A DNA stretch of 64,000 nt from positions 106,256-170,255 of the IMG/VR virus record IMGVR_UViG_3300023184_000031. The stretch is one strand, 5' to 3'. Shown here piece after piece: positions 1-64,000 of the stretch. Origin of the DNA: a virus (taxonomy: Duplodnaviria > Heunggongvirae > Uroviricota > Caudoviricetes). The notes beneath the pieces are model-generated. The model ran no database searches. It was not told where the DNA came from and saw nothing but the letters and a program-made list of their open reading frames with translations. Positions within the stretch are counted from its first letter, which is position 1, and every line of letters begins with the position of its first letter. The translations under genes and the position numbers were made by a program.

Positions 1-2718
1 TCATATGTTTCTGGATCTGTACATACTAGTTTTAATCCTGCATTAAGTGCATCATATGCTTCCGGCTCTACAAGTGCATCATATGCCCTTACAGCATCAT
101 ATGCATTAAATGTGTCAACAGCTCCTACACCCTCATTCATAGCAACAGGTAGTGTTACTGCTAGTGTAGATATAACTACATCATCATTATTTACTGTAAC
201 ATCAGGTAGTGTAACTACATTAAAATTAGAAAGAAATAATATAGCATATGGATATAGACTAACATTATCAAATCCTGCTAGTTCAAATGCTTTCTTAGAT
301 GCAGGATCAAATGTAGATAGCGATAGTACAATCAATGCGGCAACATTAGGATTAGGATATGCTGGAGCATACACAACCATTGATGCTTATGGAAATATGA
401 AAGCCAAAGCAAATCAGGGTTGGTTATTATATGGTGCTGTAACAGGTGGAGATAATGTAGTTTTCTTAAAAGGAGCATCAACTGGAACAGGATCCCTATT
501 CAGTGCAAGAATAAGTGGAAGTACAAATGTTTTTGATTATAGCTATGTAGGAGGAGGTGTATATCAATTAACAGTAACCGGATCTGTAGTAACACTTGGA
601 ACAGCAAGTATTGATAATACATTATATGTAAGCGGAGGATATGTCTCAGTTGGAACTACCAATATAGGAGCTGGTGTAACACCAACATCTAACTTTGGTA
701 CTAATAAAGAAATATATGCTAATGGTGGGTTTAATGTAGGAAACCCAAATGCTCTTAGCTATGTTAAAACAGGAATGTATGCCGGATCTAGCAATTTAGC
801 ATTTTGGTCAGGTAATGGTCAGATAGTTACTATGACTTATGTTGGGGGTACAGGTACATCAGCAGATTCACTTAAAATAGCTGAATCATATAACGCATCA
901 TCAGGAACAGGTACAGTATCTACTTTAAGAATAATAGGAAGTACACAACCAGCAGGCGCTAATAGTGTTAATTATAACCAAATATATATTACCCCTGCAT
1001 ATTCACAATCAATAGGAACAGGAGCAATAAGGGGTATATATTATAATCCAACAATAACTACATTAGGTAGCTCTACACATACCGCTATTGAAACAACAAG
1101 TGGCAATATAATATTTGGAGGTATCCCAACATCATCAATATCAGGAATAGGGGTATTATTAATAAGTAGTAGCGGACAACTATACTATACAGCCTCTTCA
1201 GCATTTATCGGATTAACATCAGCCGGCGGTTCAACAAACCAAATACAATACAATGTAAGTAATGTACTTACAGCAGAATCTAGCTTTACGTATGAACAAA
1301 ATTATCATAATTTCCAACAAGGATATCAAGTAACAGCAAGTGGAGGATCTTATTCTCATGCACAAGGTTTCCAAACCATAGCAAGTGGAGGATATTCACA
1401 CACTGAAGGTCGTGTTAATACAGCATATGCTGTATATTCACACGCAGAAGGACAAGAAACATCAACATTATTTGGAGCAGAAGCATCACATACTGAAGGT
1501 TTCCGTACAATAACAATAGGACAAGCATCACATGCTGAAGGTAATGCATCAACAGCATATGGAAATAATTCTCATGCTGAAGGTTTTCAAACTGTAGCAA
1601 GTGGATCATCATCCCACGCTGAAGGTATTTCCACAATAGCATCTGGAGGAACTTCACATGCAGAAGGTTCTGGAACATTAGCAAGTGGATCATCATCCCA
1701 TGCAGAAGGTCAGAACACAGTAGCATGGGGAGATTATTCACACGCTGCTGGTACAGGAACAATAGCCTCAGGTAGTGGGCAAAATGTAGTAGGTTCATAT
1801 AACAAACAAGGTGACTCAACATCTCTATTCATAATAGGTAATGGAACCTCAGCCGGAGCAAGAAGCGATGTATTTAAAGCCACGACAACCGGTATACAAG
1901 TAACAGGATCAGTAATAATAACAGGTTCACTTAGTAATGGTACAGGAGGAACAGTATCTTCAACGGGCCATGTAGAAGGTACAGGATCACAAGCTCTTGG
2001 TTCTTATTCTCATGCTGAAGGAACTTTTACTATTGTATCAGCAGGTGGAACAAATGCCCATGCTGAGGGAGATAGAACATTAGCCAATGCAGATTCATGT
2101 CACGTAGAAGGATATCTAACAACAGGGTCAGGCCAATATGCACATGCTGAAGGTAGATTCACACAAGCATATTATGCAGCGCACTCAGAAGGAACTCAAA
2201 CAGTAGCATCTGGTACATATTCACACGCAGAAGGTATAAATACCATTGCTTATGGATTAGCATCTCATGCTGAAGGTAATTCAAACTTTGCTTATGGTGA
2301 TTATTGTCATGCTGAAGGACAAAGTACAAGAGCATATGGTACTGGTTCTCATGCAGAAGGATACCAAACAGAAACATGGGTTGGTACTACAGGAGCTCAT
2401 ACTGAAGGATATAAAACAGTAGCATCTGGTTCATATCAAACAGTAATGGGAACTTGGAATAAACAGGGAGATACATCATCATTATTTATAATAGGTAATG
2501 GTACAAGTGAAGGAGCAAGAAGCGATGTATTTAGAGCTACAACAACCGGTATACAAGTAACAGGATCAGCTACAATAACAGATGTACTTGTTCTACCATA
2601 CCAAAATCCACTCCCATCAAGTAAACCAACAGGATCAATAGCTACATCAGGTAGTGGAGCTACATTTATTGGATTATTTCTGTATAATGGTACATCATGG
2701 GTTAAATTATCAGTATAA
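1..2718 (+). CDS. Tail-fibre-like repeat protein, 5'-partial. The reading frame is open from nt 1; the listed start at 112 is GTG.
   Basis: No in-frame stop from 1 to 112. Gly/Ser/Thr-rich beta-type composition. About 20 tandem 14-aa repeats with core [YS][SA]H[AT]EG. Two copies of an NKQGD(S/T)SLFIIGNGTS.GARSDVF.ATTTGIQVTGS module. ORF ends LYNGTSWVKLSV. Confidence 0.7.
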   Translation, partial: SYVSGSVHTSFNPALSASYASGSTSASYALTASYALNVSTAPTPSFIATGSVTASVDITTSSLFTVTSGSVTTLKLERNNIAYGYRLTLSNPASSNAFLDAGSNVDSDSTINAATLGLGYAGAYTTIDAYGNMKAKANQGWLLYGAVTGGDNVVFLKGASTGTGSLFSARISGSTNVFDYSYVGGGVYQLTVTGSVVTLGTASIDNTLYVSGGYVSVGTTNIGAGVTPTSNFGTNKEIYANGGFNVGNPNALSYVKTGMYAGSSNLAFWSGNGQIVTMTYVGGTGTSADSLKIAESYNASSGTGTVSTLRIIGSTQPAGANSVNYNQIYITPAYSQSIGTGAIRGIYYNPTITTLGSSTHTAIETTSGNIIFGGIPTSSISGIGVLLISSSGQLYYTASSAFIGLTSAGGSTNQIQYNVSNVLTAESSFTYEQNYHNFQQGYQVTASGGSYSHAQGFQTIASGGYSHTEGRVNTAYAVYSHAEGQETSTLFGAEASHTEGFRTITIGQASHAEGNASTAYGNNSHAEGFQTVASGSSSHAEGISTIASGGTSHAEGSGTLASGSSSHAEGQNTVAWGDYSHAAGTGTIASGSGQNVVGSYNKQGDSTSLFIIGNGTSAGARSDVFKATTTGIQVTGSVIITGSLSNGTGGTVSSTGHVEGTGSQALGSYSHAEGTFTIVSAGGTNAHAEGDRTLANADSCHVEGYLTTGSGQYAHAEGRFTQAYYAAHSEGTQTVASGTYSHAEGINTIAYGLASHAEGNSNFAYGDYCHAEGQSTRAYGTGSHAEGYQTETWVGTTGAHTEGYKTVASGSYQTVMGTWNKQGDTSSLFIIGNGTSEGARSDVFRATTTGIQVTGSATITDVLVLPYQNPLPSSKPTGSIATSGSGATFIGLFLYNGTSWVKLSV
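1345..2440 (+). repeat. Intragenic tandem repeat region, ~42 bp period, encoding the xSHAEGxxTxAxGx units. Includes a ~130 bp near-identical direct duplication (about 1795-1925 and 2455-2585).
   Basis: Repeated 'tcacatgctgaaggt'-like nucleotide blocks. Near-identical segments 'gcaagaagcgatgtattta.agc' and 'acaaccggtatacaagtaacaggatcag' occur twice. Confidence 0.75.
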
Positions 2719-2788
2719 TATTTGGCAAGGCAAAATAAACTAGGTTATGTATTAAATCATATATTTATTATCGAATAAACTCGATAAT

Positions 2789-3475
2789 ATGACTAGTATA
2801 TACGCTTTATCAAAAGAAAATTATATATTCTATATAGGAAAAACAATTAATGTACATAGTAGATTATATGAACATAAACAAAAGTATGGATCTAATATAG
2901 AAATAATAATATTAGATGAAGTAGAAGATAATAAATGGATGTTTTGGGAAAAATATTATATTTCATTGTTTAAAAGTTGGGGTTACATCTTAAAAAATAA
3001 AAATGATGGTGGTGGTGGAACAACACGAGGTACACTCCAAAAATCTCAAAAACTAAAAAAATCAAAACATAAACCTATTTTGCAATATGATTTACAAGGT
3101 AACTTTATTAGAGAATGGGAAAGTAGTAAACAAGTAGCGGACGAATTACAATTAACTAATTCTAGTGGAATAACTTCAGTTTTAAAAAACCATAGTCCTA
3201 CTGCTTATAAAAGCATATGGAAATATAAAACAGAAAATTATCCGTTTAAAATAAATCCTCCTCAATATTGGGAAAATAATTTAATACCTGTACTTCAATA
3301 TGATTTGCAAGGTAATCTAATAAAAGAATGGAGGAGCGGCAAAGAAGCTTCCTTATATTTAAATATAAATAAACAAAGCATATGCAATACTCTAAAAAAC
3401 AGAGCAAAGTCAGCATGTGGATATGTTTGGAAATATAAAAAAAGGAGGCATTATCTACCAGTCAATTTATTATGA
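2789..3475 (+). mobile_element. Free-standing GIY-YIG homing endonuclease with two NUMOD/IENR-like DNA-binding repeats.
   Basis: N-terminal 'IYALSKENYIFYIGKTINVHSRLYEHK' is a GIY-x10-YIG motif. Two C-terminal repeats 'ILQYDLQGNxIxEWxSxK' follow. The 3' end overlaps the DNA polymerase ORF start by ~59 nt. Confidence 0.8.
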
Positions 3476-6032
3476 TCGATCTACCTACACCTATCATCTA
3501 CGCGATGATGAAAAAGGCTGGTTAGATTTCAAATACACCCCCGAACTATACCAAATAGTACCTAATGGCCCATTAGAGACATTAGATGGTAAACGCGCTA
3601 AACCAGTCAACAAATACGAATGGCGCGACACTTCCCTATACGAACAAGACGTTGATAAATGTACACGCGTACTGATTGACCTATACAAGGATAGTGATGA
3701 AGGTCCTAAACAACACAACATAGTTTATTTTGATATTGAGTGTGAAATTGGTGGAACACTAACAGCTGATTATATCAAATCAGCACCCATGAAGATGACA
3801 TCAGTAGCACTGTATGATAATACAATGCAAAAATGGTATTGTCTAATATTGGATGAAAAGAACCAAATAACACCAGTAACAACCGATTCACAAGAGATAA
3901 GACGCTTCAATACAGAAGCTGATATGTTACTTGATTTCCTCAATCTATGGGAATATATAGACCCAACCATCATCTCAGGATGGAATAGTGGATTCTTCGA
4001 TGTACCATACACTTACTATAGAATGTGTAATGTATTAGGTAAAGACCAAGCAATTAGACTATCACCACTACGTAAATTAAATTTCACTGATTGGGATCAA
4101 TCACAACCAATAGAGCTAGGTGGTATTAATCATTTGGATTATATGTTACTATTTAAAAAGTACATTGTAAAACAAGAACCATCATACAAATTAAATGACA
4201 TAGGTGAGAAATATGTTAAATTAGGTAAGATAGAATATGAAGGCTCATTAGATAAACTATTCCAAACCGACATAAATAAATTCATTCAGTATAATCTACG
4301 TGACGTTGAGATTATTATTGAATTAGAGAAGAAATTAAAATTCATTGATCTAACAGTCGCTATCTGTCATTTATGTCACGTACCATACGAGCAAATCTAC
4401 CTATCAACAGTATTAAATGATGGAGCTATATTAACATATCTCAAACGCCAAGATATAGTATCACCAAACAAACCAACAACAATAAATCCATCACTAAAAG
4501 AATCTACTAGTGATGATTATGCTGGTGGCTACCTTAAAGACCCAATACCAGGACTATATCAATGGGTTATTGATTTGGACTTTACATCACTATATCCCTC
4601 AATCATTCGCTCGCTCAATATTGGTATTGAAACATTAGTAGGTCGTATTGTTAATACAGGTAAATATGATAACCAATGGTCATATGAAGAGCTACTTGAC
4701 ATGGATCCTAATAAAATGGTTACTATTGAGAAGCTAAATGAGAACTTCACTACATCCAGAACACAGGTTACTGTAAGTAAGATAGTAAAGATGATAGAGA
4801 ACAATAAATGGATTACAGCAGCGTCAGGAGCTATATTCAGAACAGATAAATCATCAGTAGTGTGTGAAGTATTAACTGATTGGTTCAATAAACGTAAGCA
4901 ATACAAGAAACTAATGTCTGAAGCATATAAGAAAGGAGATACTACATTAGGTGAGTATTATAACAGACTACAACACGCTTATAAGATCAAATTAAATGAC
5001 GTTTATGGCTGCTACGCTATCAATAGTTGGCGCTATACAGATGGACATAAAATGATATCATCTGCCATTACATTAACTGGACAACGCCTACTACAAGAGA
5101 GTATAATCAATATGAATAGGCATATAAACAGCCTATTAAAAACGGATAAAGACTATATTATAACATCCGACACAGATTCGCTATTCATACAAGTAAAAGA
5201 TATATTAGTTTCTAAAGGCGTTGATTTAACCGATAAAGAAGCATGTATTAAAGCAACACTAGAGATAGCATCTGAACTACAGGAAATAGCAAATATCTTC
5301 ATAGGTGAATTTGCAAAGAAATCATTTAATATACCAGGTGATCGTGAGCATTATTTCGAATTAAAGCAAGAAGTAGTAATTGAACGTAGTTATCATTCAG
5401 GTAAACGTCGCTATGCTATGCTTATTGTAAATAAGGAAGGTGTAGCTACTGAAGAGATGATTATGATGGGTCTAGATTTGATGAAATCAAATATGCCTCC
5501 GCTATACAAAAAATTCGGACAGAATCTACTAAAAGAGATAATGTCAGGTAAACCCAAAGCGGAAGTAGATAAACTAATAGTAGATTTCAAATCACAGCTA
5601 GAGAAAATGTCATGGGTTGATCTAGCTAAACCAACAGGCGTTAAGCAAATCAATTCATACATTGCTAAGCGTCCTGCACCAGGTGAGATATTTAGTGAAT
5701 TTAAGCTAAAAGCACCTATCAATACTAAAGCAGCAGTATACTATAATGATCTACTAAAATTCAAGAAATTGGATAAGAAGTACACAAGATTCACAGAAGG
5801 CGATAAGATGAAATATGTATCGTTGCGGCCAAATCCATTTAATATTGACGTAATAGGCTTTAAAGGTATTGATGATCCTGAATTTATCACTGAATTTATT
5901 GACAAATATGTAGATAGAGAAGATGCATTTAACTCGGTATTATTGAATAAATTAACAGGCGTTTACGAAGACATTAAGTGGGATTTCCCGGTTTTGAACG
6001 CAAAGATTAATAAATTCTTTAAATTCCATTAA
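3417..6032 (+). CDS. Family-B DNA polymerase.
   Basis: Exo I 'YFDIECE'. YAGGY. Motif A 'DLDFTSLYPSII'. Motif C 'ITSDTDSLF'. KKRY-like 'GKRRYA'. The true start may be 3417 or 3423. Confidence 0.9.
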   Translation: MDMFGNIKKGGIIYQSIYYDRSTYTYHLRDDEKGWLDFKYTPELYQIVPNGPLETLDGKRAKPVNKYEWRDTSLYEQDVDKCTRVLIDLYKDSDEGPKQHNIVYFDIECEIGGTLTADYIKSAPMKMTSVALYDNTMQKWYCLILDEKNQITPVTTDSQEIRRFNTEADMLLDFLNLWEYIDPTIISGWNSGFFDVPYTYYRMCNVLGKDQAIRLSPLRKLNFTDWDQSQPIELGGINHLDYMLLFKKYIVKQEPSYKLNDIGEKYVKLGKIEYEGSLDKLFQTDINKFIQYNLRDVEIIIELEKKLKFIDLTVAICHLCHVPYEQIYLSTVLNDGAILTYLKRQDIVSPNKPTTINPSLKESTSDDYAGGYLKDPIPGLYQWVIDLDFTSLYPSIIRSLNIGIETLVGRIVNTGKYDNQWSYEELLDMDPNKMVTIEKLNENFTTSRTQVTVSKIVKMIENNKWITAASGAIFRTDKSSVVCEVLTDWFNKRKQYKKLMSEAYKKGDTTLGEYYNRLQHAYKIKLNDVYGCYAINSWRYTDGHKMISSAITLTGQRLLQESIINMNRHINSLLKTDKDYIITSDTDSLFIQVKDILVSKGVDLTDKEACIKATLEIASELQEIANIFIGEFAKKSFNIPGDREHYFELKQEVVIERSYHSGKRRYAMLIVNKEGVATEEMIMMGLDLMKSNMPPLYKKFGQNLLKEIMSGKPKAEVDKLIVDFKSQLEKMSWVDLAKPTGVKQINSYIAKRPAPGEIFSEFKLKAPINTKAAVYYNDLLKFKKLDKKYTRFTEGDKMKYVSLRPNPFNIDVIGFKGIDDPEFITEFIDKYVDREDAFNSVLLNKLTGVYEDIKWDFPVLNAKINKFFKFH

Positions 6033-6034
6033 CC

Positions 6035-6274
6035 ATGATCCGTCTAATACACAACCCAGACCAATTAAAAGTTACCAATCAAATTAAGATTATTGACAAA
6101 GATGGTACTGAATTAATAATACCTATAGTTGTGATAGTAGGAATAGAAAAAGTAAAGGACAAACAACAATATAACATCTACAGATTAGTAGATTATATGT
6201 TTAACAGAGATTTCGTTATAGACAAACGTATCAAAGCAACTGCCCCTAAAAAACCATGGTGGAAGTTTTGGTAA
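6035..6274 (+). CDS. Hypothetical protein.
   Basis: ORF directly downstream of the polymerase in the same orientation. Confidence 0.4.
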   Translation: MIRLIHNPDQLKVTNQIKIIDKDGTELIIPIVVIVGIEKVKDKQQYNIYRLVDYMFNRDFVIDKRIKATAPKKPWWKFW

Positions 6275-6289
6275 ATTATATTTATATAC

Positions 6290-6694
6290 ATGAAACAATA
6301 TATCAACGAAGTAAAACGATTACAGAAATTAGCAGGCATTGATGAAGCAATGCAAGTAAATCCTCAAGGAAGATTACAAGACCTAGACATACCAAGCGGA
6401 TGGAAAAGACAAAAAATAGACTCAGATCAAGATCCTGAAGAAGATATAGAAATTGAATCTTATGGGGCACCAATGGAAGGATGGGATAAAGATCATTTAG
6501 ACGTAGTTACTATAATGAAAACTCCCAAAATAGATCCACTTACTGATGAACCTCAAGAAGTTAAATATTATGTAACAACATACATATCTTTTGGAGACTT
6601 TACAGAATCTGAACAGTTTGATAATCTTGATGATGCTAAGGCAGAAGCAATAAGTATAATGAATAATTTGAAGTCTGATTGGAGAGGTAGATAA
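6290..6694 (+). CDS. Hypothetical acidic protein.
   Basis: ORF with an AT-rich promoter-like upstream sequence 'tatatttatatacatg'. Confidence 0.5.
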   Translation: MKQYINEVKRLQKLAGIDEAMQVNPQGRLQDLDIPSGWKRQKIDSDQDPEEDIEIESYGAPMEGWDKDHLDVVTIMKTPKIDPLTDEPQEVKYYVTTYISFGDFTESEQFDNLDDAKAEAISIMNNLKSDWRGR

Positions 6695-6734
6695 GAGGAG
6701 TGGTAGGTCAAAATAAAAGTTATATATTTAAGTT

Positions 6735-7460
6735 ATGAAGAAACCATATTTAGAAGACGTTATTGAAAAGTATTACTTAGGTGGTCTAGTTGAACGTGTC
6801 AAAATACAAATAGTAGATAAGACACTAACTACTAAATTTATATCTCAACAGAAAAATCTAGTAGGAGTATTAGAAGCACCAAACATTACATTACCCGATT
6901 GCGAATTCGGCGTATATGACACCTCCCAACTCCTAAAGCTAATTGGTATTACTGATCACTTCCTCACATTAGATGTTGAAGCAAATAAAGGTATAGCTAG
7001 TAAGCTATTGATTGCTGATAACGAATACAACCTAGAATATGCATTAGCAGACACAATGCTAACGCCATCAGTACCATCAATTGATGAACCAACATATCAA
7101 ATGGTAGCTGATGTTAATGCTGAGTTTATTGCTAAATTCCTTAAAGCTAAGAAAGCGCTAGGTACAGATGTATTCATTATAGAGCAAGGTAAGGACCATG
7201 AAGATAAAAACGCAATGAAGTTTACATTAGGCGGTGTAGATAAACACACTAACAAAGTTAATTTTACACTACAAACAACACAATCCTCAGTACCAGGAGC
7301 ACAGTTGAAATTCCCCATTGCCGAATTCGGCGAAATATTAGCAGCAAATAAAGAACCACTAACAGGTGTATTAAGTGTATCCGAAGATGGATTACTAAAG
7401 ATTGACTTTACTAATGAAGAAGGCGTTAAAGCAACTTACCTGCTTGTTGGTAGGGAGTAG
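6735..7460 (+). CDS. Putative sliding clamp (gp45-like), tentative.
   Basis: 241 aa with two internally similar halves ('LPDCEFGVYDTSQLLKLIG' / 'FPIAEFGEILAANKE'). It sits between the polymerase and the clamp loader. There is no diagnostic motif; the call rests on size, position and architecture. Confidence 0.35.
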   Translation: MKKPYLEDVIEKYYLGGLVERVKIQIVDKTLTTKFISQQKNLVGVLEAPNITLPDCEFGVYDTSQLLKLIGITDHFLTLDVEANKGIASKLLIADNEYNLEYALADTMLTPSVPSIDEPTYQMVADVNAEFIAKFLKAKKALGTDVFIIEQGKDHEDKNAMKFTLGGVDKHTNKVNFTLQTTQSSVPGAQLKFPIAEFGEILAANKEPLTGVLSVSEDGLLKIDFTNEEGVKATYLLVGRE

Positions 7461-7549
7461 AATCCTCATATACGTATATACGAGCAATACACATTATGCA
7501 TTCGAAATTTTATAAATTAAAATACATAGAACATTTAAAAAACAAATAC

Positions 7550-7840
7550 ATGAACATTAAACCGTTACACAATCACGTAGTGATTAAGCAACAAGATGAA
7601 ACAGAAACAATGTATGGAAACATCATTGTACCAGATGCAGGTAAAGAGAAACCACTAATGGGTGAAGTAATTGCATCAGGACCAGGACTAATCAACATGA
7701 ATGGAGTATTAATTCCAAACACAGTTGAACTTGGATCAACAGTAATATTCCCCGCATTTGGTGGACAACGTATTACCGTTGAGGGTGAAGAATTAATCGT
7801 ATGTAAAGAACAAGATTTAATCGCAATTTTAAAAAAATAA
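7550..7840 (+). CDS. groES: Co-chaperonin GroES (Cpn10).
   Basis: 'NIKPLHNHVVIK..ETMYGNIIVPDAGKEKPLMGEVIASGPG...GSTVIFPAFGG..I..EGEELIVCKEQDLIAI'. Start trimmed to ATG 7550 within ORF 7496..7840. Confidence 0.85.
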   Translation: MNIKPLHNHVVIKQQDETETMYGNIIVPDAGKEKPLMGEVIASGPGLINMNGVLIPNTVELGSTVIFPAFGGQRITVEGEELIVCKEQDLIAILKK

Positions 7841-7853
7841 AAACAAATGAATT

Positions 7854-8024
7854 ATGGAAAACATTATTGTAGAAATTAAAGTAACAAATGAAAAAGGAAA
7901 AAGCGACACAGTTTCATTTCCTTATGATGTTTATGTTGGTATGAAAGAAAATAATAACATAAATATGGTAGATGATTTATTAAGTGGTTTAATTGAAAAA
8001 CTAAAACAAAAAGATAAAAAATGA
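7854..8024 (+). CDS. Small hypothetical protein, 56 aa.
   Basis: ORF MENIIVEIKVTNEKGKSDTV... Its TGA stop overlaps the groEL ATG (ATGA), suggesting translational coupling. Below the ORF-track size cut-off. Confidence 0.35.
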   Translation: MENIIVEIKVTNEKGKSDTVSFPYDVYVGMKENNNINMVDDLLSGLIEKLKQKDKK

Positions 8025-9655
8025 GTAAAATAATCAGTTTTAACAGAGATGCTAAAGAAAAATTGAAAGTCGGTATTGACAAGGTCAATAACGCAGTATC
8101 AGTAACAATGGGACCATTTGGTCGTAACGTATTGATTGAAAAAGAACACGGACAAGTAATATCAACTAAAGATGGTGTTACAGTAGCTAAAACAGTAGTA
8201 TTGGAAGATCCAATCGAAAACATGGCCGCTACCGTAATTAAACAAGCAGCAGAAAAAACAGTAGATGCAGCCGGTGATGGTACAACAACATCAACAGTAT
8301 TAGCACATTCAATTGCAACACAAGCATTAGAGGCAACATCGTATGCATCAACAAATGCAACGCAAGTAAAGAAAGGCATTGAATCAGCTGTAAAAACAGT
8401 AGTAGCAGAATTAAAAAGAATGTCTGTTCCGGTATCTGATGAAACACAAATCAGACAGATTGCTACATTATCCGCTAACGGCGATGCTGAAATTGGTGAA
8501 TTAGTAGCCACAGCTATTGATAAAGTAGGAAGAGATGGAGTAGTAACAGTAGAAGAGTCGCGTACTGGGGAAACTAGTTTAGAAGTAGTAGAGGGTATGC
8601 AGTTTGAAAGAGGATATAAGTCACCATACATGGTTACAGACAACAATACCATGACAGCAGTATTGGATAATCCATTATTATTGCTTGTAGATGGTAGAGT
8701 ATCTTCTATTAAGGAATTATTGCCTTTACTTGAAGCAGTATCACAAGAAAATAAATCATTATTGATTGTAGCTGAAGATATTGAAGGGGAAGCATTAGCA
8801 GCATTGATTGTAAATAAAATGAGAGGTATTTTGAAGGTAGCTGCTGTTAAAGCACCTGACTTTGGAGAACGTAGAACATTAATTTTGGAAGATATTGCAA
8901 CGCTAACAGGTGGAACAGTAGTATCACACCAAAAAGGTATGAAGCTAGATAAATTCAATAAAGATTGGTTCGGTGAAGCTCGTACTGTAACAGTAGGTAA
9001 AGATACAACTACTATTGTTGATGGTAAAGGTGAAACTACAGCTATTGAATCTCGTATTATGGAATTAAAATCACAAATCGACAATTCAAATTCACCATAC
9101 GAAATTGAAAAGCTACAAGAGCGCTTATCTAAAATGATTGGTGGAGTAGCTATTATCAATGTAGGTGGTGGAACAGAGATCGAAATGAAAGAGAAGAAAG
9201 ACAGATTGGATGATGCTTTACAAGCAACTAAAGCTGCTCTTGATGAAGGTATCTTACCAGGTGCTGGTGTAGCATTATTACATGCTAGAGAAGCTATTAG
9301 CTATATTAAAACAGATGGTGAAGACTTTAATAAAGGTAAACGTATCGTACAAAATGCATGTATGTCTCCATTTGCACAAATTCTAACTAACGCTGGTGAA
9401 AATCACTATGAGTGGTTAATGCAATTGAAAGACCATAATGAAGATTCATCTTTAGTACCTAATATTGAAGAAGAAATATTAACAGACGCTTATACCTCAG
9501 GTATCATCGATCCAACTAAAGTAGTACGTTCAGCACTTGAAAATGCAGCTGCAGCCGCAGTAACATTACTAATGACTGAATGCGTAATATATGAAAAACC
9601 ATCTGATAAGAAAGCAGACGCTGGAATGGATATGATGGGTGGAATGGGAATGTAA
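8021..9655 (+). CDS. groEL: Chaperonin GroEL (Cpn60).
   Basis: 'AAGDGTTTSTVLA'. 'GGGTEIEMKEKKDRLDDAL'. C-terminal 'GMDMMGGMGM' tail. 544 aa. Confidence 0.92.
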   Translation: MSKIISFNRDAKEKLKVGIDKVNNAVSVTMGPFGRNVLIEKEHGQVISTKDGVTVAKTVVLEDPIENMAATVIKQAAEKTVDAAGDGTTTSTVLAHSIATQALEATSYASTNATQVKKGIESAVKTVVAELKRMSVPVSDETQIRQIATLSANGDAEIGELVATAIDKVGRDGVVTVEESRTGETSLEVVEGMQFERGYKSPYMVTDNNTMTAVLDNPLLLLVDGRVSSIKELLPLLEAVSQENKSLLIVAEDIEGEALAALIVNKMRGILKVAAVKAPDFGERRTLILEDIATLTGGTVVSHQKGMKLDKFNKDWFGEARTVTVGKDTTTIVDGKGETTAIESRIMELKSQIDNSNSPYEIEKLQERLSKMIGGVAIINVGGGTEIEMKEKKDRLDDALQATKAALDEGILPGAGVALLHAREAISYIKTDGEDFNKGKRIVQNACMSPFAQILTNAGENHYEWLMQLKDHNEDSSLVPNIEEEILTDAYTSGIIDPTKVVRSALENAAAAAVTLLMTECVIYEKPSDKKADAGMDMMGGMGM

Positions 9656-9681
9656 TAAATATTTATATTAAATAACACACA

Positions 9682-10017
9682 ATGGCAGTATATAACGCAC
9701 CCTCACTATATGGAACAGGATCTGTTGGTGAAGATCTATCAGGATTAAAAACATTTACCTTTAGTAATCCATATGTCTCATCATATTTTACCTTAGAAAC
9801 AGTAAGAAATCCAAGTGGATTCTATGTTGGCCAACCAACAAACTTTACAGGGACTTGGAATGTTTCCGCTTCTATGGGATTAGTTCAATCACCTTATATT
9901 GCTTCTGTTGTTGTAATTCCTGGAGCTTCTTCATTTACATTTACCCCAGCATCTGCTGTTACAGGAACAACATATCGTATAATGGGAACAGGAGCTTATA
10001 CTTTAACAATTACTTAA
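9682..10017 (+). CDS. Hypothetical beta-rich protein.
   Basis: ORF with Ser/Thr/Gly-rich composition. Confidence 0.45.
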   Translation: MAVYNAPSLYGTGSVGEDLSGLKTFTFSNPYVSSYFTLETVRNPSGFYVGQPTNFTGTWNVSASMGLVQSPYIASVVVIPGASSFTFTPASAVTGTTYRIMGTGAYTLTIT

Positions 10018-10059
10018 AATAGTAGTTGAAAGGCAAAATAAAAATCATAGATTCCGGTT

Positions 10060-10983
10060 ATGAAAAAACAACATACACTCTGGATTGAAAAATATAGATC
10101 ACAAACCCTAGAACAATACATTGGAAACGATGCTGTTAAAAGTCGTATTGCTGATTGTATTGAATCTAATGACATACCGCATTTTATCTTTTCTGGTACT
10201 GCTGGTACCGGCAAAACAACCTTAGCCAAATTAATAGTATCCAACATCAAATGTGATTATCTCTACCTAAACGCTTCGGACGAAAACGGTATTGATATGA
10301 TCAGAGATAAAGTAAAGGGATTTGCTTCATCTGCTACATTTAACCCCCTTAAAGTAGTAATATTGGATGAAGCAGATTTCCTTACCCAACCAGCACAAGC
10401 AGCACTTCGTAACATTATTGAAGAGTATTCTATTAATACACGTTTCATATTAACATGTAATTATATTGAACGTTTGATTGAACCACTAACATCACGTTGT
10501 GAGATTAATATACTGAAGCCACCATCAATGCCTGATGTAGCTAGACATATCTGTACTAATATATTAGATGTTGAAGGTGTTACTTATAATATTAAGGAAG
10601 TAGCTATGGTGGTTAAGGAATATTATCCTGACATTAGATCAGTTATCAAGTATTTACAAGCCGGTAGTAAAGATAATAAATTTACATACACAGTATCGAA
10701 TATAGATTGGTTATCTAGCGTTATAGAAACGTTAAAAGCGCGTGATAAGAAAGCCTGGTATACTATTCGTCAAATAGTAGCCGACGCTCAAGTCGATGAT
10801 TTTCAAGTTGCTTATCGCTATATGTTTGAACACCTAGATAAATATAGCCACGGACATGATGCTGAAATATCAGTTATATTAGATGATTTCATTTGGAGAT
10901 CAGGTGTAGTACCAGATAAAGAAATTAACTTTGCAGCGTGTATAGCTAAAATATTAGAAATAAATAAAAAACAAATATTATAA
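10060..10983 (+). CDS. Clamp loader ATPase (RFC small subunit / gp44-like AAA+).
   Basis: Walker A 'SGTAGTGKTT'. Walker B 'ILDEAD'. SRC motif 'LTSRCEI'. N-terminal 'LWIEKYRSQTLEQYIGND'. Confidence 0.85.
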   Translation: MKKQHTLWIEKYRSQTLEQYIGNDAVKSRIADCIESNDIPHFIFSGTAGTGKTTLAKLIVSNIKCDYLYLNASDENGIDMIRDKVKGFASSATFNPLKVVILDEADFLTQPAQAALRNIIEEYSINTRFILTCNYIERLIEPLTSRCEINILKPPSMPDVARHICTNILDVEGVTYNIKEVAMVVKEYYPDIRSVIKYLQAGSKDNKFTYTVSNIDWLSSVIETLKARDKKAWYTIRQIVADAQVDDFQVAYRYMFEHLDKYSHGHDAEISVILDDFIWRSGVVPDKEINFAACIAKILEINKKQIL

Positions 10984-11231
10984 TGGAACAACAACAACAA
11001 GAAGTCAGACTTGATTTAAGTCAAACAACTCCAATAACATGTGAATGTGGAAATTCATTCTTTCAAGAAGTAGTAATGCTTCGTAAATGGTCTCGCTTTG
11101 CCTCAGGACTACCTACAGATCAAAATGTTCCTATTCCTGTAGTAATCTGTACTGAATGTAAAAAAATTAATAATGAAACTCTTCCACCAGCAGTTAAAGC
11201 TTTAATGGATAAAGAAAAAGAAAATGCTTAA
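10983..11231 (+). CDS. Zinc-ribbon protein.
   Basis: 'CECGNSFF...VICTECKK' two CxxC-like pairs. ATGA overlap with the clamp loader. Confidence 0.45.
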   Translation: MEQQQQEVRLDLSQTTPITCECGNSFFQEVVMLRKWSRFASGLPTDQNVPIPVVICTECKKINNETLPPAVKALMDKEKENA

Positions 11232-11508
11232 TATATTTAAACAAATAAAAACAATAATAATGAAAAAAGAAGAAACTGAAACTATGAAGCAACAGATTGC
11301 TGAGGCAATATCTGTAGCACAAAGATTAGGAGCTGAAAATGTTCAATTAAGACAGACCAATAGTGACTTGACTGCTGCTAATGCCAAATTAACAGAAGAA
11401 TTTAATTCCGCTATTGAACGTGTACGATATCTAGCAGAACAAGTTAGAATGAAAGAAGCACAACAAACAGCATCAGAAAGATTTAACGATAACGATAGAA
11501 GTTATTAA
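11224..11508 (+). CDS. Coiled-coil hypothetical protein.
   Basis: ORF with heptad-like Ala/Gln/Glu-rich sequence. Confidence 0.45.
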   Translation: MLNIFKQIKTIIMKKEETETMKQQIAEAISVAQRLGAENVQLRQTNSDLTAANAKLTEEFNSAIERVRYLAEQVRMKEAQQTASERFNDNDRSY

Positions 11509-11885
11509 TGAATATATTTGATCATATAAAGAATATTACAACTACAAAGGGTCCATACCTAGGTGACGAGGGATGGAATAACTGGATGGTCAATCGCTAT
11601 CTAAGTATGGATCAAGAGTATTGTGAAGTAGTAAATTATGTCCAAAAGAACACTTGGCAGATGAAGGGTGAATATCTATACAACCTATATAAGGATCTCA
11701 TTCCACAGCAATACAAGTATCTTAAGTATATTAAATCTACTAAGAAAAAAGACTATAAATTAGAAGATATAGAAGCAGTACAAGCATACTTTGAAATTAG
11801 TAAGAAAGAAGCTAAGGAATATATTGATATGATCGATAAAACTGAACTAGAAACTATTAAACAACAAATTAATGGGGTATATTAG
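11508..11885 (+). CDS. Hypothetical protein.
   Basis: ORF overlapping its neighbours at both ends. Confidence 0.45.
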   Translation: MNIFDHIKNITTTKGPYLGDEGWNNWMVNRYLSMDQEYCEVVNYVQKNTWQMKGEYLYNLYKDLIPQQYKYLKYIKSTKKKDYKLEDIEAVQAYFEISKKEAKEYIDMIDKTELETIKQQINGVY

Positions 11886-12198
11886 TGATGCAAAATCATT
11901 TCAAGAATTTACAAAATATATAGAGAAAAAGAATATGATAACAAAAGACATAATTACAGATCTAGTAATAGAAGATTTAACATCTAGAGCAGAGCGTGGG
12001 TATAAAAAATATAACACTACTCTAGGTGAAAATAACCATCAAAATATGCTTCAACATGCCTATGAGGAAGCACTAGATCTAGCTCAATATCTTAAAAAAG
12101 AGATTGTAACAATGAATACAATTCAAGACTTATTAGAAAATCATCCAAACGATTCTGAATTAGGGTACGCAATAAGAAGAGTGTATGGCAAAAAGTAA
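11872..12198 (+). CDS. Hypothetical protein.
   Basis: ORF. Confidence 0.45.
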   Translation: MGYISDAKSFQEFTKYIEKKNMITKDIITDLVIEDLTSRAERGYKKYNTTLGENNHQNMLQHAYEEALDLAQYLKKEIVTMNTIQDLLENHPNDSELGYAIRRVYGKK

Positions 12199-13129
12199 AC
12201 TATCAGAAATTGAAATACGAATTAAGAATCATACTCCCCCAGAAATAAATTATTCATTTCAACGGAATGTATCTTATTCACAATATTCAATTTATGCTAC
12301 CTGTCCTCACCAATGGTATCTCTCATATGTAGAGAATAAAAACCCATACCAGGCATCAATACATACTGTGTTTGGAACTGCATTTCATGAAACATTACAA
12401 AAATATATTGAGGTAATGTATAATGAGAGTGGAGCAGCCGCTGATAGATTAGATTTAGAAACATTATTCCAGGAGCGCTTTAAAGAAACATATTCTCAGG
12501 AATATGAGAAAACAAAAGAACACTTCAGCAACCCAGGTGAAATGAGAGATTTCTACGATGATGGAATAGCAATAATAAAATGGATTAAAGCTAGACGAAA
12601 CAAACTATTTACTATTCGTAAAGTAAAATTGCTGGGAATAGAAATGCCTTTATTAGTAGGCCTAACAAAAAACGTATACTTAAAAGGTTACATTGACTTT
12701 ATATTATATGATGAAGATTTAAAAAAAGTTTATATATATGACATCAAAACCTCGACGCGCGGGTGGGGCGACAGAGAAAAGAAAGACGATAATAAAATCG
12801 CTCAAATCCTCCTTTATAAAGAATATTTCGGAAGGCAATTTGGATTCGACGTTGATAGAATCGAAGTTGAATACTTTATTGTCAAAAGAAAAATTTGGGA
12901 AGAATCTGAATTTCCAATCCCCCGGGTTCAATCCTTTAAGCCCGCTAGCGGTAAAACCAAAAGAAAACAAGCAGTAGAAAGTCTTAATAGCTTTATTAAA
13001 GACTGTTTCGATGAAAGTGGAAAGCCACAAATAAAATCATACCTTAAAAATACAGGTGAGAAAAGTTGCAAATGGTGTCCTTACGCAGATAAACCAGAAC
13101 TCTGCGATAAAACTGCGGTTTCTGTATAG
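12185..13129 (+). CDS. Cas4/RecB-like PD-(D/E)XK nuclease with Fe-S cysteine cluster.
   Basis: N-terminal 'ATCPHQWYLSY' (Cys + QhxxY). 'GYIDFILYDED...YIYDIKTS' (D...E/D-x-K). C-terminal 'CKWCPYADKPELC' (CxxC...C). Confidence 0.75.
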   Translation: MAKSKLSEIEIRIKNHTPPEINYSFQRNVSYSQYSIYATCPHQWYLSYVENKNPYQASIHTVFGTAFHETLQKYIEVMYNESGAAADRLDLETLFQERFKETYSQEYEKTKEHFSNPGEMRDFYDDGIAIIKWIKARRNKLFTIRKVKLLGIEMPLLVGLTKNVYLKGYIDFILYDEDLKKVYIYDIKTSTRGWGDREKKDDNKIAQILLYKEYFGRQFGFDVDRIEVEYFIVKRKIWEESEFPIPRVQSFKPASGKTKRKQAVESLNSFIKDCFDESGKPQIKSYLKNTGEKSCKWCPYADKPELCDKTAVSV

Positions 13130-13158
13130 TCGTATATATTTATATAAAATAATATATT

Positions 13159-13350
13159 ATGGCAAAAATGCAATTAACATCCGTAAAGATTCCTGAGGGT
13201 TTATTTGAACAATTTAAAATTGCGTGTGTTAGGTATAAATTTAGCGTACAGAAATTAACAGAACGTTCAATGTTCTTATACTTAACAGACGAAGAATACA
13301 GAAAAAATATTCATAACACTTTAGACACACAATTTACAGGAAGTATTTAA
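13159..13350 (+). CDS. Small ribbon-helix-helix-like putative regulator.
   Basis: 63 aa 'VKIPEGLFEQFKIACVRYKFSVQKLTERSMFLYL' fits a beta-strand + two-helix CopG/Arc pattern. Preceded by the motif 'tatatatttatataaaataatatattatgg'. Confidence 0.35.
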   Translation: MAKMQLTSVKIPEGLFEQFKIACVRYKFSVQKLTERSMFLYLTDEEYRKNIHNTLDTQFTGSI

Positions 13351-13360
13351 AAACAGTTAC

Positions 13361-14821
13361 ATGAAAGAAGGTTACATTCCCCAAGCACAACGAAAAAAAA
13401 TCCTATTACTTTGCGATGACATTAGAATGACATCAGGTATCTCTACAATGGCTAGAGAAATTGTATTAGGTACAGCCCATCATTACAATTGGGTAAATTT
13501 AGGTGGAGCCATCAACCACCCAGATCAAGGTAAACGATTTGATCTTAACGCAGATACAAATCAACATGCTGAAATAGACGATGCTAATGTTATCTTATAT
13601 CCTACTAATGGATATGGTGATCCAATGCTCCTAAAACAAATGATTCAAATGGAAAAACCAGATGCAATCATGATGTTTACTGATCCAAGATATTGGGTTT
13701 GGTTATTTCAAATGGAACATGAGATTAGAAAAGAAATGCCTATTATTTATCTTAATATTTGGGATGATTTACCTTACCCAATGTATAATAAGTCATTCTA
13801 TGAATCATGCGACGCATTATTAGCAATTAGCAAACAAACAGAAAATATCAATCATTGCGTTTTAGGAGCAGAAATATCAGCTGAAAAAACAATTAAGTAT
13901 GTTCCACACGGTATTAATGAAAAATTCTTCTTTCCTATTACTAAAGAACATCCAGAATACTTATCATTACAAGAATTTAAAAAACAATTATATGGAGATA
14001 AATCGTACGATTTTACTTTACTATATAATGCGCGTAACATCCGCCGTAAATGTGTTCCTGATCTAATGCTTGCCTGGAAGATATTCGTTGATGAATTACC
14101 AGAAGATAAAGCAAAGAAAACAGCATTAGTACTTCACACACAACCTATAGATGAAAATGGTACTGACCTATACGCAGTAAAAGATATGTTATTCGGTAAC
14201 GAAGAAAAATACAATATTATCTTTGATCAAGGTAGATATCCATCAAACGTAATGAATCTAATGTATAACGCTACTGACGGATGTGCTTTAATCAGCTCAA
14301 ATGAAGGATGGGGATTATCATTAACTGAAGCAATGATTTGTGGAAAACCAATTATAGCAACAGTAACAGGTGGTATGCAAGATCAAATGCGCTTTGAAGA
14401 TGAAGATGGTAATTGGATTAAATTTACTGAAGAATTTGGCTCAAACCATAGAGGAAAATATAAAAAACATGGCAAGTGGGCATACCCAGTATTCCCAAGC
14501 AATTTATCAATTGTAGGTTCAATTCCAACACCTTATATCTTCGATGATAGAGCAGAACCATTTGATATAGCAGCTCAAATATCAGCCTTATATGAAACTA
14601 AAATGACAATGCCTGAACAATATGCTGAAGAATGTAAAGCGGCTCACGAATGGGTTCATTCGGATGAATCAATGATGACAGCAAAACATATGGCGGATAA
14701 TATAATTGAAGGCATTGATGCAACCTTTGCTAAATGGCAACCACGTCATAGATTCGAATTAATTCAAGTAGAAACACCAAAACAACCTAAACATTACGTA
14801 AAACACGCAATCGCAAAATAA
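13361..14821 (+). CDS. Glycosyltransferase, GT-B fold (GT4-like).
   Basis: C-terminal 'ISSNEGWGLSLTEAMICGKPIIATVTGG' matches the GT4 E-x7-E region. Confidence 0.75.
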   Translation: MKEGYIPQAQRKKILLLCDDIRMTSGISTMAREIVLGTAHHYNWVNLGGAINHPDQGKRFDLNADTNQHAEIDDANVILYPTNGYGDPMLLKQMIQMEKPDAIMMFTDPRYWVWLFQMEHEIRKEMPIIYLNIWDDLPYPMYNKSFYESCDALLAISKQTENINHCVLGAEISAEKTIKYVPHGINEKFFFPITKEHPEYLSLQEFKKQLYGDKSYDFTLLYNARNIRRKCVPDLMLAWKIFVDELPEDKAKKTALVLHTQPIDENGTDLYAVKDMLFGNEEKYNIIFDQGRYPSNVMNLMYNATDGCALISSNEGWGLSLTEAMICGKPIIATVTGGMQDQMRFEDEDGNWIKFTEEFGSNHRGKYKKHGKWAYPVFPSNLSIVGSIPTPYIFDDRAEPFDIAAQISALYETKMTMPEQYAEECKAAHEWVHSDESMMTAKHMADNIIEGIDATFAKWQPRHRFELIQVETPKQPKHYVKHAIAK

Positions 14822-14826
14822 GTTAT

Positions 14827-16137
14827 ATGAAACCACTATTTTTTATTAGCTGTCCGATCGACACGTACAGCGGCTACGGAGCACGTAGTAGAGATATTGT
14901 AAAAGCGCTTTTAAAATCGGATAAATACGACATTAAAATTATACCACAGAGATGGGGATCTACCCCATTTGGGTTTTTACAAGCAAATAACCCTGAACAT
15001 AAGCAAATTTTAGATTGTTGCTGGAATCAACCCCAACTACCTAAACAACCAGATGTTTGGATGCAAATTACAGTACCAAATGAATTTCAAGCAGTTGGTA
15101 AATTCAATATTGGTATGACAGCAGGTATTGAAACAACAGTATGTGATCCTAGCTGGATAGAAGGATTAAATAGAATGAACCTAAATCTAGTATCATCAGA
15201 ACATGCTAAAAAAGTATTTGAACAATCAATATTTGAACAACGTGATAAAAATCAAGGCGACAAGGTAGTTGCTACTATTAAATTAGAAAAACCAGTTGAA
15301 GTATTATTTGAAGGAGCAGATACAAATATATATCAAAAATTAGATGCTGTTGCTGGTAATAGTGAAGTAGGAGATGTATTAGATACAATTAATGAAGAAT
15401 TTAATTATCTATTTGTAGGCCATTGGTTGCAAGGCGATTTAGGACAAGATAGAAAAGATACAGGTATGTTAATTAAGATATTCCTTGAAACATTTAAAGG
15501 AAAAACTAAAAAGCCAGGCCTTGTTCTTAAAACATCATCTGCTACATATTCAATTATGGACAGAGAAGAAATATTAGAAAAAATAAATAAAATACGTGCT
15601 CATGTAGGTGATGATGGTACATTACCTAATGTCTACTTACTACATGGTGAATTAGAAGATAGCGAAGTAAATGAATTATATAATCACCCTAAAATAAAAG
15701 CACACGTATCATTTACTAAAGGAGAAGGATATGGTAGACCATTACTTGAAGCATCAATTAGCCAAAAACCAGTAATTGCTTCTAATTATAGCGGCCATAT
15801 TGATTTTCTAGAGGCTGAAATGTCGGTATTATTACCCGGACAAGTAACACAAATTCATCCTTCAGCAGTAGTACAGAATATGCTATTACCTGAATCAGGT
15901 TGGTTTACAGTTGATTATAAGAAAGCATCTGAAACATTAGAAGATGTTTATAAGAACTATAAAAACTATCTTGATGGGGCAAAAAGACAAGCGTATCGTT
16001 CACGTACTGAGTTTAGTTTAGATAAAATGGGTGAAAAATTAATTTCAATAATTGATGAAAAAGTACCTAAACCGGTTCAATTAAAACTCCCACAACTGAA
16101 GAAAATCGAATTACCTAAACTAAAAAAAGTAGATTAA
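14827..16137 (+). CDS. Glycosyltransferase, GT-B fold (GT4-like).
   Basis: 'FTKGEGYGRPLLEASISQKPVIASNYSGHIDFL' motif. Confidence 0.7.
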   Translation: MKPLFFISCPIDTYSGYGARSRDIVKALLKSDKYDIKIIPQRWGSTPFGFLQANNPEHKQILDCCWNQPQLPKQPDVWMQITVPNEFQAVGKFNIGMTAGIETTVCDPSWIEGLNRMNLNLVSSEHAKKVFEQSIFEQRDKNQGDKVVATIKLEKPVEVLFEGADTNIYQKLDAVAGNSEVGDVLDTINEEFNYLFVGHWLQGDLGQDRKDTGMLIKIFLETFKGKTKKPGLVLKTSSATYSIMDREEILEKINKIRAHVGDDGTLPNVYLLHGELEDSEVNELYNHPKIKAHVSFTKGEGYGRPLLEASISQKPVIASNYSGHIDFLEAEMSVLLPGQVTQIHPSAVVQNMLLPESGWFTVDYKKASETLEDVYKNYKNYLDGAKRQAYRSRTEFSLDKMGEKLISIIDEKVPKPVQLKLPQLKKIELPKLKKVD

Positions 16138-16138
16138 T

Positions 16139-16378
16139 ATGACACCAAACGAATTTATAACATGGTTTAAAGGATTTGCTCAAGCAGCAAGTAATTATAC
16201 CCTTACACCATCCCAATGGGATATTGTTAAAGACCAATTAGATAAAGTAAATACAGAGGAAAAAACAAAAGGAACTAGATATACATTAGATGCTAGTAAT
16301 TGGAATACTACTTCCACAGGAAAAATAACAGATACTACTTATAAACAAGATGAATTAACAACAAATACAGTATTTTAA
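16139..16378 (+). CDS. Hypothetical protein.
   Basis: ORF. Confidence 0.4.
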   Translation: MTPNEFITWFKGFAQAASNYTLTPSQWDIVKDQLDKVNTEEKTKGTRYTLDASNWNTTSTGKITDTTYKQDELTTNTVF

Positions 16379-16771
16379 ATGACAGAAAAACTAATAGACT
16401 GCCCTAGATGCGGATCAAACGCTTGTAGCGAAATGTCAGATGGTAAAGTATCTATCTGGATTTGTATGGGATGTGGATTTACCTCAAATACCACCATTAC
16501 CGATCTTAATAAAGAACAAATGGAAACTACGCTACCAGAGTTATATAAAGCACTTAGATATAAAGATCAAAATGGAAAATATTGGTATCCTAATAGCGTA
16601 ATGCTAGAAGATAAATCAATGGTGTTTGCTGAGGGTGTATCAATAGAAAATTGGAAATGGTCAGCTGTACAATCGAAAGATGGTAAAGCAGATATGACAA
16701 CAAAACAAGAATTTCCTGAACGCGAATTTATGGACGCGTTAGAATATATTGGTTACTTTAACGGAAAATAA
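16379..16771 (+). CDS. Zinc-ribbon protein.
   Basis: 'CPRCGSNAC...WICMGCGF'. Confidence 0.45.
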   Translation: MTEKLIDCPRCGSNACSEMSDGKVSIWICMGCGFTSNTTITDLNKEQMETTLPELYKALRYKDQNGKYWYPNSVMLEDKSMVFAEGVSIENWKWSAVQSKDGKADMTTKQEFPEREFMDALEYIGYFNGK

Positions 16772-16777
16772 TAATTT

Positions 16778-17434
16778 ATGAAAATTAGTTATGGATTGAC
16801 AGCTTGGATTGAACACCAAGAGTTAGATAGGTTACTAACCTTCTTAAAACCTAGAATAGAGGATGAAGATGAGATTATAATTGTTTATGATCAAAATAGA
16901 GCTACTCCCGAAGTAATGGCCATTATGGAAAATTTTAAAAGAGATAATTATAGATATTATCCATTTAATTTCCAACAAGATTGGTTAGCCAACAAAAATT
17001 ATTTAGGAAGCATGTGTACAGGAGATTATATATTCCAAATAGATGCAGATGAATTACCAAATGAATTTTTGCTACAAAATATAAAAATTCTATTAGAAAA
17101 CAATCCCGCAGATGTGTTTATTATTCCTAGAATTAATCTTGTTGAAGATCTCACCCCAGAACATATCCAACAGTGGGGATGGAGAGTAAATGAAAAAGGA
17201 TGGGTTAATTTTCCCGATCCTCAAAAACGCTTATATCGTAATGATCCTTCCATTCAATGGCGTGATCCTGAAGGTCAACCTCAAGTACATGGAATGGTGA
17301 CAGGATATAAAACATATGCTGAATTACCTTATGAAGAAGAATGGTCACTATATCATATGAAACATATTACTAAACAAGAATATCAAAATAGAGTATATGA
17401 TATTGTATTAAAAGGAGGAAAAAGAAATGACTAA
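16778..17434 (+). CDS. Putative GT-A fold glycosyltransferase.
   Basis: 'IIIVYDQN' and DxD-like 'QIDADE'. Assignment is weak. Confidence 0.35.
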   Translation: MKISYGLTAWIEHQELDRLLTFLKPRIEDEDEIIIVYDQNRATPEVMAIMENFKRDNYRYYPFNFQQDWLANKNYLGSMCTGDYIFQIDADELPNEFLLQNIKILLENNPADVFIIPRINLVEDLTPEHIQQWGWRVNEKGWVNFPDPQKRLYRNDPSIQWRDPEGQPQVHGMVTGYKTYAELPYEEEWSLYHMKHITKQEYQNRVYDIVLKGGKRND

Positions 17435-18377
17435 AACAGCTTTTATAACAGGAATATCTGGACAAGATGGATCTTTATTGGCTGAGTTTCTTTTAGGTAA
17501 AGGATATAAAGTTTATGGGTTGATGAGAGAAAATTCATCAAAGGATAATTTAGAAGATATTATTAATAATAAAAATCTTTATATTATATATGGTGATTCT
17601 TTAAATAATGAATTAATACGTTATTTACTAGAAACATATCAATTTGATGAAATATATAATTTAGCTTCTCAAAGTAATATTAGATTAAGTTATGATAATC
17701 CTTTAATTACATTTAATGTAACATTAATAGGAACACTTATACTATTAGAAAATATCAAAAAATATTCTCTTAAATCAAAAATATTTCAAGCCGGTTCATC
17801 AGCTATGTTTGGAAATTCAATTGATAAAGATGGATTTCAAAGAGAAACATCCCCATTCAAACCAATCAGTCCATATGCTTCCTCTAAATTATTTGCTTTT
17901 AATGTTAGCAATAATTATAGAGAAAATAATGGATTATACGTGGTTAATGGGATATTATACAATCATGAATCTTTTAAATCAAAAACATTACTTGGTGTTA
18001 CGAATAATATAATTAAACATATTACTAATATTAAAAAAGGTATTATATCTGAATATTATGTACCTAATTTTAAAGTTTATTTAGATATAGGCAATGCTGA
18101 AGATTATATAGAAGCAATGTGGCTAACTCTACAACAAGCAAAACCGGATGATTATATTATATCTACCGGTATATTAAATAGCATAGAACATATATGTCAA
18201 TATACTTGTTCTAAACTTAATTTAGATTATAAGCAATGTATCAAAACTGAAAGTAATTCAATAGAGTTACCTAAATTAAAAGGAGATTCATCCAAATTAA
18301 AATCAATAGGATGGAATCCAAAATATACATTTGAAAATACAATGGATGAAATTATTAACTTTTATATTACCTTATGA
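17427..18377 (+). CDS. gmd: GDP-mannose 4,6-dehydratase.
   Basis: 'AFITGISGQDGSLLAEFLLGKGYKVYGLMR'. 'SPYASSKLFAFNVSNNYRENNGLYVVNGILYNHES'. Confidence 0.85.
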   Translation: MTKTAFITGISGQDGSLLAEFLLGKGYKVYGLMRENSSKDNLEDIINNKNLYIIYGDSLNNELIRYLLETYQFDEIYNLASQSNIRLSYDNPLITFNVTLIGTLILLENIKKYSLKSKIFQAGSSAMFGNSIDKDGFQRETSPFKPISPYASSKLFAFNVSNNYRENNGLYVVNGILYNHESFKSKTLLGVTNNIIKHITNIKKGIISEYYVPNFKVYLDIGNAEDYIEAMWLTLQQAKPDDYIISTGILNSIEHICQYTCSKLNLDYKQCIKTESNSIELPKLKGDSSKLKSIGWNPKYTFENTMDEIINFYITL

Positions 18378-19273
18378 AAATATTAGTTACAGGAGGAAAG
18401 GGTTTAGTTGGTTCTGCCATAAATGCAGATATTAAAATAGGAAGAGAGTTTGACTTAACTTCTCAGATAGAAACTAATATGGCGTTTGAATTACACAAAC
18501 CAACACATGTTATTCATTGTGCTGGGAAAGTAGGTGGAGTTGGTAGTAATATGAAATATAAGGGAGAATTTTTTTATGATAACATAATGATTAATACTAA
18601 TGTTATCGAATCTTGTAGAAAACATAACATTGAGAAATTATTGGCCTTCTTATCTACATGTATTTTTCCAGATAATGTTGAATATCCATTAAATGAAAAA
18701 AAAATTCATATAGGCCCTCCTCATACTTCTAATGACGCTTATGCATATGCAAAACGTATGTCAGACATACAAATAAGAGCATATAAAGAACAATACGGAC
18801 TAAATTACACCTCAGTAATACCAACTAATATATATGGAATTAATGATAATTTTTCATTAGAAAATGGGCATGTCATTCCAATGTTAATGCATAAATTATA
18901 TTTAGCCCAAAAAAATAACACAGATTTTATTGTATGGGGTAGCGGAAAACCATTAAGGGAATTTATATATTCTAAAGATATTGCAAAATTATCTGAATGG
19001 GCAATTGAGAACTATAATGAGATAGAACCTATTATCTTTACTAACTCACAAGAAATTAGTATAATGAATTTAGTTGATTTATTAGTTAAAGAGTTTAACT
19101 TTAAGGGTAAAGTCGTATTTGACTCAACAAAACCTGATGGTCAATTTAGAAAACCTTCGGATAATAGTAAACTAAAATCATATTTACCTGATTTTCAATT
19201 TACATCGATTGAAATAGGTATTAAAGAAACTGTAAAATGGTTTATTGAAAATTATGAAAATATAAGAAAATAA
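18374..19273 (+). CDS. GDP-4-keto-6-deoxymannose 3,5-epimerase/4-reductase (Fcl/ColC-like SDR).
   Basis: 'KILVTGGKGLVGSAI'. 'YAYAKRM'. 'PTNIYGINDNFSLENGHVIPMLMHK' resembles Fcl 'NLYGPHDNF..SHVIPAL'. Confidence 0.75.
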   Translation: MKILVTGGKGLVGSAINADIKIGREFDLTSQIETNMAFELHKPTHVIHCAGKVGGVGSNMKYKGEFFYDNIMINTNVIESCRKHNIEKLLAFLSTCIFPDNVEYPLNEKKIHIGPPHTSNDAYAYAKRMSDIQIRAYKEQYGLNYTSVIPTNIYGINDNFSLENGHVIPMLMHKLYLAQKNNTDFIVWGSGKPLREFIYSKDIAKLSEWAIENYNEIEPIIFTNSQEISIMNLVDLLVKEFNFKGKVVFDSTKPDGQFRKPSDNSKLKSYLPDFQFTSIEIGIKETVKWFIENYENIRK

Positions 19274-19275
19274 AT

Positions 19276-20088
19276 ATGAAATTATTTATAAGCCATATTA
19301 ACAAAGATCTTTTAGAAAAAAAATTAAAATTTATAAAACATATAGATTTTTCTTTATTTGTAGATGCAACCCCTCAATCTTTAGATGATTTATCTTCTAT
19401 TAATATATTAATACTTCAAGAACCAAATGAATATTTTGGTTTACATGATTGGGCTATAAAAAATAAAGATTTATTTTCTTTTATATTAACATGGAATGAT
19501 AAAGTAATTAATAATTGTGAAAATGCTATCTTTTTACCTTTTGGCCATACCTGGTTTAAACCAGAACAATATAAAAAAAACCATCAAAAACAGTTTCAGT
19601 TATCTCATTTATGTGGTAAATTATTAAAAACCTATGGTCATTCCTTAAGACATGAATTGTTAGCTAGACAAAATGAAATAAAAATACCCCTTAAATTTTT
19701 TGATGTTTATGGTGATAGATATAATATTGAAGAGGCTAGATTAGGAAAAGAATTTATTTTTAGCGATTCAATGTTTGGAGTAGCTATTGAAAATACTTCC
19801 CATAATGGTTATTTCACAGAAAAAATACTAGATTGTTTTTTATTGAAAACAATTCCCGTATATTGGGGATGTTCATCTATATCAAATTTCTTTAGGCAAG
19901 ATGGAATTATTACATTTAATAATATTGATGATTTTATTGTTAAAGTTAACCAATTAGATGAAATCTATTATAATGATCGTCTAAAGATTATTGAAGAAAA
20001 CTATCAATTAGCTCTCCAATATGTTGATTATGAACAAAACATAATAAATAAAATAACAGAAATATTTAAATTAAATAATTTAATATAA
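19276..20088 (+). CDS. GT10-like alpha-1,3-fucosyltransferase family protein.
   Basis: 'FGVAIENTSHNGYFTEKILDCFLLKTIPVYWG' matches the GT10 motif (F..AFENS...Y.TEK...A...G.VPVV). Confidence 0.6.
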   Translation: MKLFISHINKDLLEKKLKFIKHIDFSLFVDATPQSLDDLSSINILILQEPNEYFGLHDWAIKNKDLFSFILTWNDKVINNCENAIFLPFGHTWFKPEQYKKNHQKQFQLSHLCGKLLKTYGHSLRHELLARQNEIKIPLKFFDVYGDRYNIEEARLGKEFIFSDSMFGVAIENTSHNGYFTEKILDCFLLKTIPVYWGCSSISNFFRQDGIITFNNIDDFIVKVNQLDEIYYNDRLKIIEENYQLALQYVDYEQNIINKITEIFKLNNLI

Positions 20089-20091
20089 TAC

Positions 20092-21405
20092 ATGCAAGAA
20101 ATATTAAAATTAGTGGATGAATACATCCAGAAAAAGCACTCAGAAAAAACATGGGAAGCTGGTAAAGATTGGGTTCAATACGCTGGTCCCTATTTTGATT
20201 CTCAAGAATACATAGCCGCTGTTAAAACCTTATTAGGTGAATGGTTAGTATTAGGAGCTGAAGCAATTAAGTTTGAAAATAAATTTCCTAAGTTATTTGG
20301 TAAAAAATATGGACTATTAACTAATAGTGGTTCAAGTGCTAATTTATTGATGATGTTAGCAATGACATCAAAACGAGGATATAATTTTCCTAAAGGTACT
20401 AAGGTAATAACACCAATAGCCGGATTTCCAACCACAATTAATCCAATACTTCAATTAGGATTCACACCAGTATTTGTTGATATTGAGCTAGAAACACTTA
20501 ATCTAGATTTAGATCAAGTAGAACAAGCATGTATTGATAATCCTGATGCTAAAATTATTACATTTGCTCATGTGTTAGGTAATCCACCTAATATGAATCG
20601 ACTAATGGAAATGGTTGAAAAATATAAATTAATTCTATTAGAAGATTGTTGTGATGCCTTAGGATCTTCATTTGAAGGTAAACCATTAGGATCATTTGGG
20701 GAAATGGCTAGCTGCTCATTTTACCCAGCACATCATATTACAATGGGAGAAGGTGGATTTGTAGCTATGAATAATGTAGATACAGAACGTATTGTTCGTA
20801 GTTTTAGAGAATGGGGCCGTGGTTGTTATTGCGTTGGTAAACAAAATCTACTAGAAAATGGTAGCTGTGGATGTCGTTTCAATAACTGGCTACCAGCATT
20901 ACCAAACGATATATTTGATCACAAATATGTTTATGAAGAAATTGGTTATAATTTAAAACCAATTGAATTACAAGCATCAATGGGTTTAGTTCAAATGACT
21001 AAATTAGAAGAAATAGGAATTAAACGTAGAGAGAATTATAAAAATTTATTTGCTGCATTTAGTAAATACAAACAATATTTTCATTTACATGAATCACAAC
21101 CAGGGGCAGATGTTGATTGGTTTGCTTTTCCTATAACAGTAAAAGATGGAGCACCATTTAAACGCTCTGATATCTGTCAATTTTTAGAAGCAAACAAAAT
21201 ACAAACTCGCCCTTATTTTGCAGGTAATATTATGCTCCAACCAGCATATACACATTTGATGGATTCTAAAGAAGTAATTGAAAAATATCCTGTAGCTAGA
21301 AAAGTAACTACTGATACCTTCTTTTTAGGAACATCACCTGTAATCAATAAAGAAAAAACAGATTATATAGAAACAATATTAGATAAATTTATTAATACTT
21401 TATGA
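20092..21405 (+). CDS. DegT/DnrJ/EryC1-family PLP/PMP enzyme, 3-dehydratase type (ColD/E1-like) with Cys-rich insert.
   Basis: 'LLTNSGSSANLLMM'. The active-site region 'CSFYPAHHITMGEGGF' has His-His where aminotransferases have Lys. Insert 'GCYCVGK..GSCGCRF'. Confidence 0.75.
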   Translation: MQEILKLVDEYIQKKHSEKTWEAGKDWVQYAGPYFDSQEYIAAVKTLLGEWLVLGAEAIKFENKFPKLFGKKYGLLTNSGSSANLLMMLAMTSKRGYNFPKGTKVITPIAGFPTTINPILQLGFTPVFVDIELETLNLDLDQVEQACIDNPDAKIITFAHVLGNPPNMNRLMEMVEKYKLILLEDCCDALGSSFEGKPLGSFGEMASCSFYPAHHITMGEGGFVAMNNVDTERIVRSFREWGRGCYCVGKQNLLENGSCGCRFNNWLPALPNDIFDHKYVYEEIGYNLKPIELQASMGLVQMTKLEEIGIKRRENYKNLFAAFSKYKQYFHLHESQPGADVDWFAFPITVKDGAPFKRSDICQFLEANKIQTRPYFAGNIMLQPAYTHLMDSKEVIEKYPVARKVTTDTFFLGTSPVINKEKTDYIETILDKFINTL

Positions 21406-22349
21406 AAGTAGTATATATAACGGGATGTTTAGGTTTTATAGGTTCTTACATCACTAGAAGATGTTTAGAAAAAGGATGGTATGTTAAAGGGGTAGATAAA
21501 ATGACATATGTCGCTAATAAAACATTATTAGAAGAATTTAATCAATACGAAAATTTTTCATTTGTTCATTGTGATATAAATGAGTTAGAATTTTTACATG
21601 AATGCGATTATATTATTAATACAGCTGCTGAGACCCATGTTGGTAATTCAATAGCAGGTAGTGGGGAATTTGTAGACTCAAATATTACTGGTGTTCATTC
21701 CTTATTAGAATTAATAAGAAATTATAGGCAAGAAACCTCTAAAACACCAATATTATTACACTTTAGTACAGATGAAGTATATGGAGATATTGAAGAAGGA
21801 GCACACACCGAAACAGATTTACTAAAACCCAGCAATCCCTATTCAGCAACAAAAGCAGCAGCAGATATGTTAGTTTTAGCGTGGGGAAGAACTTACAACT
21901 TACCTTATGTTATAGTTAGACCAACAAATAACTATGGTATAGGTCAATATGTTGAAAAACTAATTCCTAAAACATGTAAATATCTTAAATTAGGAAGAAA
22001 AATACCCTTACATAATGGTGGAACTCCTATTAGAAATTGGTTACATGCTGCTGATACTGCTGAGGCCGTAATAACAATTATTGAAAAGGGAATTAAAAAT
22101 GAAATTTACAATATTGCTGGGGGATTTGAACAGTCAAATCATGATACTGTAAAGAAAATAATTAAAGAATATTGTGGAGATGATAATATAGAGTCGTATA
22201 TTGATTTAACATATTCTAGAGTAGGACAAGATGTTCGTTATGCTTTAGATGATTCTAAATTAAGATCATTAGGATGGGAACCAAAGAAAAACTTTGACGT
22301 TGAATTATTAAACATAGTAAAATATTATAAAAATAAATTTATATGGTAA
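21402..22349 (+). CDS. NDP-hexose 4,6-dehydratase (RmlB-like extended SDR).
   Basis: 'VYITGCLGFIGSYI'. 'HFSTDEVYGD'. 'YSATKAAADMLVLAWGRTYNLPYVIVRPTNNYG'. Confidence 0.8.
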   Translation: MKVVYITGCLGFIGSYITRRCLEKGWYVKGVDKMTYVANKTLLEEFNQYENFSFVHCDINELEFLHECDYIINTAAETHVGNSIAGSGEFVDSNITGVHSLLELIRNYRQETSKTPILLHFSTDEVYGDIEEGAHTETDLLKPSNPYSATKAAADMLVLAWGRTYNLPYVIVRPTNNYGIGQYVEKLIPKTCKYLKLGRKIPLHNGGTPIRNWLHAADTAEAVITIIEKGIKNEIYNIAGGFEQSNHDTVKKIIKEYCGDDNIESYIDLTYSRVGQDVRYALDDSKLRSLGWEPKKNFDVELLNIVKYYKNKFIW

Positions 22350-22891
22350 AAAAAGCACTTATTATTACTTGGGAAAAATTTCAAGATCACGAATTAATTT
22401 ATCCTTATTATAGTTTAAAAGAAGCAGGGTATGAAGTAACATTAATGGCCAATAAAATAGGAAAAATATGGGGTAGTTTAGGTACTCATATGTCTTGTGA
22501 TATTGAAACATCATTATTTGAAGATGAAAATAAAAGAAAATCATATTTGAATAATTTTGAAATACTATTAATTCCAGGGGGTGTTAAAGCACTTGAAAAA
22601 TTAAGACAAGAAAAAGGTGTACTTAAGTTTGTTCAAGAATGGAATGCCGCTAACAAAACAATATTTTCAGTATGTAATGGAGCTCAATTACTTATATCCG
22701 CTAAAATATTAAAAGGAAGAACACTTTCAGGATATTATAGCATTGATGTAGATATTGAAAACGCAGGTGCTACTTATAGTCGTGGTCCTGTAGTAGTGGA
22801 TGATAATATTATTTCTTGTCCACACTACGACTTTATGGGTGATTGGATGAGAATAGCATATCAAGTACATAATGAAAGAAATAAAAAATAA
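22343..22891 (+). CDS. DJ-1/PfpI family protein.
   Basis: 'LLIPGG'. 'IFSVCNGAQLL' (nucleophile-elbow Cys). 'IISCPHYD'. Confidence 0.7.
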   Translation: MVKKALIITWEKFQDHELIYPYYSLKEAGYEVTLMANKIGKIWGSLGTHMSCDIETSLFEDENKRKSYLNNFEILLIPGGVKALEKLRQEKGVLKFVQEWNAANKTIFSVCNGAQLLISAKILKGRTLSGYYSIDVDIENAGATYSRGPVVVDDNIISCPHYDFMGDWMRIAYQVHNERNKK

Positions 22892-23559
22892 TGAGTTACG
22901 AAACTAACATTGTAAAAAAACCATGGGGTTATGAGTATCTAGCTTACAAGAATGAAGATGTAGGTCTATGGTTTCTTTACATCGCTCCTGGTCAAAGTAC
23001 ATCAATGCATTGTCACCCTAAAAAAACAACTGGGTTAGTATTATTAGATGGGGAAGCAGAAATATCATTTTTAGCTGATAAAAGAACAATAAAGTCTTTA
23101 GATAAAGTAATGATTAGAAGAGGGTTATTTCACTCTACAAAGGCTATATCAGGTAAAGGAGCTTTTATATTTGAAATTGAAACACCTGTAGATAAACAGG
23201 ATTTAGTTAGATTAAATGATCAATATGGCCGTGCTTCCAAACCTTACGAAGATAATACATTTGAAGAAACAAAAAGTCAAAATTGTTTATGGATTACAGA
23301 CGAAAACAAAATATATGATTTTGCAAATTGTACTCTTCAAGTAGAAACTATAGACGATATTAATGTGATCAATAATAAAAAAGATAATGATTTGATAATG
23401 TTTCTTAAAGGAGGTATGGTACGTAATATAGATAATATTTCTCATTGCGTTACCGTCCCCGGAGATGTTGGGTTTGCATATATTATAAAACAAGTATCTA
23501 AACAATTAGATGGAGTACTTCCAGAAACATTAATAATGACAATAATTAAAAATGGCTAA
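22891..23559 (+). CDS. Cupin-fold protein; possible sugar ketoisomerase/epimerase.
   Basis: 'APGQSTSMHCHPKKTTGLVLLDGEAEI' cupin motif 1 with H-x-H. Confidence 0.45.
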   Translation: MSYETNIVKKPWGYEYLAYKNEDVGLWFLYIAPGQSTSMHCHPKKTTGLVLLDGEAEISFLADKRTIKSLDKVMIRRGLFHSTKAISGKGAFIFEIETPVDKQDLVRLNDQYGRASKPYEDNTFEETKSQNCLWITDENKIYDFANCTLQVETIDDINVINNKKDNDLIMFLKGGMVRNIDNISHCVTVPGDVGFAYIIKQVSKQLDGVLPETLIMTIIKNG

Positions 23560-23938
23560 TTTTTACCCTCCAGGATTTGAAAATCAATTAACAGTAGTTG
23601 CTATTGATTTTGATGGTGTGTTACATAATGCTAATAAAGGTTGGGGTGATGGTACATGTTACGGAGATCCATTACCTGGATCAATAGATGCTATTAAAGA
23701 GTTATCTAAAAAATATAAAATTATTATATTCACCGCTAAAGCAAAGTCTGATCGTCCGTTAGTAAATGGTAAAACAGGAACAAAATTAGTACAAGAGTGG
23801 TTTGAAAGGCATAATATTTTAGAGTATATTGATGATATTACAAGTGAAAAACCAAGAGCTGAATTATATATTGATGATAATGGTTATCGTTTTGAAAATT
23901 GGAAAGATACATTATCATTTATAGAAAAAAACATATGA
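23552..23938 (+). CDS. Small HAD-superfamily phosphatase.
   Basis: Motif I 'VVAIDFDGVLH'. 'IIIFTAKAKSD'. C-terminal 'YIDDNG'. Confidence 0.6.
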   Translation: MANFYPPGFENQLTVVAIDFDGVLHNANKGWGDGTCYGDPLPGSIDAIKELSKKYKIIIFTAKAKSDRPLVNGKTGTKLVQEWFERHNILEYIDDITSEKPRAELYIDDNGYRFENWKDTLSFIEKNI

Positions 23939-25701
23939 TAAAAGTTTCAGATTATATATTTGATTTTTTAAAATCTAAAGAAATTGACACTATATTTTCA
24001 GTATCAGGTGGAGCAGCTGCTCATTTACTTAATTCTGTAGTTGAGAAGAAATTTAAATATATTTGCAATTATCACGAACAAGCTTGTGCTATGGCCGCTG
24101 AAGGATATGCTCGTATAGCTAATAAACCTGCTTGTGTTTTAGTTACTAATGGACCTGGGTCTACTAATACTATTACAGGTATAGTAGGGGCTTATCAAGA
24201 TTCAATTCCCATGATTATTATATCAGGTCAAGTACCTGTAAATCAATCATTGGGTAGTTTAAAAGATATTAAGTTAAGACAACTAGGGGTACAAGAATGT
24301 AATATTATTGATATGGTTAAAAATATTACTAAATACGCTGTTCAAGTAACAGATCCTAAAACTATACCTTATCATATTGCTATGGCTTATAATGAAGCTA
24401 CAACAAATAGAATGGGTCCTGTTTGGTTAGATATTCCTCTCGATGTACAAAACGCAATGATAGAGCCAAATGAATTTATAATAGATAAAAGTTTTAATAC
24501 CACTGGTTATAATATTAATGAAATAATTAATCTTATATTCCATTCCAAAAAACCACTTATCATAACAGGAAATGGCATTCATTTATCACAGACTGAAAAT
24601 TTATTTACCCAGTTAAAAAATAAATTAAAAATACCAGTAATATCAACTTGGACTTCTAAAGACTTAATGGCACAAAATGATCCATTATTTGTAGGTAATT
24701 TTGGATTATTAGGAGAGAGAGCAGGTAATTTTGCTGTACAAAATGCTGATTTATTATTAATATTAGGTAGTAGGTTATCTATTCCAAATGTTGGATATCA
24801 ATCACATTTATTTTCACCTAAATCAATTAAAATAATGGTTGATATAGATAAAAATGAATTAAAAAAACCAACAATTAACATTGATTATCCTATAAACGAA
24901 GATTTAAATAATTTTCTTACAGATATTATATCAACACTAAGTAATAAAAAGATTCCTAATTGGAAAGAATGGATAGAAAAAACTCAATTATGGAAAATAA
25001 AATATCCTGTATTTCAACCTAAATATAAAGTAAATACTGATAAGATAAATTCATTTTATTTTATGGAGATATTATCTAGTAAATTAACAGATAATAATAT
25101 TGTAATAACAGATATGGGTACAAGCTATACTTGTACAATGCAGTCTTTACAAATGAATGGAAAAAATAGATTATTTACATCTAGTGCTTGTTGTTCAATG
25201 GGGTTTGGTTTACCTGGGGCTATTGGAGCTTATTTTGGAAAACCTAATAAAGATATTATATTGATTGCTGGAGATGGAGGCTTACAAATGAATATCCAGG
25301 AATTACAAACAATAATTCATAATAAAATACCTCTTAAAATATTTGTACTTAATAATAATGGTTATTTAGCTATTTCATTAATGCAAGATAATTTATTTAA
25401 AAGTAATTATATAGGTTCAAATAATGAAAGTGGAGTTAGTTCACCTAATTTTACTAAATTAGCAGAAGTATATGGATTTAAGACATTTAAATTTAATAAT
25501 AATAGTGAATTAGAAAGTAAAATAGATACTGTTTTAAATGAAAAAGGACCTGTTTTATGTGAAATAATGATGACTGAAAACCAATTATTAATTCCTCGTG
25601 TTCAATCTTCTAAAGATGAAAATGGGAAAATTATATCTAATTCACTAGAAAATATGTTTCCTTACCTTAGTGAAGAAGAAATGAAAGAAATAATGATATG
25701 A
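23935..25701 (+). CDS. Thiamine-diphosphate enzyme, acetolactate-synthase-like (YerE-like sugar-branching candidate).
   Basis: 'GPGSTNTITGIVGAYQDSIPMIIISGQV'. ThDP-binding 'IAGDGGLQMNIQELQT...VLNNNGY'. Start set at ATG 23935 (ATGA overlap with the upstream stop) within ORF 23899..25701. Confidence 0.8.
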   Translation: MIKVSDYIFDFLKSKEIDTIFSVSGGAAAHLLNSVVEKKFKYICNYHEQACAMAAEGYARIANKPACVLVTNGPGSTNTITGIVGAYQDSIPMIIISGQVPVNQSLGSLKDIKLRQLGVQECNIIDMVKNITKYAVQVTDPKTIPYHIAMAYNEATTNRMGPVWLDIPLDVQNAMIEPNEFIIDKSFNTTGYNINEIINLIFHSKKPLIITGNGIHLSQTENLFTQLKNKLKIPVISTWTSKDLMAQNDPLFVGNFGLLGERAGNFAVQNADLLLILGSRLSIPNVGYQSHLFSPKSIKIMVDIDKNELKKPTINIDYPINEDLNNFLTDIISTLSNKKIPNWKEWIEKTQLWKIKYPVFQPKYKVNTDKINSFYFMEILSSKLTDNNIVITDMGTSYTCTMQSLQMNGKNRLFTSSACCSMGFGLPGAIGAYFGKPNKDIILIAGDGGLQMNIQELQTIIHNKIPLKIFVLNNNGYLAISLMQDNLFKSNYIGSNNESGVSSPNFTKLAEVYGFKTFKFNNNSELESKIDTVLNEKGPVLCEIMMTENQLLIPRVQSSKDENGKIISNSLENMFPYLSEEEMKEIMI

Positions 25702-26483
25702 ACAAAATATTAATTACTGGGGCTAATGGATATGTAGGTAAAGCACTACATAATGCTTTAAAAGATAAATATAATGCAATTGCTATTACCAGAAAAGAGG
25801 TAGATTTAACTAATTCTGAAGAGGTTAATTCTTTTTTCTCAAAAATGGGAGGTTTTGATGTTATAATAAATTGTGCTGTTAAAGGAGGAAGTAGATTACA
25901 ACAAGACGAATGGAATATATTAGATGATAATCTAAAAATATATTACAATTTATTAGCAAATAAATGCTATTTTCAAAAATTTATACATTTTGGCTCAGGG
26001 GCTGAATTATTCACAAAAGATAAACCATATGGATTCAGTAAAGATGTAATTAGAAAATCAATACTTAATAAAAATTATTTCTATAACCTCAGAATATTTG
26101 GGGTATTTGATGAAAATGAACTAGATACTAGATTTATTAAAGCTAATATAAAACGTTATTTAAATAACGAACCAATAATCATTCATCAAAATAAACAGAT
26201 GAATTTTATTTATATGAAAGATTTAGTTACTTTAGTAGAATATTATATAATAAATAATAATTCACCTAAAGAAATAAATTGTAATTATAATAAAACTATT
26301 ACTTTAGAAGAAATAGCAAATATGATAAATAACCTAGACACATATAAAGTTAATATAGAAATAATAAATAAAAAATCCGCGACTTCCTACTCAGCAGATA
26401 ATTTTACTGATTTAGGAATCAAATTTATAGGTTTAGAGCAAGGTATTAAAGAAGTATATAATAAATTAAAAAATGAATATTAA
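25698..26483 (+). CDS. NAD(P)-dependent SDR sugar reductase/epimerase (RmlD-like).
   Basis: 'ILITGANGYVGKAL' Rossmann motif. 261 aa. Confidence 0.6.
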   Translation: MNKILITGANGYVGKALHNALKDKYNAIAITRKEVDLTNSEEVNSFFSKMGGFDVIINCAVKGGSRLQQDEWNILDDNLKIYYNLLANKCYFQKFIHFGSGAELFTKDKPYGFSKDVIRKSILNKNYFYNLRIFGVFDENELDTRFIKANIKRYLNNEPIIIHQNKQMNFIYMKDLVTLVEYYIINNNSPKEINCNYNKTITLEEIANMINNLDTYKVNIEIINKKSATSYSADNFTDLGIKFIGLEQGIKEVYNKLKNEY

Positions 26484-27411
26484 AATTTTAACTCACTTAA
26501 TGCCTTGGGAAATAGATTATGCATTATTGTCTTTTTCTCAACTTAAAAAAGTTCAAAAACACATTCCGGAAGAAGTAAATATTGAGTTTGATAATGTTTT
26601 AAATTTATCTAGTAATATTATAGATTGGGATAAAAGTAAATTTCCTAAAGAATATTTTATAGATAAGTATAAAGATATTTGTAAAGGATTTAGTACAATT
26701 AAAATCAATTCTAAAATAATAGATTCTAATATATTTTATGGACATTTAGACCTTCAAAGAGAGTGTAAATCTCCTCACATAGATTATTACATTCCTTTTT
26801 GCCCAGATATGTATTTTGGAGAATATTTAATTCCATATATAATTGAATCTATTAAAAATATCTCTAATAAACATTTCATCATAACTCCTCAAGTAACAAA
26901 AAGATGGGATCCTAGTTGGGATATTTTAGTTAATGAAAACTTTTTAAATATTTCATATAGTCATTGTTTTGATTTAAATCACTATGAGGTAGATATTATA
27001 AATAATCCCTCAACCCCAGAATTAATTCCACTTAATGGATTTAAATATGCTGGTTGGTTTGATTGTTATAGTAAAGAAATTTGGGAAACTTTCTGTCCCG
27101 TATGGGATGAATGGAGTGGCTATGGATCCTGGGATACTTATTCTATGTATACTTTATCTTTATTAAAACAAAAAGGATATGATATTCAACAATATATTTT
27201 AAAAAATCAAGTAATATCAGAATACTGGAATGGTAATGAATCTCAACAAAATTGGGATATAGATACTTATAAAGAAAAAAATAGTGAAGGATTATGTGGA
27301 TACTATAAAAAACAATTGTATATTAATAAAAATAAAGAAGGAAAATTAGATTATACTAGACTTCAAGAATATGCAATTACTCAATTTAATAAAATAATAA
27401 ATAATGGATAA
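26473..27411 (+). CDS. Hypothetical protein, Trp/Tyr-rich, inside the sugar island.
   Basis: ORF with ATGA-type overlaps to both neighbours. Confidence 0.45.
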   Translation: MNIKILTHLMPWEIDYALLSFSQLKKVQKHIPEEVNIEFDNVLNLSSNIIDWDKSKFPKEYFIDKYKDICKGFSTIKINSKIIDSNIFYGHLDLQRECKSPHIDYYIPFCPDMYFGEYLIPYIIESIKNISNKHFIITPQVTKRWDPSWDILVNENFLNISYSHCFDLNHYEVDIINNPSTPELIPLNGFKYAGWFDCYSKEIWETFCPVWDEWSGYGSWDTYSMYTLSLLKQKGYDIQQYILKNQVISEYWNGNESQQNWDIDTYKEKNSEGLCGYYKKQLYINKNKEGKLDYTRLQEYAITQFNKIINNG

Positions 27412-28255
27412 AATAAATGTATTCGGAGGAACAGGGTTTATAGGAAGTAAATTTTGCCAATTACACCCAGAACATATTATATTAAATGATAGAAATGATT
27501 ATATACCTAAAACAAATAATATATTATACTTTATAAGTACTATTGATAACTATAATGTTCATAAAGATTTACATATTGATGTAGATACTAATTTAACAGT
27601 ATTATTAAATGTATTAGAAAATATTAAAAATAATCCAACTAAAGATATCACATTTAATTTTATTAGTTCTTGGTTTGTTTATGGACAAAACGATAAAATT
27701 CCTTTTAAAGAAAATGATCTAGGATGTAACCCAACAGGATTTTATTCTATAACAAAAAGATGTGCTGAGCAATTAATTATTAGTTTTTGTGAAACATATG
27801 ATATAAAATATAGGATATTTAGATTGGCAAATGTATTAGGGGAAGGAGATAAAAAAATATCAAAAAAGAAAAATGCACTTCAATTTTTAATTCAAGAAAT
27901 AGCTAATAATAGGAATGTTGAACTATATTATGGAGGAAATGTTTTAAGAGATTATATATATGTTGATGATGTGTGTAATGCCGTGTTTCATTGTATAAAT
28001 AAAGCCCCAATAAACGAAATAATAAACATTGGAAGTGGCAAACCATATCTATTTTTGAATATTATAAAAGATGCTATAGTTAAAGCTAATTCTAAATCTA
28101 AAATTATAGAAATTCATCCAACCCATTTCCACAATATTGTTCAAGTAAAAAATTCATATTTAGATACTACTAAGTTAACTAATTATGGATATAAATGTGA
28201 ATATGATATTGATGAAATAGTTCAAAAACTTGTAGATCATTATAAAAATCAATGA
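27404..28255 (+). CDS. NAD-dependent epimerase/dehydratase family SDR.
   Basis: 'INVFGGTGFIGSKF'. 'YSITKRCAEQL' (YxxxK). Confidence 0.65.
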   Translation: MDKINVFGGTGFIGSKFCQLHPEHIILNDRNDYIPKTNNILYFISTIDNYNVHKDLHIDVDTNLTVLLNVLENIKNNPTKDITFNFISSWFVYGQNDKIPFKENDLGCNPTGFYSITKRCAEQLIISFCETYDIKYRIFRLANVLGEGDKKISKKKNALQFLIQEIANNRNVELYYGGNVLRDYIYVDDVCNAVFHCINKAPINEIINIGSGKPYLFLNIIKDAIVKANSKSKIIEIHPTHFHNIVQVKNSYLDTTKLTNYGYKCEYDIDEIVQKLVDHYKNQ

Positions 28256-28950
28256 ATAAATATCTAATAATATCACCAGTAGGAGATGAATCTCTTCACC
28301 CAGAATGGGTTAAAGAAAAAACTAATTTTGATTTAGTTTTAATTTATTATGGAGATAATGAATCTATTGCTGAGTCAAATATAAAATATACCCCTTATGT
28401 ATATGCTGCTAAAGGAGAAAAATATCATTTAATCAAATCATTTATAGAATCTAATATTGAGTTTATTTCTAATTATACCTACATTTGGATCCCAGATAAT
28501 GATGTTCTAATATCAACCAAAAATATTAACAGATTATTTGAGATAGCAACTCAATATCAACTCTCCATTTGCCAACCATCAATGGATGGGTATGTTTCTC
28601 ATGAAATAACAAAACCAGTCCCTAACAATATATTACGTTATACTAATTTTGTTGAAGTATTAGCACCTTTATTTGATTTAAAATCACTATTAAAAGTGTA
28701 TAAAACATTTGATTTAAATTATTCAAGTTGGGGATATGATTACTTGTGGCCTCATCTTTTAGATTATCCTAAAGATAAAATAGCAATTATAGATGGTATA
28801 ATAATGACCCACACAAAACCAGTAGGACAAAGTTATTCTCGCTTTCCTGTAGCTCCTTGGGAAGAAATGAATTGGTTATTATATTCATATAATATTAAAA
28901 AAGAAGAAATAAATTATTCACAAATAATAAAAAATGAATATATATTTTAA
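28252..28950 (+). CDS. Hypothetical protein; possible glycosyltransferase-like.
   Basis: ORF within the island. No diagnostic motif recognised. Confidence 0.4.
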   Translation: MNKYLIISPVGDESLHPEWVKEKTNFDLVLIYYGDNESIAESNIKYTPYVYAAKGEKYHLIKSFIESNIEFISNYTYIWIPDNDVLISTKNINRLFEIATQYQLSICQPSMDGYVSHEITKPVPNNILRYTNFVEVLAPLFDLKSLLKVYKTFDLNYSSWGYDYLWPHLLDYPKDKIAIIDGIIMTHTKPVGQSYSRFPVAPWEEMNWLLYSYNIKKEEINYSQIIKNEYIF

Positions 28951-29692
28951 AGAAACACAATTCGGTCATTTTTGTCTTATTGAGAAAGATTTAATTAGTA
29001 ATTGTATTAGTAATTATGGATATTGGGAGCAGCATCTACATTATTTTTATTCTCAATTTATTAAACCAAATGATGTTGTTATAGATGGAGGAGCAAATTT
29101 AGGATTTCATAGCATTCAGTTTGCTAAATTAGCTAATCAAGGAAAAGTATATTGTTTTGAACCTCAACCATTAATATTCAATGTATTATCTACTAATATA
29201 TTAATTAATGGAGCTACAGACATAATAAAACAATTTAGATTAGGATTAAGTGATAAAGAAGAGCAATTGAAAATGTCCCCACTTAAAGATCAAATATTCT
29301 CAGAAGATTGCATTAATTATGGAGGAAGAGCTTTAACAAATTCAGAAGAGGGTGAAGAAGAAGTTCAATTAACTAATATAGATAGTTTAAATTTATCTAA
29401 ATTAGATTTAATAAAATTAGATGTACAGGGATTTGAATTAGAAACTATTAAAGGTGGAGAAAAAACAATAAAAAATAACTATCCTATATTCTTTTTAGAA
29501 AATTATATTGATCAAGAAAAAGATCAAGAAGTAATTAAACTACTACAAGAATGGGGATATATTAATTATAGACTAGATATAGGAAATAAAGAAGATTGCA
29601 TACTAGTATACCCAGATAAACATAAATCAGAAATAAAATTTATAGAGACACAAACTAAAATAAAATATAATAAATTAAAGGATGAATATTAA
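28934..29692 (+). CDS. FkbM-family methyltransferase.
   Basis: 'VVIDGGANLGFHSIQFAKLANQGKVYCFEPQPLIFNVL'. Confidence 0.75.
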   Translation: MNIYFKETQFGHFCLIEKDLISNCISNYGYWEQHLHYFYSQFIKPNDVVIDGGANLGFHSIQFAKLANQGKVYCFEPQPLIFNVLSTNILINGATDIIKQFRLGLSDKEEQLKMSPLKDQIFSEDCINYGGRALTNSEEGEEEVQLTNIDSLNLSKLDLIKLDVQGFELETIKGGEKTIKNNYPIFFLENYIDQEKDQEVIKLLQEWGYINYRLDIGNKEDCILVYPDKHKSEIKFIETQTKIKYNKLKDEY

Positions 29693-31037
29693 ATTAATTA
29701 TATTTGATTTAGATGGAGTTTTAGTTGAAGCTAAACGTATTCATTATGATGCTTTAAATAAAGCATTGGGAGAAAAGTATGCTATAGAATGGAATGAGCA
29801 TTTATCAATCTATGATGGTTTAAAAACAAACCAGAAACTTGAAATATTAACAGAGAGAAAAGGATTATCTATTAATCTGTATAAAGAGGTATGGGATAAT
29901 AAACAAATGTATACTTTACAAGAACTAAGAAATCTTAAAGTTAATTCTGAATTAGTAACAACTATGACTATGTTAGTTAATGAAGGATATAAATTAGCTG
30001 TATGTTCCAATAGTATTAGAAAAACTGTGTTAACAGTACTATCTAAATTAGGTATTATTGAATTCTTTGATTTAATATTATCAAATGAAGATGTTAAAAA
30101 TAGTAAACCACATCCTGAAATGTATTGGAAGACAATGTCAACAATGGGATGCCTACCAGAAGAAGTATTAATTGTTGAGGATTCACCATATGGTTTATTA
30201 GCAGCAAGTAGAAGTAAAGCTCATGTAATGAGAGTTGGTTCTCCTAAAGAGGTTACATATATTAATATCCATAAACATTTAAATAAAGAAAGAATGAATG
30301 TTACTCCTAAATGGAAAGATGAAAAATTAAATGTATTAATTCCAATGGCTGGAGCTGGTTCTAGATTCGAACAAGCAGGTTATACATTTCCAAAACCACT
30401 TATTGATGTTAGAAATAAACCAATGATTCAGGTTGTTATTGAGAATCTTAATATTGATGCCAATTATATATATCTTGTTCAGAAAAAACATAGAGAAAAA
30501 TATAATTTAGATACTTTACTTAATCTACTTACTCCTGGTTGTAAAATAGTAGAAGTAGACGGTATAACTGAAGGAGCGGCTTGTACTGCATTGTTAGCTA
30601 AAGAATTTATTGGTAATGACAGTCCATTATTCTTTGCTAATTCTGATCAATTTGTAGAGTGGGATTCAAATGACTTTATGTACAAGATGCAAGAAACAAA
30701 TGCTGATGGAGGTATAGTTACATTTAAAGCAACTCATCCTAAATGGTCATTTGCTAAAATTGATGAAAATGGATTAGTAACAGAGGTAGCAGAAAAAAAT
30801 CCAATATCTGATAATGCAACAGTAGGATATTATTTTTGGAAACATGGGTCTGATTTTATTAAATATGCAGAACAGATGATTGAAAAGAACATTCGTGTTA
30901 ATAATGAATTCTATGTTTGCCCTGTATTTAATCAAGCAATTACCGATAATAAAGAAATTAGAACATTTAATGTTGAAGGAATGTGGGGATTAGGCACACC
31001 AGAAGACTTACACTATTATTTAGAAAATTACAAATGA
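29682..31037 (+). CDS. Bifunctional HAD-family hydrolase/phosphomutase fused to an NDP-sugar/phospho-alcohol nucleotidyltransferase.
   Basis: N-terminal 'IIFDLDGVLVEA', 'KPHPEMY' and 'VEDSPYGLLAA' (HAD-IA). C-terminal 'LIPMAGAGSRFEQAGYTFPKPLIDVRNKPMIQ' (G-x-G-[ST]-R nucleotidyltransferase signature). Confidence 0.7.
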   Translation: MNIKLIIFDLDGVLVEAKRIHYDALNKALGEKYAIEWNEHLSIYDGLKTNQKLEILTERKGLSINLYKEVWDNKQMYTLQELRNLKVNSELVTTMTMLVNEGYKLAVCSNSIRKTVLTVLSKLGIIEFFDLILSNEDVKNSKPHPEMYWKTMSTMGCLPEEVLIVEDSPYGLLAASRSKAHVMRVGSPKEVTYINIHKHLNKERMNVTPKWKDEKLNVLIPMAGAGSRFEQAGYTFPKPLIDVRNKPMIQVVIENLNIDANYIYLVQKKHREKYNLDTLLNLLTPGCKIVEVDGITEGAACTALLAKEFIGNDSPLFFANSDQFVEWDSNDFMYKMQETNADGGIVTFKATHPKWSFAKIDENGLVTEVAEKNPISDNATVGYYFWKHGSDFIKYAEQMIEKNIRVNNEFYVCPVFNQAITDNKEIRTFNVEGMWGLGTPEDLHYYLENYK

Positions 31038-31480
31038 TACTAATATCACATAGAGGAAATATTAATGGTAGAATTATTGAAGCTGAAAATAAACCTGAAT
31101 ATATCGATGATACTATTCGCTTAGGATATGATGTTGAAATTGATATGTGGTGGGTTGATGGTCAAATATATCTGGGGCATGATAAACCACAATATGAAGT
31201 GAGCGATGAATGGTTAGGAGACAGAGTTGATAAGTTGTGGATTCACTGTAAAAATGTTGAGTTATTAAATTGGATCAAAAGTACATCATTACATTACTTT
31301 TGGCATGAAAATGATACAGTGACATTAACATCAAAAAATTATCTTTGGGTTTACCCAGGGAAACAACCTATAATAGGAAGTATAGCAGTAATACCAGAGC
31401 TATATAAAGATAATACATCGAAATGTATAGGAGTTTGTTCAGATTATATACAAAATTATAAGAATGGTATTATTATTTAA
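31034..31480 (+). CDS. Short glycerophosphodiester-phosphodiesterase-like protein.
   Basis: 'MILISHRGN'. 'DVEIDMWWVDGQIYLGHD'. ATGA overlap with the upstream gene. 148 aa, shorter than typical GDPD. Confidence 0.6.
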   Translation: MILISHRGNINGRIIEAENKPEYIDDTIRLGYDVEIDMWWVDGQIYLGHDKPQYEVSDEWLGDRVDKLWIHCKNVELLNWIKSTSLHYFWHENDTVTLTSKNYLWVYPGKQPIIGSIAVIPELYKDNTSKCIGVCSDYIQNYKNGIII

Positions 31481-32669
31481 TGTTTTTATTACTAACAAAT
31501 CCTCTACTGGAGGACAGTGGGAGAGACTAGGAGTAACGTATGATAGAGGAAATTTATCTACTCCTAATAAACTAGATATATTAAAATATAGTTTAGCTAG
31601 CTATGCAGTAGCATACCCTTGGAAAAGAATAATATTAAATTTAGAGTTAGATCCTGATTATATCCCACCCAGTAGACAATCAGAATTAAAAGAATTTGCT
31701 TTTAAAATATTTAAAAATATTGAAATATTCTATTCAGAACGAAGAAATGTAACACAAGAAGATTGGATTAAAACTTACGACTTAATTAATGATGATGTTA
31801 TTTTTTATCAAGGTAATCATGATCATATTTTTATAGACAGTTCAACATCTTATCTAGAAGAATTAGTTAAATTAAGAGAAACATATGGAGAAAATTTAAC
31901 TATTTCAACATCTCATTTTCCTGAATGTGTTAGAACATCTAAAGGATGTTATATAGATTTATTTAAAGGAGAAACTCAACCCTCTTTATTCAACTCAGAT
32001 TATGAATTAAAAAATAATCATTTTTCTAGAACAACTCCTGTTTTTGATAGTTTAATTATTATAACTAAAGAAATTTATAAAAATTGGTTTTTAGAAGGAG
32101 ATTGGTCTCAAATTCAATTCCCCCCTGAGTTATTTACTTCAGGCAAATTAGAATTAGCTCGAACTGAAGGAACCGGAATAATAGGATTATCAGAAATAAA
32201 AAAGTTAATTAAAAGTCCAATAATTAAACAGATATTAATTTCTCCATATAAAGAAATATTTAGACATTTTGATGGATATTATCATCAATATATAACAAAT
32301 AATCAATGCCCTGCTCTTGATATACCTCCTGGCTTTTTTGAAAATAATATTAAAATCAGATATGGATATGAAAATTATATAGAGGGTTGGGTAAATATTA
32401 ACCCAAAAAATGAACATTACTATGCTTATGATAAATCAGGAACGGATTATAAATTTACTTTAAATGAAATTCCTTTATTTTGGAAAAGCAGAATATCTAA
32501 AATAGATTCAAATCCTAATATTGATGAAGAAGAAATGGTTCAATATAGACTAAAATCAATATTAGAAATGATATATACTCATCCTTATTACGAACCCTAT
32601 ATAGATAAAGAATTAGAAAATAAAATATTAAACAAATATTTAGAAAATTATCCTGGATATGAATATTAA
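31464..32669 (+). CDS. Hypothetical protein within the island.
   Basis: 401 aa ORF. Confidence 0.45.
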   Translation: MVLLFNVFITNKSSTGGQWERLGVTYDRGNLSTPNKLDILKYSLASYAVAYPWKRIILNLELDPDYIPPSRQSELKEFAFKIFKNIEIFYSERRNVTQEDWIKTYDLINDDVIFYQGNHDHIFIDSSTSYLEELVKLRETYGENLTISTSHFPECVRTSKGCYIDLFKGETQPSLFNSDYELKNNHFSRTTPVFDSLIIITKEIYKNWFLEGDWSQIQFPPELFTSGKLELARTEGTGIIGLSEIKKLIKSPIIKQILISPYKEIFRHFDGYYHQYITNNQCPALDIPPGFFENNIKIRYGYENYIEGWVNINPKNEHYYAYDKSGTDYKFTLNEIPLFWKSRISKIDSNPNIDEEEMVQYRLKSILEMIYTHPYYEPYIDKELENKILNKYLENYPGYEY

Positions 32670-33870
32670 AAATATGGAAAAAATAACATTTTGCATCCCA
32701 AGTAAATCAAATTTACGTTATCTTAAAACATGTATCCCTTCAATTAGAGAAAATGCATATAGAAAAGATCATGATATTATTATATTTGTTGATCAAGATA
32801 ATGATGGTACAGTTGAATGGTTAGAGCAAGTTAAAGATGAATATAATATAACGTATTATGTTAATCCATATTTAGGAGAAAAATTATTTGGTATTGGTAA
32901 AGGTTATGATTATTGTATTGAAAAATCAACAACAGATGTTTTTATGATATTCCATGCTGACATGATGCTTGGAAAAGATGCTGATTTATATGCTTATAGT
33001 TGTTTAAAAAGTAAAACTGCTGTTTGTTCAACTAGAATTGAACCACCCTTACATCCAAATGGTGGAGAAAAAATACTAATTGATTATGGAATATGGCCGG
33101 AAGAATTTAAAAAAGATGAATTTAATAAGTATGTTGAATCTCAAACAAAAGAAACTAAAATAACAAATGGAATATTTGCTCCTTGGATGTTATTTAAAGA
33201 TGAATTTCTAGCAATAGGAGGACATGACCCTATATTAAAATCAGCACGAGAAGATTCAGATGTATTTAATAGATTAAAATTAGCAGGATTTACATTTATT
33301 CAACCCTGGAATAGCTTAGTGTACCATTTAACTGGTAGAGGAGGACAGTTCCAGCATGGTAAAATAACTCAAGAACATTCTCAAAAAAGTGAAGAATGGC
33401 AAAAATTAATGCATAATTCAACTAAAGAATTTATACGTAAATGGGGTTCAAGTGTTAAACATACTCCCTTAATGGACCCTATCATATCTCCTAAATATAA
33501 TATTGCCTTTGTAGTTAATAATTGTAACTTACAATTACTAGAGGTATTAGAACCATGGTGTGATAGAATATACACCAGTGAAATATATAATATAGGTAGA
33601 ATGTGGGATTATGTAGAAATAGAACAATCAAACACAGAATTTGATTTAAGTAAACGTGTATTAACAATTGAAAATAATAACCCTATAGCAGAAAATAATA
33701 TTATAATTGAATTTGATGCGACTAAATTAAATCAAAATAATTTTCAATTACTACAACAATTACCCGAAATTATACAGGACTCAGGTGAACTTGGACAGTT
33801 TGAATTAGATATATTTAAAATAACAATTAATAGCTTAGAAACATATGAGCATACTTTAATAAAAATTTAG
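32659..33870 (+). CDS. GT2-like glycosyltransferase.
   Basis: 'ITFCIPSKSNLRYLKTCIPSI'. 'DIIIFVDQDNDGT' DxD motif. Confidence 0.55.
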   Translation: MNIKNMEKITFCIPSKSNLRYLKTCIPSIRENAYRKDHDIIIFVDQDNDGTVEWLEQVKDEYNITYYVNPYLGEKLFGIGKGYDYCIEKSTTDVFMIFHADMMLGKDADLYAYSCLKSKTAVCSTRIEPPLHPNGGEKILIDYGIWPEEFKKDEFNKYVESQTKETKITNGIFAPWMLFKDEFLAIGGHDPILKSAREDSDVFNRLKLAGFTFIQPWNSLVYHLTGRGGQFQHGKITQEHSQKSEEWQKLMHNSTKEFIRKWGSSVKHTPLMDPIISPKYNIAFVVNNCNLQLLEVLEPWCDRIYTSEIYNIGRMWDYVEIEQSNTEFDLSKRVLTIENNNPIAENNIIIEFDATKLNQNNFQLLQQLPEIIQDSGELGQFELDIFKITINSLETYEHTLIKI

Positions 33871-33895
33871 TATTTATTGGAGAAAATATAACCAT

Positions 33896-34435
33896 ATGTC
33901 TTCTCCAAAAAAATCAACAAAACCAACGGGTCGAATCATGTCATTAGGTGATATAGAAATAGACAACGTTAATGAAATAATAGAAGTTATATACGAAATC
34001 AACGAAGAAGATGCGAAAAAAACGCAAAAAGAACCAATAAAGCTAATAGTCAACTCACCTGGTGGAGATGTTTATCATGGATTTGCCTTAGTTGATGTCA
34101 TTTCAAACTCGCAGACTCCAATCCATACAATATGTCATGGCCACGCCATGTCAGCAGCACTAATAGTGTACGCCGCTGGTCATAAACGATTTGCAAGTCA
34201 ACGTGCCACATTTATGTACCATGAAATGTCATGGCTAACACAACAAGAAAAACTACAATATCATCTACAAGAAGCAAAAGAGGGAGAACGAATGTGGAAA
34301 ATATATGATGATTACTTACTTTCCCGTACGAAATTCACAGCAAAACAATTGAATGAGGTTAAAGATAGACGTGGAGAGTGGTATATGGATGTAAAAGTAG
34401 CACATAAATATGGGCTAGTAGACGAAATTTTATAA
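33896..34435 (+). CDS. ClpP-family serine protease.
   Basis: 'IKLIVNSPGGDV'. 'GHAMSAALIV' (Ser). 'FMYHE' (His). Confidence 0.7.
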   Translation: MSSPKKSTKPTGRIMSLGDIEIDNVNEIIEVIYEINEEDAKKTQKEPIKLIVNSPGGDVYHGFALVDVISNSQTPIHTICHGHAMSAALIVYAAGHKRFASQRATFMYHEMSWLTQQEKLQYHLQEAKEGERMWKIYDDYLLSRTKFTAKQLNEVKDRRGEWYMDVKVAHKYGLVDEIL

Positions 34436-34457
34436 TATTTATACGTAAACGATATCA

Positions 34458-34835
34458 ATGGCAATCAAACCAAAACTAATAGTAGATGTGAATCATAACC
34501 CAACTAAAAAGGGTATTAAGGTTCAATTTGCATTACCTCAAACGCTTGAGGGGGATGCTAAAGCATCTGCTGCACAGAAACTACAAGCTAAATTAAATCA
34601 AGGCTTAGAACAATTTAACTTGACTGTATCTCAGGATACAGATGTACCATATAGCAACGTAATTGGATTTTTAATTCCAATCGCTGATGTTAAATTATTG
34701 ATTAAGAAGGCATTAGGAATGGGTGAAGAAGGACAAGGCGAACAAGCGCCTGAAGAAATGCCTGCACCTGAAGCTGCACCTGAAGAACCAATGGCTGAAA
34801 TGAAGAGAATGCAGAAATTAGCTAATGTAAAATAA
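34458..34835 (+). CDS. Hypothetical protein with Pro/Glu/Ala-rich C-terminal tail.
   Basis: ORF. Confidence 0.45.
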   Translation: MAIKPKLIVDVNHNPTKKGIKVQFALPQTLEGDAKASAAQKLQAKLNQGLEQFNLTVSQDTDVPYSNVIGFLIPIADVKLLIKKALGMGEEGQGEQAPEEMPAPEAAPEEPMAEMKRMQKLANVK

Positions 34836-34847
34836 TTACATAAATCA

Positions 34848-35174
34848 ATGGTTATGGTTAAAACTAGAAAGATAATGAGAAGAAAAATCCCTGTGTTCAG
34901 AGTGCATGTTGGACCAGGGGCAGATTATGATCAATTAAAAGAAATACCAGAAGTACAACAAGCAGTAAGAAACGAAGCCGTTTATGCTATAAAAGACGGT
35001 ATCGAAAAACATAAATCCACAATCACTTTATTTGAAATAGCTAATTCAGACTATTATATTGAGTTGAGTAAAGATAAGTGGAAATCAACCCTTGAAAACA
35101 TAATTCAATATTATGCCGAAAAAGAGGAATACAACAAGTGCGCTGAAGCACGAGATCTCATAAGCAAATTATAA
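34848..35174 (+). CDS. Hypothetical protein.
   Basis: ORF. Confidence 0.45.
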   Translation: MVMVKTRKIMRRKIPVFRVHVGPGADYDQLKEIPEVQQAVRNEAVYAIKDGIEKHKSTITLFEIANSDYYIELSKDKWKSTLENIIQYYAEKEEYNKCAEARDLISKL

Positions 35175-35178
35175 TTTT

Positions 35179-35610
35179 ATGGATAATGAAAAACATGCTG
35201 ATGGGATTAAAAAATCCATCGACGGTATTATTGGTGTAGATACGTTTTTAAAACGTAAAAAGAAAAATGAAGATGATGCTCAAAGGGAAAGATTTGAGAA
35301 AATTATCCAAACATTAGAGGAAGTAGAAGTACGTGGAATGATATTAGGTAATGATTTGAATTTAGACTTTACATCATACGATGAAAAATTCTATTTCGTG
35401 ATTGATTCATTATTTAGTTTGCATTTTGGTAAAGAAGCGTGTGAACTAATATTCTTCTATCTATACGAACGCCTAGGTCCCGATGGGAGTATGAATGAAA
35501 TAATGGATGAAGAGGGAAATGTAATAGAATTATCATCTTCAACAGATCTTTGGTATTTATTGAAAGCTACCCAAGATCAAGAAAAAAGCGGGAAGGCAAA
35601 GAAAAAATAG
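35179..35610 (+). CDS. Hypothetical protein.
   Basis: ORF. Confidence 0.45.
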   Translation: MDNEKHADGIKKSIDGIIGVDTFLKRKKKNEDDAQRERFEKIIQTLEEVEVRGMILGNDLNLDFTSYDEKFYFVIDSLFSLHFGKEACELIFFYLYERLGPDGSMNEIMDEEGNVIELSSSTDLWYLLKATQDQEKSGKAKKK

Positions 35611-35641
35611 TATATTTAATCAAATAATAAAAACAAACAAC

Positions 35642-35803
35642 ATGAAAAAAACAATTGCAATCGTTGCATTAGCAGCAACCCTAGCATCTTGTGGTGGAAG
35701 TACTACTACTGAAGCTCCAAAAACTGATTCTACAGTAGTAAAATGTGATTCTACTAAATGCGACAGCACTAAAGTAGTAGATACTACTAAAGCAGTAAAG
35801 TAA
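35642..35803 (+). CDS. Small lipoprotein, 53 aa.
   Basis: 'MKKTIAIVALAATLASCGG' signal peptide with lipobox. Unlisted + strand ORF, followed by a terminator. Confidence 0.5.
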   Translation: MKKTIAIVALAATLASCGGSTTTEAPKTDSTVVKCDSTKCDSTKVVDTTKAVK

Positions 35804-35818
35804 TTAGGATTTAATATC

Positions 35819-35854
35819 CGACTGGGGTGCCTGTATGGCATCCCGGTTATTTTT
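35819..35854 (+). terminator. Rho-independent terminator.
   Basis: 'gggtgcc-tgtat-ggcatcc' hairpin followed by 'ttattttt'. Confidence 0.5.
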
Positions 35855-35864
35855 AATTTAAGTT

Positions 35865-36467
35865 ATGCCAGCAGCCAAACATCTTACCAAAACACAGATT
35901 GAAACGGCAATGCGCTATACGAAATCAGTTCGTGCCGCTGCCCGATATTTAGGTTGCTCATATCAACATCTTAAGCCGTTTATGAAAGCGCTTAGAGTGG
36001 ATGATAATGATCCAAATTCCCCAACATTATTTGATGCTCACAAGAATCAAAGTGGCAAGGCCATCCCTAAGTTCCTACCCAATAGACGTAAAGAACCTCA
36101 TGTAACACGAATATTCACAGAGGGTACTGGGTATGAATCATTTACAACAGAAAAAATACGAATTAGAGGCATCGCTGAAGGATTCTTGAGAGATGAATGC
36201 TATATGTGTGGCTTTAGTGAACGTAGAGTAACTGATTATAAGGTTCCATTATTAATGAACTTTAAAGATGGTAGTAAATGTAATTATCTATTAGATAACC
36301 TTGAACTATTATGTTATAATTGCTACTTCCTATACGTTGGTGAAGTATTAACACCAGACCAAATTCGCGACGTTGAAACAAATCAAACCACTAAAACTAA
36401 ATCGTTTGAGTGGGATTTAGATGATGATCAATTAGATAACATGCGCGCATTGGGCTTAATAGATTGA
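35865..36467 (+). CDS. HTH-like N-terminus with Cys-rich C-terminal domain protein.
   Basis: 'SVRAAARYLGCSYQHL'. 'CYMCGF...C...CYNCY'. Confidence 0.45.
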   Translation: MPAAKHLTKTQIETAMRYTKSVRAAARYLGCSYQHLKPFMKALRVDDNDPNSPTLFDAHKNQSGKAIPKFLPNRRKEPHVTRIFTEGTGYESFTTEKIRIRGIAEGFLRDECYMCGFSERRVTDYKVPLLMNFKDGSKCNYLLDNLELLCYNCYFLYVGEVLTPDQIRDVETNQTTKTKSFEWDLDDDQLDNMRALGLID

Positions 36468-36790
36468 TTTGGCTTAGGCAAAATAAGTTTATATATTTAC
36501 TCAAACAAAAAATACAAGTTATGTACGAATTAGCACAAAAGTATGCAGATTTTAAAATCCCAACCGAATTTAAAAGAGGTTATGGTTCTACTAGTTTAAT
36601 TAAAATGATGTTGTTTGCCAACAGCGTTGAATTAACAAACGACCATATTGACTACTATATGGGTATTCCTCCACAAAGACAGGAAGACGAATCATATGAG
36701 GATATGAAATCAAGAAATAAACTAGCAAACGCTATGTTAAAATACAGATCAAAATTATACGATTATTCATCTTACGAAAAAATAAATTAA
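36464..36790 (+). CDS. Hypothetical protein.
   Basis: ORF preceded by the 'tttggcttaggcaaaataag' motif. Confidence 0.45.
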   Translation: MIWLRQNKFIYLLKQKIQVMYELAQKYADFKIPTEFKRGYGSTSLIKMMLFANSVELTNDHIDYYMGIPPQRQEDESYEDMKSRNKLANAMLKYRSKLYDYSSYEKIN

Positions 36791-36791
36791 T

Positions 36792-37004
36792 ATGGCACAG
36801 TTTTTCCAAGTTAAGGTTCAATTCACTGTTGAAGACAGTAAAGGTAAAGTAAAAAAACAAAACGTATTATATCTAGTAGACGCAATGTCAGTGACTGAAG
36901 CTGAAGCTAGAATGGTACAGCATCTAACAGAGCAAGGTGAAAATGAGTTTGAGGTTAAAGCGGCTTCCGAATCGCCAATTGCGTCTGTAGTTGTAGGTAA
37001 GTAA
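36792..37004 (+). CDS. Hypothetical protein.
   Basis: ORF. Confidence 0.4.
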   Translation: MAQFFQVKVQFTVEDSKGKVKKQNVLYLVDAMSVTEAEARMVQHLTEQGENEFEVKAASESPIASVVVGK

Positions 37005-37008
37005 TTAC

Positions 37009-37079
37009 TGTGATATGATGTAACGGTAACATTACAGATTTTGATTCTGTCCTTCCTGGTTCGAATCCAGGTGTCACAT
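37009..37079 (+). tRNA. tRNA-Gln(TTG).
   Basis: Acceptor tgtgata/tgtcaca. D-arm atgt-aacggta-acat. Anticodon stem acaga/tctgt with loop ttTTGat. T-arm cctgg-ttcgaat-ccagg. No CCA encoded. Confidence 0.75.
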
Positions 37080-37084
37080 CTAAT

Positions 37085-37187
37085 AGTCAGGTGGCAGAGT
37101 GGACGAATGCTAACTAGGAAGAGTCTGAGGGGTGATAACCTGGTATCGATACCCTGATGACCGCAGGTTCGAATCCTGTCCTGACTA
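37085..37187 (+). tRNA. Atypical ~103 nt class-II (Ser-type) tRNA-like gene with an enlarged central region.
   Basis: Perfect 7-bp acceptor agtcagg/cctgact. Ser-like D-arm 'tggcagagtggacgaatgc'. T-arm gcagg-ttcgaat-cctgt. The only central stem I can draw (ctagg/cctgg) encloses ~20 nt rather than a 7-nt anticodon loop. Confidence 0.45.
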
Positions 37188-37311
37188 CTTGATCAACAAG
37201 GCACTCATGTTAACCCGGACTTGTGGGGTGCTTTAAAAAACAAACAAGAAAGGGAGTACCGTTATTTTGCTGGTTTTGAAGATTCGGTACGCTCAACAAA
37301 TCAGCAGCGCT

Positions 37312-37384
37312 GCAGCCTTAGACGAGCGGTTAAGTCGTCTCCCTTTCACGGAGAAGATCATGGGTTCGAATCCCATAGGTTGTA
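37312..37384 (+). tRNA. tRNA-Glu(TTC).
   Basis: Acceptor gcagcct/aggttgt (with G-U pairs). Anticodon stem tctcc/ggaga with loop ctTTCac. T-arm atggg-ttcgaat-cccat. Confidence 0.65.
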
Positions 37385-37411
37385 CTTGTTTTCGAACCCT
37401 TTATATATTTA

Positions 37412-37816
37412 TTGCAAATGAATAATATGAAAATTTGTAGTAAATGTAAACAGGAAAAAGAATTAATTGAATTCAATAAACATCGCTATGGAGTTACATC
37501 ATGGTGCAAAGAATGTGTTAGAAGTAGAAGTAAACAACACTATGAAGAAAATGGTATATCTTTAAAAGAGAAGAAAAAACTATACATTCAGCAACGAAGA
37601 GAGTGGTTTAATGAATTTAAAAAAACATTAAAATGTATTAAATGTGGTGAAAACCATATAGCGTGTTTAGACTTTCATCACCGTGATCCTAAACAAAAAG
37701 AATTTAGTATTGCTGGGGCTGTAAGCCATTCAAACAAAGAAAAAGTGATTAAGGAATTAGAAAAATGTGATGTTTTATGTGCTAATTGCCATAGGAAGCA
37801 TCATTACGAAGAATAA
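37412..37816 (+). mobile_element. HNH homing endonuclease.
   Basis: N-terminal 'CSKCKQ...WCKECV' zinc finger. 'LDFHHRDPKQK...NKEKVIKELEKCDVLCANCHRKHH' HNH motif. Lies between tRNA and tmRNA genes. Confidence 0.8.
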
Positions 37817-37823
37817 AATATTT

Positions 37824-38144
37824 ATGGTTATGGCATGTCATTGTTTATACTTAAAAGATCAACGCGAATTCTTCGAATTAATGAAGAAGCGAGATTCTGA
37901 CTTAGTATTGAAAATGGTTAAGTGCGTATTAAGTGCTACTAAGCGAAATAAAACGAAAATAGATATATTCGATATTTCATTCAAGGATATGAGTTCAATG
38001 TTATTTACGATTGAAAAATCACAATATAACGACATGTTAAGTAATTGTATGGATGATCTTATCAAAATAGAAGAATATGAGTTATGTGCTGAAATAAAGA
38101 AGTTAATAGATAAAAAAACTAGAAAGAAAAAAGAAGTTCTTTAA
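37824..38144 (+). CDS. Hypothetical protein.
   Basis: ORF (listed as 37767..38144). Start trimmed to MVMACH so it does not overlap the HNH gene. Confidence 0.4.
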   Translation: MVMACHCLYLKDQREFFELMKKRDSDLVLKMVKCVLSATKRNKTKIDIFDISFKDMSSMLFTIEKSQYNDMLSNCMDDLIKIEEYELCAEIKKLIDKKTRKKKEVL

Positions 38145-38150
38145 AATATG

Positions 38151-38588
38151 GGGGTGCCTTGGAATTGCTCCGAATCAAAGGGTAGTATTACATGTAGTGA
38201 GATGGTTCTAACTCACTTAAATCAATGGGCAAACAATTAAACGACAACTCTGAATTATCAGATTGGACCTTCGATGATGCTATGGCATTCATTGGAGCTG
38301 ACGAGTACGCTTTAGCGGCCTAGTCACCGGGGCAGCTGATAGCCTTGCAACAGAACAGCAGCGAGTCGTACGCTACAGAGACGGCATCCGGACGCATATT
38401 GTGAGCCGTGGCAAACCGTTTTTCCTGTTTTCTCAAAACATGATGGTGGAGCCGGTGATTATCACTGGTTAGTTCCCTACGGTGCAGAATGTGTTTGGGA
38501 TCTTTCCAGCACAAACAGTACTAAACATGTGAGACGTTAGTATTATTGCTTTTTTACGGAAACACGGGTTCGACTCCCGTCACCTCCA
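38151..38588 (+). ncRNA. ssrA: tmRNA (ssrA), complete, with tag reading frame ...GADEYALAA*.
   Basis: 5' GGGGGTG pairs with 3' CACCTCC+A as a 7-bp acceptor stem. T-arm acggg-ttcgact-cccgt. Internal ORF 'gga gct gac gag tac gct tta gcg gcc tag' translates to GADEYALAA-stop (38294-38323). Followed by a terminator. Confidence 0.8.
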
Positions 38589-38597
38589 CACTCAAGG

Positions 38598-38622
38598 CAA
38601 CCAGAAATGGTTGTCTTTTTTT
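38598..38622 (+). terminator. Rho-independent terminator.
   Basis: 'caacca-gaaa-tggttg' hairpin followed by 'tcttttttt'. Confidence 0.7.
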
Positions 38623-38645
38623 ATATATTTATATAAAATAATATT

Positions 38646-39062
38646 ATGGTAACAAGTCAACAAGCATTAAAGAAATACGGAGACCCAACACTAGAAAAAA
38701 GTATGATAGTTTGGGACGTTCCAACTAATTTAGAAATAGGAGTTATTCCTAAAAAATTATACTGCAACAAAGATATAGTTGCTCCATTAACTCAAGCATT
38801 TACTAATTTAATTAGTACAGGTAAAGTAAGTGAACTTAAAACATTCGATGGTTGCTTCAACATCAGAAAAAAGCGTGGACTTAGCTCAATGTCATTACAT
38901 AGCTGGGGTATAGCAATTGATGTTAATGCCGCTTGGAACCAATTAAATATGGTTCCTACACTAACACCAGGATTTGTAAAATGTTTTACAGACGCTGGAT
39001 TCGAATGGGGTGGTACCTGGACTAGAAAAGATGGTATGCATTTCCAGTTAGCAAAAATATAA
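38646..39062 (+). CDS. Endolysin, peptidase M15 family (L-Ala-D-Glu / D-Ala-D-Ala peptidase type).
   Basis: 'MSLHSWGIAIDVN' (H...D zinc ligands). 'GFEWGGTWTRKDGMHFQL'. 138 aa. Confidence 0.7.
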   Translation: MVTSQQALKKYGDPTLEKSMIVWDVPTNLEIGVIPKKLYCNKDIVAPLTQAFTNLISTGKVSELKTFDGCFNIRKKRGLSSMSLHSWGIAIDVNAAWNQLNMVPTLTPGFVKCFTDAGFEWGGTWTRKDGMHFQLAKI

Positions 39063-39111
39063 TTTGGCTTAGGCAAAGTAGAGTCTTACCTTTAACGGGT
39101 AAGACTCCTCT

Positions 39112-39609
39112 ATGTACAAGATAAAACAATTCTTTAGACGCATTCGTAATCTATATCGTTGGTTTCCTATTATATGGAAAGACCAAGATTGGGATGATCA
39201 CTATATATTTGAAATACTCAAATTTAAATTAACAAACCAAGCTGACTATATTGGTAGATATGACAGACACACTTGTGCCAAGCGTGATGCTGAAAGAATG
39301 ATGTTATGTGTTCGCTTAATTGAAAAAGTACAAGATGAATATTATGGAACTGAGTATTTGGATTATGTAGAAACAGAATATAACTTTATCCCTAGTGACC
39401 ATTGTGAAGACTGCAGTGAATTAAAAATAGTTGACATCAGCGATACTTTAGATGAATATTTCAAGAAATATCCTCGCATCTATAAACAAATAGAAGATAA
39501 ATCAAATAGAAGAAAAGTAGCATTTAGAATGAGTAGTATCAATCACAACAGAGCTAGAAAATTATTATTTAAAATATTAGAAGAAAATATTGAAAGATGG
39601 TGGGATTAA
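39112..39609 (+). CDS. Hypothetical protein.
   Basis: ORF. Confidence 0.45.
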   Translation: MYKIKQFFRRIRNLYRWFPIIWKDQDWDDHYIFEILKFKLTNQADYIGRYDRHTCAKRDAERMMLCVRLIEKVQDEYYGTEYLDYVETEYNFIPSDHCEDCSELKIVDISDTLDEYFKKYPRIYKQIEDKSNRRKVAFRMSSINHNRARKLLFKILEENIERWWD

Positions 39610-39674
39610 TTATAGCGGCTATAGTATCAGTTATAGCTGGGATTTTACTTTTTTCATGGGCTGATAAAAAATAA
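39597..39674 (+). CDS. Tiny single-TM peptide, 25 aa.
   Basis: 'MVGLIIAAIVSVIAGILLFSWADKK'. Sits inside the lysis region. Not in the ORF track. Confidence 0.3.
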   Translation: MVGLIIAAIVSVIAGILLFSWADKK

Positions 39675-39677
39675 GTT

Positions 39678-39800
39678 ATGGATACAATATTACATATGTT
39701 AGGTATTTGTGGTGATCATAATGCACACACCAACCTAATTTCATTATTAACAAGTGAGATGCAATATGCATTATCATACATTAAAAATTATTTCAGATGA
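39678..39800 (+). CDS. Small hypothetical protein, 40 aa.
   Basis: ORF MDTILHMLGICGDHNAHTN... with ATGA overlap to the next gene. Confidence 0.25.
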   Translation: MDTILHMLGICGDHNAHTNLISLLTSEMQYALSYIKNYFR

Positions 39801-40135
39801 ATATAATATGGGGAATACTGTGGGGATTAGCAGCGCAAATAACTACTTTTATACAATTACAAGGCCAATTAAAATATGATTTTCTAAAACAAAATACCTG
39901 GTTTACAGTGTTAATGGGTATTCCTATTTCATTTATGTTTATGCAATCAGTAAAGAATTTCGTTGCTGGATTTCATGGTCAAATATGGCCTTCACGATTA
40001 ATAGGTTTTGGTATTGGTGTAATTGTATTTACAGTAATGTCTGAATTATTATTTAAAGAACCATTCACAACTAAAACAGGACTCTGTCTATTTTTAGGAA
40101 TTTGTATAATAGCGATTCAGGTATTCTGGAAATAA
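39797..40135 (+). CDS. Multi-pass small membrane protein (holin candidate, or EamA/ArnE-like).
   Basis: 112 aa with 3-4 hydrophobic segments, next to the endolysin. Confidence 0.45.
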   Translation: MNIIWGILWGLAAQITTFIQLQGQLKYDFLKQNTWFTVLMGIPISFMFMQSVKNFVAGFHGQIWPSRLIGFGIGVIVFTVMSELLFKEPFTTKTGLCLFLGICIIAIQVFWK

Positions 40136-40167
40136 GTGATATTTATTGTCACAAAACCATTATTACC

Positions 40168-41526
40168 ATGAAAAAGTTGATCACCCTCTTGCTGACTCTC
40201 TCTGTCCTTGTTGGAGCAGAAGCTCAAATCAAAAACATAGGACCAAAAGTAAACAGTACATACCACGAAATTCGCCCACTCGCTTCCGCAGACGGAACGA
40301 CTCTGTACTTCACAGTTCAAGGCAATCCAATTAACAAAGCTAAAGACGGACAAGACATTTGGATGTCTAAACGTGACTCTTTAGGTGAATGGGGTAAAGC
40401 ACAACGCTTACCAAATTACATTAACAGTGAAAAATATAATGGTGTATTTTCCATCTCAGCTGATGGTAATACATTAGTAATTAGAGGCAGGCGAAGCTCT
40501 TCAGGTTCGACTACACGCGGCTTTTCCAAGATTACAAAAATGGAAAATGGTGATTGGAGTATTCCTGAACCTTTAAAAATCCATGATTATGACAGATTAT
40601 CAAGAGGTATATATACAGGTGCTACTTTATCACCTGATGAAAAAGTATTGATAATGTATTTTTCTAATGAAATGAATAGTGATATGAATGACTTATGGAT
40701 AAGTCGTTTAAATGAAACTACAGGTGAATACTCAACACCATCTAAATTAAGTTTAAGCGAAGAAGATAATGATGAAATGAGTCCTTATATTGCCCCAGAC
40801 AATAAAACACTTTACTATGCATCAGACAGAAAAGGTGGTTTGGGTGGAATGGATATTTGGATGACAAGAAGAGTAGATGATACTTGGGAAAATTGGACAA
40901 TACCTGTTAATATGGGTAAACCAATTAACTCTAAAGGCTGGGATGCTTATTTTTCAGTAGATGTATTTGATAAAGCAGCTTACATCACTACAAACACTAA
41001 ATATAGCTTACCAGGTGATATGGGTGGTGCAGATATTGCTTATGTTAAATTACCAGACTCATTATTACCACTACCTATACCTCCAGCTCCTCCAGTATAT
41101 GATACTATTTATATTACTATAACTGATACTGTATATCAAAAGCAATTATGTGATCCACTTGATACTTTAAGTGGTGAAGAATTAGCGAAAGAATATAACA
41201 AAGGTAGAATATTATTTGATTTTGGTAGCTCAGTATTAAGACCCGATTCATATCATCAATTAGATATTATTGTTAAAATGATGAAAAATGACCCTAATAT
41301 GAAGATTGAATTAAGCGGTCACACAGATGCTGTTGGTATGGATAAAAGAAATATAGCTCAATCAGAAGAAAGAGCAATATCAACTAAACTATATTTAATA
41401 TCTAAAGGAATTGACCCTAATAGAATAAATACAGTGGGAATGGGAAATAAAGCACCTGTAGCACCAAATAGTACAGATGGTGGTCGTCAGTTGAATAGAA
41501 GAGTAGATATGAAGATAATAAATTAA
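40168..41526 (+). CDS. Secreted TolB-like repeat protein with C-terminal OmpA peptidoglycan-binding domain.
   Basis: Signal peptide 'MKKLITLLLTLSVLVGAEAQ'. C-terminal 'ELSGHTDAVGMDKRNIAQSEERA...NRRVDM' OmpA_C motif. Start trimmed to 40168. Confidence 0.75.
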   Translation: MKKLITLLLTLSVLVGAEAQIKNIGPKVNSTYHEIRPLASADGTTLYFTVQGNPINKAKDGQDIWMSKRDSLGEWGKAQRLPNYINSEKYNGVFSISADGNTLVIRGRRSSSGSTTRGFSKITKMENGDWSIPEPLKIHDYDRLSRGIYTGATLSPDEKVLIMYFSNEMNSDMNDLWISRLNETTGEYSTPSKLSLSEEDNDEMSPYIAPDNKTLYYASDRKGGLGGMDIWMTRRVDDTWENWTIPVNMGKPINSKGWDAYFSVDVFDKAAYITTNTKYSLPGDMGGADIAYVKLPDSLLPLPIPPAPPVYDTIYITITDTVYQKQLCDPLDTLSGEELAKEYNKGRILFDFGSSVLRPDSYHQLDIIVKMMKNDPNMKIELSGHTDAVGMDKRNIAQSEERAISTKLYLISKGIDPNRINTVGMGNKAPVAPNSTDGGRQLNRRVDMKIIN

Positions 41527-41548
41527 TACCTCACCATAAGAAAAATTA

Positions 41549-41574
41549 GGGCTTGGTTTTCCAAGCCCTTTTTT
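41549..41574 (+). terminator. Rho-independent terminator (copy 1 of a repeated hairpin).
   Basis: 'gggcttgg-tttt-ccaagccc' + 'tttttt'. The identical sequence recurs at 42241. Confidence 0.8.
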
Positions 41575-41680
41575 ATTGGGCAAGATAATATTCATATATT
41601 TAAGAACACGAATACTCCTTCGTAGAATATTAATCCGTTAAATTTCGATTTAACAATTTTTTTAACAAAACAAAACAAAC

Positions 41681-42217
41681 ATGAAAAAAGTAGTATTATT
41701 AGTAGTTGCTCTTATTGCAGCAATTACATTCACAAACGCACAAAACAACTTCAAAAAATCTAATAAATTTGTAGAAGGTACAGTATCTTACACAAAAGCT
41801 ACAGGTACTGATGCAGAATATGGATTTCAACCAACAGTTGGATATTTCTTAACTGATAGATTCGCAATTGGTGCTTCAGGCGCATTCGGTAAAGATGCAG
41901 CTGGTGTTAAAACAAACGGCATTGGCGCATTTGGGCGTTGCTATGTATTAAATATTGGTCAGAATTTGAAAACATTCTCACAATTAAACATAGGAACTGC
42001 ATCTGTTAATGATGCTGGTATTAAAACCTCTACATTTGGAGTTAATCTTGGTTTAGGTATAAACTATTTTGTTAGTCCTAAATTAGCTCTTACATTAAAT
42101 GTAGCAAATCTTGTAGATTATACAAGTATTAAATCTAACTCAACTTTTAATATTGGTTGGGAAGGTGTAACAAATCCATTAAGTACTTCTAAATTCGGAG
42201 TTTTATATAAATTCTAA
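41681..42217 (+). CDS. Outer-membrane beta-barrel protein.
   Basis: Signal peptide 'MKKVVLLVVALIAAITFTNAQ'. Alternating amphipathic strands. C-terminal '...FGVLYKF' aromatic terminus. Confidence 0.7.
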   Translation: MKKVVLLVVALIAAITFTNAQNNFKKSNKFVEGTVSYTKATGTDAEYGFQPTVGYFLTDRFAIGASGAFGKDAAGVKTNGIGAFGRCYVLNIGQNLKTFSQLNIGTASVNDAGIKTSTFGVNLGLGINYFVSPKLALTLNVANLVDYTSIKSNSTFNIGWEGVTNPLSTSKFGVLYKF

Positions 42218-42240
42218 TTTACACTATACGAAGGAGTTAA

Positions 42241-42266
42241 GGGCTTGGTTTTCCAAGCCCTTTTTT
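42241..42266 (+). terminator. Rho-independent terminator (copy 2, identical to 41549).
   Basis: 'gggcttggttttccaagccctttttt'. Confidence 0.8.
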
Positions 42267-42279
42267 GTATATTCATTGT

Positions 42280-43047
42280 ATGAAAACAATAGTATTAGGC
42301 GATACACACGGTCGCTCACAATGGAAATTAATAACACATCAAGAAAACGCTGATAGAGTAATTTTTATAGGTGATTACTTTGACAGTTATGATCTATCCG
42401 CGGTTGAGCAAATGCATAATTTCAAGGAAATTATTGAGTATAAGGAAACATCATTCACAAATGAAGGTACTTTAGACCAACATAAAACAGAAGTAATATT
42501 ACTAATTGGTAATCACGATCATCACTACTACCCAGAAATTGGTAATACAGGCACATCAGGTTATCAATATGGAGCAGCAGCCGCTATTAGCCAAGTAATA
42601 GATGAAAATAGAAAACATCTACAAATGGCTTACAGTTTTGATAAATTCCTATTTACCCACGCTGGTGTTAGTCCCGTGTTTATGGATCAAGTGTTTGGTG
42701 AAGATGGATGGGATAAGAATGATATAGTTAAGTTATTAAATGATAAAATGACATATCAACCTAAAACATTTAAGTTTAATGGATTGGAAGGTAGTGGTGA
42801 TAATACAACACAAACACCAATATGGATTAGACCAAGAAGTTTAATGTCTGTTAATAAGAAACATAAAAACGGATTAAAAAACGATTATATTCAAATAGTA
42901 GGGCATACACAAATGAAACATCTAGATCTAGTAGGATCAGATAAATTCACAGGAGGTAAATATTACTTTGTAGATACGTTGGATACTAGTGGTGAATATT
43001 TAATTATTGATGATGGAGAATTAAGAACAAATAGCTGGAAATCGTAA
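42280..43047 (+). CDS. Calcineurin-like metallophosphoesterase.
   Basis: 'IVLGDTHGR'. 'FIGDYFDSYD'. 'LIGNHDHHYY'. Start trimmed to 42280. Confidence 0.75.
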   Translation: MKTIVLGDTHGRSQWKLITHQENADRVIFIGDYFDSYDLSAVEQMHNFKEIIEYKETSFTNEGTLDQHKTEVILLIGNHDHHYYPEIGNTGTSGYQYGAAAAISQVIDENRKHLQMAYSFDKFLFTHAGVSPVFMDQVFGEDGWDKNDIVKLLNDKMTYQPKTFKFNGLEGSGDNTTQTPIWIRPRSLMSVNKKHKNGLKNDYIQIVGHTQMKHLDLVGSDKFTGGKYYFVDTLDTSGEYLIIDDGELRTNSWKS

Positions 43048-43108
43048 TATTTTGTAGGTTTCTGATATGTATTGCCGTAATATATTCATTAACCCAAAAT
43101 TACAAATT

Positions 43109-43282
43109 ATGAGATCTAATTTAAAAACCACCCTTGGTGGTATTTTAGCAGCAGTTGGTACTTTCTTAGTAAACTCACAAACTGGGACTTTAAATCTAGT
43201 AGGACAAATATGTCAAGTGATTGGTATATTCCTTATTGGTGCTATGGCTCAAGATGCAACTTCAGCTAAAAAAGAAGACTAA
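43109..43282 (+). CDS. Small membrane protein.
   Basis: 'MRSNLKTTLGGILAAVGTFLV...IGIFLIGAMA' two hydrophobic helices. Confidence 0.45.
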   Translation: MRSNLKTTLGGILAAVGTFLVNSQTGTLNLVGQICQVIGIFLIGAMAQDATSAKKED

Positions 43283-43308
43283 TAACTTCTGAAACCAAAA
43301 CTAATCAA

Positions 43309-43333
43309 CCCAGCTGAAAGGCTGGGTTTTTTT
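43309..43333 (+). terminator. Rho-independent terminator.
   Basis: 'cccagc-tgaaag-gctggg' + 'ttttttt'. Confidence 0.75.
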
Positions 43334-43336
43334 AAC

Positions 43337-43576
43337 TTGGCACAACTCTTTTCATATATTTACGGTATGAAAAATGTAAAGCAAAAAGATGATAAACGTG
43401 AGTGGTTCATAGTTATGAACTCTAGATTAGAATACTTTGCAGGGATGATGTATGGTGGTGAATTGGTTTGGTGTAGTGACTATAAAGAAGCAAAATTACT
43501 AGATGATGAAGCTAAGTTTCGAACATTAAGATCACTATCATATGGTGAGGAACTTATCTTAGATTATGTAGAATGA
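43337..43576 (+). CDS. Hypothetical protein.
   Basis: ORF. Confidence 0.45.
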   Translation: MAQLFSYIYGMKNVKQKDDKREWFIVMNSRLEYFAGMMYGGELVWCSDYKEAKLLDDEAKFRTLRSLSYGEELILDYVE

Positions 43577-43707
43577 AAAAAATAAAATGTAAAATTGGTA
43601 AATGGTTAAAATGTATTGTAGGACATGAGTGGGAAACCATTTATACATACAATGGCGTTACTTATTTTAGATGTAGAAGATGTGGTTCTCGAGGAAGTAA
43701 ATCGTAA
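43573..43707 (+). CDS. Small zinc-ribbon protein, 44 aa.
   Basis: 'CKIGKWLKC...H...CRRCG'. ATGA overlap with the upstream gene. Not in the ORF track. Confidence 0.3.
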   Translation: MKKIKCKIGKWLKCIVGHEWETIYTYNGVTYFRCRRCGSRGSKS

Positions 43708-43716
43708 ATTAAAGTT

Positions 43717-43938
43717 ATGACAAAAATAGCACCAGTTTATCCAAAACAAGATCCTGAATATAGGAAACGAGTAATGGAGCAGTTTTATAAGAAAGTAAGA
43801 GAAACAAATTGGAATGATACTTGTGGTGAGTATCAAGGTAAAGCTAGAGGCCGCAAAGCAAAAACAACAGAACGTCCCAAAGCACAACCTAGAACAGAAA
43901 AAGAACACAAAGCAAAATATGATTGGTTTAATAAATAA
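43717..43938 (+). CDS. Basic hypothetical protein.
   Basis: ORF with 'aagttatg' start context. Confidence 0.45.
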   Translation: MTKIAPVYPKQDPEYRKRVMEQFYKKVRETNWNDTCGEYQGKARGRKAKTTERPKAQPRTEKEHKAKYDWFNK

Positions 43939-43947
43939 ATATAAATT

Positions 43948-44181
43948 ATGAGTTACAGCGTTAGCGTTGATGTAGATATTGATGATGTACTATGGAATAT
44001 GAATAAGAGAGAAAAACAACAATTAGTAGATGATCTCTATGATGATGGTTATATTCCAAAACCATTAATAAATAATCACACAGATGATTTTAGTAAGGCC
44101 TGTAGGAAACTAATAGGTCAAGCATGGAGACTAACACGCGAAGAAGAAGAATATATTATTAACATATCAAAACGATTCTAA
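43948..44181 (+). CDS. Hypothetical protein.
   Basis: ORF. Confidence 0.45.
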   Translation: MSYSVSVDVDIDDVLWNMNKREKQQLVDDLYDDGYIPKPLINNHTDDFSKACRKLIGQAWRLTREEEEYIINISKRF

Positions 44182-44388
44182 ATGGAAGACAAATACAAAG
44201 CATTAAAAGATAAATACTTTGACTTTGAAGTATTCGAAGACATACTTCGAGCAATTGACAAACAACGCCACCCAGAACATGATATGTTCAATGCTGGGTT
44301 AGCTAGTGCTGATGGTGCTATTAGGCGCTTAAGAGAAGAATATTATGCCCTTATAAAAGAAATGCATGATTTGGAAGATAATAAATAA
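44182..44388 (+). CDS. Hypothetical protein.
   Basis: ORF. Confidence 0.45.
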   Translation: MEDKYKALKDKYFDFEVFEDILRAIDKQRHPEHDMFNAGLASADGAIRRLREEYYALIKEMHDLEDNK

Positions 44389-44456
44389 CATTGAACAGAG
44401 GTTCAATAAGGAATTTGGATGGTTTTTTATAAACGGGAATAAATTAAAATAAAGTT

Positions 44457-44654
44457 ATGAAATTAGCACTTAAATTTTTACTACTGTTAATACATTATGT
44501 TGTAGTGGCAGTAATTGTGTATTACATTGGTGACCTTATGACTAAGGATGTTAGTGGTGTAGGAGTAGCACCCAATGCTTTAGTATTGCTACTCTTAATA
44601 ATCAGTATAATATCACACACAAAACAGTTTATTTTATCATTTAAAAACAAATAA
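44457..44654 (+). CDS. Small two-TM membrane protein.
   Basis: Hydrophobic segments 'FLLLLIHYVVVAVIVYYIG' and 'ALVLLLLIISIISH'. Immediately upstream of the SPFH gene. Confidence 0.45.
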   Translation: MKLALKFLLLLIHYVVVAVIVYYIGDLMTKDVSGVGVAPNALVLLLLIISIISHTKQFILSFKNK

Positions 44655-44664
44655 AAACACAGTT

Positions 44665-45609
44665 ATGATTGGAACTTTAATTTTTATCTTATCTGCCCTT
44701 ATAATAGGGGGATCATTAGGAATCTTTAATGCAAAAACTTACGAAACAGCTCCAGATAAATATGGAGAGACAAATTTTAATCCAAAAGGTATGCTCAAAC
44801 TTGGATTAGTAGTAGCAATATCTTTAGTATTAGCATTAATTAACCCAGTAACAGTAGAACGTATTGATGTTGGTAATGTAGGACTAAAAGTAAATAATAC
44901 AGGTGATGAAAGAGGTGTTAGTAAGACAGCCTATGTAACAGGCTGGGTGTTTTATAACAGTTGGCTATCACGAATTAAAGAATTTCCTGTAACACAGCAA
45001 CATATTGATTACGAAGAGACATCTATCATTACCAAAGGAGGTTTCCAAGCCATTATCAAACCAAGCTTCAACTGGTCAGTCAACCCAGGTAATGCTGCTG
45101 ATATGTATCAAAACTTACGTCAGGATGTAGATCAAATTAAAGAAACATGGTTAAAAAATGCCATTATAGGTGCAGTTAATGATGTAGCTAACTTATATAG
45201 TGTAGATAGTATATTCAATCATAGAGCTGAATTTGAAGCTGATATAGTTAAAGAATGTAATAAACGTGTAAGTAAGTGGTTTAATGTTAGTCAGTTAAGA
45301 ACTAATATAGTACCACCTAAAGAAATTACTCAAGCAATTAATGCTAAGACAGCTGCTGTACAAGAAGCACAAGCCGCTATTCAACAGAAGATTGTAGCAG
45401 AAGCTCAAGCCTTAACTCAAATAGCTAAAGCTAAAGGTGATAGTGCTCAAGCAGTAATTGCAGCTGCTGGTAGAGCAGAAGCAGTAAAGAAAGAACAGCA
45501 ATTCTTAACACCACTATACATTGACTATTTAAAAGTACAAAAATGGAAAGGTGATGTACCAAATACAGTATTAGGATCTAACAGTAATACATTAATAAGT
45601 TTACCATAA
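44665..45609 (+). CDS. SPFH/band-7 (stomatin/prohibitin/HflC-like) membrane protein.
   Basis: N-terminal TM. Central SPFH-like domain. Ala/Gln-rich coiled coil 'AQAAIQQKIVAEAQALTQIAKAKGDSAQAVIAAAGRAEA'. Confidence 0.7.
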   Translation: MIGTLIFILSALIIGGSLGIFNAKTYETAPDKYGETNFNPKGMLKLGLVVAISLVLALINPVTVERIDVGNVGLKVNNTGDERGVSKTAYVTGWVFYNSWLSRIKEFPVTQQHIDYEETSIITKGGFQAIIKPSFNWSVNPGNAADMYQNLRQDVDQIKETWLKNAIIGAVNDVANLYSVDSIFNHRAEFEADIVKECNKRVSKWFNVSQLRTNIVPPKEITQAINAKTAAVQEAQAAIQQKIVAEAQALTQIAKAKGDSAQAVIAAAGRAEAVKKEQQFLTPLYIDYLKVQKWKGDVPNTVLGSNSNTLISLP

Positions 45610-45615
45610 GGAGAA

Positions 45616-45639
45616 GGGGGTCGTCAAGACCCCCTTTTT
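45616..45639 (+). terminator. Rho-independent terminator.
   Basis: 'gggggtc-gtcaa-gaccccc' + 'ttttt'. Confidence 0.75.
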
Positions 45640-45662
45640 ATATTTATACAAAACAATTAAGT

Positions 45663-45857
45663 ATGACAACTAAAGAAGAAATGTACATGAAATGCCTAAT
45701 GATTGAAGCATTCGTGAAATCCGTAGTAATTAACGGTATGACTGATAATGCAACACTAGTATCAATGGTTGATGAAACATTCCATCCTGAAACAAATGAA
45801 GAGATGGAAGCGTATTCCGAAGCGATTATTTATGCCAAATATTCAATACTAAATTAA
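45663..45857 (+). CDS. Hypothetical protein.
   Basis: ORF. Confidence 0.4.
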   Translation: MTTKEEMYMKCLMIEAFVKSVVINGMTDNATLVSMVDETFHPETNEEMEAYSEAIIYAKYSILN

Positions 45858-45880
45858 ATATAACTACTACTTAAGTAGCC

Positions 45881-45908
45881 ATGTTCCTCCATGAGGAACA
45901 TTTTTTTT
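45881..45908 (+). terminator. Rho-independent terminator.
   Basis: 'atgttcctc-catg-aggaacat' + 'tttttttt'. Confidence 0.75.
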
Positions 45909-45939
45909 CAATATTTATTGTAAACCAAAACCACAAACC

Positions 45940-47484
45940 ATGAAAAACTTAAAAAACCTTAAACTGCTTATATTAGCAGTGGTTTTATTATTCGGGTGTA
46001 GAAAAGATTCACTTTTCATTACAGATAATCCTGAAATTCCTAGTGTTGAATCTTTAGGCACAGGAGTAGTTCCTGATGACCCCGCTGCTGTTGAAAAAGT
46101 ACAGTTAAGAATTACACAAGATCTACTTGATGCTAAAATAGATTCTCTATTAGGTATTCCATCTTCTGAAAGAATAATAGCTAAAGGACCAAAAGAAAGA
46201 ATCCCACCTACTATTTCAATTACATCACCCTCTAACAACGACTCATTATCAGGTACTGTTACTATTAAATCAATTGCTACTGATAATATAGGTGTTGTAT
46301 CAGTTGCTTGTTATATTGATAATAACATATTAGCAACTGATGTAGCCGCTCCTTGGGATTTTACATTAAATACTCTAAACAGAGCAGGTGGTACGCATAT
46401 TATTAAAGTGACAGCTAAAGATGCTGCTGGTAATAGTGCATCTGCTTCTATTCAGGTAATAGTATATAACGGCTCAGGTGGTGGTGGAACTATTACTGAT
46501 ATAACTCCTCCATCAATTACAATTTTAACTCCTATAAATGGAACAACATTTAATATGGGAGATAACGTTAATATAACAACATCAGCAACAGATAATGTTG
46601 GTATAAGTAGTGTAAGTTTTAGTATTGATGGTACATTATGGGCTATAAAAACAATATCACCATATTCATATAACTGGTCTGCAATAAATGTACTTTCAGG
46701 TACACATACTATAACTGCAACAGCTAAAGATGCTGCTGGTAATAGTACATCAACAACTAATTTAATAACAATCAATACAATAATAACTCCACCAGTAAGC
46801 GGAGTACCTTCATCATTTGTATTAGTTACACCAACACCTAGAAGTCAAGGCGGAGAAGGCTCTTGTATGGCATGGGCAGTTGGCTACTCAGCATTCTCAA
46901 TAGATTGGGTATATAGAAATAATCAATCATCTTATAGTACAGCAACAAATATATTTAGCCCAGAATATCTTTATGATTATTATAGAATTAGATATGAAAT
47001 CCCAAACGGACAAGATCCCGCGAATTGTAATTTAGGTAGCTCACTTCAAGGTTGTGTTCAAATTATTCAAGACTCTGGGATTTGTACTTGGGATATGATG
47101 CCATATCAAAGTGGTATTTGTAATACAATGCCAAGTTCATCTCAATTTGCTAATGCTAGCCAACACAAATCAATTGGAACAACCAGAATTTATTCTACTG
47201 ATAGCGCTGGTATAAAAAATGCTATATATAATTTAAAGCATCCGATAATGATAGGAATGGATATTGATAATAATTTCTATAATGCTAGAGCTGGATACAT
47301 TTGGAATACATTTGGTACCAGCGTTGGTGGACACGGTTTAGCAGTAATTGGATGGGATGATAGTAAACATGCATTTAAAATAATGAACTCATGGGGTACA
47401 GGTTGGGGAGATGGAGGATTTTTATGGGTTGATTATAATATATTCTTTGCTCATACTTCATATTTTGTATATTATTTTAATTAA
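45940..47484 (+). CDS. Lipoprotein with two Ig-like domains and a C-terminal papain-family (C1) cysteine peptidase domain.
   Basis: 'LLFGCRKD' lipobox. Two ~80-aa repeats ending 'TAKDAAGNS'. 'QGGEGSCMAWAVGYS' (catalytic Cys). 'GGHGLAVIGWDD' (His). 'NSWGTGWGDGGFLWV' (Asn/Trp). Confidence 0.75.
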   Translation: MKNLKNLKLLILAVVLLFGCRKDSLFITDNPEIPSVESLGTGVVPDDPAAVEKVQLRITQDLLDAKIDSLLGIPSSERIIAKGPKERIPPTISITSPSNNDSLSGTVTIKSIATDNIGVVSVACYIDNNILATDVAAPWDFTLNTLNRAGGTHIIKVTAKDAAGNSASASIQVIVYNGSGGGGTITDITPPSITILTPINGTTFNMGDNVNITTSATDNVGISSVSFSIDGTLWAIKTISPYSYNWSAINVLSGTHTITATAKDAAGNSTSTTNLITINTIITPPVSGVPSSFVLVTPTPRSQGGEGSCMAWAVGYSAFSIDWVYRNNQSSYSTATNIFSPEYLYDYYRIRYEIPNGQDPANCNLGSSLQGCVQIIQDSGICTWDMMPYQSGICNTMPSSSQFANASQHKSIGTTRIYSTDSAGIKNAIYNLKHPIMIGMDIDNNFYNARAGYIWNTFGTSVGGHGLAVIGWDDSKHAFKIMNSWGTGWGDGGFLWVDYNIFFAHTSYFVYYFN

Positions 47485-47507
47485 TAATAACTTACCATAA
47501 TTAATTA

Positions 47508-47532
47508 AGCCCTCATTTTGAGGGCTTTTTTT
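47508..47532 (+). terminator. Rho-independent terminator.
   Basis: 'aagccctca-tttt-gagggctt' + 'ttttt'. Confidence 0.75.
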
Positions 47533-47561
47533 ATCATATTTATTGGAAACCAATTAAAAGT

Positions 47562-48137
47562 ATGAAACAGTCCCTCATTGTGCTGTTACTGCTGACCTTC
47601 TCTTTTATACTTAAAGCACAACCACTCGCCCAACAAGAAGTAGAACTATGTCCTGGTATTAGAACTAATTTTACTTACTTTTCCACTGCAATTACCACAA
47701 CAGGAAACTGGACGTGGACACTAAATGGAATCCCTATCTCCACAATTAGTAATACTAATATAAACTGGACTGATACAGGATATTTCACTATTAAAGTACA
47801 ATATATTGATAGCTGCGGTGTTGATACTAAATCATATATAGTACATGTATCTAAATGTAGACCAGCAGTTATATATTTTCCAAACGCATTTACACCCAAT
47901 AGAGATGGAATTAATGATGGTTGGAGACCTATAGGCGTTAATATAGTAAGTATAAAATATAACATCTGGAATAGATGGGGTGAAAGAGTATTTGAGGGTC
48001 ATAGCATGAATGATAAATGGAATGGGATGTATAAAGGAATGCCTCAAGATATAGCTACTTTTGTTGTACAAGCATTTTGGAAAGATATTACAGGAAAAGA
48101 GGGATATTACAAAGGTTTTATTATATTGATAAGATGA
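47562..48137 (+). CDS. Secreted protein with type-B T9SS (gliding-motility-associated) C-terminal domain.
   Basis: Signal peptide. 'VIYFPNAFTPNRDGINDGWRPIG...KWNGMYKGMPQDIATFVVQAF' matches the PNAFSPNGDGIND-type CTD. Confidence 0.7.
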   Translation: MKQSLIVLLLLTFSFILKAQPLAQQEVELCPGIRTNFTYFSTAITTTGNWTWTLNGIPISTISNTNINWTDTGYFTIKVQYIDSCGVDTKSYIVHVSKCRPAVIYFPNAFTPNRDGINDGWRPIGVNIVSIKYNIWNRWGERVFEGHSMNDKWNGMYKGMPQDIATFVVQAFWKDITGKEGYYKGFIILIR

Positions 48138-49258
48138 GAATATTATTAGTTATATTACTATTACCCTTTTTGGGTTATTCACAATGCGGTAATTTAGATT
48201 TTGAAACAGGTAATTTTACTGGTTGGAATGCTAGATTAGGTACTTGTTGTCCTATTGCTTTACCAACAGCTGGATTTGCTAATACCAGACAAACAATAAT
48301 GACCCAAGGCATTGATCCTCACACTTGTGGAGGATTAAGAACAGTATATCAAGGAACATACTCAGCAAGATTGGGCAATGATAGAGTAGGTGCTCAAGCA
48401 GAAGGATTATCATATTCATTTGTTGTGACACCTCAAACAAATATTATTAAATATGCTTATGCTGTTGTATTTCAAGACCCAGGACACTCTCCAGCTGATC
48501 AACCTCGATTTCAATCACGTGTTAGATTAGCAAATGGTACAGTAATACCTTGTACTGATTATACAGTAACAGCAGCATCTAATTTACCTGGGTTTCAGTA
48601 TTGTCCACCTCCACCTCCTGATACAGCAAATGTTGCTTGGAAAGATTGGACTGAAGTTGCTTTAGATTTATCTGCTTATACTGGTCAAACAGTATCACTT
48701 GAATTTGAAACAGGCGATTGCAAATTAAGAGGTCACTATGGATATGCTTATATAGATGCTGTTCAATGTGGAATGTTAGATACTCATGTACCCTATTGTA
48801 GTGGAGACAATTTATTAACTATAAACGCAATGGGTGGTTTTGTTAGTTATCTTTGGGAGAACGGAGATACAACTCAAACAACGACTATCAATCCTAATTT
48901 ATACGATACTGTATCTTGTGTTGTAACAACATATAGCGGCTGTCAAATAACATTACATTATATATTAGACGCAACACCAATTATTCCCTCATTTACAGCA
49001 CCTAATGTTTGTTTAGGTAACCCAACTCAATTCAATAACACAACACAACCACTTCCCGGTTATACACTGCTATATAGTTGGAATTTTGGTGATAATAATA
49101 CCTCTACTGTTGTTTCTCCATCTCATACCTATTTATCTGTAGGAACATATAATATTACACTTACTGCTAATGCATTAGGTAGTTCGTGTAATGCATCTGT
49201 TCAGGGACAAGTAATAGTAAAACCATTACCAACAATAACCCCAATTATACATAATTAA
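48134..49258 (+). CDS. Secreted protein with C-terminal PKD domain.
   Basis: Signal peptide 'MRILLVILLLPFLGYSQC'. 'YSWNFGDNNTSTVVSPSHTYLSVGTYNITLTA' PKD signature. ATGA overlap with the upstream gene. Confidence 0.7.
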   Translation: MRILLVILLLPFLGYSQCGNLDFETGNFTGWNARLGTCCPIALPTAGFANTRQTIMTQGIDPHTCGGLRTVYQGTYSARLGNDRVGAQAEGLSYSFVVTPQTNIIKYAYAVVFQDPGHSPADQPRFQSRVRLANGTVIPCTDYTVTAASNLPGFQYCPPPPPDTANVAWKDWTEVALDLSAYTGQTVSLEFETGDCKLRGHYGYAYIDAVQCGMLDTHVPYCSGDNLLTINAMGGFVSYLWENGDTTQTTTINPNLYDTVSCVVTTYSGCQITLHYILDATPIIPSFTAPNVCLGNPTQFNNTTQPLPGYTLLYSWNFGDNNTSTVVSPSHTYLSVGTYNITLTANALGSSCNASVQGQVIVKPLPTITPIIHN

Positions 49259-49267
49259 AAAGAAAAC

Positions 49268-51565
49268 ATGAAAAAAATCGTTTTATTATTAACACTATTA
49301 TTTACAATAGCATTCGCTAATGCTAGGAAATTTTATTTTAGTTCTTCAACCGGTAACGACAGTTACACTACAACACAAGCACAAAACCAAGCTACACCTT
49401 GGGCAACATTAAGGAAATTAACACAGATGACTACCAATACAAATGGTACAACTGTATTTAGAGCAGGTGATAGTATTTGCTTTAAACGTGGAGATGTATT
49501 TGCTAATGGAATGGCTAATGGGTATTGTTCAGCTTATTGGTGGAATGTACAAGGTGATGCTTATTTTACAGCACCAAGTGGCACACCAGGTAATCCAATA
49601 GTAATTACTAATTATGGTGATCCAACTTTACCATTACCAAACTGGTTATATCCAACTGCAACATACCCTGTATCGACTTGGAATAGTAGAGAAGGTAGAG
49701 CAGTAATTGAATTTTCAGGCGTTCACGATATTGTTGTAGACGGTATCCAATCAAATGATTTTAGAGTACCAGAATGGGATAAATCGAATCCTGGTTATAC
49801 AGCAGGTTGGATATTAGGAGAACCTACACGTTCACCTGCTTATGGACAAGCAGGTTGTGTTTCAGATACTAATTTAAGAAAACAATTTGTAAGAAGATTT
49901 ACACTTAAAAACTGTGTATTCAATAATTGTATCTATGGTATTCAAGATTGTGCAATGTGGGATAGTAAAATAACTAATTGTACATTTACAAACTTTAAAT
50001 CATCAGCTGATACAGCTGGTACACATGATATAATGGCAGGTTCATTAGATGGATTGTGTGGATTTAATCTTGAAATTAGTCATAACCTTATTAAAGGAGC
50101 TTGGGGTAAATCAGGTAGGATTGGTTCGTGTGGTGGATTAGGTGGTGTAGCATTAGATATCTTTTGTCTACAAGATTCAAGAGTATGTTACAACACTGTT
50201 ATAGATTGTGATGGATTTATTGAGGTGGGTAATTTAGATCATAACGACACATTGAGTGGTGCTCAAAGAGATACATTTGCCTTTAATAAAATTATTAACT
50301 GTGGTCAGTTTGCTTATATTCATGGCTCAGTAGGAGATCCATTCGCAGGTAACAACCACCATTTAGCTTTTTGGAATAATATATGCATATCAAATAATAA
50401 AGATAGGTTTATAGGTTGGGGATTTGGTAAAGATGTTTATGGAGACGGACAAGGATTTGGAGTTGGTACACGTCAACCTTGGTGGTTTCTAAGAGACCCA
50501 TTTAATACACTAAATGTTGATCAAATGAGACCAACAGTAAATACTGTTCGAGGTTCTAATGTTATAACAGTAAGTACAAATGCAGGAATTTCTATTGGGT
50601 CAGTTTGGTTTACGGATGATGATAATTTAGCTAGTAATAATTATAAAACTGTTACTGTAACGGCTATTAATGGTAATACGCTTACATTAAGTGACACAGC
50701 AACAAGAACTGTTAATGGCTTTGTTTGTTCTGGTGAATCAGGATTTTATCTCCCAGTATCTAATCAAACCTGGAGCAATCCAGCTAATGGAGCTTGGAGT
50801 AATTATGGTGGTGGTAGATTTACAATACAATACGCTGGCGACTTATATGTTCATGGTAATCAATATGATACTTTATTTGATATGAGAAATAATATATTCT
50901 ATTGGACTACAGGTATGCAGGGATTATATAATAGAACTAGATTTAAAAGAAATAATAATATATATATGCCAATTGGTGGCTGTCGATATCCATCAGCATT
51001 AGGAGGTACTTTAAATTCAAATGAAAGAATAATAACATCAAAAATATTTACTGATACTTTAGCTTTATATCCTGAAAATTGGGACTTACACCCAGTAGAT
51101 ACGAGTTATGCTTATAGAGGTGGAACTCCAATTCCAGGATTTAATGTTGATTTTGAAGGATATCCAATCACAGCTCCATTTATAGGATTATATACAAAAT
51201 TAGGTGCTGTTAGTATTGATACTTGTAGATTTACTTATGGACAATGGTCAGTATGCAATAGTAGTTATCAAACAAGACCATACACTACCTCACCTGTTAA
51301 CTGTATAGGAACACCTCCATTAGATAGTATTCAAAGAACTTGCAGTAATACAATTACAGTAACTCGTTTTTATTATAATTCAAGTCGCACTAGTATTCGT
51401 GTTGAATCTAACATAGCAGGGACGATAACAATTCAGAACACATTAGGACAAGTAGTTCGTGTGTTAAGTTATCCTGCAGGTAATAACTTGATTAATGTGA
51501 GTATGTTAGCAAGAGGATTTTATTTAGCATCAACTTACAATCAAACAATTCGATTCTTTAGATAG
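49268..51565 (+). CDS. Secreted right-handed beta-helix (pectate-lyase/depolymerase-like) protein with type-A T9SS C-terminal sorting domain.
   Basis: Signal peptide 'MKKIVLLLTLLFTIAFANA'. Repeated 'NC.F.N' beta-helix rungs. C-terminal ~80 aa 'TITIQNTLGQVVRVLSYPAGNNLINVSMLARGFYLASTYNQTIRFFR'. Confidence 0.7.
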   Translation: MKKIVLLLTLLFTIAFANARKFYFSSSTGNDSYTTTQAQNQATPWATLRKLTQMTTNTNGTTVFRAGDSICFKRGDVFANGMANGYCSAYWWNVQGDAYFTAPSGTPGNPIVITNYGDPTLPLPNWLYPTATYPVSTWNSREGRAVIEFSGVHDIVVDGIQSNDFRVPEWDKSNPGYTAGWILGEPTRSPAYGQAGCVSDTNLRKQFVRRFTLKNCVFNNCIYGIQDCAMWDSKITNCTFTNFKSSADTAGTHDIMAGSLDGLCGFNLEISHNLIKGAWGKSGRIGSCGGLGGVALDIFCLQDSRVCYNTVIDCDGFIEVGNLDHNDTLSGAQRDTFAFNKIINCGQFAYIHGSVGDPFAGNNHHLAFWNNICISNNKDRFIGWGFGKDVYGDGQGFGVGTRQPWWFLRDPFNTLNVDQMRPTVNTVRGSNVITVSTNAGISIGSVWFTDDDNLASNNYKTVTVTAINGNTLTLSDTATRTVNGFVCSGESGFYLPVSNQTWSNPANGAWSNYGGGRFTIQYAGDLYVHGNQYDTLFDMRNNIFYWTTGMQGLYNRTRFKRNNNIYMPIGGCRYPSALGGTLNSNERIITSKIFTDTLALYPENWDLHPVDTSYAYRGGTPIPGFNVDFEGYPITAPFIGLYTKLGAVSIDTCRFTYGQWSVCNSSYQTRPYTTSPVNCIGTPPLDSIQRTCSNTITVTRFYYNSSRTSIRVESNIAGTITIQNTLGQVVRVLSYPAGNNLINVSMLARGFYLASTYNQTIRFFR

Positions 51566-51634
51566 ATTTTAGCAGGTTTGTTGTTATAGATAGTAGTGGT
51601 CAATATTTATACCCGTAAATAACCATTAACTACC

Positions 51635-52642
51635 ATGAAAAAATTACTAGTGTGTCTTGTGACATTGTGGATATTGTCTACAAATGTCAACGCCCAATGT
51701 ACAGACGTATTTGGGAATATAGTCGAGTGTCCTACTGAGAACGACTCGCTAGCAGTTTACAACAACGCTTTAAAAGTATATGATTTTTACGAAAAGAGTC
51801 CTAATTATAGAAAATTATCTTCTAGAAAGTTAAGAACAAGACAAGACGTATTAAATTGTTTCTATAGTTTACAAGATGCAGTTGATAGTTTTAGAACATT
51901 ATGGCAAAGAAGAGAACAAGTATTAAAAGGAGCTGATTTACCTGGAGTATTATTACCTAGAGGGGGTAGAAATATACCTATAAATGAATATTATCAATAT
52001 ATTGATGCTTATAGATTCTATCAACGCGAATTAGAAAATGGAATATTAAATACTAATTCACCATTTCCTATTTATGATACTAGAATCAATCCTTTAGTTG
52101 TTAACTCATATAACAATGAAATAGGATATGATGATTTCAATGGTGACTTTGTTAACGTAGCATTATATATTCCAGTAACAATTAAGCCATTTAGATTATT
52201 AACTGATTCAGAAAAAGTAATAAGACAAAAGATACTTAGTGGTATAATTCCAAATAAGGTTATTCCAAAAACTACTAAAAAGGATAAACCAAAACCACAA
52301 ATACCACCTCCAGGTAAAAGAATAACATCTGATACTACATTATTACCTAGTGCTAATATTGATTTTGATACAATAAGATTAGTTAAAAAAGATGAAATGA
52401 TATTTGGTAAAGTACCATCTGATGGTATTCCTATATACTTATGGGAACCAAATGGTGGTGGATGGATAATTGGTTGGATGGTAAAAAGACAATTTAGAAA
52501 ATTCTTACCAACAGATGAACATTATTGGTCAGTACCTAAACGTATTAAAGCATTTTTAAATGATGATGCTGCTGTTGAGAAATACTTAAGATTAAAATAT
52601 GGTGACTACTATGATGGTTACTATTTTGGAGGGCAAGATTAA
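51635..52642 (+). CDS. Secreted hypothetical protein.
   Basis: Signal peptide 'MKKLLVCLVTLWILSTNVNA'. Confidence 0.5.
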   Translation: MKKLLVCLVTLWILSTNVNAQCTDVFGNIVECPTENDSLAVYNNALKVYDFYEKSPNYRKLSSRKLRTRQDVLNCFYSLQDAVDSFRTLWQRREQVLKGADLPGVLLPRGGRNIPINEYYQYIDAYRFYQRELENGILNTNSPFPIYDTRINPLVVNSYNNEIGYDDFNGDFVNVALYIPVTIKPFRLLTDSEKVIRQKILSGIIPNKVIPKTTKKDKPKPQIPPPGKRITSDTTLLPSANIDFDTIRLVKKDEMIFGKVPSDGIPIYLWEPNGGGWIIGWMVKRQFRKFLPTDEHYWSVPKRIKAFLNDDAAVEKYLRLKYGDYYDGYYFGGQD

Positions 52643-52691
52643 CTTCGTACATTCATAGTGTTAAATAATTAAAAACCAAAAACAATAAGTT

Positions 52692-53492
52692 ATGAATCAA
52701 GAATTGAACACAAGTAGCATGATGAGTAGCAACAGTTACTCACTTGATGAAATTAAAATTATGGCTCCATCAGTATTTACTACTGAGAAAGCAGCTCACC
52801 TAACAGACAAATATATCCAAACACCAACATCACGTGTGGTTGAGGATTTAATGGCATTGGGTTGGCAGGTAACTAAAGCACAAGAAGTTAGATCTAAGAA
52901 ATTTAAAGGATTCCAAAAACACATTGTCGTATTTAGACACCCAGACATTCAAATTAAGGGTAAGAACGGTGATGATTCGTTTCCACAGATCCTATTGACA
53001 AATAGTCATGATGGTAAAGCAGCATTTAATTTCAGAGTAGGTATATTCCGTCTTGTGTGTAGTAATGGATTGGTTATTAGTGATGCTGATTTTAGTAATG
53101 TGAGCATCCGCCATACCAATTACACATTTGAGTCATTACAGGCGAAAGTAAACGAGGTAATTGAGAAGTTACCAGGTCTGGTACAGAAGATTAATCTGTT
53201 TAAAAACACAAACCTAACTGAAGCTCAAATGACTGATTTCGCTTATAAAGCAGTATCATTGCGTAGCAAAGCAACAGTTAATATTATGGAAGTGCTTGAA
53301 GCGACTCGTAGTGAAGATCAAGGTAATGATTTATGGGCTGTGTTTAATAGAGTACAAGAGAAAGTGTTGGGTGGTAGTTATAGCTACGGACGTAAACAAC
53401 GTAAGGCACGTTCAGTAACATCATTCCAAAAGGATATTGAGTTGAATGAGAAATTGTTTGAATTAGCAGGTTCGTATTTAGTAGAAGCTTAA
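52692..53492 (+). CDS. Phage/plasmid-associated protein (DUF932-like), tentative.
   Basis: 'FRLVCSNGLVI' and overall size recall the DUF932 family. Preceded by the conserved promoter motif and followed by a terminator. Confidence 0.4.
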   Translation: MNQELNTSSMMSSNSYSLDEIKIMAPSVFTTEKAAHLTDKYIQTPTSRVVEDLMALGWQVTKAQEVRSKKFKGFQKHIVVFRHPDIQIKGKNGDDSFPQILLTNSHDGKAAFNFRVGIFRLVCSNGLVISDADFSNVSIRHTNYTFESLQAKVNEVIEKLPGLVQKINLFKNTNLTEAQMTDFAYKAVSLRSKATVNIMEVLEATRSEDQGNDLWAVFNRVQEKVLGGSYSYGRKQRKARSVTSFQKDIELNEKLFELAGSYLVEA

Positions 53493-53498
53493 GAAATT

Positions 53499-53520
53499 GG
53501 AGGGGCGAAAGCCCCTCCTT
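53499..53520 (+). terminator. Rho-independent terminator.
   Basis: 'ggaggggc-gaaa-gcccctcc' + 'tt'. Confidence 0.65.
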
Positions 53521-53531
53521 ATATTTACGTT

Positions 53532-53867
53532 ATGGAAAAGATATACAAGTGTCCTAAATGCGACGAACAAGAAAATTTACATTTCAATTATGATTACAAT
53601 CAACAACACAGACCTATTAAAGATGTGTTATGCAATGAATGTGGTACAACATTTGATGGTAATATGTCTGTAGATGCTCTTCTAACTAAACCCGGTTTTG
53701 TTGAACGCAGAATGGCGCTTGGTAAACACAACAACGACAAACAATGGGATGACATATATGAAGAATATTCTATGGAACAATATCCCCCCTTTGGTGGGCC
53801 ATTTACTGACGCATTATCATTTATTGATTGGTTAAAACAATATTATATAGTACCAGAAAGAATATAG
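53532..53867 (+). CDS. Zinc-ribbon protein.
   Basis: 'CPKCDEQ...CNECG'. Confidence 0.45.
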   Translation: MEKIYKCPKCDEQENLHFNYDYNQQHRPIKDVLCNECGTTFDGNMSVDALLTKPGFVERRMALGKHNNDKQWDDIYEEYSMEQYPPFGGPFTDALSFIDWLKQYYIVPERI

Positions 53868-53869
53868 CT

Positions 53870-54193
53870 ATGGGTAAATACACAGAAGAAGAATGGATTG
53901 CATTAAATAATGCTGTACCCTCAAAGCAAGAATATCCTGAATTAGAAGGGACATTAGCCCTTTGTAACGAAATTATTAATAATAGAGAAATGAATAAAGG
54001 AAAATTATTTAAAACAGGATGGGATAATTGGTTATTAAAAGTAAATGGTATATCATATCCAATTCATCAACAACATTCTTTTTGGTTAAAGATATTTGGT
54101 GAAGAAGGAATGGAACTTGCTTTTGAAAGGCAAGGTAGTGAAGTTATATTAAAAGCAAACGGGCCAGATACACACTCCTACACACAAGATTAA
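53870..54193 (+). CDS. Hypothetical protein.
   Basis: ORF; start trimmed to MGKYTEEEW. Confidence 0.4.
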   Translation: MGKYTEEEWIALNNAVPSKQEYPELEGTLALCNEIINNREMNKGKLFKTGWDNWLLKVNGISYPIHQQHSFWLKIFGEEGMELAFERQGSEVILKANGPDTHSYTQD

Positions 54194-54196
54194 GTT

Positions 54197-54481
54197 ATGA
54201 AAAAAAATAAAGATGAAATCATTGTTGAAGAAATGATCAACAAAATGTTTGAGATAGCAGGTCATCAAGTTACCTTTGAAGATATTAAAGGTAGAACTGA
54301 TAACTGGTATCAACAATGGACAATGACTGAAGCGCAAAACAAAGAATGGAGAGAATGGGGTGTAAAATACCTTAAAAAACAGAAAGGTTTGTATAAGCAC
54401 TACGCTGAAAGACAAATGGCTATGTTTGATCTGAATTACGGATTAAAATTCGAACAATTAGAAACAAATAAAACAATATAA
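54197..54481 (+). CDS. Hypothetical protein.
   Basis: ORF with 'taagttatg' start context. Confidence 0.45.
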   Translation: MKKNKDEIIVEEMINKMFEIAGHQVTFEDIKGRTDNWYQQWTMTEAQNKEWREWGVKYLKKQKGLYKHYAERQMAMFDLNYGLKFEQLETNKTI

Positions 54482-54483
54482 CA

Positions 54484-54789
54484 ATGGCAAGAGCTAAAAA
54501 AACAACAGTACAAGAATTAAAGGAATTGATTGAAGCAACTCCTAAAGCAAAAACATTAACTAAAGCTCAATTCAAAACACTTGAAGAAGTATCTGAGAAA
54601 CTATCAGCTATAAGACGTGGTTTGTATGAGTTAGAAGGCGAAGAAAACATTAGTACAATTATGTTTAAAGTAGGATCAGTACATACTAATGCTGATTGGT
54701 GTGAAGATGCAGTAAGTGATATCATTAATTCATTTGATGAGGATAATTATGAAGATTGTGATGATGAGGATGATGATAATAGATGGTAA
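54484..54789 (+). CDS. Acidic hypothetical protein.
   Basis: ORF with Asp/Glu-rich C-terminus. Confidence 0.45.
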   Translation: MARAKKTTVQELKELIEATPKAKTLTKAQFKTLEEVSEKLSAIRRGLYELEGEENISTIMFKVGSVHTNADWCEDAVSDIINSFDEDNYEDCDDEDDDNRW

Positions 54790-54817
54790 GGCAAAACAAT
54801 AATCGTACATTCACGTT

Positions 54818-55372
54818 ATGATAATATTTAAAGGTAAAAAACGTAAATACATTCACACTAGAGATATTCATTTAAAGGATATTCGCGCTGTGTTTTTTCC
54901 AAAGAACTTCCATGAAAAATATCAATACTTAGGTTCAATACCTTGGAATGAAGAGGGAGCTATGTTCAAAGCAATGGAGCCGCTAGTAATCTTTATGGAT
55001 TATAAAGCAAAACCTAAATGGTGTCCTAGATGGGTATTACGTTTTTTACATTTATTTGGTAGTGATAACTCAATTGTTAGAGTAAGGAATAAACGTTTAT
55101 ATGAATTAGAGAGACGTTTGACTAAAGGTATTCAACTCACTGACTATAAGACTAAATGGGAGTGGTACGATTTAAGAATATCTGTTTATGGTACTGATCA
55201 AATGCAGAATCTAGCTGATGCTATTGAACATAAGTTTTATAGTGATGGACTTAGAGAAGATCTTGCAGATCAAATTAAAGAATTAGATCCAGATACTAAT
55301 TTCGATAAAGGATATTGTACTGAGAATTTAAAAAAAGAATTAGATAGATTAGAAACCATAAACGATAAATAA
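54818..55372 (+). CDS. Hypothetical protein.
   Basis: Preceded by the 'cgtacattcacgttatg' motif. Confidence 0.5.
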   Translation: MIIFKGKKRKYIHTRDIHLKDIRAVFFPKNFHEKYQYLGSIPWNEEGAMFKAMEPLVIFMDYKAKPKWCPRWVLRFLHLFGSDNSIVRVRNKRLYELERRLTKGIQLTDYKTKWEWYDLRISVYGTDQMQNLADAIEHKFYSDGLREDLADQIKELDPDTNFDKGYCTENLKKELDRLETINDK

Positions 55373-55373
55373 T

Positions 55374-55622
55374 ATGAGCGGAGGAGCATTTGACTACCAA
55401 CAATATAGTATTAAAACGATTGCTGAAGAAATTGAGCAAATAATAGAGCATAATTCTTACAAATTCCCAGACGATATAATTGAGGAATTTAAGACGGGTG
55501 TAGATATACTTAGAAAAGCTCATGTTTATGCTCAACGAATTGATTGGTTAATAAGTGGGGATGATGGCGAAGAATCATTCCGTGAACGATTAAAAGAAGA
55601 ATTAGATTGGTTGGCAAAATAA
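55374..55622 (+). CDS. Hypothetical protein.
   Basis: ORF. Confidence 0.45.
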   Translation: MSGGAFDYQQYSIKTIAEEIEQIIEHNSYKFPDDIIEEFKTGVDILRKAHVYAQRIDWLISGDDGEESFRERLKEELDWLAK

Positions 55623-55653
55623 CAATTGTATATTCAATTCAAATAAATAAGTT

Positions 55654-56214
55654 ATGAAAACATTAGTAATACATCCAGATGATAGATCAACAGATTTCCT
55701 GATTCCGATCTATATGAATCTCAAATCGTTTCCTGATTATGATGATGTAACAATCATTAGAGGTGGATATTCAAAAGATGAAGTTGATCAAATGATTAGA
55801 GAACATGATCGTATTATGATGATGGGTCATGGTTCACCTGGTGGTTTATTCTCAGTAGGTCAATTCGAATCACAAGGATTTATTATTAATCATACTACAG
55901 TTCCATTACTGCAAGATAAAGAATGTATATTTATTTGGTGTAACGCAGATCGATTCGTTGAAGCAAATAATCTAAAAGGATTATATAGTGGAATGTTTAT
56001 ATCAGAGATAAGCGAAGCAAATTACTGTGGACTACCAAATATACCACAAGAAGTGGTTAATGAATCAAATGATTTCTTCGCTGCTGAATTTGGATTAATA
56101 GCTGATAAACCACTGAATGAAATATATGATACAATTAAATACAACTACAATATATTAGCTGAAAATAATTCAATAGCAGAATATAATGCAGAGCGTCTAT
56201 ATTTAAACTCGTAA
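55654..56214 (+). CDS. Hypothetical protein.
   Basis: Preceded by the 'tgtatattcaattcaaataaataagttatg' motif. Confidence 0.5.
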   Translation: MKTLVIHPDDRSTDFLIPIYMNLKSFPDYDDVTIIRGGYSKDEVDQMIREHDRIMMMGHGSPGGLFSVGQFESQGFIINHTTVPLLQDKECIFIWCNADRFVEANNLKGLYSGMFISEISEANYCGLPNIPQEVVNESNDFFAAEFGLIADKPLNEIYDTIKYNYNILAENNSIAEYNAERLYLNS

Positions 56215-56233
56215 TTAAAAACCAAAAACATAA

Positions 56234-56428
56234 ATGGCAATCCAAACCAAGGACGACGCACAATCAAAAGCAGACAGACGCTTAGATAGAAATCTAAATC
56301 AACCGGCAAGACCAAAGAAGTACATTCCACTAATTGAAAGAAAATTTAGTGATTTAGTATCATTAGAAGATCAATTAAAATGGGTTGAATTAAAGAAAAA
56401 ACAAAAAGACAAAGATCAAACATGGTAG
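56234..56428 (+). CDS. Basic hypothetical protein.
   Basis: ORF. Confidence 0.4.
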   Translation: MAIQTKDDAQSKADRRLDRNLNQPARPKKYIPLIERKFSDLVSLEDQLKWVELKKKQKDKDQTW

Positions 56429-56700
56429 TAGTAATTATTATAATGGGTTTTACTATAGCAGCACTATTAGTATTTGTAATAATGTTGAATAGTATGATAG
56501 GAAGTTTAAATAAACAACTTATATTATTGGAGAAGGAACAACATACCCAAAATAAGGAAATAATGGAGTTGATGAAAGGCAATATAACGCATCAAGAAAT
56601 GTTGTTACAACACATTGAAATACTTAAATACTTGGTTGAGCAAGACCCTAAACTAAACTCAGGTAAACTATACTTCACAGGACCTATGGGAGAGGCATAA
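56422..56700 (+). CDS. TM + coiled-coil small protein.
   Basis: N-terminal hydrophobic helix 'VVVIIIMGFTIAALLVFVIML'. Confidence 0.45.
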   Translation: MVVVIIIMGFTIAALLVFVIMLNSMIGSLNKQLILLEKEQHTQNKEIMELMKGNITHQEMLLQHIEILKYLVEQDPKLNSGKLYFTGPMGEA

Positions 56701-56730
56701 CATATTATATTTATAATAAAATAATTTAAC

Positions 56731-56931
56731 ATGGATAATCATATATCATTTGAAAATATCCTTAGAGAATATGAAAGTAAATCTAAGGAGAGAAAAGAAA
56801 AACAACGAATAAAAAAACTAGCAAATATAAAAGAAAATCAAATTTCCCCTTTAGTTACAAATGGAGTCACAGAATTTAGAAAACTTATAAATCAAATTAA
56901 AGATGAAGTTAAGAGAAGAGGAAGTAAGTGA
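56731..56931 (+). CDS. Hypothetical protein.
   Basis: ORF. Confidence 0.4.
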   Translation: MDNHISFENILREYESKSKERKEKQRIKKLANIKENQISPLVTNGVTEFRKLINQIKDEVKRRGSK

Positions 56932-57157
56932 TTTAGTTTATTTAGGTAAAAGATTAGATAAAGTATTAAAATATTTAATAGAATCTAAATCCGAATTTAA
57001 AGATAATTTCTTAGAATATATTAATAACTATTTTCTACCAATAATAAATGGTGATATTACTCAAGAAGAAGAAGATTATTTCTTTGAAGAAATGGATAAT
57101 ATTATAGATGAATTAGAAGAAATATTTTCCCAAACATTTGAGAATAAAATATCATAA
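56903..57157 (+). CDS. Acidic hypothetical protein.
   Basis: ORF. Confidence 0.4.
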   Translation: MKLREEEVSDLVYLGKRLDKVLKYLIESKSEFKDNFLEYINNYFLPIINGDITQEEEDYFFEEMDNIIDELEEIFSQTFENKIS

Positions 57158-57182
57158 TATTTATGATTAAAAATTAAAAAAC

Positions 57183-57350
57183 ATGTCAGCACAAACAGAA
57201 ATGAAAGTAATCAGCGTCTTGTTAGACGAGGCAATGAATGAAGGTCTAGAAGTAGAAGTCATTTATTCTGCTCTGAAAGTAATGAGAGAGGAAGAAACAA
57301 TGACGCCATCTCAAGCATTTCAAGAGGCAATGAACGAATGGGTAAAATAA
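57183..57350 (+). CDS. Small hypothetical protein, 55 aa.
   Basis: ORF MSAQTEMKVISVLLDEAMNEGLEV...; not in the ORF track. Confidence 0.3.
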   Translation: MSAQTEMKVISVLLDEAMNEGLEVEVIYSALKVMREEETMTPSQAFQEAMNEWVK

Positions 57351-57616
57351 AGATTTTGATTTTTGGTTATAATAGATGGGTAGGGCAAAATGCTCTACCT
57401 ATCTTTATTTCAAATAAAAAAGTTATGAGTATAAAATTAATACAAACAGAAACAACATTTGATGTTGAATATAATGAACAAACATATAGTGTTACAATGT
57501 TAGAAGATAGTGTTAGTTTAGGTTATACACAATATGATGTGTATAATGAAGAGGGTGAATTAGTTGAAGGTGATTTAGAAGAAGAAATAATCAACTACTT
57601 AGAAGAAAATATCTAA
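57338..57616 (+). CDS. Hypothetical protein.
   Basis: ORF. Confidence 0.4.
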   Translation: MGKIKILIFGYNRWVGQNALPIFISNKKVMSIKLIQTETTFDVEYNEQTYSVTMLEDSVSLGYTQYDVYNEEGELVEGDLEEEIINYLEENI

Positions 57617-57663
57617 GGCACAATTTCAGTCGTATATTCACGTTAACCAAAAATAAATAAGTT

Positions 57664-58473
57664 ATGAAAAAAAGAGGTAGACCATCTAAAGTGCAAAATG
57701 TAGTTCATGTTCCGTCACTAATTGACTTCGGACAAATTACAATGCTTAACCAACTAAACATTGACAGGCGAATGCTTGAATCAATGGAAACAGAAAGTGA
57801 AGTAATTAATCAGTTATTCAGTGATGAAGGAGGTATTCCGTGTGCATCAAATTACATGATGATTGGAGATCCTGGTGTAGGTAAAACTACAGTATTATTG
57901 GATGTACTTGCTATGGTTCAAAACTATGACCGACAACGTAAGTGTTTGTTCATTAGTGGTGAAATGGGACGTAAGCAAATGTTCAAATATACAGAGCGTT
58001 TCCCGCAGTTCGGATTTGTTAAAACGCTATTCATGGCTGATTATCTTGAGTACAACACTAAAGATGTATTTGAGCAAATATTATCACAAGGATGGGATTT
58101 GATTCTAATTGATAGTGCCGCTGAAATTATTGATGGTGTTAGGGATGATAATGGATGGGATAGAAAAACTGCTGAAGCATGGTTCGTTGATATATGCATC
58201 AAGCATAATAAAGGCGAGAATACAGGAAGAAAATATACATCGTTTCTAGCTATTCAGCAAGTGACTAAACAAGGCGAATTCGTAGGTAGCAACAAATTAA
58301 AACACCTTTTTGATGCAATGGGAGAGATGCGTCGTGAGTCTGAACGTAACGGAGGAGGTACATATATTGCATTTACTAAGAATAGAAACGGAAATGTAGG
58401 TATTAAATTCAGTTACCAATTAGAAAACGGAAATATATCCTATGGTATATTAAATGAAGAAGTAGATGCTTAG
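57664..58473 (+). CDS. RecA-superfamily P-loop ATPase (DnaB C-terminal/RadA/Sak4-like).
   Basis: Walker A 'GDPGVGKTT'. Walker B 'LILIDSAAEI'. 269 aa. Preceded by the conserved promoter motif. Confidence 0.65.
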   Translation: MKKRGRPSKVQNVVHVPSLIDFGQITMLNQLNIDRRMLESMETESEVINQLFSDEGGIPCASNYMMIGDPGVGKTTVLLDVLAMVQNYDRQRKCLFISGEMGRKQMFKYTERFPQFGFVKTLFMADYLEYNTKDVFEQILSQGWDLILIDSAAEIIDGVRDDNGWDRKTAEAWFVDICIKHNKGENTGRKYTSFLAIQQVTKQGEFVGSNKLKHLFDAMGEMRRESERNGGGTYIAFTKNRNGNVGIKFSYQLENGNISYGILNEEVDA

Positions 58474-58516
58474 GCACTACTTCTTTCTTACATTCACATC
58501 ACACAAATAATTAATT

Positions 58517-58711
58517 ATGCAAACAGCAGTAGAATGGTTAGCAGAAATAGTATGTAAAATGGGTTACGTTTCTTCTAACATAGTAGAACAAGCCAAACAA
58601 ATGGAAAAGCAACAGATAATGGATGCTGCAAATACGTTATTGTATCACTCAACAGGACCAGGTAATACAGCAGCAGAACAATACTACAATGAAACATTTA
58701 AAAAAGATTAG
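58517..58711 (+). CDS. Hypothetical protein.
   Basis: ORF. Confidence 0.4.
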   Translation: MQTAVEWLAEIVCKMGYVSSNIVEQAKQMEKQQIMDAANTLLYHSTGPGNTAAEQYYNETFKKD

Positions 58712-58713
58712 TT

Positions 58714-58929
58714 ATGGAATTTAAAAACGAAGACGAACTAAAACAATACATCAAACGCGTACTAGAAGAAGGTGATATATCGCCTGGTTATATTGATAAC
58801 TATATTGACTGTATAATGGCTTATAGCTCAGTAGAAGATTATGTTGGTGTAACAGACGAAGCGGTTTGGGGTGATTTTAGTGATTGGATGGATGATGATA
58901 TTGATTGGAAGGCAAAGCAACAATGGTAG
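58714..58929 (+). CDS. Acidic hypothetical protein.
   Basis: ORF. Confidence 0.4.
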   Translation: MEFKNEDELKQYIKRVLEEGDISPGYIDNYIDCIMAYSSVEDYVGVTDEAVWGDFSDWMDDDIDWKAKQQW

Positions 58930-59141
58930 ATTCACATTATAAAATAAAAGTTATGATAGTAAAAATTAATTTGACAATATTAATAGTTTTAGCGATTCTC
59001 GCATGTGGGAGTGGAATAATGCTGAATGTAGATGAAAAAAGAGAAGAATTTTGGCTTAAAACCGGTCAGACTCTTCTTGCATTAATGTTTATAGAATGCG
59101 CAGTGTGGTTACTAATATCAATATGGACAGATCAAATATAG
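58905..59141 (+). CDS. Small membrane protein.
   Basis: Two hydrophobic helices. Confidence 0.4.
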   Translation: MEGKATMVDSHYKIKVMIVKINLTILIVLAILACGSGIMLNVDEKREEFWLKTGQTLLALMFIECAVWLLISIWTDQI

Positions 59142-59254
59142 TTAGATGGCGAAATAGAGTAGACGCACCGTGCCGAAAGCCCCCGCAACAAAGAACGGCA
59201 ATACGGAGAGAGCATTGGGCGACTTTCATACAGGTTCAAGTCCTGTTCTAACTA
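59140..59254 (+). tRNA. Atypical ~115 nt class-II (Leu-type) tRNA-like gene with an enlarged central region.
   Basis: Acceptor agttaga/tctaact. Leu-like D-arm 'tggcgaaatagagtagacgc'. T-arm acagg-ttcaagt-cctgt. The central stem ccgtgccg/cggc..tacgg encloses ~20 nt; no canonical 7-nt anticodon loop found. Confidence 0.4.
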
Positions 59255-59269
59255 CTAAAAATAAATGTT

Positions 59270-59560
59270 ATGCAAAGTATTTACAAATCACCACTAGGAC
59301 TCTCAGTCGAAAAGTATGATTGGGATAAAAACTTCACCATTACAGGTAAGTTATTCAAATCAATGACAATGAAGGAATTTGATTCTGCTTATGATGTAGA
59401 AGATTTCATTCAAGCAAAAATTAACTGTAAAGGAATAGATTTTGATAGTGAATATTGTCAATTCTTTGCATACGCCAAAACTAAAAACCGAGCAATGACG
59501 TTTGTTAAGGAAATAGAAGATTATTTCGCTAAGGTAAGAGAGATGTTGTCGGCAAAATAA
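59270..59560 (+). CDS. Hypothetical protein.
   Basis: ORF. Confidence 0.45.
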   Translation: MQSIYKSPLGLSVEKYDWDKNFTITGKLFKSMTMKEFDSAYDVEDFIQAKINCKGIDFDSEYCQFFAYAKTKNRAMTFVKEIEDYFAKVREMLSAK

Positions 59561-59611
59561 AAATCGTACATTCACGTTATACAAATAATTAAAAACCAAA
59601 AACAAATAGTT

Positions 59612-59935
59612 ATGACAAAGCAATCAACAATCGAGTTATTAGAAAAACAATTACCTGGATTTTATTCAGTAGAACAAGTTATTAAGTTAATTAATGACAT
59701 TGAAGAATCAGAAACATTTGAGTTTCATAGTGATTCAATTGAAGAATTAACTAGTAATATTGTTGACGCATTAGACAGCGAAGGAACAGATCTTATTGAT
59801 GATTATGATTTGAGTATGAATTCTAGAGAAGTAGAACTTGATAGTATAGAATTTGATACAAGTAGAATTAGACGTGTAGTTGAAGATGCATTAGAAGAGT
59901 TTATGGAACAACTTAAACAAGCAGATGCCGAATAG
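59612..59935 (+). CDS. Acidic hypothetical protein.
   Basis: Preceded by the 'cgtacattcacgttat' motif. Confidence 0.45.
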   Translation: MTKQSTIELLEKQLPGFYSVEQVIKLINDIEESETFEFHSDSIEELTSNIVDALDSEGTDLIDDYDLSMNSREVELDSIEFDTSRIRRVVEDALEEFMEQLKQADAE

Positions 59936-59976
59936 GCACTGCTTTTTTTATACATTCACCCTATAAATAAACAGTT

Positions 59977-60147
59977 ATGAAACAAACGCTAACCGCACTC
60001 GCATGCATTCTAGTAATGGCAAGTTGTTATACAATTAAAGCCGACAATCAACACCACAAATATACCTACACATTTAAACGAAGTGGTGTAATATATCAAG
60101 TAACACAAGATTATACTAAAATAATCACGATTGATACATTAAGGTAG
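59977..60147 (+). CDS. Small lipoprotein, 56 aa.
   Basis: 'MKQTLTALACILVMASC' signal peptide with lipobox. Not in the ORF track. Confidence 0.35.
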   Translation: MKQTLTALACILVMASCYTIKADNQHHKYTYTFKRSGVIYQVTQDYTKIITIDTLR

Positions 60148-60160
60148 TATTTATGGTTGT

Positions 60161-60463
60161 ATGACCAAATTAATATTAACCATTATCTTAATGCTAATGT
60201 TATGTTCAGCTACTGCTCAACGCAGTAAAGATACAGTTATTGTTTGGTATAGTCCACCAGTGTATGATAATAATTTATTAGTTCAAAAGAAAGCAAGAGT
60301 ATTTACTAACTGCATACCAACACATCAAGATACAATTGACTTTGGTGAGCGATTAGATATAGAATGGTTTGAAAGTTTCAATAATGGTTTACAGCAAGCC
60401 TTAGATAGTTTTAGAAGAACAGTATTGAAAGGCAAAGCAAAAAGCGGACATTTACAGTATTAA
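60161..60463 (+). CDS. Secreted small protein.
   Basis: Signal peptide 'MTKLILTIILMLMLCSATAQ'. Confidence 0.45.
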   Translation: MTKLILTIILMLMLCSATAQRSKDTVIVWYSPPVYDNNLLVQKKARVFTNCIPTHQDTIDFGERLDIEWFESFNNGLQQALDSFRRTVLKGKAKSGHLQY

Positions 60464-60483
60464 ATAATTAAAACAAATCAGTT

Positions 60484-60741
60484 ATGGCAGAATTCAGTAA
60501 ACAATTTTGTGAAATAAAAGACATGGGTTTTGATGGTGATTTTGATGTATATGAAGAATGGTCTAAGTTAACACCCGGCTACGCAGTAGCTTATATATGC
60601 GAAGGATTTGGTTTCAGTATGATTGGTAAGAAAGAATCAAGTGATGAAGTGTTTGTGTATATGCATGATTGGGATAATCCTGAGAATGGTAAATGGGTTA
60701 ATTTTGATGATTTGGTTTTGAAGGCAAAATCCAATTCGTAG
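60484..60741 (+). CDS. Hypothetical protein.
   Basis: ORF. Confidence 0.4.
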   Translation: MAEFSKQFCEIKDMGFDGDFDVYEEWSKLTPGYAVAYICEGFGFSMIGKKESSDEVFVYMHDWDNPENGKWVNFDDLVLKAKSNS

Positions 60742-60768
60742 ATTCACGTTAACCAAAAATAAATAATT

Positions 60769-60969
60769 ATGAAAATTGAATTTTTTAAAGAAACAAAAGT
60801 AAACGGTAAAGAATTATATTTTACTAGAGTCAATAGTAGTTTCGTTGATGGTAGTTTAGAATTCGATCAGGATAAAGCAAAAACAATATACGATAATATT
60901 GTAGCGAATGGTGGTAAAATGACAATTGAAGAAGTACTCGAATCAGTAGAGATTGAAGTGGCAGAGTAA
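60769..60969 (+). CDS. Hypothetical protein.
   Basis: Preceded by the full promoter motif. Confidence 0.45.
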   Translation: MKIEFFKETKVNGKELYFTRVNSSFVDGSLEFDQDKAKTIYDNIVANGGKMTIEEVLESVEIEVAE

Positions 60970-61006
60970 TAGTCGTAGATTCACGTTAACCAAAAAATAA
61001 AACGTT

Positions 61007-61279
61007 ATGAAATTAAAAATGAGTGATTACGATGCAATGAGTACTGAAGATTTAAGAGCTATTAATAAAATGGTAGTTAAAATACTCAGAAGTAGACAAA
61101 ACGATAAGCTAGAAGAAATTAAAGACCAACTCAGGGTCGGTTCTAAAGTAACAATCAATCACTCCAGAACACACGGCGAAACATTTACCATTACAGAAAT
61201 TAGACGCAAACGAGCTACAGTTAAGGGTCAATATGGTAGTTCACTTAATGTTCCAATTGCATTAGTAACATTGTGTTAG
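61007..61279 (+). CDS. Hypothetical protein.
   Basis: Preceded by the full promoter motif. Confidence 0.45.
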   Translation: MKLKMSDYDAMSTEDLRAINKMVVKILRSRQNDKLEEIKDQLRVGSKVTINHSRTHGETFTITEIRRKRATVKGQYGSSLNVPIALVTLC

Positions 61280-61322
61280 GCACAATTCAAAGCGTAAATT
61301 CACATTAACCAAATAATTAGTT

Positions 61323-61628
61323 ATGAAAAAAACATTCAAGGAAATAGGTGGTACATCATTCCACGACACAACAGTAGGTACTACAGTTCACACATTAACT
61401 AAAATATTAGGCGAACCAGAATACTCAGGTAATGATGGTAAAGATAAAATAAATTTTCAATGGGAAATGGAAACGAGTAGTGGTGATGTGTTTACAGTAT
61501 ATGATTATAAAACATATAGACCATTAGACGAACACGAAATAATTGAGTTTCATATTGGTGGTCACAGTAAAGCAGTGACAGAACAAGCTAAAAATGAAAT
61601 GTACGATACAATGGCGAACCTAAAATAG
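61323..61628 (+). CDS. Hypothetical protein.
   Basis: Preceded by the promoter motif. Confidence 0.45.
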   Translation: MKKTFKEIGGTSFHDTTVGTTVHTLTKILGEPEYSGNDGKDKINFQWEMETSSGDVFTVYDYKTYRPLDEHEIIEFHIGGHSKAVTEQAKNEMYDTMANLK

Positions 61629-61676
61629 GCAAAATAGCAGTCGTATATTCACATCACACAACAATACGTATATACA

Positions 61677-61829
61677 ATGACAGTAGAAGAAGCAAAATCA
61701 GCACTAATTGACTTGTTAAAAGAACAAGTAGAACAACTATCAGTAATGTCCAAAATCGAATTGGGTGACGATGTGATAGAAGAATATAACAGATTAAGTG
61801 AAGTAATTGCGGCAAAGGAACAATCATAA
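61677..61829 (+). CDS. Small hypothetical protein, 50 aa.
   Basis: ORF MTVEEAKSALIDLLKEQ...; preceded by 'cgtatattcacatcacaca'. Confidence 0.3.
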   Translation: MTVEEAKSALIDLLKEQVEQLSVMSKIELGDDVIEEYNRLSEVIAAKEQS

Positions 61830-61855
61830 ATTTAATTAACCAAAAACAATTAATT

Positions 61856-62089
61856 ATGGCAATTTACGGAGATGGTAAACACAACGAAAATATGGAATAT
61901 ACATCTAATACAAACGAAAAAGATTTATTCCTTTGGAAAGACGGCGACTATGACGCCCAAGGCGGATTCTTCGTTAGAAACGACCTTAAAGTATTTATTA
62001 ATAAATTAATCGAAGCAGGACACAAACCAGTAGGTATTAAGGTCGATTTAGAATCATTTAATTTAGAAGTATTAGTGGCGGCAGAATAA
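61856..62089 (+). CDS. Hypothetical protein.
   Basis: ORF. Confidence 0.4.
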   Translation: MAIYGDGKHNENMEYTSNTNEKDLFLWKDGDYDAQGGFFVRNDLKVFINKLIEAGHKPVGIKVDLESFNLEVLVAAE

Positions 62090-62125
62090 ATGTATTAGAT
62101 TTAATTAACCAAAAAATAATTAGTT

Positions 62126-62323
62126 ATGAATAATTCTTACAGCGATTCTTATGGTGTATTTTGTATGGCAATGTTAATGGATAAACACAACACAAAGGAG
62201 TTAGATGTGTGGTGGGATGAAGCGATTGAGTTATATAAGGAATTTATTAAAAGTAAATTTAATAATTCTAATCAATCAGAATTAGATTGTATAAATCAAT
62301 TTATAACGAGTAAGGCAGAGTAA
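62126..62323 (+). CDS. Hypothetical protein.
   Basis: ORF. Confidence 0.4.
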   Translation: MNNSYSDSYGVFCMAMLMDKHNTKELDVWWDEAIELYKEFIKSKFNNSNQSELDCINQFITSKAE

Positions 62324-62359
62324 TGATCGTATATTCAATTAACCAAAAAATAATTAGTT

Positions 62360-62578
62360 ATGACACAATTCGAAGAAAATAATCCTCAACAACTTAAAGA
62401 ATTTATTCGTCAATTAATGATACTCACAGACGAATTTCACCCAAACATATATACAATAGAGGGTGTATGGGAAGGTGTAACTAAAATTCAACAATCAGTT
62501 ACTAATGTGTTAGCAGGTAATAATGATGCAGATATGGAGGTACAAGACTATAATGTGTTTGGTGAAGATAAGATATAG
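62360..62578 (+). CDS. Hypothetical protein.
   Basis: Preceded by the promoter motif. Confidence 0.4.
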   Translation: MTQFEENNPQQLKEFIRQLMILTDEFHPNIYTIEGVWEGVTKIQQSVTNVLAGNNDADMEVQDYNVFGEDKI

Positions 62579-62624
62579 TAGGCACAGTTTTTTTTGTACA
62601 TTCATTTTAACCAAAAAATCAGTT

Positions 62625-62750
62625 ATGAGCTTCAAACAAGAATTAATAAAATTATTATCAGAGGATTGTATAGAAATGGGATTTATAATTTATATAGCGG
62701 CAGTTGTAACTCTTATAGCTATAAGGCAACGAGATAAGGCACAACAATAG
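62625..62750 (+). CDS. Tiny TM protein, 41 aa.
   Basis: 'MSFKQELIKLLSEDCIEMGFIIYIAAVVTLIAI'. The promoter motif sits just upstream, so the listed start at 62523 is unlikely. Confidence 0.3.
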   Translation: MSFKQELIKLLSEDCIEMGFIIYIAAVVTLIAIRQRDKAQQ

Positions 62751-62783
62751 TCGTATATTCACATTAACCAAAAATAATTAGTT

Positions 62784-62963
62784 ATGCAATTAGAAGAATT
62801 AAAACAACAAGTCATTAATAAATTAGGTGAAATGTATAATGAACATTTTATAATCGACATTAATGAGTGTAATAGTGGATATGAGTTATTGTATACATTA
62901 GAGGAATATGGTTATGATACACAAGGCGGTTTACATATTTTATTCTCAATTCTAATTGATTAG
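62784..62963 (+). CDS. Small hypothetical protein, 59 aa.
   Basis: ORF after the promoter motif; not in the ORF track. Confidence 0.3.
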   Translation: MQLEELKQQVINKLGEMYNEHFIIDINECNSGYELLYTLEEYGYDTQGGLHILFSILID

Positions 62964-63009
62964 GCACAGTTTTTTTTGTACATTCATTTAAACCAAAAAA
63001 TAATTTTTT

Positions 63010-63270
63010 ATGCCAAACATGAGTTATTGCCAATTCGAAAACACATACAAAGATTTGTTACAATGCCTAAACGCAATGAACGATGATTTAAGCGAAGACG
63101 AAACAGCATATAAACGCCGTTTAGTTGATGTTTGTAAAGAAATCATTGACGAGTACGAACTGAATAAAATGAGTAATGAAGAAGACGGTGAATGGGGATT
63201 TGATATAGTAGAACTGGAACGTGGGGAGAATGATAATGACGATATACCGTGGGATACTCAGACAAGATAA
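63010..63270 (+). CDS. Acidic hypothetical protein.
   Basis: Preceded by the promoter motif. Confidence 0.45.
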   Translation: MPNMSYCQFENTYKDLLQCLNAMNDDLSEDETAYKRRLVDVCKEIIDEYELNKMSNEEDGEWGFDIVELERGENDNDDIPWDTQTR

Positions 63271-63325
63271 TATGGTTTTTTTGGCAAGGTTTTTTGTGTA
63301 AATCCAATTAATAAATAAAATAACA

Positions 63326-63529
63326 ATGAATATAATAGAAATACAAACAATACAAACGACGGCGAATATAGTAGGATGGTTTTTTTTAATCGCGTCGTGG
63401 GTAACACCGAGATTTTTTAAGCAAGAAAAGACGAAGGGATATGGGTTAGGTATAGCTTTTGCTGTAACAGCAATTGCGTTTTTTATGGTTGCTTTAGGTA
63501 TTAGTATTGCTGCTGTATTTAATAGATAA
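63326..63529 (+). CDS. Small membrane protein.
   Basis: Two hydrophobic helices. Confidence 0.45.
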   Translation: MNIIEIQTIQTTANIVGWFFLIASWVTPRFFKQEKTKGYGLGIAFAVTAIAFFMVALGISIAAVFNR

Positions 63530-63960
63530 TGTTTTTACTTCGCTTCTAATGCGCTAATACACATATGTTTTTGTGTTAAAATATCACGTTTTTGTGTAAT
63601 AAATGCGCCTTTTTTGTGCTAGGTATAGATGGGTTTATAAATTAAATGGGTGTCAAACATAAATGCGTCTATAATATAGTCCGGTCTATAAGATAGACCA
63701 TATATACGAGCCGTTATGTATGTGGAATAGATGTGGAGTATGTGGTATGCGGTGATGTGAAGAATCCATTTTTATGCCCCGCCCCGCCACGTTTCTTTGT
63801 TATAAAGCATTTTTTTGGCACAACTTTTTTTGTACATTCACGCTATGAAAACAATAATACGATATCTAAAGGCGTTAAATTTTTTGCTGGATATATTTTT
63901 GTTATGGTGGGTTTGGAGTTGGATTTTTGATGAAATAAAGAGGGAAAGGCAAGAAAAAAA
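63530..63960. promoter_or_regulatory. ~430 bp non-coding, repeat-rich region; candidate origin or regulatory/packaging region.
   Basis: Four copies of 'TTTTTGTG(T/C)'. Three copies of 'AATGCG(C/T)C'. Four copies of 'ATGTGG'. Inverted repeat 'ggtctata-ag-atagacc' (63683-63699). GC-rich 'ccccgccccgcc'. Confidence 0.4.
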
Positions 63961-64000
63961 GCGTAAATTCAATTAACCAAATAAATAAAAATGAGTAAAA

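What the first reader, a model, noticed from the sequence alone, without database searches (positions are those of the whole stretch)
45940..47484. Lipoprotein with tandem Ig-like domains and a papain-type cysteine peptidase.
It has a lipobox, two ~80-aa Ig-like repeats and a C-terminal domain with the full C1 catalytic signature (QGGEGSCMAW ... GGHGLAVIGWDD ... NSWGTGWGDGGF). Papain-family peptidases are unusual phage cargo. A surface-anchored protease could process host surface proteins or act in lysis or egress.
Basis: partly seen in the sequence, partly recalled or inferred. Interest (0 to 1): 0.55.

Follow-up and report, generated by a model that had tools for sequence, protein, structure and literature searches.

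The report
Phage-borne lipoprotein papain-type protease
A large T4-like phage of a Bacteroidota host carries a copy of its host lineage's exported, lipid-anchored papain-type protease, which probably trims proteins on the infected cell's envelope; the gene is real and intact but is a new member of a known enzyme family, not a new kind of system.

Summary
ORF 45940-47484 (+, 514 aa) encodes a lipobox signal peptide (Cys20), a conserved ~35-aa N-terminal segment, two tandem Big_7 Ig-like domains (40% identical) and a C-terminal Peptidase_C1 domain.

The window belongs to a ~170-kb T4-like phage contig. The gene is host-derived. Hundreds of full-length homologs (~40% identity, same architecture) sit in Chitinophagaceae chromosomes, usually next to a convergent large T9SS-sorted PKD protein. 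The phage copies form their own clade, have phage-like composition and are under purifying selection (dN/dS 0.12-0.30). The gene is accessory, bracketed by terminators, and lies among exported envelope proteins, including a secreted beta-helix depolymerase-like protein.

C1 peptidases are not rare on viral contigs, but this lipoprotein-Ig form is confined to this phage clade. The most likely role is proteolytic remodelling of host surface proteins during infection. That role is inferred, not shown. A lysis or virion role is unlikely. Verdict: new member of a known kind, moderate interest.

The parts
45881..45901 (+). Upstream terminator-like hairpin (ATGTTCCTC-cat-GAGGAACAT followed by a T-run) that ends the preceding 64-aa gene
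   Evidence: Terminator scan, (9 pairs; 24 sites found against 5.4 +/- 2.8 expected); sequence
45911..45918 (+). ATATTTAT box 21 nt upstream of the ATG; candidate phage promoter element shared with neighbouring genes
   Evidence: 14 of 16 + strand copies lie 4-24 nt upstream of ORF starts, against 0.74 expected for random positions (0 of 2000 trials reach 14). Promoter function is inferred.
45940..47484 (+). Complete gene for the 514-aa lipoprotein cysteine peptidase (stop codon included)
45940..45999 (+). Signal peptide with lipobox L-F-G-C; Cys20 (45997-45999) is the predicted lipidated first residue of the mature protein. It is followed by R-K-D-S, a partial Bacteroidota surface-export motif.
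   Evidence: Regex match. Cys20 is conserved 116/119, K at +3 115/119, E/D at +4 105/119. Motif definition C-X-K-(D/E)2-X from PMC5080379.
46051..46164 (+). Conserved N-terminal segment (residues 38-75, GVVPDDPAAVEKVQLRITQ...), ordered in the model and flanked by disordered linkers; candidate pro-segment or latch
   Evidence: pLDDT 81-91 for residues 41-70. G42, D46, D47, P55 and S59 are at least 90% conserved. The motif is present in Ig-less Bacteroidota homologs and in the one-Ig phage variant. Its function is inferred.
46201..46470 (+). Ig-like domain 1 (Big_7 / Big_13 type), residues 88-177
46498..46791 (+). Ig-like domain 2 (Big_7), residues 187-284
   Evidence: the Ig part matches C. thermocellum CbhA Fn3-like modules (PDB 3pdd)
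46804..47481 (+). Papain-family (C1) peptidase domain, residues 289-514. Codons: Q303 46846-46848, C309 46864-46866, H465 47332-47334, N483 47386-47388, W485 47392-47394. Invariant C363 and C394 are a candidate disulfide.
   Evidence: Pfam. hhalign against papain, probability 97.6%. Invariance. Foldseek TM 0.70-0.80 to xylellain, papain and cathepsin S. Coordinates.
47507..47527 (+). Downstream terminator-like hairpin (AAGCCCTC-att-TTGAGGGCTT followed by a T-run), 23 nt after the stop codon

Best explanation
The gene encodes an exported, lipid-anchored papain-family cysteine endopeptidase. An ancestor of this phage lineage most likely took it from a Chitinophagaceae-type host, and the lineage has kept it as an accessory gene with its own transcription signals.

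Proposed sequence of events:
1. During infection the precursor is exported by the host Sec pathway.
2. It is cleaved and lipidated at Cys20 and placed in the outer membrane. The C-R-K-D motif makes surface exposure possible but not certain.
3. The two Ig-like domains act as a stalk that holds the catalytic domain away from the membrane.
4. The conserved N-terminal segment may dock on the peptidase as a short pro-segment. If so, autoprocessing could release the Ig-Ig-peptidase from its anchor.
5. The active enzyme cleaves extracytoplasmic proteins of the infected cell. [quoted passage not shown]

In this reading the protease is one part of a phage gene set that rebuilds the host surface. Plausible benefits are removal of receptors (blocking superinfection and loss of progeny on debris) or detachment of the cell.

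Shown here: gene integrity, domain architecture, catalytic equivalence, host origin, purifying selection, and the export-rich genomic context. Inferred: activity, localisation, substrates and the benefit to the phage.
For: **Identity**
- Pfam Peptidase_C1 and two Big_7 domains score above their cut-offs.
- Q303/C309/H465/N483/W485 align with papain Q19/C25/H159/N175/W177 (the papain sequence was verified against the PDB).
- Q303, C309 and H465 are invariant in 119/119 homologs; N483 is kept in 114 and W485 in 118.
- The model has pLDDT 87, and Foldseek gives TM 0.70-0.80 to xylellain, papain and cathepsin S.

**Export**
- The lipobox is present and Cys20 is conserved.
- Cysteines C363 and C394 are invariant and align with papain disulfide cysteines C63 and C95.

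**The window is phage**
- It carries a gp43-type DNA polymerase, clamp, clamp loader and GroEL, and all genes are on one strand.
- It matches a 170,341-bp contig, and the exact protein is carried by four contigs read.

**Host origin**
- 783 homologs were found. The full-length architecture occurs only in Chitinophagaceae chromosomes, at about 40% identity.
- The five phage-type sequences form a separate clade.

**The phage copy is functional**
- dN/dS is 0.12-0.30 among phage copies.
- GC is 33.5% and GC3 14%, like the phage; bacterial copies have 41-46% GC.

**Own transcription unit**
- Terminators flank the gene and it has a shared upstream box.

**Surface and envelope theme**
- Neighbours with Sec signal peptides include a PorE/OmpA-like protein, an outer-membrane beta-barrel protein, a T9SS type-B cargo, a PKD protein and a secreted beta-helix depolymerase-like protein. 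An SPFH/Band 7 protein with an N-terminal hydrophobic segment also lies nearby.
- Much of this block is shared, in rearranged order, with related phage contigs.

**Link to T9SS cargo**
- In 20 of 24 bacterial loci, in both second paralogs examined, and in Ig-less Niastella and Flavihumibacter members, a convergent large PKD protein with a T9SS-type C-terminal domain lies directly downstream.
Against: - No activity, localisation or substrate data exist.
- The surface-export motif is incomplete: one acidic residue where the experimentally defined minimum has two. The enzyme could therefore face the periplasm.
- The bacterial partner gene is on the opposite strand, so the pairing might reflect shared ancestry of the locus rather than function.
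- The phage's 765-aa neighbour is not detectably related to the bacterial partners, and its T9SS type-A domain is unproven (17 bits against a cut-off of 23; hhalign probability 4%).
- No I29-type propeptide was found, so how activity is controlled is unknown.
- The direction of transfer (host to phage) rests on abundance and distribution, not on a rooted tree.
Confidence: 0.55

Rival explanations
1. Nutrient-scavenging auxiliary gene. The exported protease digests extracellular or surface-bound proteins, so the infected cell takes up more peptides and amino acids for virion production.
For: Hosts of this type are polymer degraders, and the family is abundant, with several paralogs per genome. 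The phage also carries other exported hydrolase-like proteins, such as the beta-helix protein. Phage-encoded T9SS cargo enzymes have been read this way before (PMC7468147).
Against: No peptide-uptake genes (SusC/SusD-like or TonB-dependent transporters) sit next to the gene in the phage or in bacteria. The one conserved bacterial neighbour is a large PKD surface protein, not a transporter. A membrane-tethered enzyme is poorly placed for bulk digestion.
Confidence: 0.18
2. Maturation or release protease for the phage's own exported proteins, for example the adjacent T9SS type-B cargo, the PKD protein or the 765-aa beta-helix protein. This would be analogous to Cwp84 processing the S-layer precursor in C. 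difficile.
For: The protease lies next to the 762-765-aa protein in the window and in L003/L004, and two genes away from it in L167. In bacteria the family is paired with a T9SS cargo gene.
Against: The 765-aa family (192 members) is far more widespread than the protease and occurs without it in L168. L007 has the protease but no 765-aa homolog within 10 kb. The Cwp84 analogy is recalled from memory and was not tested here.
Confidence: 0.14
3. Lysis or egress accessory. A periplasm-facing outer-membrane lipoprotein protease cuts the proteins that tether the outer membrane to peptidoglycan, helping the last step of lysis in place of, or alongside, a spanin.
For: The protein is a lipoprotein, as o-spanins are. 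The surface-export motif is incomplete, so it could face the periplasm. It shares the upstream ATATTTAT box with the M15 peptidase gene, a likely endolysin.
Against: The gene is accessory in this phage group. It lies about 6.9 kb and a dozen genes away from the M15 peptidase and small membrane-protein genes. Host genomes keep several chromosomal copies of the same architecture, which is hard to reconcile with an enzyme that breaks envelope integrity.
Confidence: 0.05
4. Virion-associated enzyme. The Ig-like domains decorate the particle and the protease clears a proteinaceous host layer during adsorption.
For: Ig-like domains are common on phage structural proteins. The Ig part of the model matches tail-fibre, Hoc-like and decoration proteins in BFVD.
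Against: A lipoprotein signal peptide routes the protein out of the cytoplasm, where virions assemble. The closest relatives are chromosomal bacterial lipoproteins. The gene lies among exported proteins, not among structural genes.
Confidence: 0.03
5. Artefact or dead gene: bacterial DNA mis-assembled into a phage contig, or a decaying pseudo-enzyme.
For: One close relative (P0002) was binned as 'Bacteroidota bacterium'.
Against: The exact protein is carried by four contigs read, from ENA, Logan and JGI sources. Its composition is that of the phage. It is syntenic with other phage contigs, including an IMG/VR viral genome. dN/dS is 0.12-0.30 and all catalytic residues are intact.
Confidence: 0.02

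Closest known systems
Papain family, MEROPS C1 (subfamily C1A) / Pfam PF00112
   Same: It has the same catalytic Gln-Cys-His-Asn(-Trp) set at equivalent positions, the same two-lobed fold, and the NSWG-x-x-WG motif.
   Different: No I29-type propeptide was detected. The papain C22-C63 disulfide is missing, since an invariant Glu stands at the C22 position, and C363 and C394 may pair instead. The domain is fused behind a lipobox, a short conserved N-terminal segment and two Ig-like domains. Sequence identity to solved C1A enzymes is only about 20%.
Xylellain (Xylella fastidiosa cysteine protease, PDB 3OIS)
   Same: It is the best solved-structure match by sequence (E 3.8e-8, residues 301-501) and by fold (Foldseek E 5e-15, TM 0.70, rmsd 3.0 A). 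It is a bacterial C1A enzyme without a classical I29 prodomain.
   Different: The solved xylellain chains (267-291 residues) carry only the peptidase region and have no Ig-like domains. Identity is about 20%. As recalled from the literature, xylellain has an N-terminal pro-region that covers the active site; whether residues 38-75 here do the same could not be tested.
Unnamed Chitinophagaceae family of Ig-Ig-C1 lipoproteins (annotated 'Ig-like domain-containing protein' or 'C1A family cysteine protease'; e.g. Lacibacter, Ferruginibacter, Flavisolibacter)
   Same: The architecture is identical end to end: lipobox, N-terminal motif, two Big_7 domains and the C1 domain. Identity is about 40% over 97-100% of the length.
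   Different: The phage copies form their own clade and have phage base composition. They sit in a phage exported-protein block instead of next to the convergent T9SS-sorted PKD partner. No member of the family has been characterised.
Bfp3, a C10 (SpeB-like, clan CA) cysteine protease on the excisable prophage Bfgi2 of Bacteroides fragilis 638R (PMC2873492)
   Same: It is a phage-borne clan CA cysteine protease with a lipoprotein signal sequence in a Bacteroidota host.
   Different: It belongs to a different family (C10, not C1), is carried by a temperate siphovirus-like prophage and has no Ig domains. Some Bfp paralogs are paired with staphostatin-like inhibitors, and no inhibitor gene was found here.
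Single-domain Peptidase_C1 proteins of uncultured tailed phages and giant viruses (BFVD, IMG/VR, PHROG 16701)
   Same: They have the same catalytic domain, with TM up to 0.77. There are at least 182 relatives in IMG/VR and a PHROG 16701 hit at E 4.6e-7.
   Different: Those proteins are mostly 245-330 aa, lack export signals and often begin with a GWKRD-x-PD-x-RD motif. Identity is 21-35%. Only the close relative L007 has the lipobox.
Phage-encoded T9SS cargo proteins of 'Cryophage' (PMC7468147)
   Same: That phage of a Bacteroidota host also encodes proteins routed to the host cell surface, and they are variable accessory genes.
   Different: The protease has no T9SS C-terminal domain and uses the lipoprotein route. 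T9SS domains occur on its neighbours: a clear type B domain on the 191-aa protein and a doubtful type A domain on the 765-aa protein.

Membership tests
Papain family (MEROPS C1 / Pfam PF00112) | Profile match above the curated threshold | tested here: met
   PF00112 scores 45.8 bits against a cut-off of 20.7, E 1e-11. All significant PDB sequence matches to the peptidase domain are C1 enzymes.
Papain family (MEROPS C1 / Pfam PF00112) | Nucleophile Cys equivalent to papain Cys25, with the oxyanion-hole Gln19 six residues upstream | tested here: met
   hhalign of the 119-sequence profile against papain (probability 97.6%) aligns Q303 with Q19 and C309 with C25. Both are invariant in 119/119.
Papain family (MEROPS C1 / Pfam PF00112) | General-base His equivalent to His159, with Asn175 and Trp177 in the N-S-W motif | tested here: met
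   H465 aligns with H159, N483 with N175 and W485 with W177. Conservation is 119/119, 114/119 and 118/119.
Papain family (MEROPS C1 / Pfam PF00112) | Papain fold (helical L lobe plus beta-barrel R lobe) | tested here: met
   The peptidase domain of the AlphaFold model has pLDDT mostly above 90. Foldseek gives TM 0.70-0.80 and rmsd about 3 A to xylellain, papain and cathepsin S. Triad distances could not be measured because no coordinates were available.
Papain family, subfamily C1A zymogens | I29-type N-terminal inhibitory propeptide (typical of the subfamily, not defining for C1) | tested here: not met
   There was no I29 hit in Pfam. Zymogen structures match less well than mature enzymes (TM 0.53-0.59 against 0.75-0.80). 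A short conserved N-terminal segment might substitute, but this is untested.
Papain family (MEROPS C1 / Pfam PF00112) | Proteolytic activity sensitive to E-64 | not testable with these tools
   This needs a biochemical assay.
Bacterial lipoproteins (signal peptidase II substrates) | Positively charged n-region, hydrophobic h-region and a lipobox [LVI..]-x-[AGS]-C within the first ~35 residues | tested here: met
   LILAVVLLFGC matches the rule {DERK}(6)-[LIVMFWSTAG](2)-[LIVMFYSTAGCQ]-[AGS]-C, with K2, K5 and K8 upstream (pattern recalled from PROSITE PS51257). Cys20 is conserved 116/119. Lipidation itself is not testable here.
Surface-exposed Bacteroidota lipoproteins (lipoprotein export signal) | C-X-K-(D/E)2-X directly after the lipidated Cys (PMC5080379) | tested here: inconclusive
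   The target has C-R-K-D-S, with K at +3 and a single acidic residue at +4. Across the family, K at +3 is kept in 115/119 and E/D at +4 in 105/119, but +5 is acidic in only about 28/119. The motif was defined in Capnocytophaga, and the Chitinophagaceae consensus is unknown.
Big_7 bacterial Ig-like domains (PF17957) | Profile match, beta-sandwich fold, tandem copies | tested here: met
   Big_7 scores 121 bits with two stretches. The model shows all-beta domains at residues 91-175 and 192-283 with pLDDT above 90. The repeats are 40% identical.
T9SS cargo proteins | C-terminal sorting domain of type A (TIGR04183 / PF18962) or type B (TIGR04131 / PF13585) | tested here: not met
   Neither domain was hit on the protease in Pfam or NCBIfam, and the protein ends with the peptidase domain. 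The 191-aa neighbour does carry a type B domain (43.6 bits against a cut-off of 35).
Phage 'moron' (independently transcribed accessory gene) | Own terminator and promoter, variable presence among related phages, function not needed for the core lytic cycle | tested here: inconclusive
   Terminator-like hairpins lie on both sides. The ATATTTAT box is positionally enriched upstream, but promoter activity is untested. The gene is absent from relative L168 and present in a different form in L167.
Anti-phage defence systems (PADLOC) | Match to a known defence protein model | tested here: not met
   There were no PADLOC hits for the protease or its exported neighbours.

The most novel reading that the evidence does not exclude
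The Ig-C1 lipoproteins could be dedicated sheddases or maturases for T9SS-delivered surface proteins in Chitinophagaceae, as their conserved pairing with a large T9SS-sorted PKD protein suggests. The phage would then deploy its own copy, together with a secreted beta-helix depolymerase-like enzyme, T9SS cargo proteins, a PorE-like protein and an ~18-kb glycan-synthesis cluster, to re-surface the infected cell. That would make it a proteolytic receptor-destroying or superinfection-exclusion factor, a mechanism that, to my knowledge, has not been described for phages.
Probability: 0.15. Interest if true: 0.7.

Novelty: new member of a known kind. Interest (0 to 1): 0.35.

Why it matters
If the protease is active on the infected cell's envelope, it adds a proteolytic tool to the ways phages edit host surfaces. 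Known examples are lipoprotein blockers such as T5 Llp, O-antigen conversion and soluble depolymerases.

It also shows a large phage of Bacteroidota hosts borrowing the host's lipoprotein and type IX secretion routes for a whole set of exported proteins.

The bacterial side may matter more. An uncharacterised but abundant family of lipoprotein papain-type proteases is consistently paired with a T9SS cargo gene in Chitinophagaceae. That suggests a testable protease-substrate pair.

The protease on its own is an ordinary, well-conserved member of a very well-known enzyme family.

Tried and rejected
1. Megablast of 24 kb around the gene against deposited phages found nothing. tblastn of the protein found one weak hit in a 595-kb uncultured phage. 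There is no close sequenced relative.
2. A PADLOC scan found no defence-system match for the protease or its neighbours.
3. I tested whether the phage 765-aa neighbour is the counterpart of the bacterial T9SS partner. BLASTP found nothing and a profile comparison of the C-termini gave 4% probability, so I rejected homology.
4. The generic Bacteroidota -7 promoter motif TAnnTTTG is not enriched (99 found, 103 expected). Sigma-70-type promoter matches are not enriched either (85 found, 81 expected).
5. Model coordinates are not exposed to the scripting environment. I could not measure the Cys-His distance or check whether residues 38-75 occupy the active-site cleft.
6. I looked for a conserved inhibitor or transporter gene next to homologs. 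None turned up in 24 close and 55 distant bacterial loci; the only conserved neighbour is the T9SS-type partner, and only in Chitinophagaceae.
7. Literature searches for this phage group or for phage C1 lipoproteins found no direct report.
8. The two 107-aa ORFs on the minus strand inside the gene (45915-46238 and 46452-46775) were dismissed as by-products of the long, homology-supported + strand ORF.
Full report
The + strand ORF 45940-47484 (514 aa) exists as described, and the three quoted motifs sit at residues 303-312, 463-474 and 483-494. Pfam finds two Big_7 Ig-like domains (E 2.7e-35) and Peptidase_C1 (45.8 bits, cut-off 20.7). The two Ig repeats (88-177 and 187-284) are 40% identical, E 7e-18. 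The N-terminus MKNLKNLKLLILAVVLLFGC fits the lipoprotein signal rule (rule recalled from PROSITE).

**2. The catalytic residues are positionally equivalent to papain's.** I aligned the protein with 118 homologs (A1) and compared that profile with mature papain. hhalign gave 97.6% probability. It aligned Q303 with Q19, C309 with C25, H465 with H159, N483 with N175 and W485 with W177. Q303, C309 and H465 are invariant in 119/119; N483 is kept in 114 and W485 in 118.

The AlphaFold model is confident (mean pLDDT 87.2, pTM 0.73, peptidase domain mostly above 90). Foldseek places the C-terminal domain on xylellain (E 5e-15, TM 0.70, rmsd 3.0 A), papain (TM 0.77) and cathepsin S (TM 0.80). All PDB sequence hits to the domain are C1 enzymes. 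No I29 propeptide was found. The invariant C363 and C394 align with papain's disulfide cysteines C63 and C95, while papain's C22 is replaced by an invariant Glu. This suggests a rearranged disulfide and fits an extracytoplasmic location (inference).

**3. The window is a phage.** All long ORFs are on the + strand. PHROG hits include a T4 gp43-type DNA polymerase (E 3e-157), a sliding clamp, a clamp loader, an exonuclease and a GroEL-like chaperonin. There are two tRNA genes. The polymerase is at most 34% identical to that of any deposited phage, and there is no nucleotide match to deposited phages. The exact protein occurs on a 170,341-bp ENA contig whose gene order matches the window, and on further contigs from other sources. 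An IMG/VR viral genome (L007) encodes a 69%-identical full-length copy.

**4. The gene is host-derived and maintained.**
- A protein search found 783 homologs. About 115 of the 120 listed are ~500-aa proteins with the same architecture at about 40% identity. Many come from Lacibacter, Ferruginibacter and Flavisolibacter, on contigs up to 4.8 Mb.
- A scan of species-representative genomes found at least 549 relatives. The full-length form occurs only in Chitinophagaceae. The peptidase domain alone (35-48% identity) is widespread in Bacteroidota.
- Five sequences (54-86% identical to each other) form a clade apart from the 114 bacterial ones. Two of these clusters were checked and lie on phage-like contigs.
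- Among phage copies dN/dS is 0.12-0.30, in the N-terminal, Ig and peptidase parts alike.
- The gene's GC (33.5%) and GC3 (14%) match the phage, not the bacterial copies (41-46% GC, GC3 24-40%).

The acquisition is therefore old and the gene is under selection in the phage. It is not core. Relative L168 lacks it within 10 kb of a conserved marker gene. Relative L167 carries a 461-aa variant with one Ig domain, 30% identical, that keeps the lipobox, the N-terminal motif and the catalytic motifs.

**5.
- After Cys20 comes R-K-D-S. The experimentally defined surface-export signal of Bacteroidota lipoproteins is C-X-K-(D/E)2-X (PMC5080379). The family conserves K at +3 (115/119) and E/D at +4 (105/119), but not a second acidic residue. 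Surface exposure is therefore possible but unproven.
- Residues 41-70 are ordered in the model (pLDDT 81-91) between disordered linkers, and they carry near-invariant residues.
- A related motif follows the lipobox in small (280-385 aa) Ig-less C1 lipoproteins of Niastella, Chryseobacterium, Ancylomarina and Bacteroidales, where it directly precedes the peptidase.
- The Ig domains thus appear to be inserted between this segment and the catalytic domain. Retention of the segment suggests that it contacts the peptidase, perhaps as a short pro-segment (inference).

**6. Transcription unit.** Terminator-like hairpins are enriched in 38-53 kb (24 found against 5.4 +/- 2.8 expected). Two strong ones bracket the gene, at 45881-45901 and 47507-47527. 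An ATATTTAT box lies 21 nt before the ATG. Across the window, 14 of 16 + strand copies of this box lie 4-24 nt upstream of ORF starts, against 0.74 expected. The genes it precedes include the M15 peptidase, the OmpA-like gene and the T9SS-cargo gene. I read it as a phage promoter element (inference). The generic host-type motifs are not enriched.

**7. Genomic company in the phage.** Between 38.6 and 52.6 kb lie the following genes:
- an M15_4 peptidase, the likely endolysin;
- a PorE/CHU_0125-like OmpA protein with PD40 repeats, and an outer-membrane beta-barrel protein;
- an SPFH protein;
- the protease;
- a 191-aa protein with a T9SS type-B sorting domain (43.6 bits against a cut-off of 35);
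- a PKD protein;
- a 765-aa protein and a 335-aa protein.

Six of these carry Sec signal peptides. I modelled the 765-aa protein from 56 homologs (pLDDT 84.9). It is a right-handed beta-helix with a C-terminal beta-sandwich, and its best matches are GH136 lacto-N-biosidases, pectate, alginate and rhamnogalacturonan lyases and phage capsule depolymerases. TM-scores are modest, 0.3-0.58. Its family (192 members) occurs only on contigs of 320 kb or less, so it looks phage-specific. Related contigs L003 and L004 share the OmpA-like (50%), protease (72%), PKD (70%), 765-aa (64%) and 335-aa (64%) genes in rearranged order.

**8. Genomic company in bacteria.** In 20 of 24 loci with close homologs, the only conserved neighbour is a convergent gene 70-700 bp downstream. 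It encodes a large protein (up to 1,433 aa) with PKD repeats and a T9SS type-A-like C-terminus. The second paralogs in Lacibacter sp. H375 and L. luteus each have their own such partner, 65-84% identical to other partners. The pairing also holds for Ig-less members in Niastella and Flavihumibacter, but not in Chryseobacterium or Bacteroidales. The phage's 765-aa protein is not related to these partners.

**9. Most likely mechanism.** I commit to the following. The precursor is exported by Sec, lipidated at Cys20 and anchored in the outer membrane. The Ig stalk presents an active papain-type endopeptidase to extracytoplasmic proteins. The phage uses it, along with the neighbouring exported proteins, to remodel the infected cell's surface. 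T9SS-delivered surface proteins are the most probable substrates.

My confidence in the molecular identity is about 0.9. My confidence in the whole statement, including the surface-remodelling role, is 0.55. The rivals are:
- nutrient scavenging (0.18);
- processing of the phage's own exported proteins (0.14);
- a lysis accessory (0.05), disfavoured because the gene is accessory, distant from the lysis genes, and present in multiple copies in host chromosomes;
- a virion enzyme (0.03), disfavoured by the lipoprotein signal;
- an artefact or dead gene (0.02), refuted.

**10. Comparison with what is known.** The protein meets every sequence and fold criterion of the papain family that could be tested. 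The closest solved structure is xylellain. Viral C1 peptidases are already catalogued: IMG/VR has at least 182, BFVD lists several from uncultured tailed phages and giant viruses, and PHROG 16701 matches. Those examined are mostly short and lack export signals, and only the close relative L007 has a lipobox. A phage-borne clan CA lipoprotein protease in a Bacteroidota host has a precedent in Bfp3, but that enzyme is family C10 and sits on a temperate prophage (PMC2873492). Phage-encoded T9SS cargo has been reported once, for 'Cryophage' (PMC7468147).

**11. Verdict.** The finding is real and correctly described. It is a new member of a known kind: a host-derived papain-family lipoprotein in a phage. 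Interest is moderate (0.35). It comes less from the protease itself than from two things around it. One is the phage's unusually rich set of exported envelope proteins. The other is the conserved protease-T9SS cargo pairing in Chitinophagaceae, which suggests an experimentally testable protease-substrate pair.

Noticed in passing
window 13361-34435: An ~18-kb run of co-directional, often overlapping genes (16.4-34 kb) with markedly low GC (0.23-0.30 against 0.32-0.36 elsewhere) encodes sugar-nucleotide and glycan biosynthesis enzymes. These include two GDP-mannose-dehydratase-like enzymes, an epimerase, a DegT aminotransferase, a TPP enzyme, a HAD + nucleotidyltransferase fusion, and GT2 and GT10 transferases. 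Two glycosyltransferases precede the run at 13361-16137. This is a large glycan-synthesis island for a phage.
   Followed up: partly
window 49268-51565: A 765-aa protein with a Sec signal peptide models as a right-handed beta-helix plus a C-terminal beta-sandwich. It resembles glycan lyases and hydrolases and phage depolymerases. Its family of 192 proteins occurs only on contigs of 320 kb or less, some members with Por_Secre_tail or SprB-repeat annotations. It looks like an exported, not virion-borne, depolymerase-like protein. The T9SS type-A domain is unproven.
   Followed up: yes
window 47562-49258: A 191-aa protein carries a signal peptide and a T9SS type-B (CHU_C / TIGR04131) sorting domain. 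A 374-aa PKD protein follows, and its start overlaps the previous stop. Together with the 765-aa gene these look like one operon of phage-encoded secreted proteins.
   Followed up: partly
window 40168-42217: A 452-aa exported protein with PD40 repeats and an OmpA C-terminal domain gives partial, sub-threshold matches to PorE (a T9SS component) and to CHU_0125-family OmpA proteins. A 178-aa outer-membrane beta-barrel-like protein follows it. The OmpA-like gene is shared with L003 and L004 at 50% identity.
   Followed up: partly
window-wide; e.g. 2761, 9659, 34435, 38625, 40139, 45640, 45911, 47536, 51603, 56707: The 8-mer ATATTTAT is not over-represented overall (25 found, 25 expected). However, 14 of its 16 + strand copies lie 4-24 nt upstream of ORF starts, against 0.74 expected. 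It is a candidate phage promoter box, reminiscent in position of T4 late promoters.
   Followed up: partly
window 38000-53000: Intrinsic-terminator-like hairpins are about four times more frequent than in shuffled sequence (24 against 5.4). They separate many genes into single-gene units.
   Followed up: no
window 8021-9655: The phage encodes a GroEL-like chaperonin (PHROG 5725, E 9e-149). A 427-aa ORF on the opposite strand (7876-9159) overlaps it and is probably spurious.
   Followed up: no
window 37009-37385: Two tRNA genes, tRNA-Gln(TTG) and tRNA-Glu(TTC).
   Followed up: no
window 44665-45609: An SPFH/Band 7 protein (PHROG 200, annotated 'lipoprotein', E 1e-52) with an N-terminal hydrophobic segment lies two genes upstream of the protease. 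Its role is unknown.
   Followed up: no
window 38646-40135: A likely lysis region: a Peptidase_M15_4 protein (138 aa) is followed by a 165-aa protein and a 112-aa protein with a hydrophobic N-terminus. It lies about 6.9 kb upstream of the protease.
   Followed up: no
L006 9587-13888; L090 6836-10948; L169 8578-10543; L170 8614-10757; L124 5716-9606 (bacterial loci): In Chitinophagaceae, C1 lipoprotein genes (with or without Ig domains) are followed by a convergent gene for a large PKD-repeat protein with a T9SS-type C-terminus. This holds in 20 of 24 loci and for the second paralog examined in each of two genomes. Two Lacibacter assemblies break inside this partner gene.
   Followed up: yes
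L111-L162 (Bacteroidota genomes): A wider subfamily of small (280-385 aa) C1 lipoproteins in Niastella, Chryseobacterium, Ancylomarina, Rikenellaceae and Bacteroidales shares a short motif after the lipobox (e.g. LGCNLLPAEEYAKIPV). The motif corresponds to residues 40-57 of the phage protein.
   Followed up: partly
L008-L086 (IMG/VR contigs): Many viral C1 peptidases, including some from giant-virus MAGs and some on contigs of 150-285 kb, are ~250-aa proteins without signal peptides. They start with a shared GWKRD-x-PD-x-RD motif and form a separate, apparently cytoplasmic, viral C1 group.
   Followed up: no
window 3417-6032: The gp43-type DNA polymerase is at most 34% identical to that of any of 50,697 deposited phages; the best match is Microcystis phage Mel-JY01. 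The phage therefore belongs to a deeply divergent T4-like lineage without cultured relatives.
   Followed up: no

Follow-up and report, generated by a model that had tools for sequence, protein, structure and literature searches.

On balance, we favor the view that the sequence analyzed here (a window of 64,000 nucleotides) comes from a lytic, T4-like phage of ~170 kb that infects Bacteroidota possessing a type IX secretion system (T9SS), and that the phage carries a conserved yet flexible "envelope island," proteins of which would be exported by the host T9SS to remodel surface polysaccharide. In Bacteroidota, the cell surface, with its gliding adhesins, enzymes that degrade polysaccharides, and virulence factors, is built mainly by way of the T9SS. 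That the phage hijacks this host system is well supported in silico by the phage context of the genes and the sorting-domain homology of two of their products. The cassette probably functions in surface-glycan remodeling, and release of a depolymerase by the phage is plausible. The gene structure, domains, folds, CTD homology, phage context, and conservation are seen in the data, whereas secretion itself, the substrate acted on, and any gain for the phage are points that we infer. The whole case is an in silico one and concerns an uncultured phage.

The cassette consists of three adjacent + strand ORFs, which are real and lie exactly where the first-pass annotation placed them: a mini-protein of 191 aa with a C-terminal domain (CTD) of type B (47562-48137), a PKD protein of 374 aa counted from its ATG (48134-49258), and a β-helix protein of 765 aa (49268-51565). 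The start of the 374-aa ORF overlaps the stop of the 191-aa ORF (ATGA), and an alternative listed TTG start at 48077 was judged unlikely. All three products have signal-peptide-like N termini, as had been claimed; signal peptides were called heuristically from the N-terminal sequence. Such N termini occur in only 9 of the 97 non-overlapping + strand ORFs of the window, and eight of these nine lie within 40.1-52.7 kb, including five consecutive ORFs from 45940 to 52642. Further, several pre-proteins of the island fit the Q-rule for Bacteroidetes signal peptides (Gln at +1; PMC5837995). A terminator-like hairpin followed by a T-run (47507..47527, +) divides the cassette from the upstream C1-peptidase gene, and a ATATTTAT motif is found at 47536, 26 nt 5' of the ATG of the 191-aa ORF. 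The same unit contains a gene for a 335-aa signal-peptide protein with Gln at +1 (51635..52642, +), which has no family match but keeps its position in relatives, and ends after a DUF932 gene (52692-53492) at a strong terminator-like hairpin of 8 bp with seven G-C pairs (53499..53518, +). The unit is thus bracketed by two of the 19 terminator-like sites observed, compared with 4.2 expected.

The surrounding genes are those of a T4-like phage. The window encodes a T4-type replisome (a gp43-like PolB, a gp45-like clamp (phrog_223), gp44 (phrog_168), and gp62 (phrog_225)), homing endonucleases, tRNAs, and a homologue of the tail-spike of the Flavobacterium myophage immuto; all genes are on one strand, and genes for capsid and terminase are absent from the window. 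Upstream of the cassette, the envelope island contains, all on the + strand, a PD40 and OmpA_C protein (40168-41526) and a 178-aa outer membrane β-barrel (41681-42217), each with a signal peptide and Gln at +1; an SPFH/Band-7 membrane protein (phrog_200; 44665..45609); and a lipoprotein-like protein (Cys20) of 514 aa in which two Big_7 domains are combined with a C1 peptidase of the papain family (45940..47484). The gene for this last protein is missing from one relative (L003).

The 191-aa protein (47562..48137, +) is a predicted mini T9SS substrate of type B. Its signal peptide spans approximately aa 1-20 (N terminus MKQSLIVLLLLTFSFILKA, followed by Gln at +1), and the type-B CTD occupies aa 105-190 of 191 (nt 47874-48134), i.e. 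the extreme C terminus. The check proposed with the initial type-B call was a search with TIGR04131, and the protein passes the curated cut-offs of both this model (43.6 bits; cut-off 35) and PF13585 (CHU_C; 46.3 bits; cut-off 27), the match spanning model positions 2-84 of 85. A single PKD-like Ig domain lies at approximately aa 21-100. Five blocks are invariant across the phage and cellular type-B CTDs (PNAFTPNxDGxND, NRWGE, KWxG, P, and G..LIR), and these may correspond one-to-one to motifs A-E, on which secretion depends according to PMC12618676. No PorP/SprF-like shuttle (PF11751-type) was matched among the scanned ORFs of the window, and the position directly 3' of the 191-aa ORF is occupied by the PKD protein gene instead of a cognate porP/sprF-like gene, which makes the 191-aa protein an "orphan" type-B substrate. 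Type-B CTDs were detected in at least 80 IMG/VR contigs; 29 of 76 ORFs with such a domain (38%) are 220 aa or shorter (mini or "naked"), and 11 do not exceed 130 aa. A 111-aa "naked" protein (L037) is composed of a signal peptide and a type-B CTD without a passenger. Phage type-B CTDs appear to be new.

The 374-aa protein (48134..49258, +) is predicted to be exported and glycan-binding-like, with a signal peptide, a CBM/MAM-like β-sandwich fold (approximately aa 20-215), an Ig-like domain, and a PKD domain (aa 280-357). The PKD assignment of the first-pass annotation was upheld (PF18911, 56.4 bits, above cut-off), but its status as T9SS cargo was not: it has no CTD, and the protein is therefore not demonstrably T9SS cargo. 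A cellular relative suggests how it is connected to its neighbor. Residues 26-374 of a 616-aa type-B sorting-domain protein of Flavobacterium (P0378, P0384) match the 374-aa protein of the phage from end to end at 43% identity, and the type-B CTD of the same Flavobacterium protein aligns with that of the phage 191-aa protein. The Flavobacterium version is a single polypeptide, whereas in the phage the order is reversed and there are two genes, coupled in translation, whose products both have a signal peptide of their own. Further, a mini type-B gene is paired with a CTD-less passenger homologue in all seven loci examined, and a fused version of the pair, of 569 aa, is present on another large phage-like contig (L036). 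The pair thus appears, from these alignments, to be a split, order-reversed form of a single-chain cellular type-B cargo, and to be new in this form.

The third protein (49268..51565, +) is a predicted exported, glycanase-like protein of 765 aa with four parts: a signal peptide (aa 1-19), a β-helix body (approximately aa 20-640), a Cys-rich TSP1-like module (approximately aa 653-692), and, at the end, a CTD of a divergent type-A kind (aa 693-765; nt 51344-51562). The right-handed β-helix that had been proposed for the body was borne out, the fold being a parallel one of glycanase type, although no Pfam, NCBIfam, or PHROG family could be assigned to it. Approximately 100 positions of the body are invariant across 70 phage-lineage sequences, and the Asp, Glu, Lys, and Arg residues that do not vary in the family are candidates for catalytic residues. 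The tail had been called a canonical type-A CTD. It scores below threshold with TIGR04183 (17.1 bits, or 21.2 for the isolated tail; cut-off 23) and PF18962 (16.4 bits; cut-off 27) and has FYYN in place of the canonical YPNP, so that "canonical" does not hold; a G-x-Y motif (GFYLAST) is present, and the C terminus (IRFFR) is basic and hydrophobic. Homology at the family level is established by comparison of sequences: close homologues (P0002, P0003, P0004, and P0028) do reach PF18962, and TIGR04183 matches 21 of 23 family tails (best E 2e-7). When the tail profile was searched against 1.84 billion proteins, the domain lay at the extreme C terminus in 58 of 67 low-repeat matches, and the distant matches were canonical YPNPA...KFVKE CTDs, all nine of those tested passing the cut-off (28-46 bits). 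The AF2 model of the tail is a seven-strand sandwich by strand count (aa 698-764 of 765; pLDDT ~84-93); type-A CTDs are defined as a 3+4 Ig-like β-sandwich, and CTD compatibility can be lineage-specific (PMC11285876). The tail-like domain is internal in a few C1-peptidase proteins, and the fold is therefore not exclusively a sorting signal. The "FYYN" tails appear to represent a new, phage-specific type-A subfamily.

The cellular homologues of the cargo proteins come from Chitinophagaceae and Flavobacterium, which agrees with the earlier assignment of the host to T9SS-bearing Bacteroidota; judged by the taxonomy of these homologues, the host is probably a member of the Chitinophagaceae or the Flavobacteriia. 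Chromosomally encoded proteins of Chitinophagaceae and Ferruginibacter (L017, L025, L011, and L012) have a β-helix body homologous to that of the phage protein (27-52% identity), begin with a signal peptide, and have a type-A sorting domain at the C terminus; some share the mature N terminus RKFYFSSSTGN. These chromosomal homologues end in PF18962 CTDs (31-40 bits; cut-off 27) of the canonical YPNP type and are proteins of 1,056-1,917 aa that are found in tandem arrays; in them the β-helix is combined with Big_9 and SprB repeats, and they have stalks of Ig and SprB repeats. By contrast, the protein of the phage is a compact one of 765 aa that has the Cys-rich module and the FYYN-type tail.

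We propose that, during infection, the phage pre-proteins would be exported to the periplasm by the host Sec system and signal peptidase I and that the host T9SS would then move two of them, the 765-aa and the 191-aa protein, across the outer membrane. The divergent type-A CTD would direct the 765-aa glycanase into the PorV route, for release or surface attachment, and the type-B CTD would direct the 191-aa protein to a PorP/SprF-type shuttle, which we assign to the host because none is encoded nearby. Points against this route are the lack of a shuttle gene among the scanned ORFs of the window, the sub-threshold type-A tail without YPNP, the internal copies of the tail-like domain in other proteins, and the absence of a CTD from the PKD protein. 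The 374-aa CBM-like PKD protein, as the passenger half of a bacterial cargo, may work together with the mini CTD-B protein. The most likely purpose would be to bind and cut or remodel surface polysaccharide (capsule, exopolysaccharide, or slime) on the infected cell; this would release the progeny and halt adsorption onto doomed cells, or shut out superinfecting phages.

Two other readings would take either the DNA or the tail for something else. The first-pass annotation had allowed that the block might be host DNA adjoining a prophage end, and the closest functional relatives are indeed cellular genes, and AT skew is lower in the block (0.01-0.05) than in the flanking DNA (0.08-0.2). An origin as host DNA, as a prophage flank, or through chimeric assembly is, however, effectively refuted: phage genes lie on either side on the same strand, the GC content of block and flanks is the same (0.33-0.34), no integrase was seen, an identical copy of the block is found mid-way (~102 kb) in an independent contig of 170,341 bp, and collinear relatives from several samples (L003, L004, L010, L038, and one more ENA contig) carry the same cassette. 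We consider it very improbable that the 765-aa protein is instead a virion-associated depolymerase, with the β-helix as an enzyme of tailspike type and the C-terminal sandwiches as common Ig-like decoration that has no role as a secretion signal. A homologue in a ~320-kb lineage does adjoin giant ORFs, and the internal occurrences of the tail-like domain would fit decoration, but a cleavable signal peptide (consensus MKK..LLL...ARKFYF) is kept in 70 homologues where a tailspike would have an N-terminal virion-adaptor or particle-binding domain, and none of the latter is present. Further, the gene sits among envelope and other non-structural genes and not in a structural module, the cellular homologues are bona fide T9SS cargo as predicted from their PF18962 CTDs, and both the terminal position of the tail and the recovery of canonical CTDs by its profile argue for a sorting domain.

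The remaining alternatives accept a link to the T9SS or to glycans but differ in purpose. Host adhesins and gliding motility are common phage receptors. The mini type-B CTD could thus be a decoy that titrates the PorP/SprF shuttles or the SprA translocon of the host and shuts down adhesin display and gliding, leading to superinfection exclusion or host takeover, with the glycanase perhaps secondary. The minimal passengers (one Ig domain in the 191-aa protein and none in L037), the frequency of mini and "naked" forms in IMG/VR, and the lack of a cognate shuttle gene would suit a decoy, as would the finding that type-B CTD fusions made in large amounts are secreted poorly, if at all, when no shuttle is produced along with them, and that shuttles are specific (PMC12618676). 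Nevertheless, we regard this as unlikely: the pairing with a CTD-less passenger homologue at all seven loci examined implies, by Rosetta-stone logic, cooperation and not pure jamming; the co-conserved type-A enzyme presumably requires a functional T9SS; and T9SS inhibition by a free CTD-B is hypothetical. An auxiliary metabolic role, in which the secreted CBM-like protein and glycanase widen the polysaccharide degradation of the infected cell and feed phage replication, is quite unlikely. The glycanase fold, the CBM-like partner, and cellular homologues that are multi-copy surface proteins of polymer-degrading Chitinophagaceae point in this direction, and such a role was suggested for the endoglucanase and GH39 of Cryophage (PMC7468147). 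However, the strong conservation of the enzyme body contrasts with nutrient-acquisition enzymes, which vary with environment; there is little time to forage outside the cell during a lytic cycle of the T4 kind; and the neighbors (a YkuD or YafK L,D-transpeptidase-like protein, OmpA, SPFH, and the C1 peptidase) indicate the cell envelope and not nutrition. Export for surface-polysaccharide remodeling is therefore the reading that we retain. A broader idea, which we hold to be doubtful, is that free type-B sorting domains are a tool of large Bacteroidota phages, the mini or "naked" CTD-B acting in trans either as an export or anchoring adaptor for a CTD-less passenger (a two-component T9SS substrate) or as a decoy that turns off gliding and the display of adhesins by titrating the PorP/SprF shuttles of the host. 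If true, free CTD-Bs and phage-specific type-A tails would constitute a previously unrecognized class of phage T9SS modulators.

The strategy is not undescribed, as had been supposed: phage-encoded substrates of the T9SS had been noted in only two papers, by Bellas et al. in 2020 (PMC7468147) and de Jonge et al. in 2019 (PMC6949934), in both cases with type-A CTDs only. The present locus extends phage T9SS cargo to T4-like jumbo phages and to both CTD classes. Phage type-B CTDs are widespread, and the unusual forms at hand (split cargo, naked CTDs, and the phage-specific tail) offer handles on CTD recognition and on possible phage manipulation of secretion, motility, and receptor display. Mini CTDs could also be put to use as secretion tags of minimal size or to inhibit the T9SS.

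Bellas et al. proposed host T9SS hijacking for Cryophage, with a link to superinfection exclusion (PMC7468147). Like the phage described here, Cryophage is a Bacteroidota phage with genes for glycan-active or adhesin-like proteins that have terminal T9SS CTDs, and its cargo genes lie in flexible islands that differ between near-identical phages. It is, however, an unrelated circular phage of 76 kb with endoglucanase, GH39, and PA14 passengers, whereas the T4-like phage of ~170 kb has, in addition, a CTD of type B, a cargo pair that is split, and tails of a divergent subfamily; both cases are in silico predictions. The gut phages of crAss-BACON cluster 2 also have ORFs with T9SS sorting domains, in that case a passing annotation beside head genes in a report that did not analyze the type of CTD, its conservation, or the mechanism (PMC6949934). 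The Porphyromonas gingivalis phages of Matrishin et al. (2023, PMC10367356) encode Q-rule signal-peptide proteins that, as here, fit Bacteroidota Sec/SPI export, and host outer membrane modification was proposed for them, but no T9SS CTDs were reported. Compared with phage tailspike and capsule depolymerases (pectin-lyase fold), the 765-aa protein begins with a signal peptide where those have a virion-adaptor domain and ends in a sorting domain; its model resembles a monomer, and its gene lies outside the structural region of the genome. Finally, a parallel to the 191-aa protein in its lack of an adjacent porP/sprF-like gene is provided by the orphan type-B substrates of F. johnsoniae that share the shuttle Fjoh_1677 (Paillat et al. 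2025, PMC12618676). A substrate of this kind must rely on a shuttle encoded elsewhere; in our case, with motifs compared as conserved blocks, the substrate is that of the phage, its passenger is minimal or absent, and the shuttle would be that of the host.

We located all three ORFs of the block that the first-pass annotation had described as a T9SS cargo cassette, each on the + strand: a 191-aa ORF (47562-48137), a 374-aa ORF (48134-49258), and a 765-aa ORF (49268-51565). The gene calls of relatives pick the same ATG for the 374-aa protein, with the same 4-bp ATGA overlap onto the preceding stop. Export signals were screened by a simple hydrophobicity and charge test on the N-termini of the 97 non-overlapping + strand ORFs of the window. 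Nine N-termini were signal-peptide-like; eight of these ORFs fall within 40.1-52.7 kb, including five consecutive ones from 45940 to 52642, and six have Gln directly after the probable cleavage site, which is the Bacteroidetes "Q-rule" of signal peptidase I substrates (PMC5837995). The 191-aa protein scored above the curated cut-offs of both type-B CTD models over residues 105-190 (TIGR04131, 43.6 bits, cut-off 35; PF13585, 46.3 bits, cut-off 27), as had been anticipated, and the 374-aa protein was confirmed as a PKD protein, being above cut-off for PKD_4 (56.4 bits). The proposal that all three proteins are T9SS cargo stands for the 191-aa protein with its type-B CTD but not in the same form for the 374-aa PKD protein, on which the curated HMMs found no CTD.

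The cargo block is phage DNA. We checked the possibility, raised with the initial reading, that it represents host DNA at a prophage end, and it is ruled out by the phage genes in the window, a mid-contig copy, collinear relatives, and matching GC. Every substantial ORF of the window lies on the + strand, and the window encodes a gp43-type PolB (best phage match a Microcystis myophage, 34%; >1,000 T4-like matches), a gp45-like clamp, the gp44 and gp62 clamp-loader subunits, GIY-YIG and HNH endonucleases, GroEL, ClpP, and two tRNAs. Further, an 868-aa ORF shares 46% identity with the protein annotated as tail spike in the Flavobacterium myophages vB_FspM_immuto (160 kb). A metagenomic contig of 170,341 bp (ERZ3460575 NODE_84) encodes an identical 191-aa protein at ~102 kb and agrees with the window in the neighbours on both sides; window positions 36.5-59.5 kb are collinear with L003, an IMG/VR contig. 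The cassette also occurs on contigs L004 (167 kb), L010 (24 kb), and L038 (44 kb) and on one further ENA contig, and the L010 protein has been recorded on a longer contig as well (up to 205 kb). The GC content of the block equals that of its flanks. A megablast search of window positions 40-60 kb against GenBank phages gave no match. We note that AT skew is 0.01-0.05 across the block (46000-51000), compared with 0.08-0.2 elsewhere, at constant GC, which fits either a differing amino acid composition in exported proteins or derivation of the genes from cells. As for the accessory genes, the GIY-YIG/NUMOD1 homing endonuclease (2789-3475) directly precedes the PolB ORF, the start of which it overlaps; the HNH endonuclease (35865-36467) is close to tRNA-Gln (37009) and tRNA-Glu (37312); and the GroEL-type chaperonin (PF00118, 219.6 bits) and ClpP protease are encoded at 8021-9655 and 33896-34435, respectively.

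The 191-aa and 374-aa proteins appear to be two halves of one cargo. All 21 detectable homologues of the former have 181-200 aa and consist of a PKD-like domain and CHU_C. The latter has 222 homologues; the cellular ones come from Flavobacterium (contigs of 3.7 and 4.6 Mb), and each is one 616-aa chain with an annotated T9SS type-B sorting domain. Residues 26-374 of the homologue P0378 align with the entire mature phage 374-aa protein at 43% identity, and its CTD is alignable with that of the 191-aa protein; moreover, a phage-like contig of 202 kb encodes a fused version of 569 aa, and the mature 191-aa protein aligns to the C-terminal PKD and type-B CTD of this fusion (E 3e-11). These alignments to single-chain cargo imply that in the phage one type-B cargo has been split into two proteins in reversed order, both with a signal peptide of their own. 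The pairing is present in all seven loci examined (the window, L003, L004, L010, L038, the ENA contig, and L037, from a 294-kb lineage). A frameshift artefact is ruled out by the reversed order, the separate signal peptides, and this recurrence. In L037, the CHU_C protein is only 111 aa long and comprises a signal peptide and a bare CTD.

The AlphaFold2 model of the 765-aa protein, built on a 70-sequence alignment, is confident (pLDDT 87.4, pTM 0.81). It begins with a signal helix, continues as a long right-handed beta-helix, and, after a Cys-rich linker that is poorly ordered, closes with a C-terminal sandwich of seven strands (residues 698-764). The curated HMMs gave no catalytic-family match for this protein. 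A tblastn search with it against GenBank phages found no match; its family was seen only in metagenomes and IMG/VR. The family has 192 detectable members, and its beta-helix body has ~100 invariant positions; D248, D254, R284, D297, D313, E319, and K341 are invariant residues. The C-terminus is modular and in the majority consists of one to three thrombospondin type-1 (TSP1)-like Cys modules (WSxC..QTR..PPLDSIQRxC) followed by a ~75-aa tail; in other members, SprB-type repeats or a tail that is short and basic take this place. In the window protein, the Cys-rich module (WSxC..QTR..C.G.PPLDSIQRxC; residues ~653-692, nt ~51224-51343) lies between beta-helix and CTD with a low pLDDT of 66-71, and homologues have 1-3 copies. 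The giant ORFs adjoining the beta-helix homologue in a 320-kb lineage had no CTD matches.

The tail of the 765-aa protein had been called a canonical type-A domain. Type-A homology is upheld at the level of the family, but the tail itself is divergent and scores below both thresholds (17.1 bits for TIGR04183, cut-off 23; 16.4 bits for PF18962, cut-off 27), reaching 21.2 bits against TIGR04183 when isolated. Four independent lines identify it as a divergent type-A CTD. TIGR04183 matched 21 of 23 family tails (best E 2e-7), and its other matches were T9SS-dependent proteins too. In a reciprocal search, a profile of the tails run against 1.84 billion representative proteins gave 126 matches; in 58 of the 67 low-repeat ones, the domain formed the very end of the protein, and these proteins were 81-1,187 aa long and had unrelated N-termini. 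More distant matches were textbook "YPNPA...IDVS.L..GVYF...KFVKE" CTDs, and all nine tested were above the curated cut-off (28-46 bits). The modelled tail, being a seven-strand sandwich, agrees with the structural definition of a type-A CTD (PMC11285876). Cellular homologues of the beta-helix, which form tandem arrays of 1,056-1,522-aa proteins on chromosome-scale Ferruginibacter/Chitinophagaceae contigs (5.97 and 4.69 Mb), have a beta-helix, Big_9, and SprB repeats and then PF18962 at 31-40 bits, and some share the mature N-terminus RKFYFSSSTGN with the phage protein. Canonical CTDs have YPNP, whereas the phage tail has FYYN in its place and terminates in ITFxR; these differences, and the presence of the phage-type tail at the end of unrelated passengers (P0144, P0154-P0158, P0161, P0162, P0170, and P0172), indicate that the phage tail is a distinct subfamily. 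As a caveat, in P0166, P0180, P0183, and P0188 (800-950 aa), the tail module and Cys motif are internal (residues ~148-226), and the C-terminus is a papain-like C1 peptidase resembling the 514-aa lipoprotein of the window (45940-47484). Run against PDB sequences, the tail profile was uninformative, returning only spurious WD40 (SMU1) matches and a marginal lipase C-terminus. Chitinophagaceae-type beta-helix/CTD genes were also seen at two loci, L011 (contig CALPIT020000014.1) and L029, in MAGs labelled Streptomyces griseus and Comamonas, labels that are likely due to mis-binning.

Judged from gene content and divergence, the cargo block behaves as a flexible island. Genes flanking the island are 85-95% identical between the window and L003; inside it, identity is 42% for the CTD-B protein, 72% for the PKD protein, and 64% for the adjoining 335-aa signal-peptide protein (51635-52642). 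Gene content varies as well, with a C1 peptidase and SPFH in the window and a 589-aa CTD protein and a YafK-like gene in L003. The envelope island as a whole (38.6-52.6 kb) encodes an M15 peptidase, a PD40 and OmpA_C protein, an OMP beta-barrel, a metallophosphatase, SPFH, and the C1-peptidase lipoprotein. In relatives, a YkuD/YafK-type L,D-transpeptidase/amidase-like gene comes next after the beta-helix gene (L004, 4503-5006; L010, 10277-10921; L038, 8940-9671; L003, 12780-13457); the window has none at that position. Local HMMs found no other CTDs in the window, and none of its scanned ORFs is a PorP/SprF-like shuttle gene, so the type-B protein is an "orphan" substrate there in the sense of Paillat et al. 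(PMC12618676), in whose study cognate pairs gave ipTM values >0.8. We note that the signal-peptide protein at 40168-41526 combines PD40 (WD40-like) repeats with OmpA_C, a pair of domains shared with PorE (TPR-WD40-CRD-OmpA_C), which is a T9SS component, and may be a phage mimic of PorE; searched against PDB sequences, it gave generic OmpA_C matches only, PorE (6TOP) ranking 10th (E 7e-13).

Terminator-like hairpins are enriched in the window (19 observed, 4.2 expected), and two on the + strand, at 47507-47527 and 53499-53518, enclose the CTD-B, PKD, beta-helix, 335-aa, and DUF932 (52692-53492) genes. Window-wide, no enrichment was seen for the T4 late-promoter motif TATAAATA (17 observed, 23.6 expected), sigma-70-like sites (67 and 60), or the motif ATATTTAT (25 and 25.5). 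Copies of ATATTTAT(A) on the + strand, which are mostly intergenic and frequently right behind terminator hairpins, occur 23-32 nt 5' of starts (45640, 45911, 47536, 51603, and ~10 more), and this element is a candidate phage promoter.

In silico, the locus combines predicted exported pre-proteins, two CTD classes, phage residence, and conservation with local variability, and the models display a glycanase fold and a CBM-like fold. We propose that Sec and signal peptidase I would export the pre-proteins, after which the glycanase would cross the T9SS by the PorV route and the mini CTD-B protein via a host PorP/SprF-type shuttle, and that the 191-aa and 374-aa proteins, as halves of one split cargo, may cooperate. 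The target would be host surface polysaccharide, with the effect that progeny are freed, receptors destroyed, or superinfection excluded. The window also contains a ~20-kb glycan/nucleotide-sugar biosynthesis cluster (13361-33870; GC down to 0.23-0.30) with two GT1, two GT2, and one GT10 fucosyltransferase-like gene; several GDP-mannose-dehydratase/epimerase-type genes, a DegT aminotransferase, a 600-aa TPP enzyme, and an FkbM methyltransferase; and a HAD-nucleotidyltransferase fusion, DJ-1/PfpI, cupin, and DUF707. This cluster and the secreted-type glycanase suggest that the phage may both make and cut surface glycans. Other roles have been weighed against polysaccharide attack by secreted cargo. 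That free CTD-B jams the T9SS is improbable, and a nutrient-acquisition role of the block as auxiliary metabolic genes (AMGs) is slightly more doubtful still; that the beta-helix protein is a virion depolymerase we regard as very unlikely.

Phage type-B CTDs are common. An alignment-based scan placed them on at least 80 IMG/VR contigs, where the 191-aa protein as single query had given no match among viral contigs, and two GenBank huge phages (634-642 kb) have them too. Among the matches listed, 76 are complete ORFs, with the CTD at the extreme C-terminus in 61, a signal-peptide-like N-terminus in 58, and a length of ≤220 aa in 29, including 11 of ≤130 aa. Type-A and type-B cargo occur together on L036, a 202-kb phage-like contig. 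We also observed that L036 and L037 have CHU_C proteins, a PF18962 protein, a 760-789-aa S8 peptidase, Endonuclease_NS, and thymidylate synthase close together (with glutamine synthetase in addition on L037) and that a signal-peptide family of ~816-818 aa with a terminal type-B CTD recurs on numerous viral contigs, up to 290 kb in length (IMG/VR loci L056-L077). Literature searches on phage type-B CTDs found nothing relevant. The first-pass annotation had regarded the overall strategy as undescribed, a claim that fails because the concept is already in print: hijacking of the host T9SS by a phage (Cryophage) was proposed by Bellas et al. in 2020 (PMC7468147), and T9SS sorting-domain ORFs were reported in gut phages by de Jonge et al. 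in 2019 (PMC6949934). Compared with these precedents, the principle is not new, but the locus adds new, testable twists, and the case for it is solid in silico.

Follow-up and report, generated by a model that had tools for sequence, protein, structure and literature searches.

Setting and copies of the motif

The window, a stretch of 64,000 nucleotides analysed in full, belongs to an uncultured, distantly T4-like phage of 170 kb, which has gp43-, gp44/62- and gp45-like genes, a T4-like replication module and a best PolB match to Mel-JY01. Because the phage encodes a CHU_C type IX secretion domain, which points to Bacteroidota, its host is probably a member of that phylum. At one end of the genome, a signal of about 50 bases recurs upstream of nearly all small genes. 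The genes downstream of the copies are almost all ORFans, which fits the expectation for an early or hyperplastic region, and the motif also precedes conserved single-copy core genes, e.g. the clamp loader at 10033.

Between 52.6 and 64 kb, 22 co-oriented copies reaching at least 12 bits and one weaker variant were found, with 0 copies on the minus strand. Over the whole window, a 30-nt weight matrix (PWM) gave 25 matches on the plus strand and 0 on the minus strand at this 12-bit threshold, which 2 of 20 shuffles also reached; the matrix was derived from the window copies, and its scores on those copies, given below, are circular. The pattern GCA-N12-TANATTCA with at most one mismatch gave 40 matches against 9.0 ± 3.1 in shuffles (0 of 100 reached 40), and TTAACCAAAAA with at most one mismatch gave 17 against 6.6 expected. 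Beyond the window, the array continues for about 4.7 kb, with 11 more copies up to a window-equivalent position of about 68.7 kb (L067 scan), which brings it to about 34 copies in 16 kb.

A preliminary description had reported a family of more than 17 copies. All 17 that it listed are present, displaced by at most 5 nt, and the family is larger: the list lacked one full copy (58912-58955), degenerate or variant copies (60432, 61812, 62081, 63284) and related copies outside the region (10033, 43340, 35596, 6708). The motif does stand before almost every small gene between 57.6 and 64 kb, but in the 53.5-57.6 kb part about 10 genes are without it. The near-identity noted for the copies at 62579 and 62960 was borne out, with 46 of 55 positions identical and one base different in the stretch from TAGGCAC to AAAAAAT. 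The copies are as follows:

52632..52694, +: copy 1; GGCA 52632-52635, TACATTCA 52648-52655, predicted start 52660, long leader with second AAAAACCAAAAAC module, ATG 52692 (DUF932 gene); 25.0 bits
54790..54820, +: copy 2, leaderless; TACATTCA-cgtt-ATG, ATG 54818 at predicted start, leader length 0, ORF of 184 codons; conserved in L044/L017/L008; 41.2 bits
55613..55656, +: copy 3; TATATTCA 55629, ATG 55654; 30.6 bits
57617..57666, +: copy 4, consensus-like; AGGCAC-N-TCGTATATTCACGTTAACCAAAAATAAATAAGTTATG, upstream of AAA/KaiC-like ATPase gene; motif kept and upstream sequence diverged at orthologous sites of 6 relatives; 41.4 bits
58473..58519, +: copy 5; TACATTCA 58489, ATG 58517; 34.1 bits
58911..58955, +: copy 6; TAGATTCA 58927, its TAG being the upstream ORF stop codon, ATG 58953; 35.2 bits
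59551..59614, +: copy 7; TACATTCA 59567, long leader with extra AAAAACCAAAAAC, ATG 59612; orthologues in relatives; 37.9 bits
59935..59979, +: copy 8, T-run spacer subtype; TACATTCA 59951, ATG 59977; 29.4 bits
60431..60486, +: copy 9, degenerate; GGCA-N12-GGACATTTA, ATG 60484; 21.2 bits
60723..60771, +: copy 10, cassette junction; TAGATTCA 60739, its TAG doubling as upstream stop codon, ATG 60769; 36.4 bits
60960..61009, +: copy 11, cassette junction; TAGATTCA 60976, ATG 61007; 37.2 bits
61279..61325, +: copy 12; TAAATTCA 61295, ATG 61323; 34.5 bits
61628..61679, +: copy 13; TATATTCA 61644, ATG 61677; 36.2 bits
61811..61858, +: copy 14, variant with TAAATTTA; GGCA-N12 spacing and TTAACCAAAAA leader retained, ATG 61856; 12.7 bits
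62080..62128, +: copy 15, variant with TAGATTTA; GGCA-N12 spacing and leader retained, ATG 62126; 1-mismatch pattern match
62314..62362, +: copy 16; TATATTCA 62330, ATG 62360; 29.9 bits
62581..62627, +: copy 17, T-run spacer subtype; ATG 62625 (41-aa ORF); near-identical to copy 19 (46/55 against 62958-63012); 35.9 bits
62738..62786, +: copy 18; TATATTCA 62754, ATG 62784; 40.2 bits
62963..63012, +: copy 19, T-run spacer subtype; ATG 63010; 33.7 bits
63283..63328, +: copy 20, degenerate (TAAATCCA); ATG 63326; 17.3 bits
63817..63847, +: copy 21, leaderless; TACATTCA-cgct-ATG, ATG 63845; 36.6 bits
63948..63993, +: copy 22; TAAATTCA 63964, ATG 63991; 23.1 bits
10032..10062, +: outlying copy, leaderless; TAGATTCC-ggtt-ATG, clamp-loader (gp44-like) gene, ORF of 307 codons opening at predicted start; 21.6 bits
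43339..43369, +: outlying copy, leaderless; GGCAC-N11-TATATTTA-cggt-ATG; 23.8 bits
35595..35644, +: weak hybrid copy; GGCA-N12-TATATTTA; 13.2 bits
6708: further related copy outside the 52.6-64 kb region

Architecture, start sites and leaders

The motif consists of GGCA, exactly 12 nt, TAnATTCA, 4 nt and a conserved A. The recurrent core described earlier stands, but the outline of about 35 nt was too short, the GGCA-N12 box upstream being part of the motif. TAGGCAC, previously taken for a stop context, was rejected as a stop signal: GGCA is an invariant box 12 nt 5' of the TA, and the upstream stop codons fall in many registers relative to it (-4/-3, +6, +7, +9, +12, +15). The GGCA-N12-TAnATTCA spacing is kept in 18 of 19 pairs in the window and in 201 of 214 pairs from relatives.

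Numbered from the inferred start, the GGCA box lies at -28 to -25 and is followed by m-a-R-y, an A/T-rich spacer (A/T-rich around -18), TCG at -15 to -13, the TAnATTCA core at -12 to -5, four bases (c-g/a-T-T) and A at +1, with near-continuous conservation from -15 to +9. C and A stand at -6/-5 in all strong copies, and the TAGATTCA copies carry G at -10. A matrix-independent analysis also revealed a weak G/T-rich patch, TTKG, at -35 to -32 (18-20 nt 5' of the TA), which holds at most 0.5 bit per position and reads TTTG in several more distant contigs. The copies are intergenic or overlap the 3' end of the preceding gene. The motif contains no inverted repeats or dyad symmetry and had no match in an Rfam search; six copies gave folding z-scores of +0.3 to +1.35 and are thus less structured than shuffles.

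As described before, an ORF-opening ATG follows every copy, either 13-33 nt beyond the predicted start or, in a leaderless configuration that had gone unmentioned, at the start itself. Four GGCA-box copies in the window are leaderless (ATGs 10060, 43367, 54818 and 63845), and among relatives the first ATG lies exactly 4 nt past the core in 18 unique cases, 17 of which open ORFs of at least 40 codons. The distance from core to first ATG is bimodal, with a spike at 4 nt and a main mode at 13-25 nt, and no real ORF starts at offsets 7-12; save two single exceptions, the non-leaderless ORF-opening ATGs lie at least 9 nt beyond the conserved A. Since ORFs start exactly at this A, transcription likely begins there, 4 nt past TAnATTCA, a start site deduced from the placement of ORFs. 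The leaders are A-rich, contain TAAA, lack a Shine-Dalgarno sequence and in most copies end in (A/T)(A/T)GTTATG. Their type differs by lineage (AACCAAAAA versus ATAAAATTAA), whereas the putative promoter part is common to all lineages.

Occurrence in related phages

Arrays confined to one strand occur in at least 42 related viral contigs, and the 339 matches in IMG/VR relatives are nearly all on the same strand per locus (e.g. 24:0, 24:1, 1:20). Two or more matrix matches were found in 48 of 66 viral stretches and in 0 of 120 cellular-genome stretches among those listed; the sampled cellular genomes gave single matches only, with no arrays or multiple copies among the matches listed. At orthologous sites the motif is retained while the spacers and the upstream or flanking genes vary. 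Moreover, gene order varies among relatives, with the motif at nearly every junction and the junctions inside it: what lies left of the core moves together with the gene before it, whereas the leader moves with the downstream gene. Judged from these comparisons, the motif also marks the seams of cassette swaps between related phages. Because the same 30-45 nt stands between all cassettes, it probably also provides homology for recombination, by which genes are reordered, inserted and deleted between these phages.

Interpretation of the motif

A promoter function of the motif appears very likely, and we also consider it likely that each copy is, as a whole, a cassette of phage promoter and 5' leader. 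Strict co-orientation with the genes, rigid bipartite spacing, an intergenic or 3'-overlapping position, a -7-like element at a host-type distance from the inferred start, conservation across related phages despite diverged spacers and flanks, and the lack of RNA structure all argue for this reading, and they support the phage-specific promoter and leader proposed in the preliminary description. RNA polymerase would initiate at the conserved A and produce two types of message, a leaderless mRNA whose ATG begins with the +1 A, and an mRNA with an unstructured, A-rich leader, mostly of 13-21 nt (AACCAAAAA...TAA..GTT-ATG), which would suit Shine-Dalgarno-free translation as in Bacteroidota.

A close likeness is to the PeSL/PmSL cassettes of T4-like phages (Arbiol et al. 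2010, PMC2839356; Comeau et al. 2014, PMC4122927), in which promoter, translation-start signal and ATG are likewise repeated between small hyperplastic-region ORFans of a T4-related genome, and copies border insertions, deletions and gene swaps among close relatives; PmSLs likewise set an upstream activator box at a constant spacing from a -10 element. Unlike in PeSL/PmSL, no stem-loop or terminator precedes the putative phage promoter, no Shine-Dalgarno sequence is present, some genes are leaderless, host phylum and phage lineage differ, and the box, GGCA, is unrelated in sequence. The putative promoter is also not sigma-70-like but appears to be built on the Bacteroidota -7 geometry.

Bacteroidota sigma-A (sigma-ABfr) promoters have -33 TTTG and -7 TAnnTTTG elements (PMC6847099; PMC2483708), the latter being in F. 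johnsoniae T-12 A-11 T-8 T-7 T-6 G-5, 4-5 nt from the start, with T-6 and G-5 nearly invariant in host promoters (PMC6847099). The suggested comparison with them holds in part: T-12, A-11, T-8 and T-7, the 4-nt distance to the inferred start, the A/T-rich spacer, a weak TTKG patch at the expected -33 site and A-rich, TAAA-containing leaders without Shine-Dalgarno sequence are shared. In contrast, every strong copy has C/A for T-6/G-5, a G at -10 is tolerated, the invariant GGCA and TCG have no host counterpart, and no part of the window is enriched in canonical TAnnTTTG. Since the -12 to -5 element and the 4-nt start distance copy the sigma-A -7 geometry, the motif is reasonably likely to be read by the host core polymerase through a sigma-A-type contact; without T-6 and G-5, recognition by host sigma-A itself is not assured.

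The GGCA box at its rigid 12-nt distance and the CA in place of TG at -6/-5 would be phage-specific marks, and an extra phage factor reading GGCA is conceivable, though with slightly less than an even chance. It might be an activator or a sigma-remodelling protein, a MotA-box analogue in function and not in sequence, and as a shared factor would put the ORFan block on a common early-to-middle schedule. T4 middle promoters (MotA box plus sigma-70 -10, sigma appropriation; Hinton 2010, PMC2988021) have the same bipartite design: their box spacing is 12 ± 1 bp against GGCA-N12-TA here, the upstream box is nearer the start than a -35/-33 element would normally be, and about half of them carry an extended -10 (TGn), to which TCG corresponds. 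They differ in the box (TGCTT, not GGCA), which is centred near -30 instead of -26; here, moreover, a weak -33-like patch is retained and two positions of the downstream element deviate from the host consensus. The roughly 81 kb inspected of the 170-kb genome yielded no sigma, MotA-, AsiA- or gp55-like gene, so the proposed factor has no candidate there.

This lack also fits the less probable but serious alternative that the copies are strong early promoters for unmodified host RNAP-sigma-A, with GGCA, TCG and CA as extra affinity or kinetic determinants. T4 early promoters offer a model, being many, strong, co-oriented, one per small gene of unknown function, in one block with few terminators, and having a consensus more extended than the host's own. 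ORFan-rich phage gene blocks are typically early, and the -7-like geometry, the -33 patch and the A/T-rich spacer around -18 suit this explanation too. In Ma-LMM01, which is related to Mel-JY01, all gene classes depend on host sigma and phage-specific motifs are absent (PMC5780444), which again favors a model without extra factor. However, T4 early promoters are near-perfect sigma-70 promoters, whereas the copies here deviate at the nearly invariant T-6/G-5; G at -10 is almost absent from host promoters, the host consensus is A/T-rich where the invariant 4-bp box stands, TAnnTTTG is not enriched, and the cellular-genome matches listed include no arrays.

It is improbable that the motif serves a phage-encoded polymerase or a sigma unrelated to sigma-A, with -29 to +9 read as one unit as in T7-type or jumbo-phage promoters. 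The very rigid spacing, the near-continuous conservation and the departure at -6/-5 would agree with such a unit, and only about half of the genome was inspected, but those 81 kb hold no such polymerase or sigma gene, and the replication module is T4-like, T4-like phages being dependent on the polymerase of the host (PMC2988021). Moreover, the host -7 geometry and -33-like patch would be coincidence, and the leader, being lineage-specific, would lie outside the recognition unit.

Still less probable is an RNA-level site in long polycistronic transcripts, for endonuclease processing or translational control as at T4 RegB/RegA targets. The common leader end resembles the T4 RegA target AAAAUUGUUAUGUAA, and ACCAAAAA is also present as a module placed 20 nt farther 3' or lacking the core (52667, 56215, 59590), so that at least ACCAAAAA may act in RNA. 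A translational operator would not, however, predict the rigid GGCA-core-ORF distances, with ORFs 4 nt past the core; RNA structure is lacking, lineages with different leaders share the upstream half, and no RegA- or RegB-like protein was found in the window.

A site-specific or selfish recombination repeat without role in expression would explain the junctions of gene gains, losses and swaps within the motif but is hardly credible given the absence of dyad symmetry, the strict orientation with genes, the fixed start-codon distance, the copies before single-copy core genes, an internal promoter-like architecture that recombination does not need, and the documented recombination at repeated promoters as a by-product in PeSLs (PMC4122927).

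As a separate observation, a different motif, TATTTAT, stands upstream of structural and lysis-type genes.

A rigidly spaced motif before small genes

All genes of the 64-kb window lie on the + strand, and when the repeats of the 52.6-64 kb region were aligned on their core, TAnATTCA, each copy was found to carry GGCA at a constant upstream distance. The aligned motif reads a-GGCA-(c/a)-a-(a/g)-(t/c)-N5-T-c-G-TAnATTCA-c-n-T-T-A-(a)CCAAAAA...(A-rich)...GTT-ATG. With at most one mismatch, GCA-N12-TANATTCA has 40 matches in the window against 9.0 +/- 3.1 in shuffles, and a 30-nt weight matrix gave 25 window matches that score 12 bits or more, all of them on the + strand; 2 of 20 shuffles reached this score. 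Between GGCA and TA, 18 of 19 window pairs and 201 of 214 pairs from related contigs have a gap of exactly 12 nt. The 17 copies that a preliminary description had listed are all present; that list overlooked one full copy and also lacked four degenerate or variant ones. Moreover, the array runs on for 11 copies beyond the window end, to the equivalent of ~68.7 kb, so that within 16 kb a total of ~34 copies precede ORFan genes.

Copies outside the preliminary list
58912, full copy in the array
60432, 61812, 62081 and 63284, degenerate or variant copies in the array
10033, related copy before the clamp-loader gene
43340, 35596 and 6708, related copies elsewhere in the window

The motif is a strand-specific, rigidly spaced, clade-conserved and unstructured composite before ORFs, with ORF starts locked at one position, and it is a real, well-supported regulatory element of an uncultured lineage. 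What had been taken for a 'TAGGCAC' stop context is actually the GGCA box, around which upstream stop codons fall in varied registers (-4/-3, +6, +7, +9, +12 or +15 relative to the box); at the +15 register, the core's own TAG or TAA is the stop of the upstream ORF. The upstream gene mostly stops within the motif, in the frame that reads GCA as an alanine codon (-3, +6, +9, +12, +15). Thus, many ORFan proteins carry motif-encoded C-terminal residues, and recombination in the motif can exchange C-terminal ends.

Exact GGCA-N9-TCGTANATTCAC is present in 66 IMG/VR stretches, 48 of which (42 contigs of ~10-180 kb) have 2-25 matrix matches each, almost all on a single strand per locus. Several of these relatives share synteny with the window, their nucleotide identity being 70-90%, and at orthologous sites the motif blocks are kept while spacer and upstream coding sequence diverge. 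The long motif pattern is absent from 185,579 cellular genomes; a 15-base pattern gave scattered single matches in unrelated phyla among the matches listed, and none of the 120 cellular loci listed had a second matrix match. Since the cellular matches listed form no such arrays, the array is a property of the phage, with no detectable host regulon; an origin in a host regulon or a prophage is rejected by the absence of the long pattern and the solitary occurrence of the short one among the cellular matches listed.

The window corresponds to positions 54,679-118,678 of a 170,341-bp metagenomic contig (ENA ERZ3460575 NODE_84), and a near-identical 168-kb genome also exists. No near-identical DNA was found among GenBank phages and the best protein matches reach only 30-35% identity, so that there is no close cultured relative or published annotation. 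We found no description of the motif or of the promoters of this clade, and nothing specific in the literature on promoters of T4-like Bacteroidota phages. The family-B DNA polymerase is closest to that of Microcystis phage Mel-JY01 (34% identity), with 30% identity to gp43 of T4-like cyanophages; the window also encodes clamp-loader subunits, a processivity factor, GroES, GroEL, a prohead protease, homing-type endonucleases, two tRNAs and a tmRNA. A Bacteroidota host is indicated by a CHU_C type IX secretion domain, together with the lack of Shine-Dalgarno sequences. This is supported by a set of secreted or surface-type proteins (47562-48137, 45940-47484, 48077-49258 and 40102-41526), an unusual cargo for a lytic phage, which comprises the CHU_C signal domain, Big_7/PKD domains, a papain-like protease and an OmpA/PD40 protein.

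Putative start site and leaders

Over 306 unique copies from relatives, the first ATG follows the core at a bimodal distance, with a spike at exactly 4 nt (18 cases) and a broad mode at 13-25 nt. Seventeen of the 18 4-nt cases open ORFs of at least 40 codons, whereas at offsets 7-12 after the core none of the 306 copies has a genuine ORF start. In the window, GGCA-box copies have the 4-nt configuration at ATG positions 10060 (clamp loader), 43367, 54818 and 63845. A leaderless mRNA requires the gene to begin at a set distance from the promoter element; ORF starts fixed 4 nt after the core are what such an mRNA requires, and they point to the conserved A at this place as the probable transcription start (+1). 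Counted from this putative start, the core occupies -12 to -5, TCG -15 to -13 and GGCA -28 to -25. The sequence TATATTTA is likewise followed at exactly 4 nt by an ATG at three sites, two of them without the GGCA box, and leaderless mRNAs seem common in this phage. As a second motif class, exact TATATTTA was rejected (30 found, 22 expected, not significant alone).

Sites with TATATTTA, exactly 4 nt, then ATG
6723-6737 (ATG 6735), before the sliding-clamp gene, without GGCA box
53520-53534 (ATG 53532), gene just after the 53499 terminator, without GGCA box
43355-43369 (ATG 43367), GGCA box present

The leader, AACCAAAAA..TAA..GTT, is unstructured (folding z-scores +0.3 to +1.35), and a reading of the motif as a structured RNA or hairpin is excluded by folding, less stable than in shuffles, and by Rfam. 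No GGAGG-type Shine-Dalgarno sequence was found before start codons. The leader does contain a TAAA-type A-rich tract, a feature described as a ribosome-binding signal in Flavobacterium (PMC2483708). It is a separable module, because its piece ACCAAAAA recurs farther downstream or without the core (52667, 56215, 59590) and because a second lineage of relatives retains the promoter half with a different leader, ATAAAATTAA.

Promoter classes and the reading of the motif

Judged from its sequence, the motif is very probably a promoter. In function and genomic behaviour it is closest to the promoter-containing stem-loop cassettes of T4-like phages (PeSL/PmSL) and to T4 early and middle promoters; at the sequence level it fails to belong to these, to T4 late promoters or to the canonical Bacteroidota sigma-A, sigma-54 or ECF classes.

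The Flavobacterium johnsoniae -7 element is T-12 A-11 T-8 T-7 T-6 G-5, with 4-5 nt to the start (PMC6847099). The motif shares this distance, as ORFs open exactly 4 nt after the core (in silico only), and the core keeps T-12, A-11, T-8 and T-7, four of the six bases that define the element, with C-6 and A-5 instead of T-6 and G-5. The full -7 element (TAnnTTTG) is thus not matched, each of the 18 strong window copies having TAnATTCA. At -35 to -32, the place of the host -33 TTTG, lies a weak G/T-rich patch (TTKG) that does not depend on the matrix; 71 of 308 copies have TTTG or TTGG 18-20 nt upstream of TA, compared with 1-3 at farther-upstream offsets, and the patch is clearer in some distant contigs and reads TTTG in several more distant ones. 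The comparison with Bacteroidota sigma-A promoters proposed in the preliminary description holds for the geometry of the -7 element; neither canonical TAnnTTTG (99 found, 103 expected) nor TTTG-N17-21-TAnnTTTG (1 found, 3.6 expected) is enriched in the window. On these features, it is rather likely that the host core polymerase would read the motif through a sigma-A-type -7 contact.

GGCA at -28 to -25 and CA at -6/-5 have no host counterpart. They might be read by a phage-specified factor, an explanation that we hold tentatively and favour over host sigma-A acting alone. In the latter case, which is possible but somewhat improbable, sigma-A would recognize the motif by itself and the GGCA and CA bases would be determinants of affinity; the -33-like patch speaks for it, as does Ma-LMM01, a relative of Mel-JY01 that uses the host sigma for all gene classes (PMC5780444). 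No sigma, gp55, gp33, MotA, AsiA or RegA was found by PHROGs/Pfam searches of most small window proteins or in precomputed Pfam lists for the two 10-kb flanks, and no candidate gene for a reading factor was seen in the ~81 kb inspected of the 170-kb genome.

A more specific form of the phage-factor explanation, which we consider unlikely, is that an unknown phage-encoded factor targets GGCA and CA and redirects the Bacteroidota sigma-A holoenzyme to the ORFan regulon; candidates would be an activator of the sigma-appropriation type, an anti-sigma pair or a replacement sigma. To our knowledge, no phage takeover mechanism has been described for the atypical Bacteroidota sigma-A polymerase. If such a factor exists, this would be the first middle-promoter-type switch described in Bacteroidota phages, conserved over a widespread clade of uncultured, distantly T4-like phages with 170-kb genomes, in which leaderless mRNAs are also in frequent use. 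The rigidly spaced GGCA box might serve as bait for a regulator of this polymerase.

The T4 MotA box is (a/t)(a/t)(a/t)TGCTTtA and has no sequence match with the upstream box here, aGGCA(m)a(R)(y). In T4 middle promoters 12 +/- 1 bp separate it from the -10 element downstream (PMC2988021), a spacing that GGCA-N12-TA matches in geometry only, the gap being 8 bp if m-a-R-y is included. Read by a phage-specified factor, GGCA would resemble the MotA box in function, not in sequence.

Sites of the sigma-70 type (-35/-10) are not enriched (99 found, 112.6 expected). Sigma-54 promoters have GG-N10-GC (TGGCAC-N5-TTGCW) at -24/-12; the (a/t)GGCAC of the motif is -24-like, but the positions 10 nt after GG are unconserved or T, and GG at -28/-27 from the putative start is also misplaced. 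ECF sigma promoters combine a GGAAC-like -35 and a CGT-like -10 at 16-17 nt, against a rigid 10 nt between GGCA and CGTA, so the ECF comparison that had also been proposed gave no fit. The T4 late promoter (gp55) is TATAAATA at -13 to -6 with no upstream element, in contrast to TAnATTCA with its obligatory GGCA. T7-like promoters are served by a phage-encoded single-subunit RNA polymerase and show unbroken conservation over ~23 bp around the start; no RNA polymerase gene was found in the 81 kb inspected.

Outside the array, 11 of 32 upstream regions contain a second motif, TATTTAT(a/t) (0.6 expected); as a 7-mer, TATTTAT is significantly enriched in upstream regions (18-fold). It stands mostly before structural, lysis or secreted-protein genes, often after a terminator hairpin, and is a candidate late promoter. 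It is the reverse complement of TATAAATA, which may be coincidental. Its position before other gene types and outside the array suggests that GGCA-type promoters belong to a temporal class of their own, probably an earlier one.

Sites of TATTTAT(a/t)
Upstream of the genes at 2789, 6290, 9682, 13159, 33896, 34458, 38646, 45663, 45940, 47562 and 51635
Upstream of the fibre gene at ~6250 of L069, a compared database stretch

Gene exchange at motif copies and other features

Blocks of homology between the window and its relatives start and stop at motif copies. The gene order 60484>60769>61007>61323 of the window is 60484>61007>60769>61323 in two compared stretches (L030 and L002), and three others (L009, L040 and L056) show more insertions, deletions and transpositions, with the motif at nearly all junctions. 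At the nucleotide level, the sequence through the spacer moves with the upstream gene and the leader with the downstream gene, which places the crossovers in the shared core and leader. PeSL/PmSL likewise flank indels and gene exchanges in T4-like phages (PMC4122927), and the likeness extends to promoter and translation-start signals combined before ORFs and to clustering in a hyperplastic region. However, the motif has no stem-loop (terminator) directly upstream, no sigma-70-type -35/-10 and no Shine-Dalgarno; the only strong terminators in 52.6-64 kb, at 53499 and 57374, do not precede a GGCA-type copy. Cassette shuffling at repeated promoters, as in T4-like phages of Proteobacteria, thus also occurs in a distant lineage without the stem-loop.

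For uncultured, distantly T4-like Bacteroidota phages, our results provide a testable promoter logo, a putative start and leader types. In annotation, the motif shows where tiny genes really begin, among them leaderless genes that gene callers lengthen or overlook; in metagenomics, it can flag this phage clade. The promoter-leader unit is also a candidate compact expression part for Bacteroidota engineering.

Within the array, 63530-63817 is an unusually long non-coding stretch in which 'cgtttttgtgt(t/a)a' units recur, with a 'ccccgccccgcc' box, and just beyond the window end (10690-11060 of the compared stretch L067) lies a GC-rich segment with a strong terminator at its end and one minus-strand motif match. 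This DNA could represent an origin, a non-coding RNA or foreign DNA.

A tRNA-like element at 59140-59255 (+) has a clear T-arm (GGTTCAAGTCC) and acceptor stem and is called 'tRNA-Ala(ggc)' with a 22-nt intron by ARAGORN only when introns are allowed; it has no Rfam match and is overlapped by a probably spurious 51-aa ORF, and the block around it (59136-59589) has ~87-89% nucleotide identity in L009 and L002. Just downstream of tRNA-Gln (37009-37080) and tRNA-Glu (37312-37385), 38150-38591 (+) matches the Rfam tmRNA (RF00023; 52.8 bits, gathering score 47, E 6e-18), and was not reported by ARAGORN at default settings; here the distantly T4-like phage seems to encode a tmRNA. A low-GC island (0.23-0.29) at ~17000-34000, on the same strand, holds nucleotide-sugar/polysaccharide biosynthesis-type genes (glycosyltransferases, epimerase/dehydratase-like and aminotransferase-like proteins) with tight overlaps and no internal promoter motifs. 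Upstream of window position 1, an N run at 6748-6847 of L069 marks an assembly gap within the highly repetitive fibre-gene region ('gcatcatatgcattaagt' repeats), a region that includes the 5' part of the first ORF of the window (112-2718).
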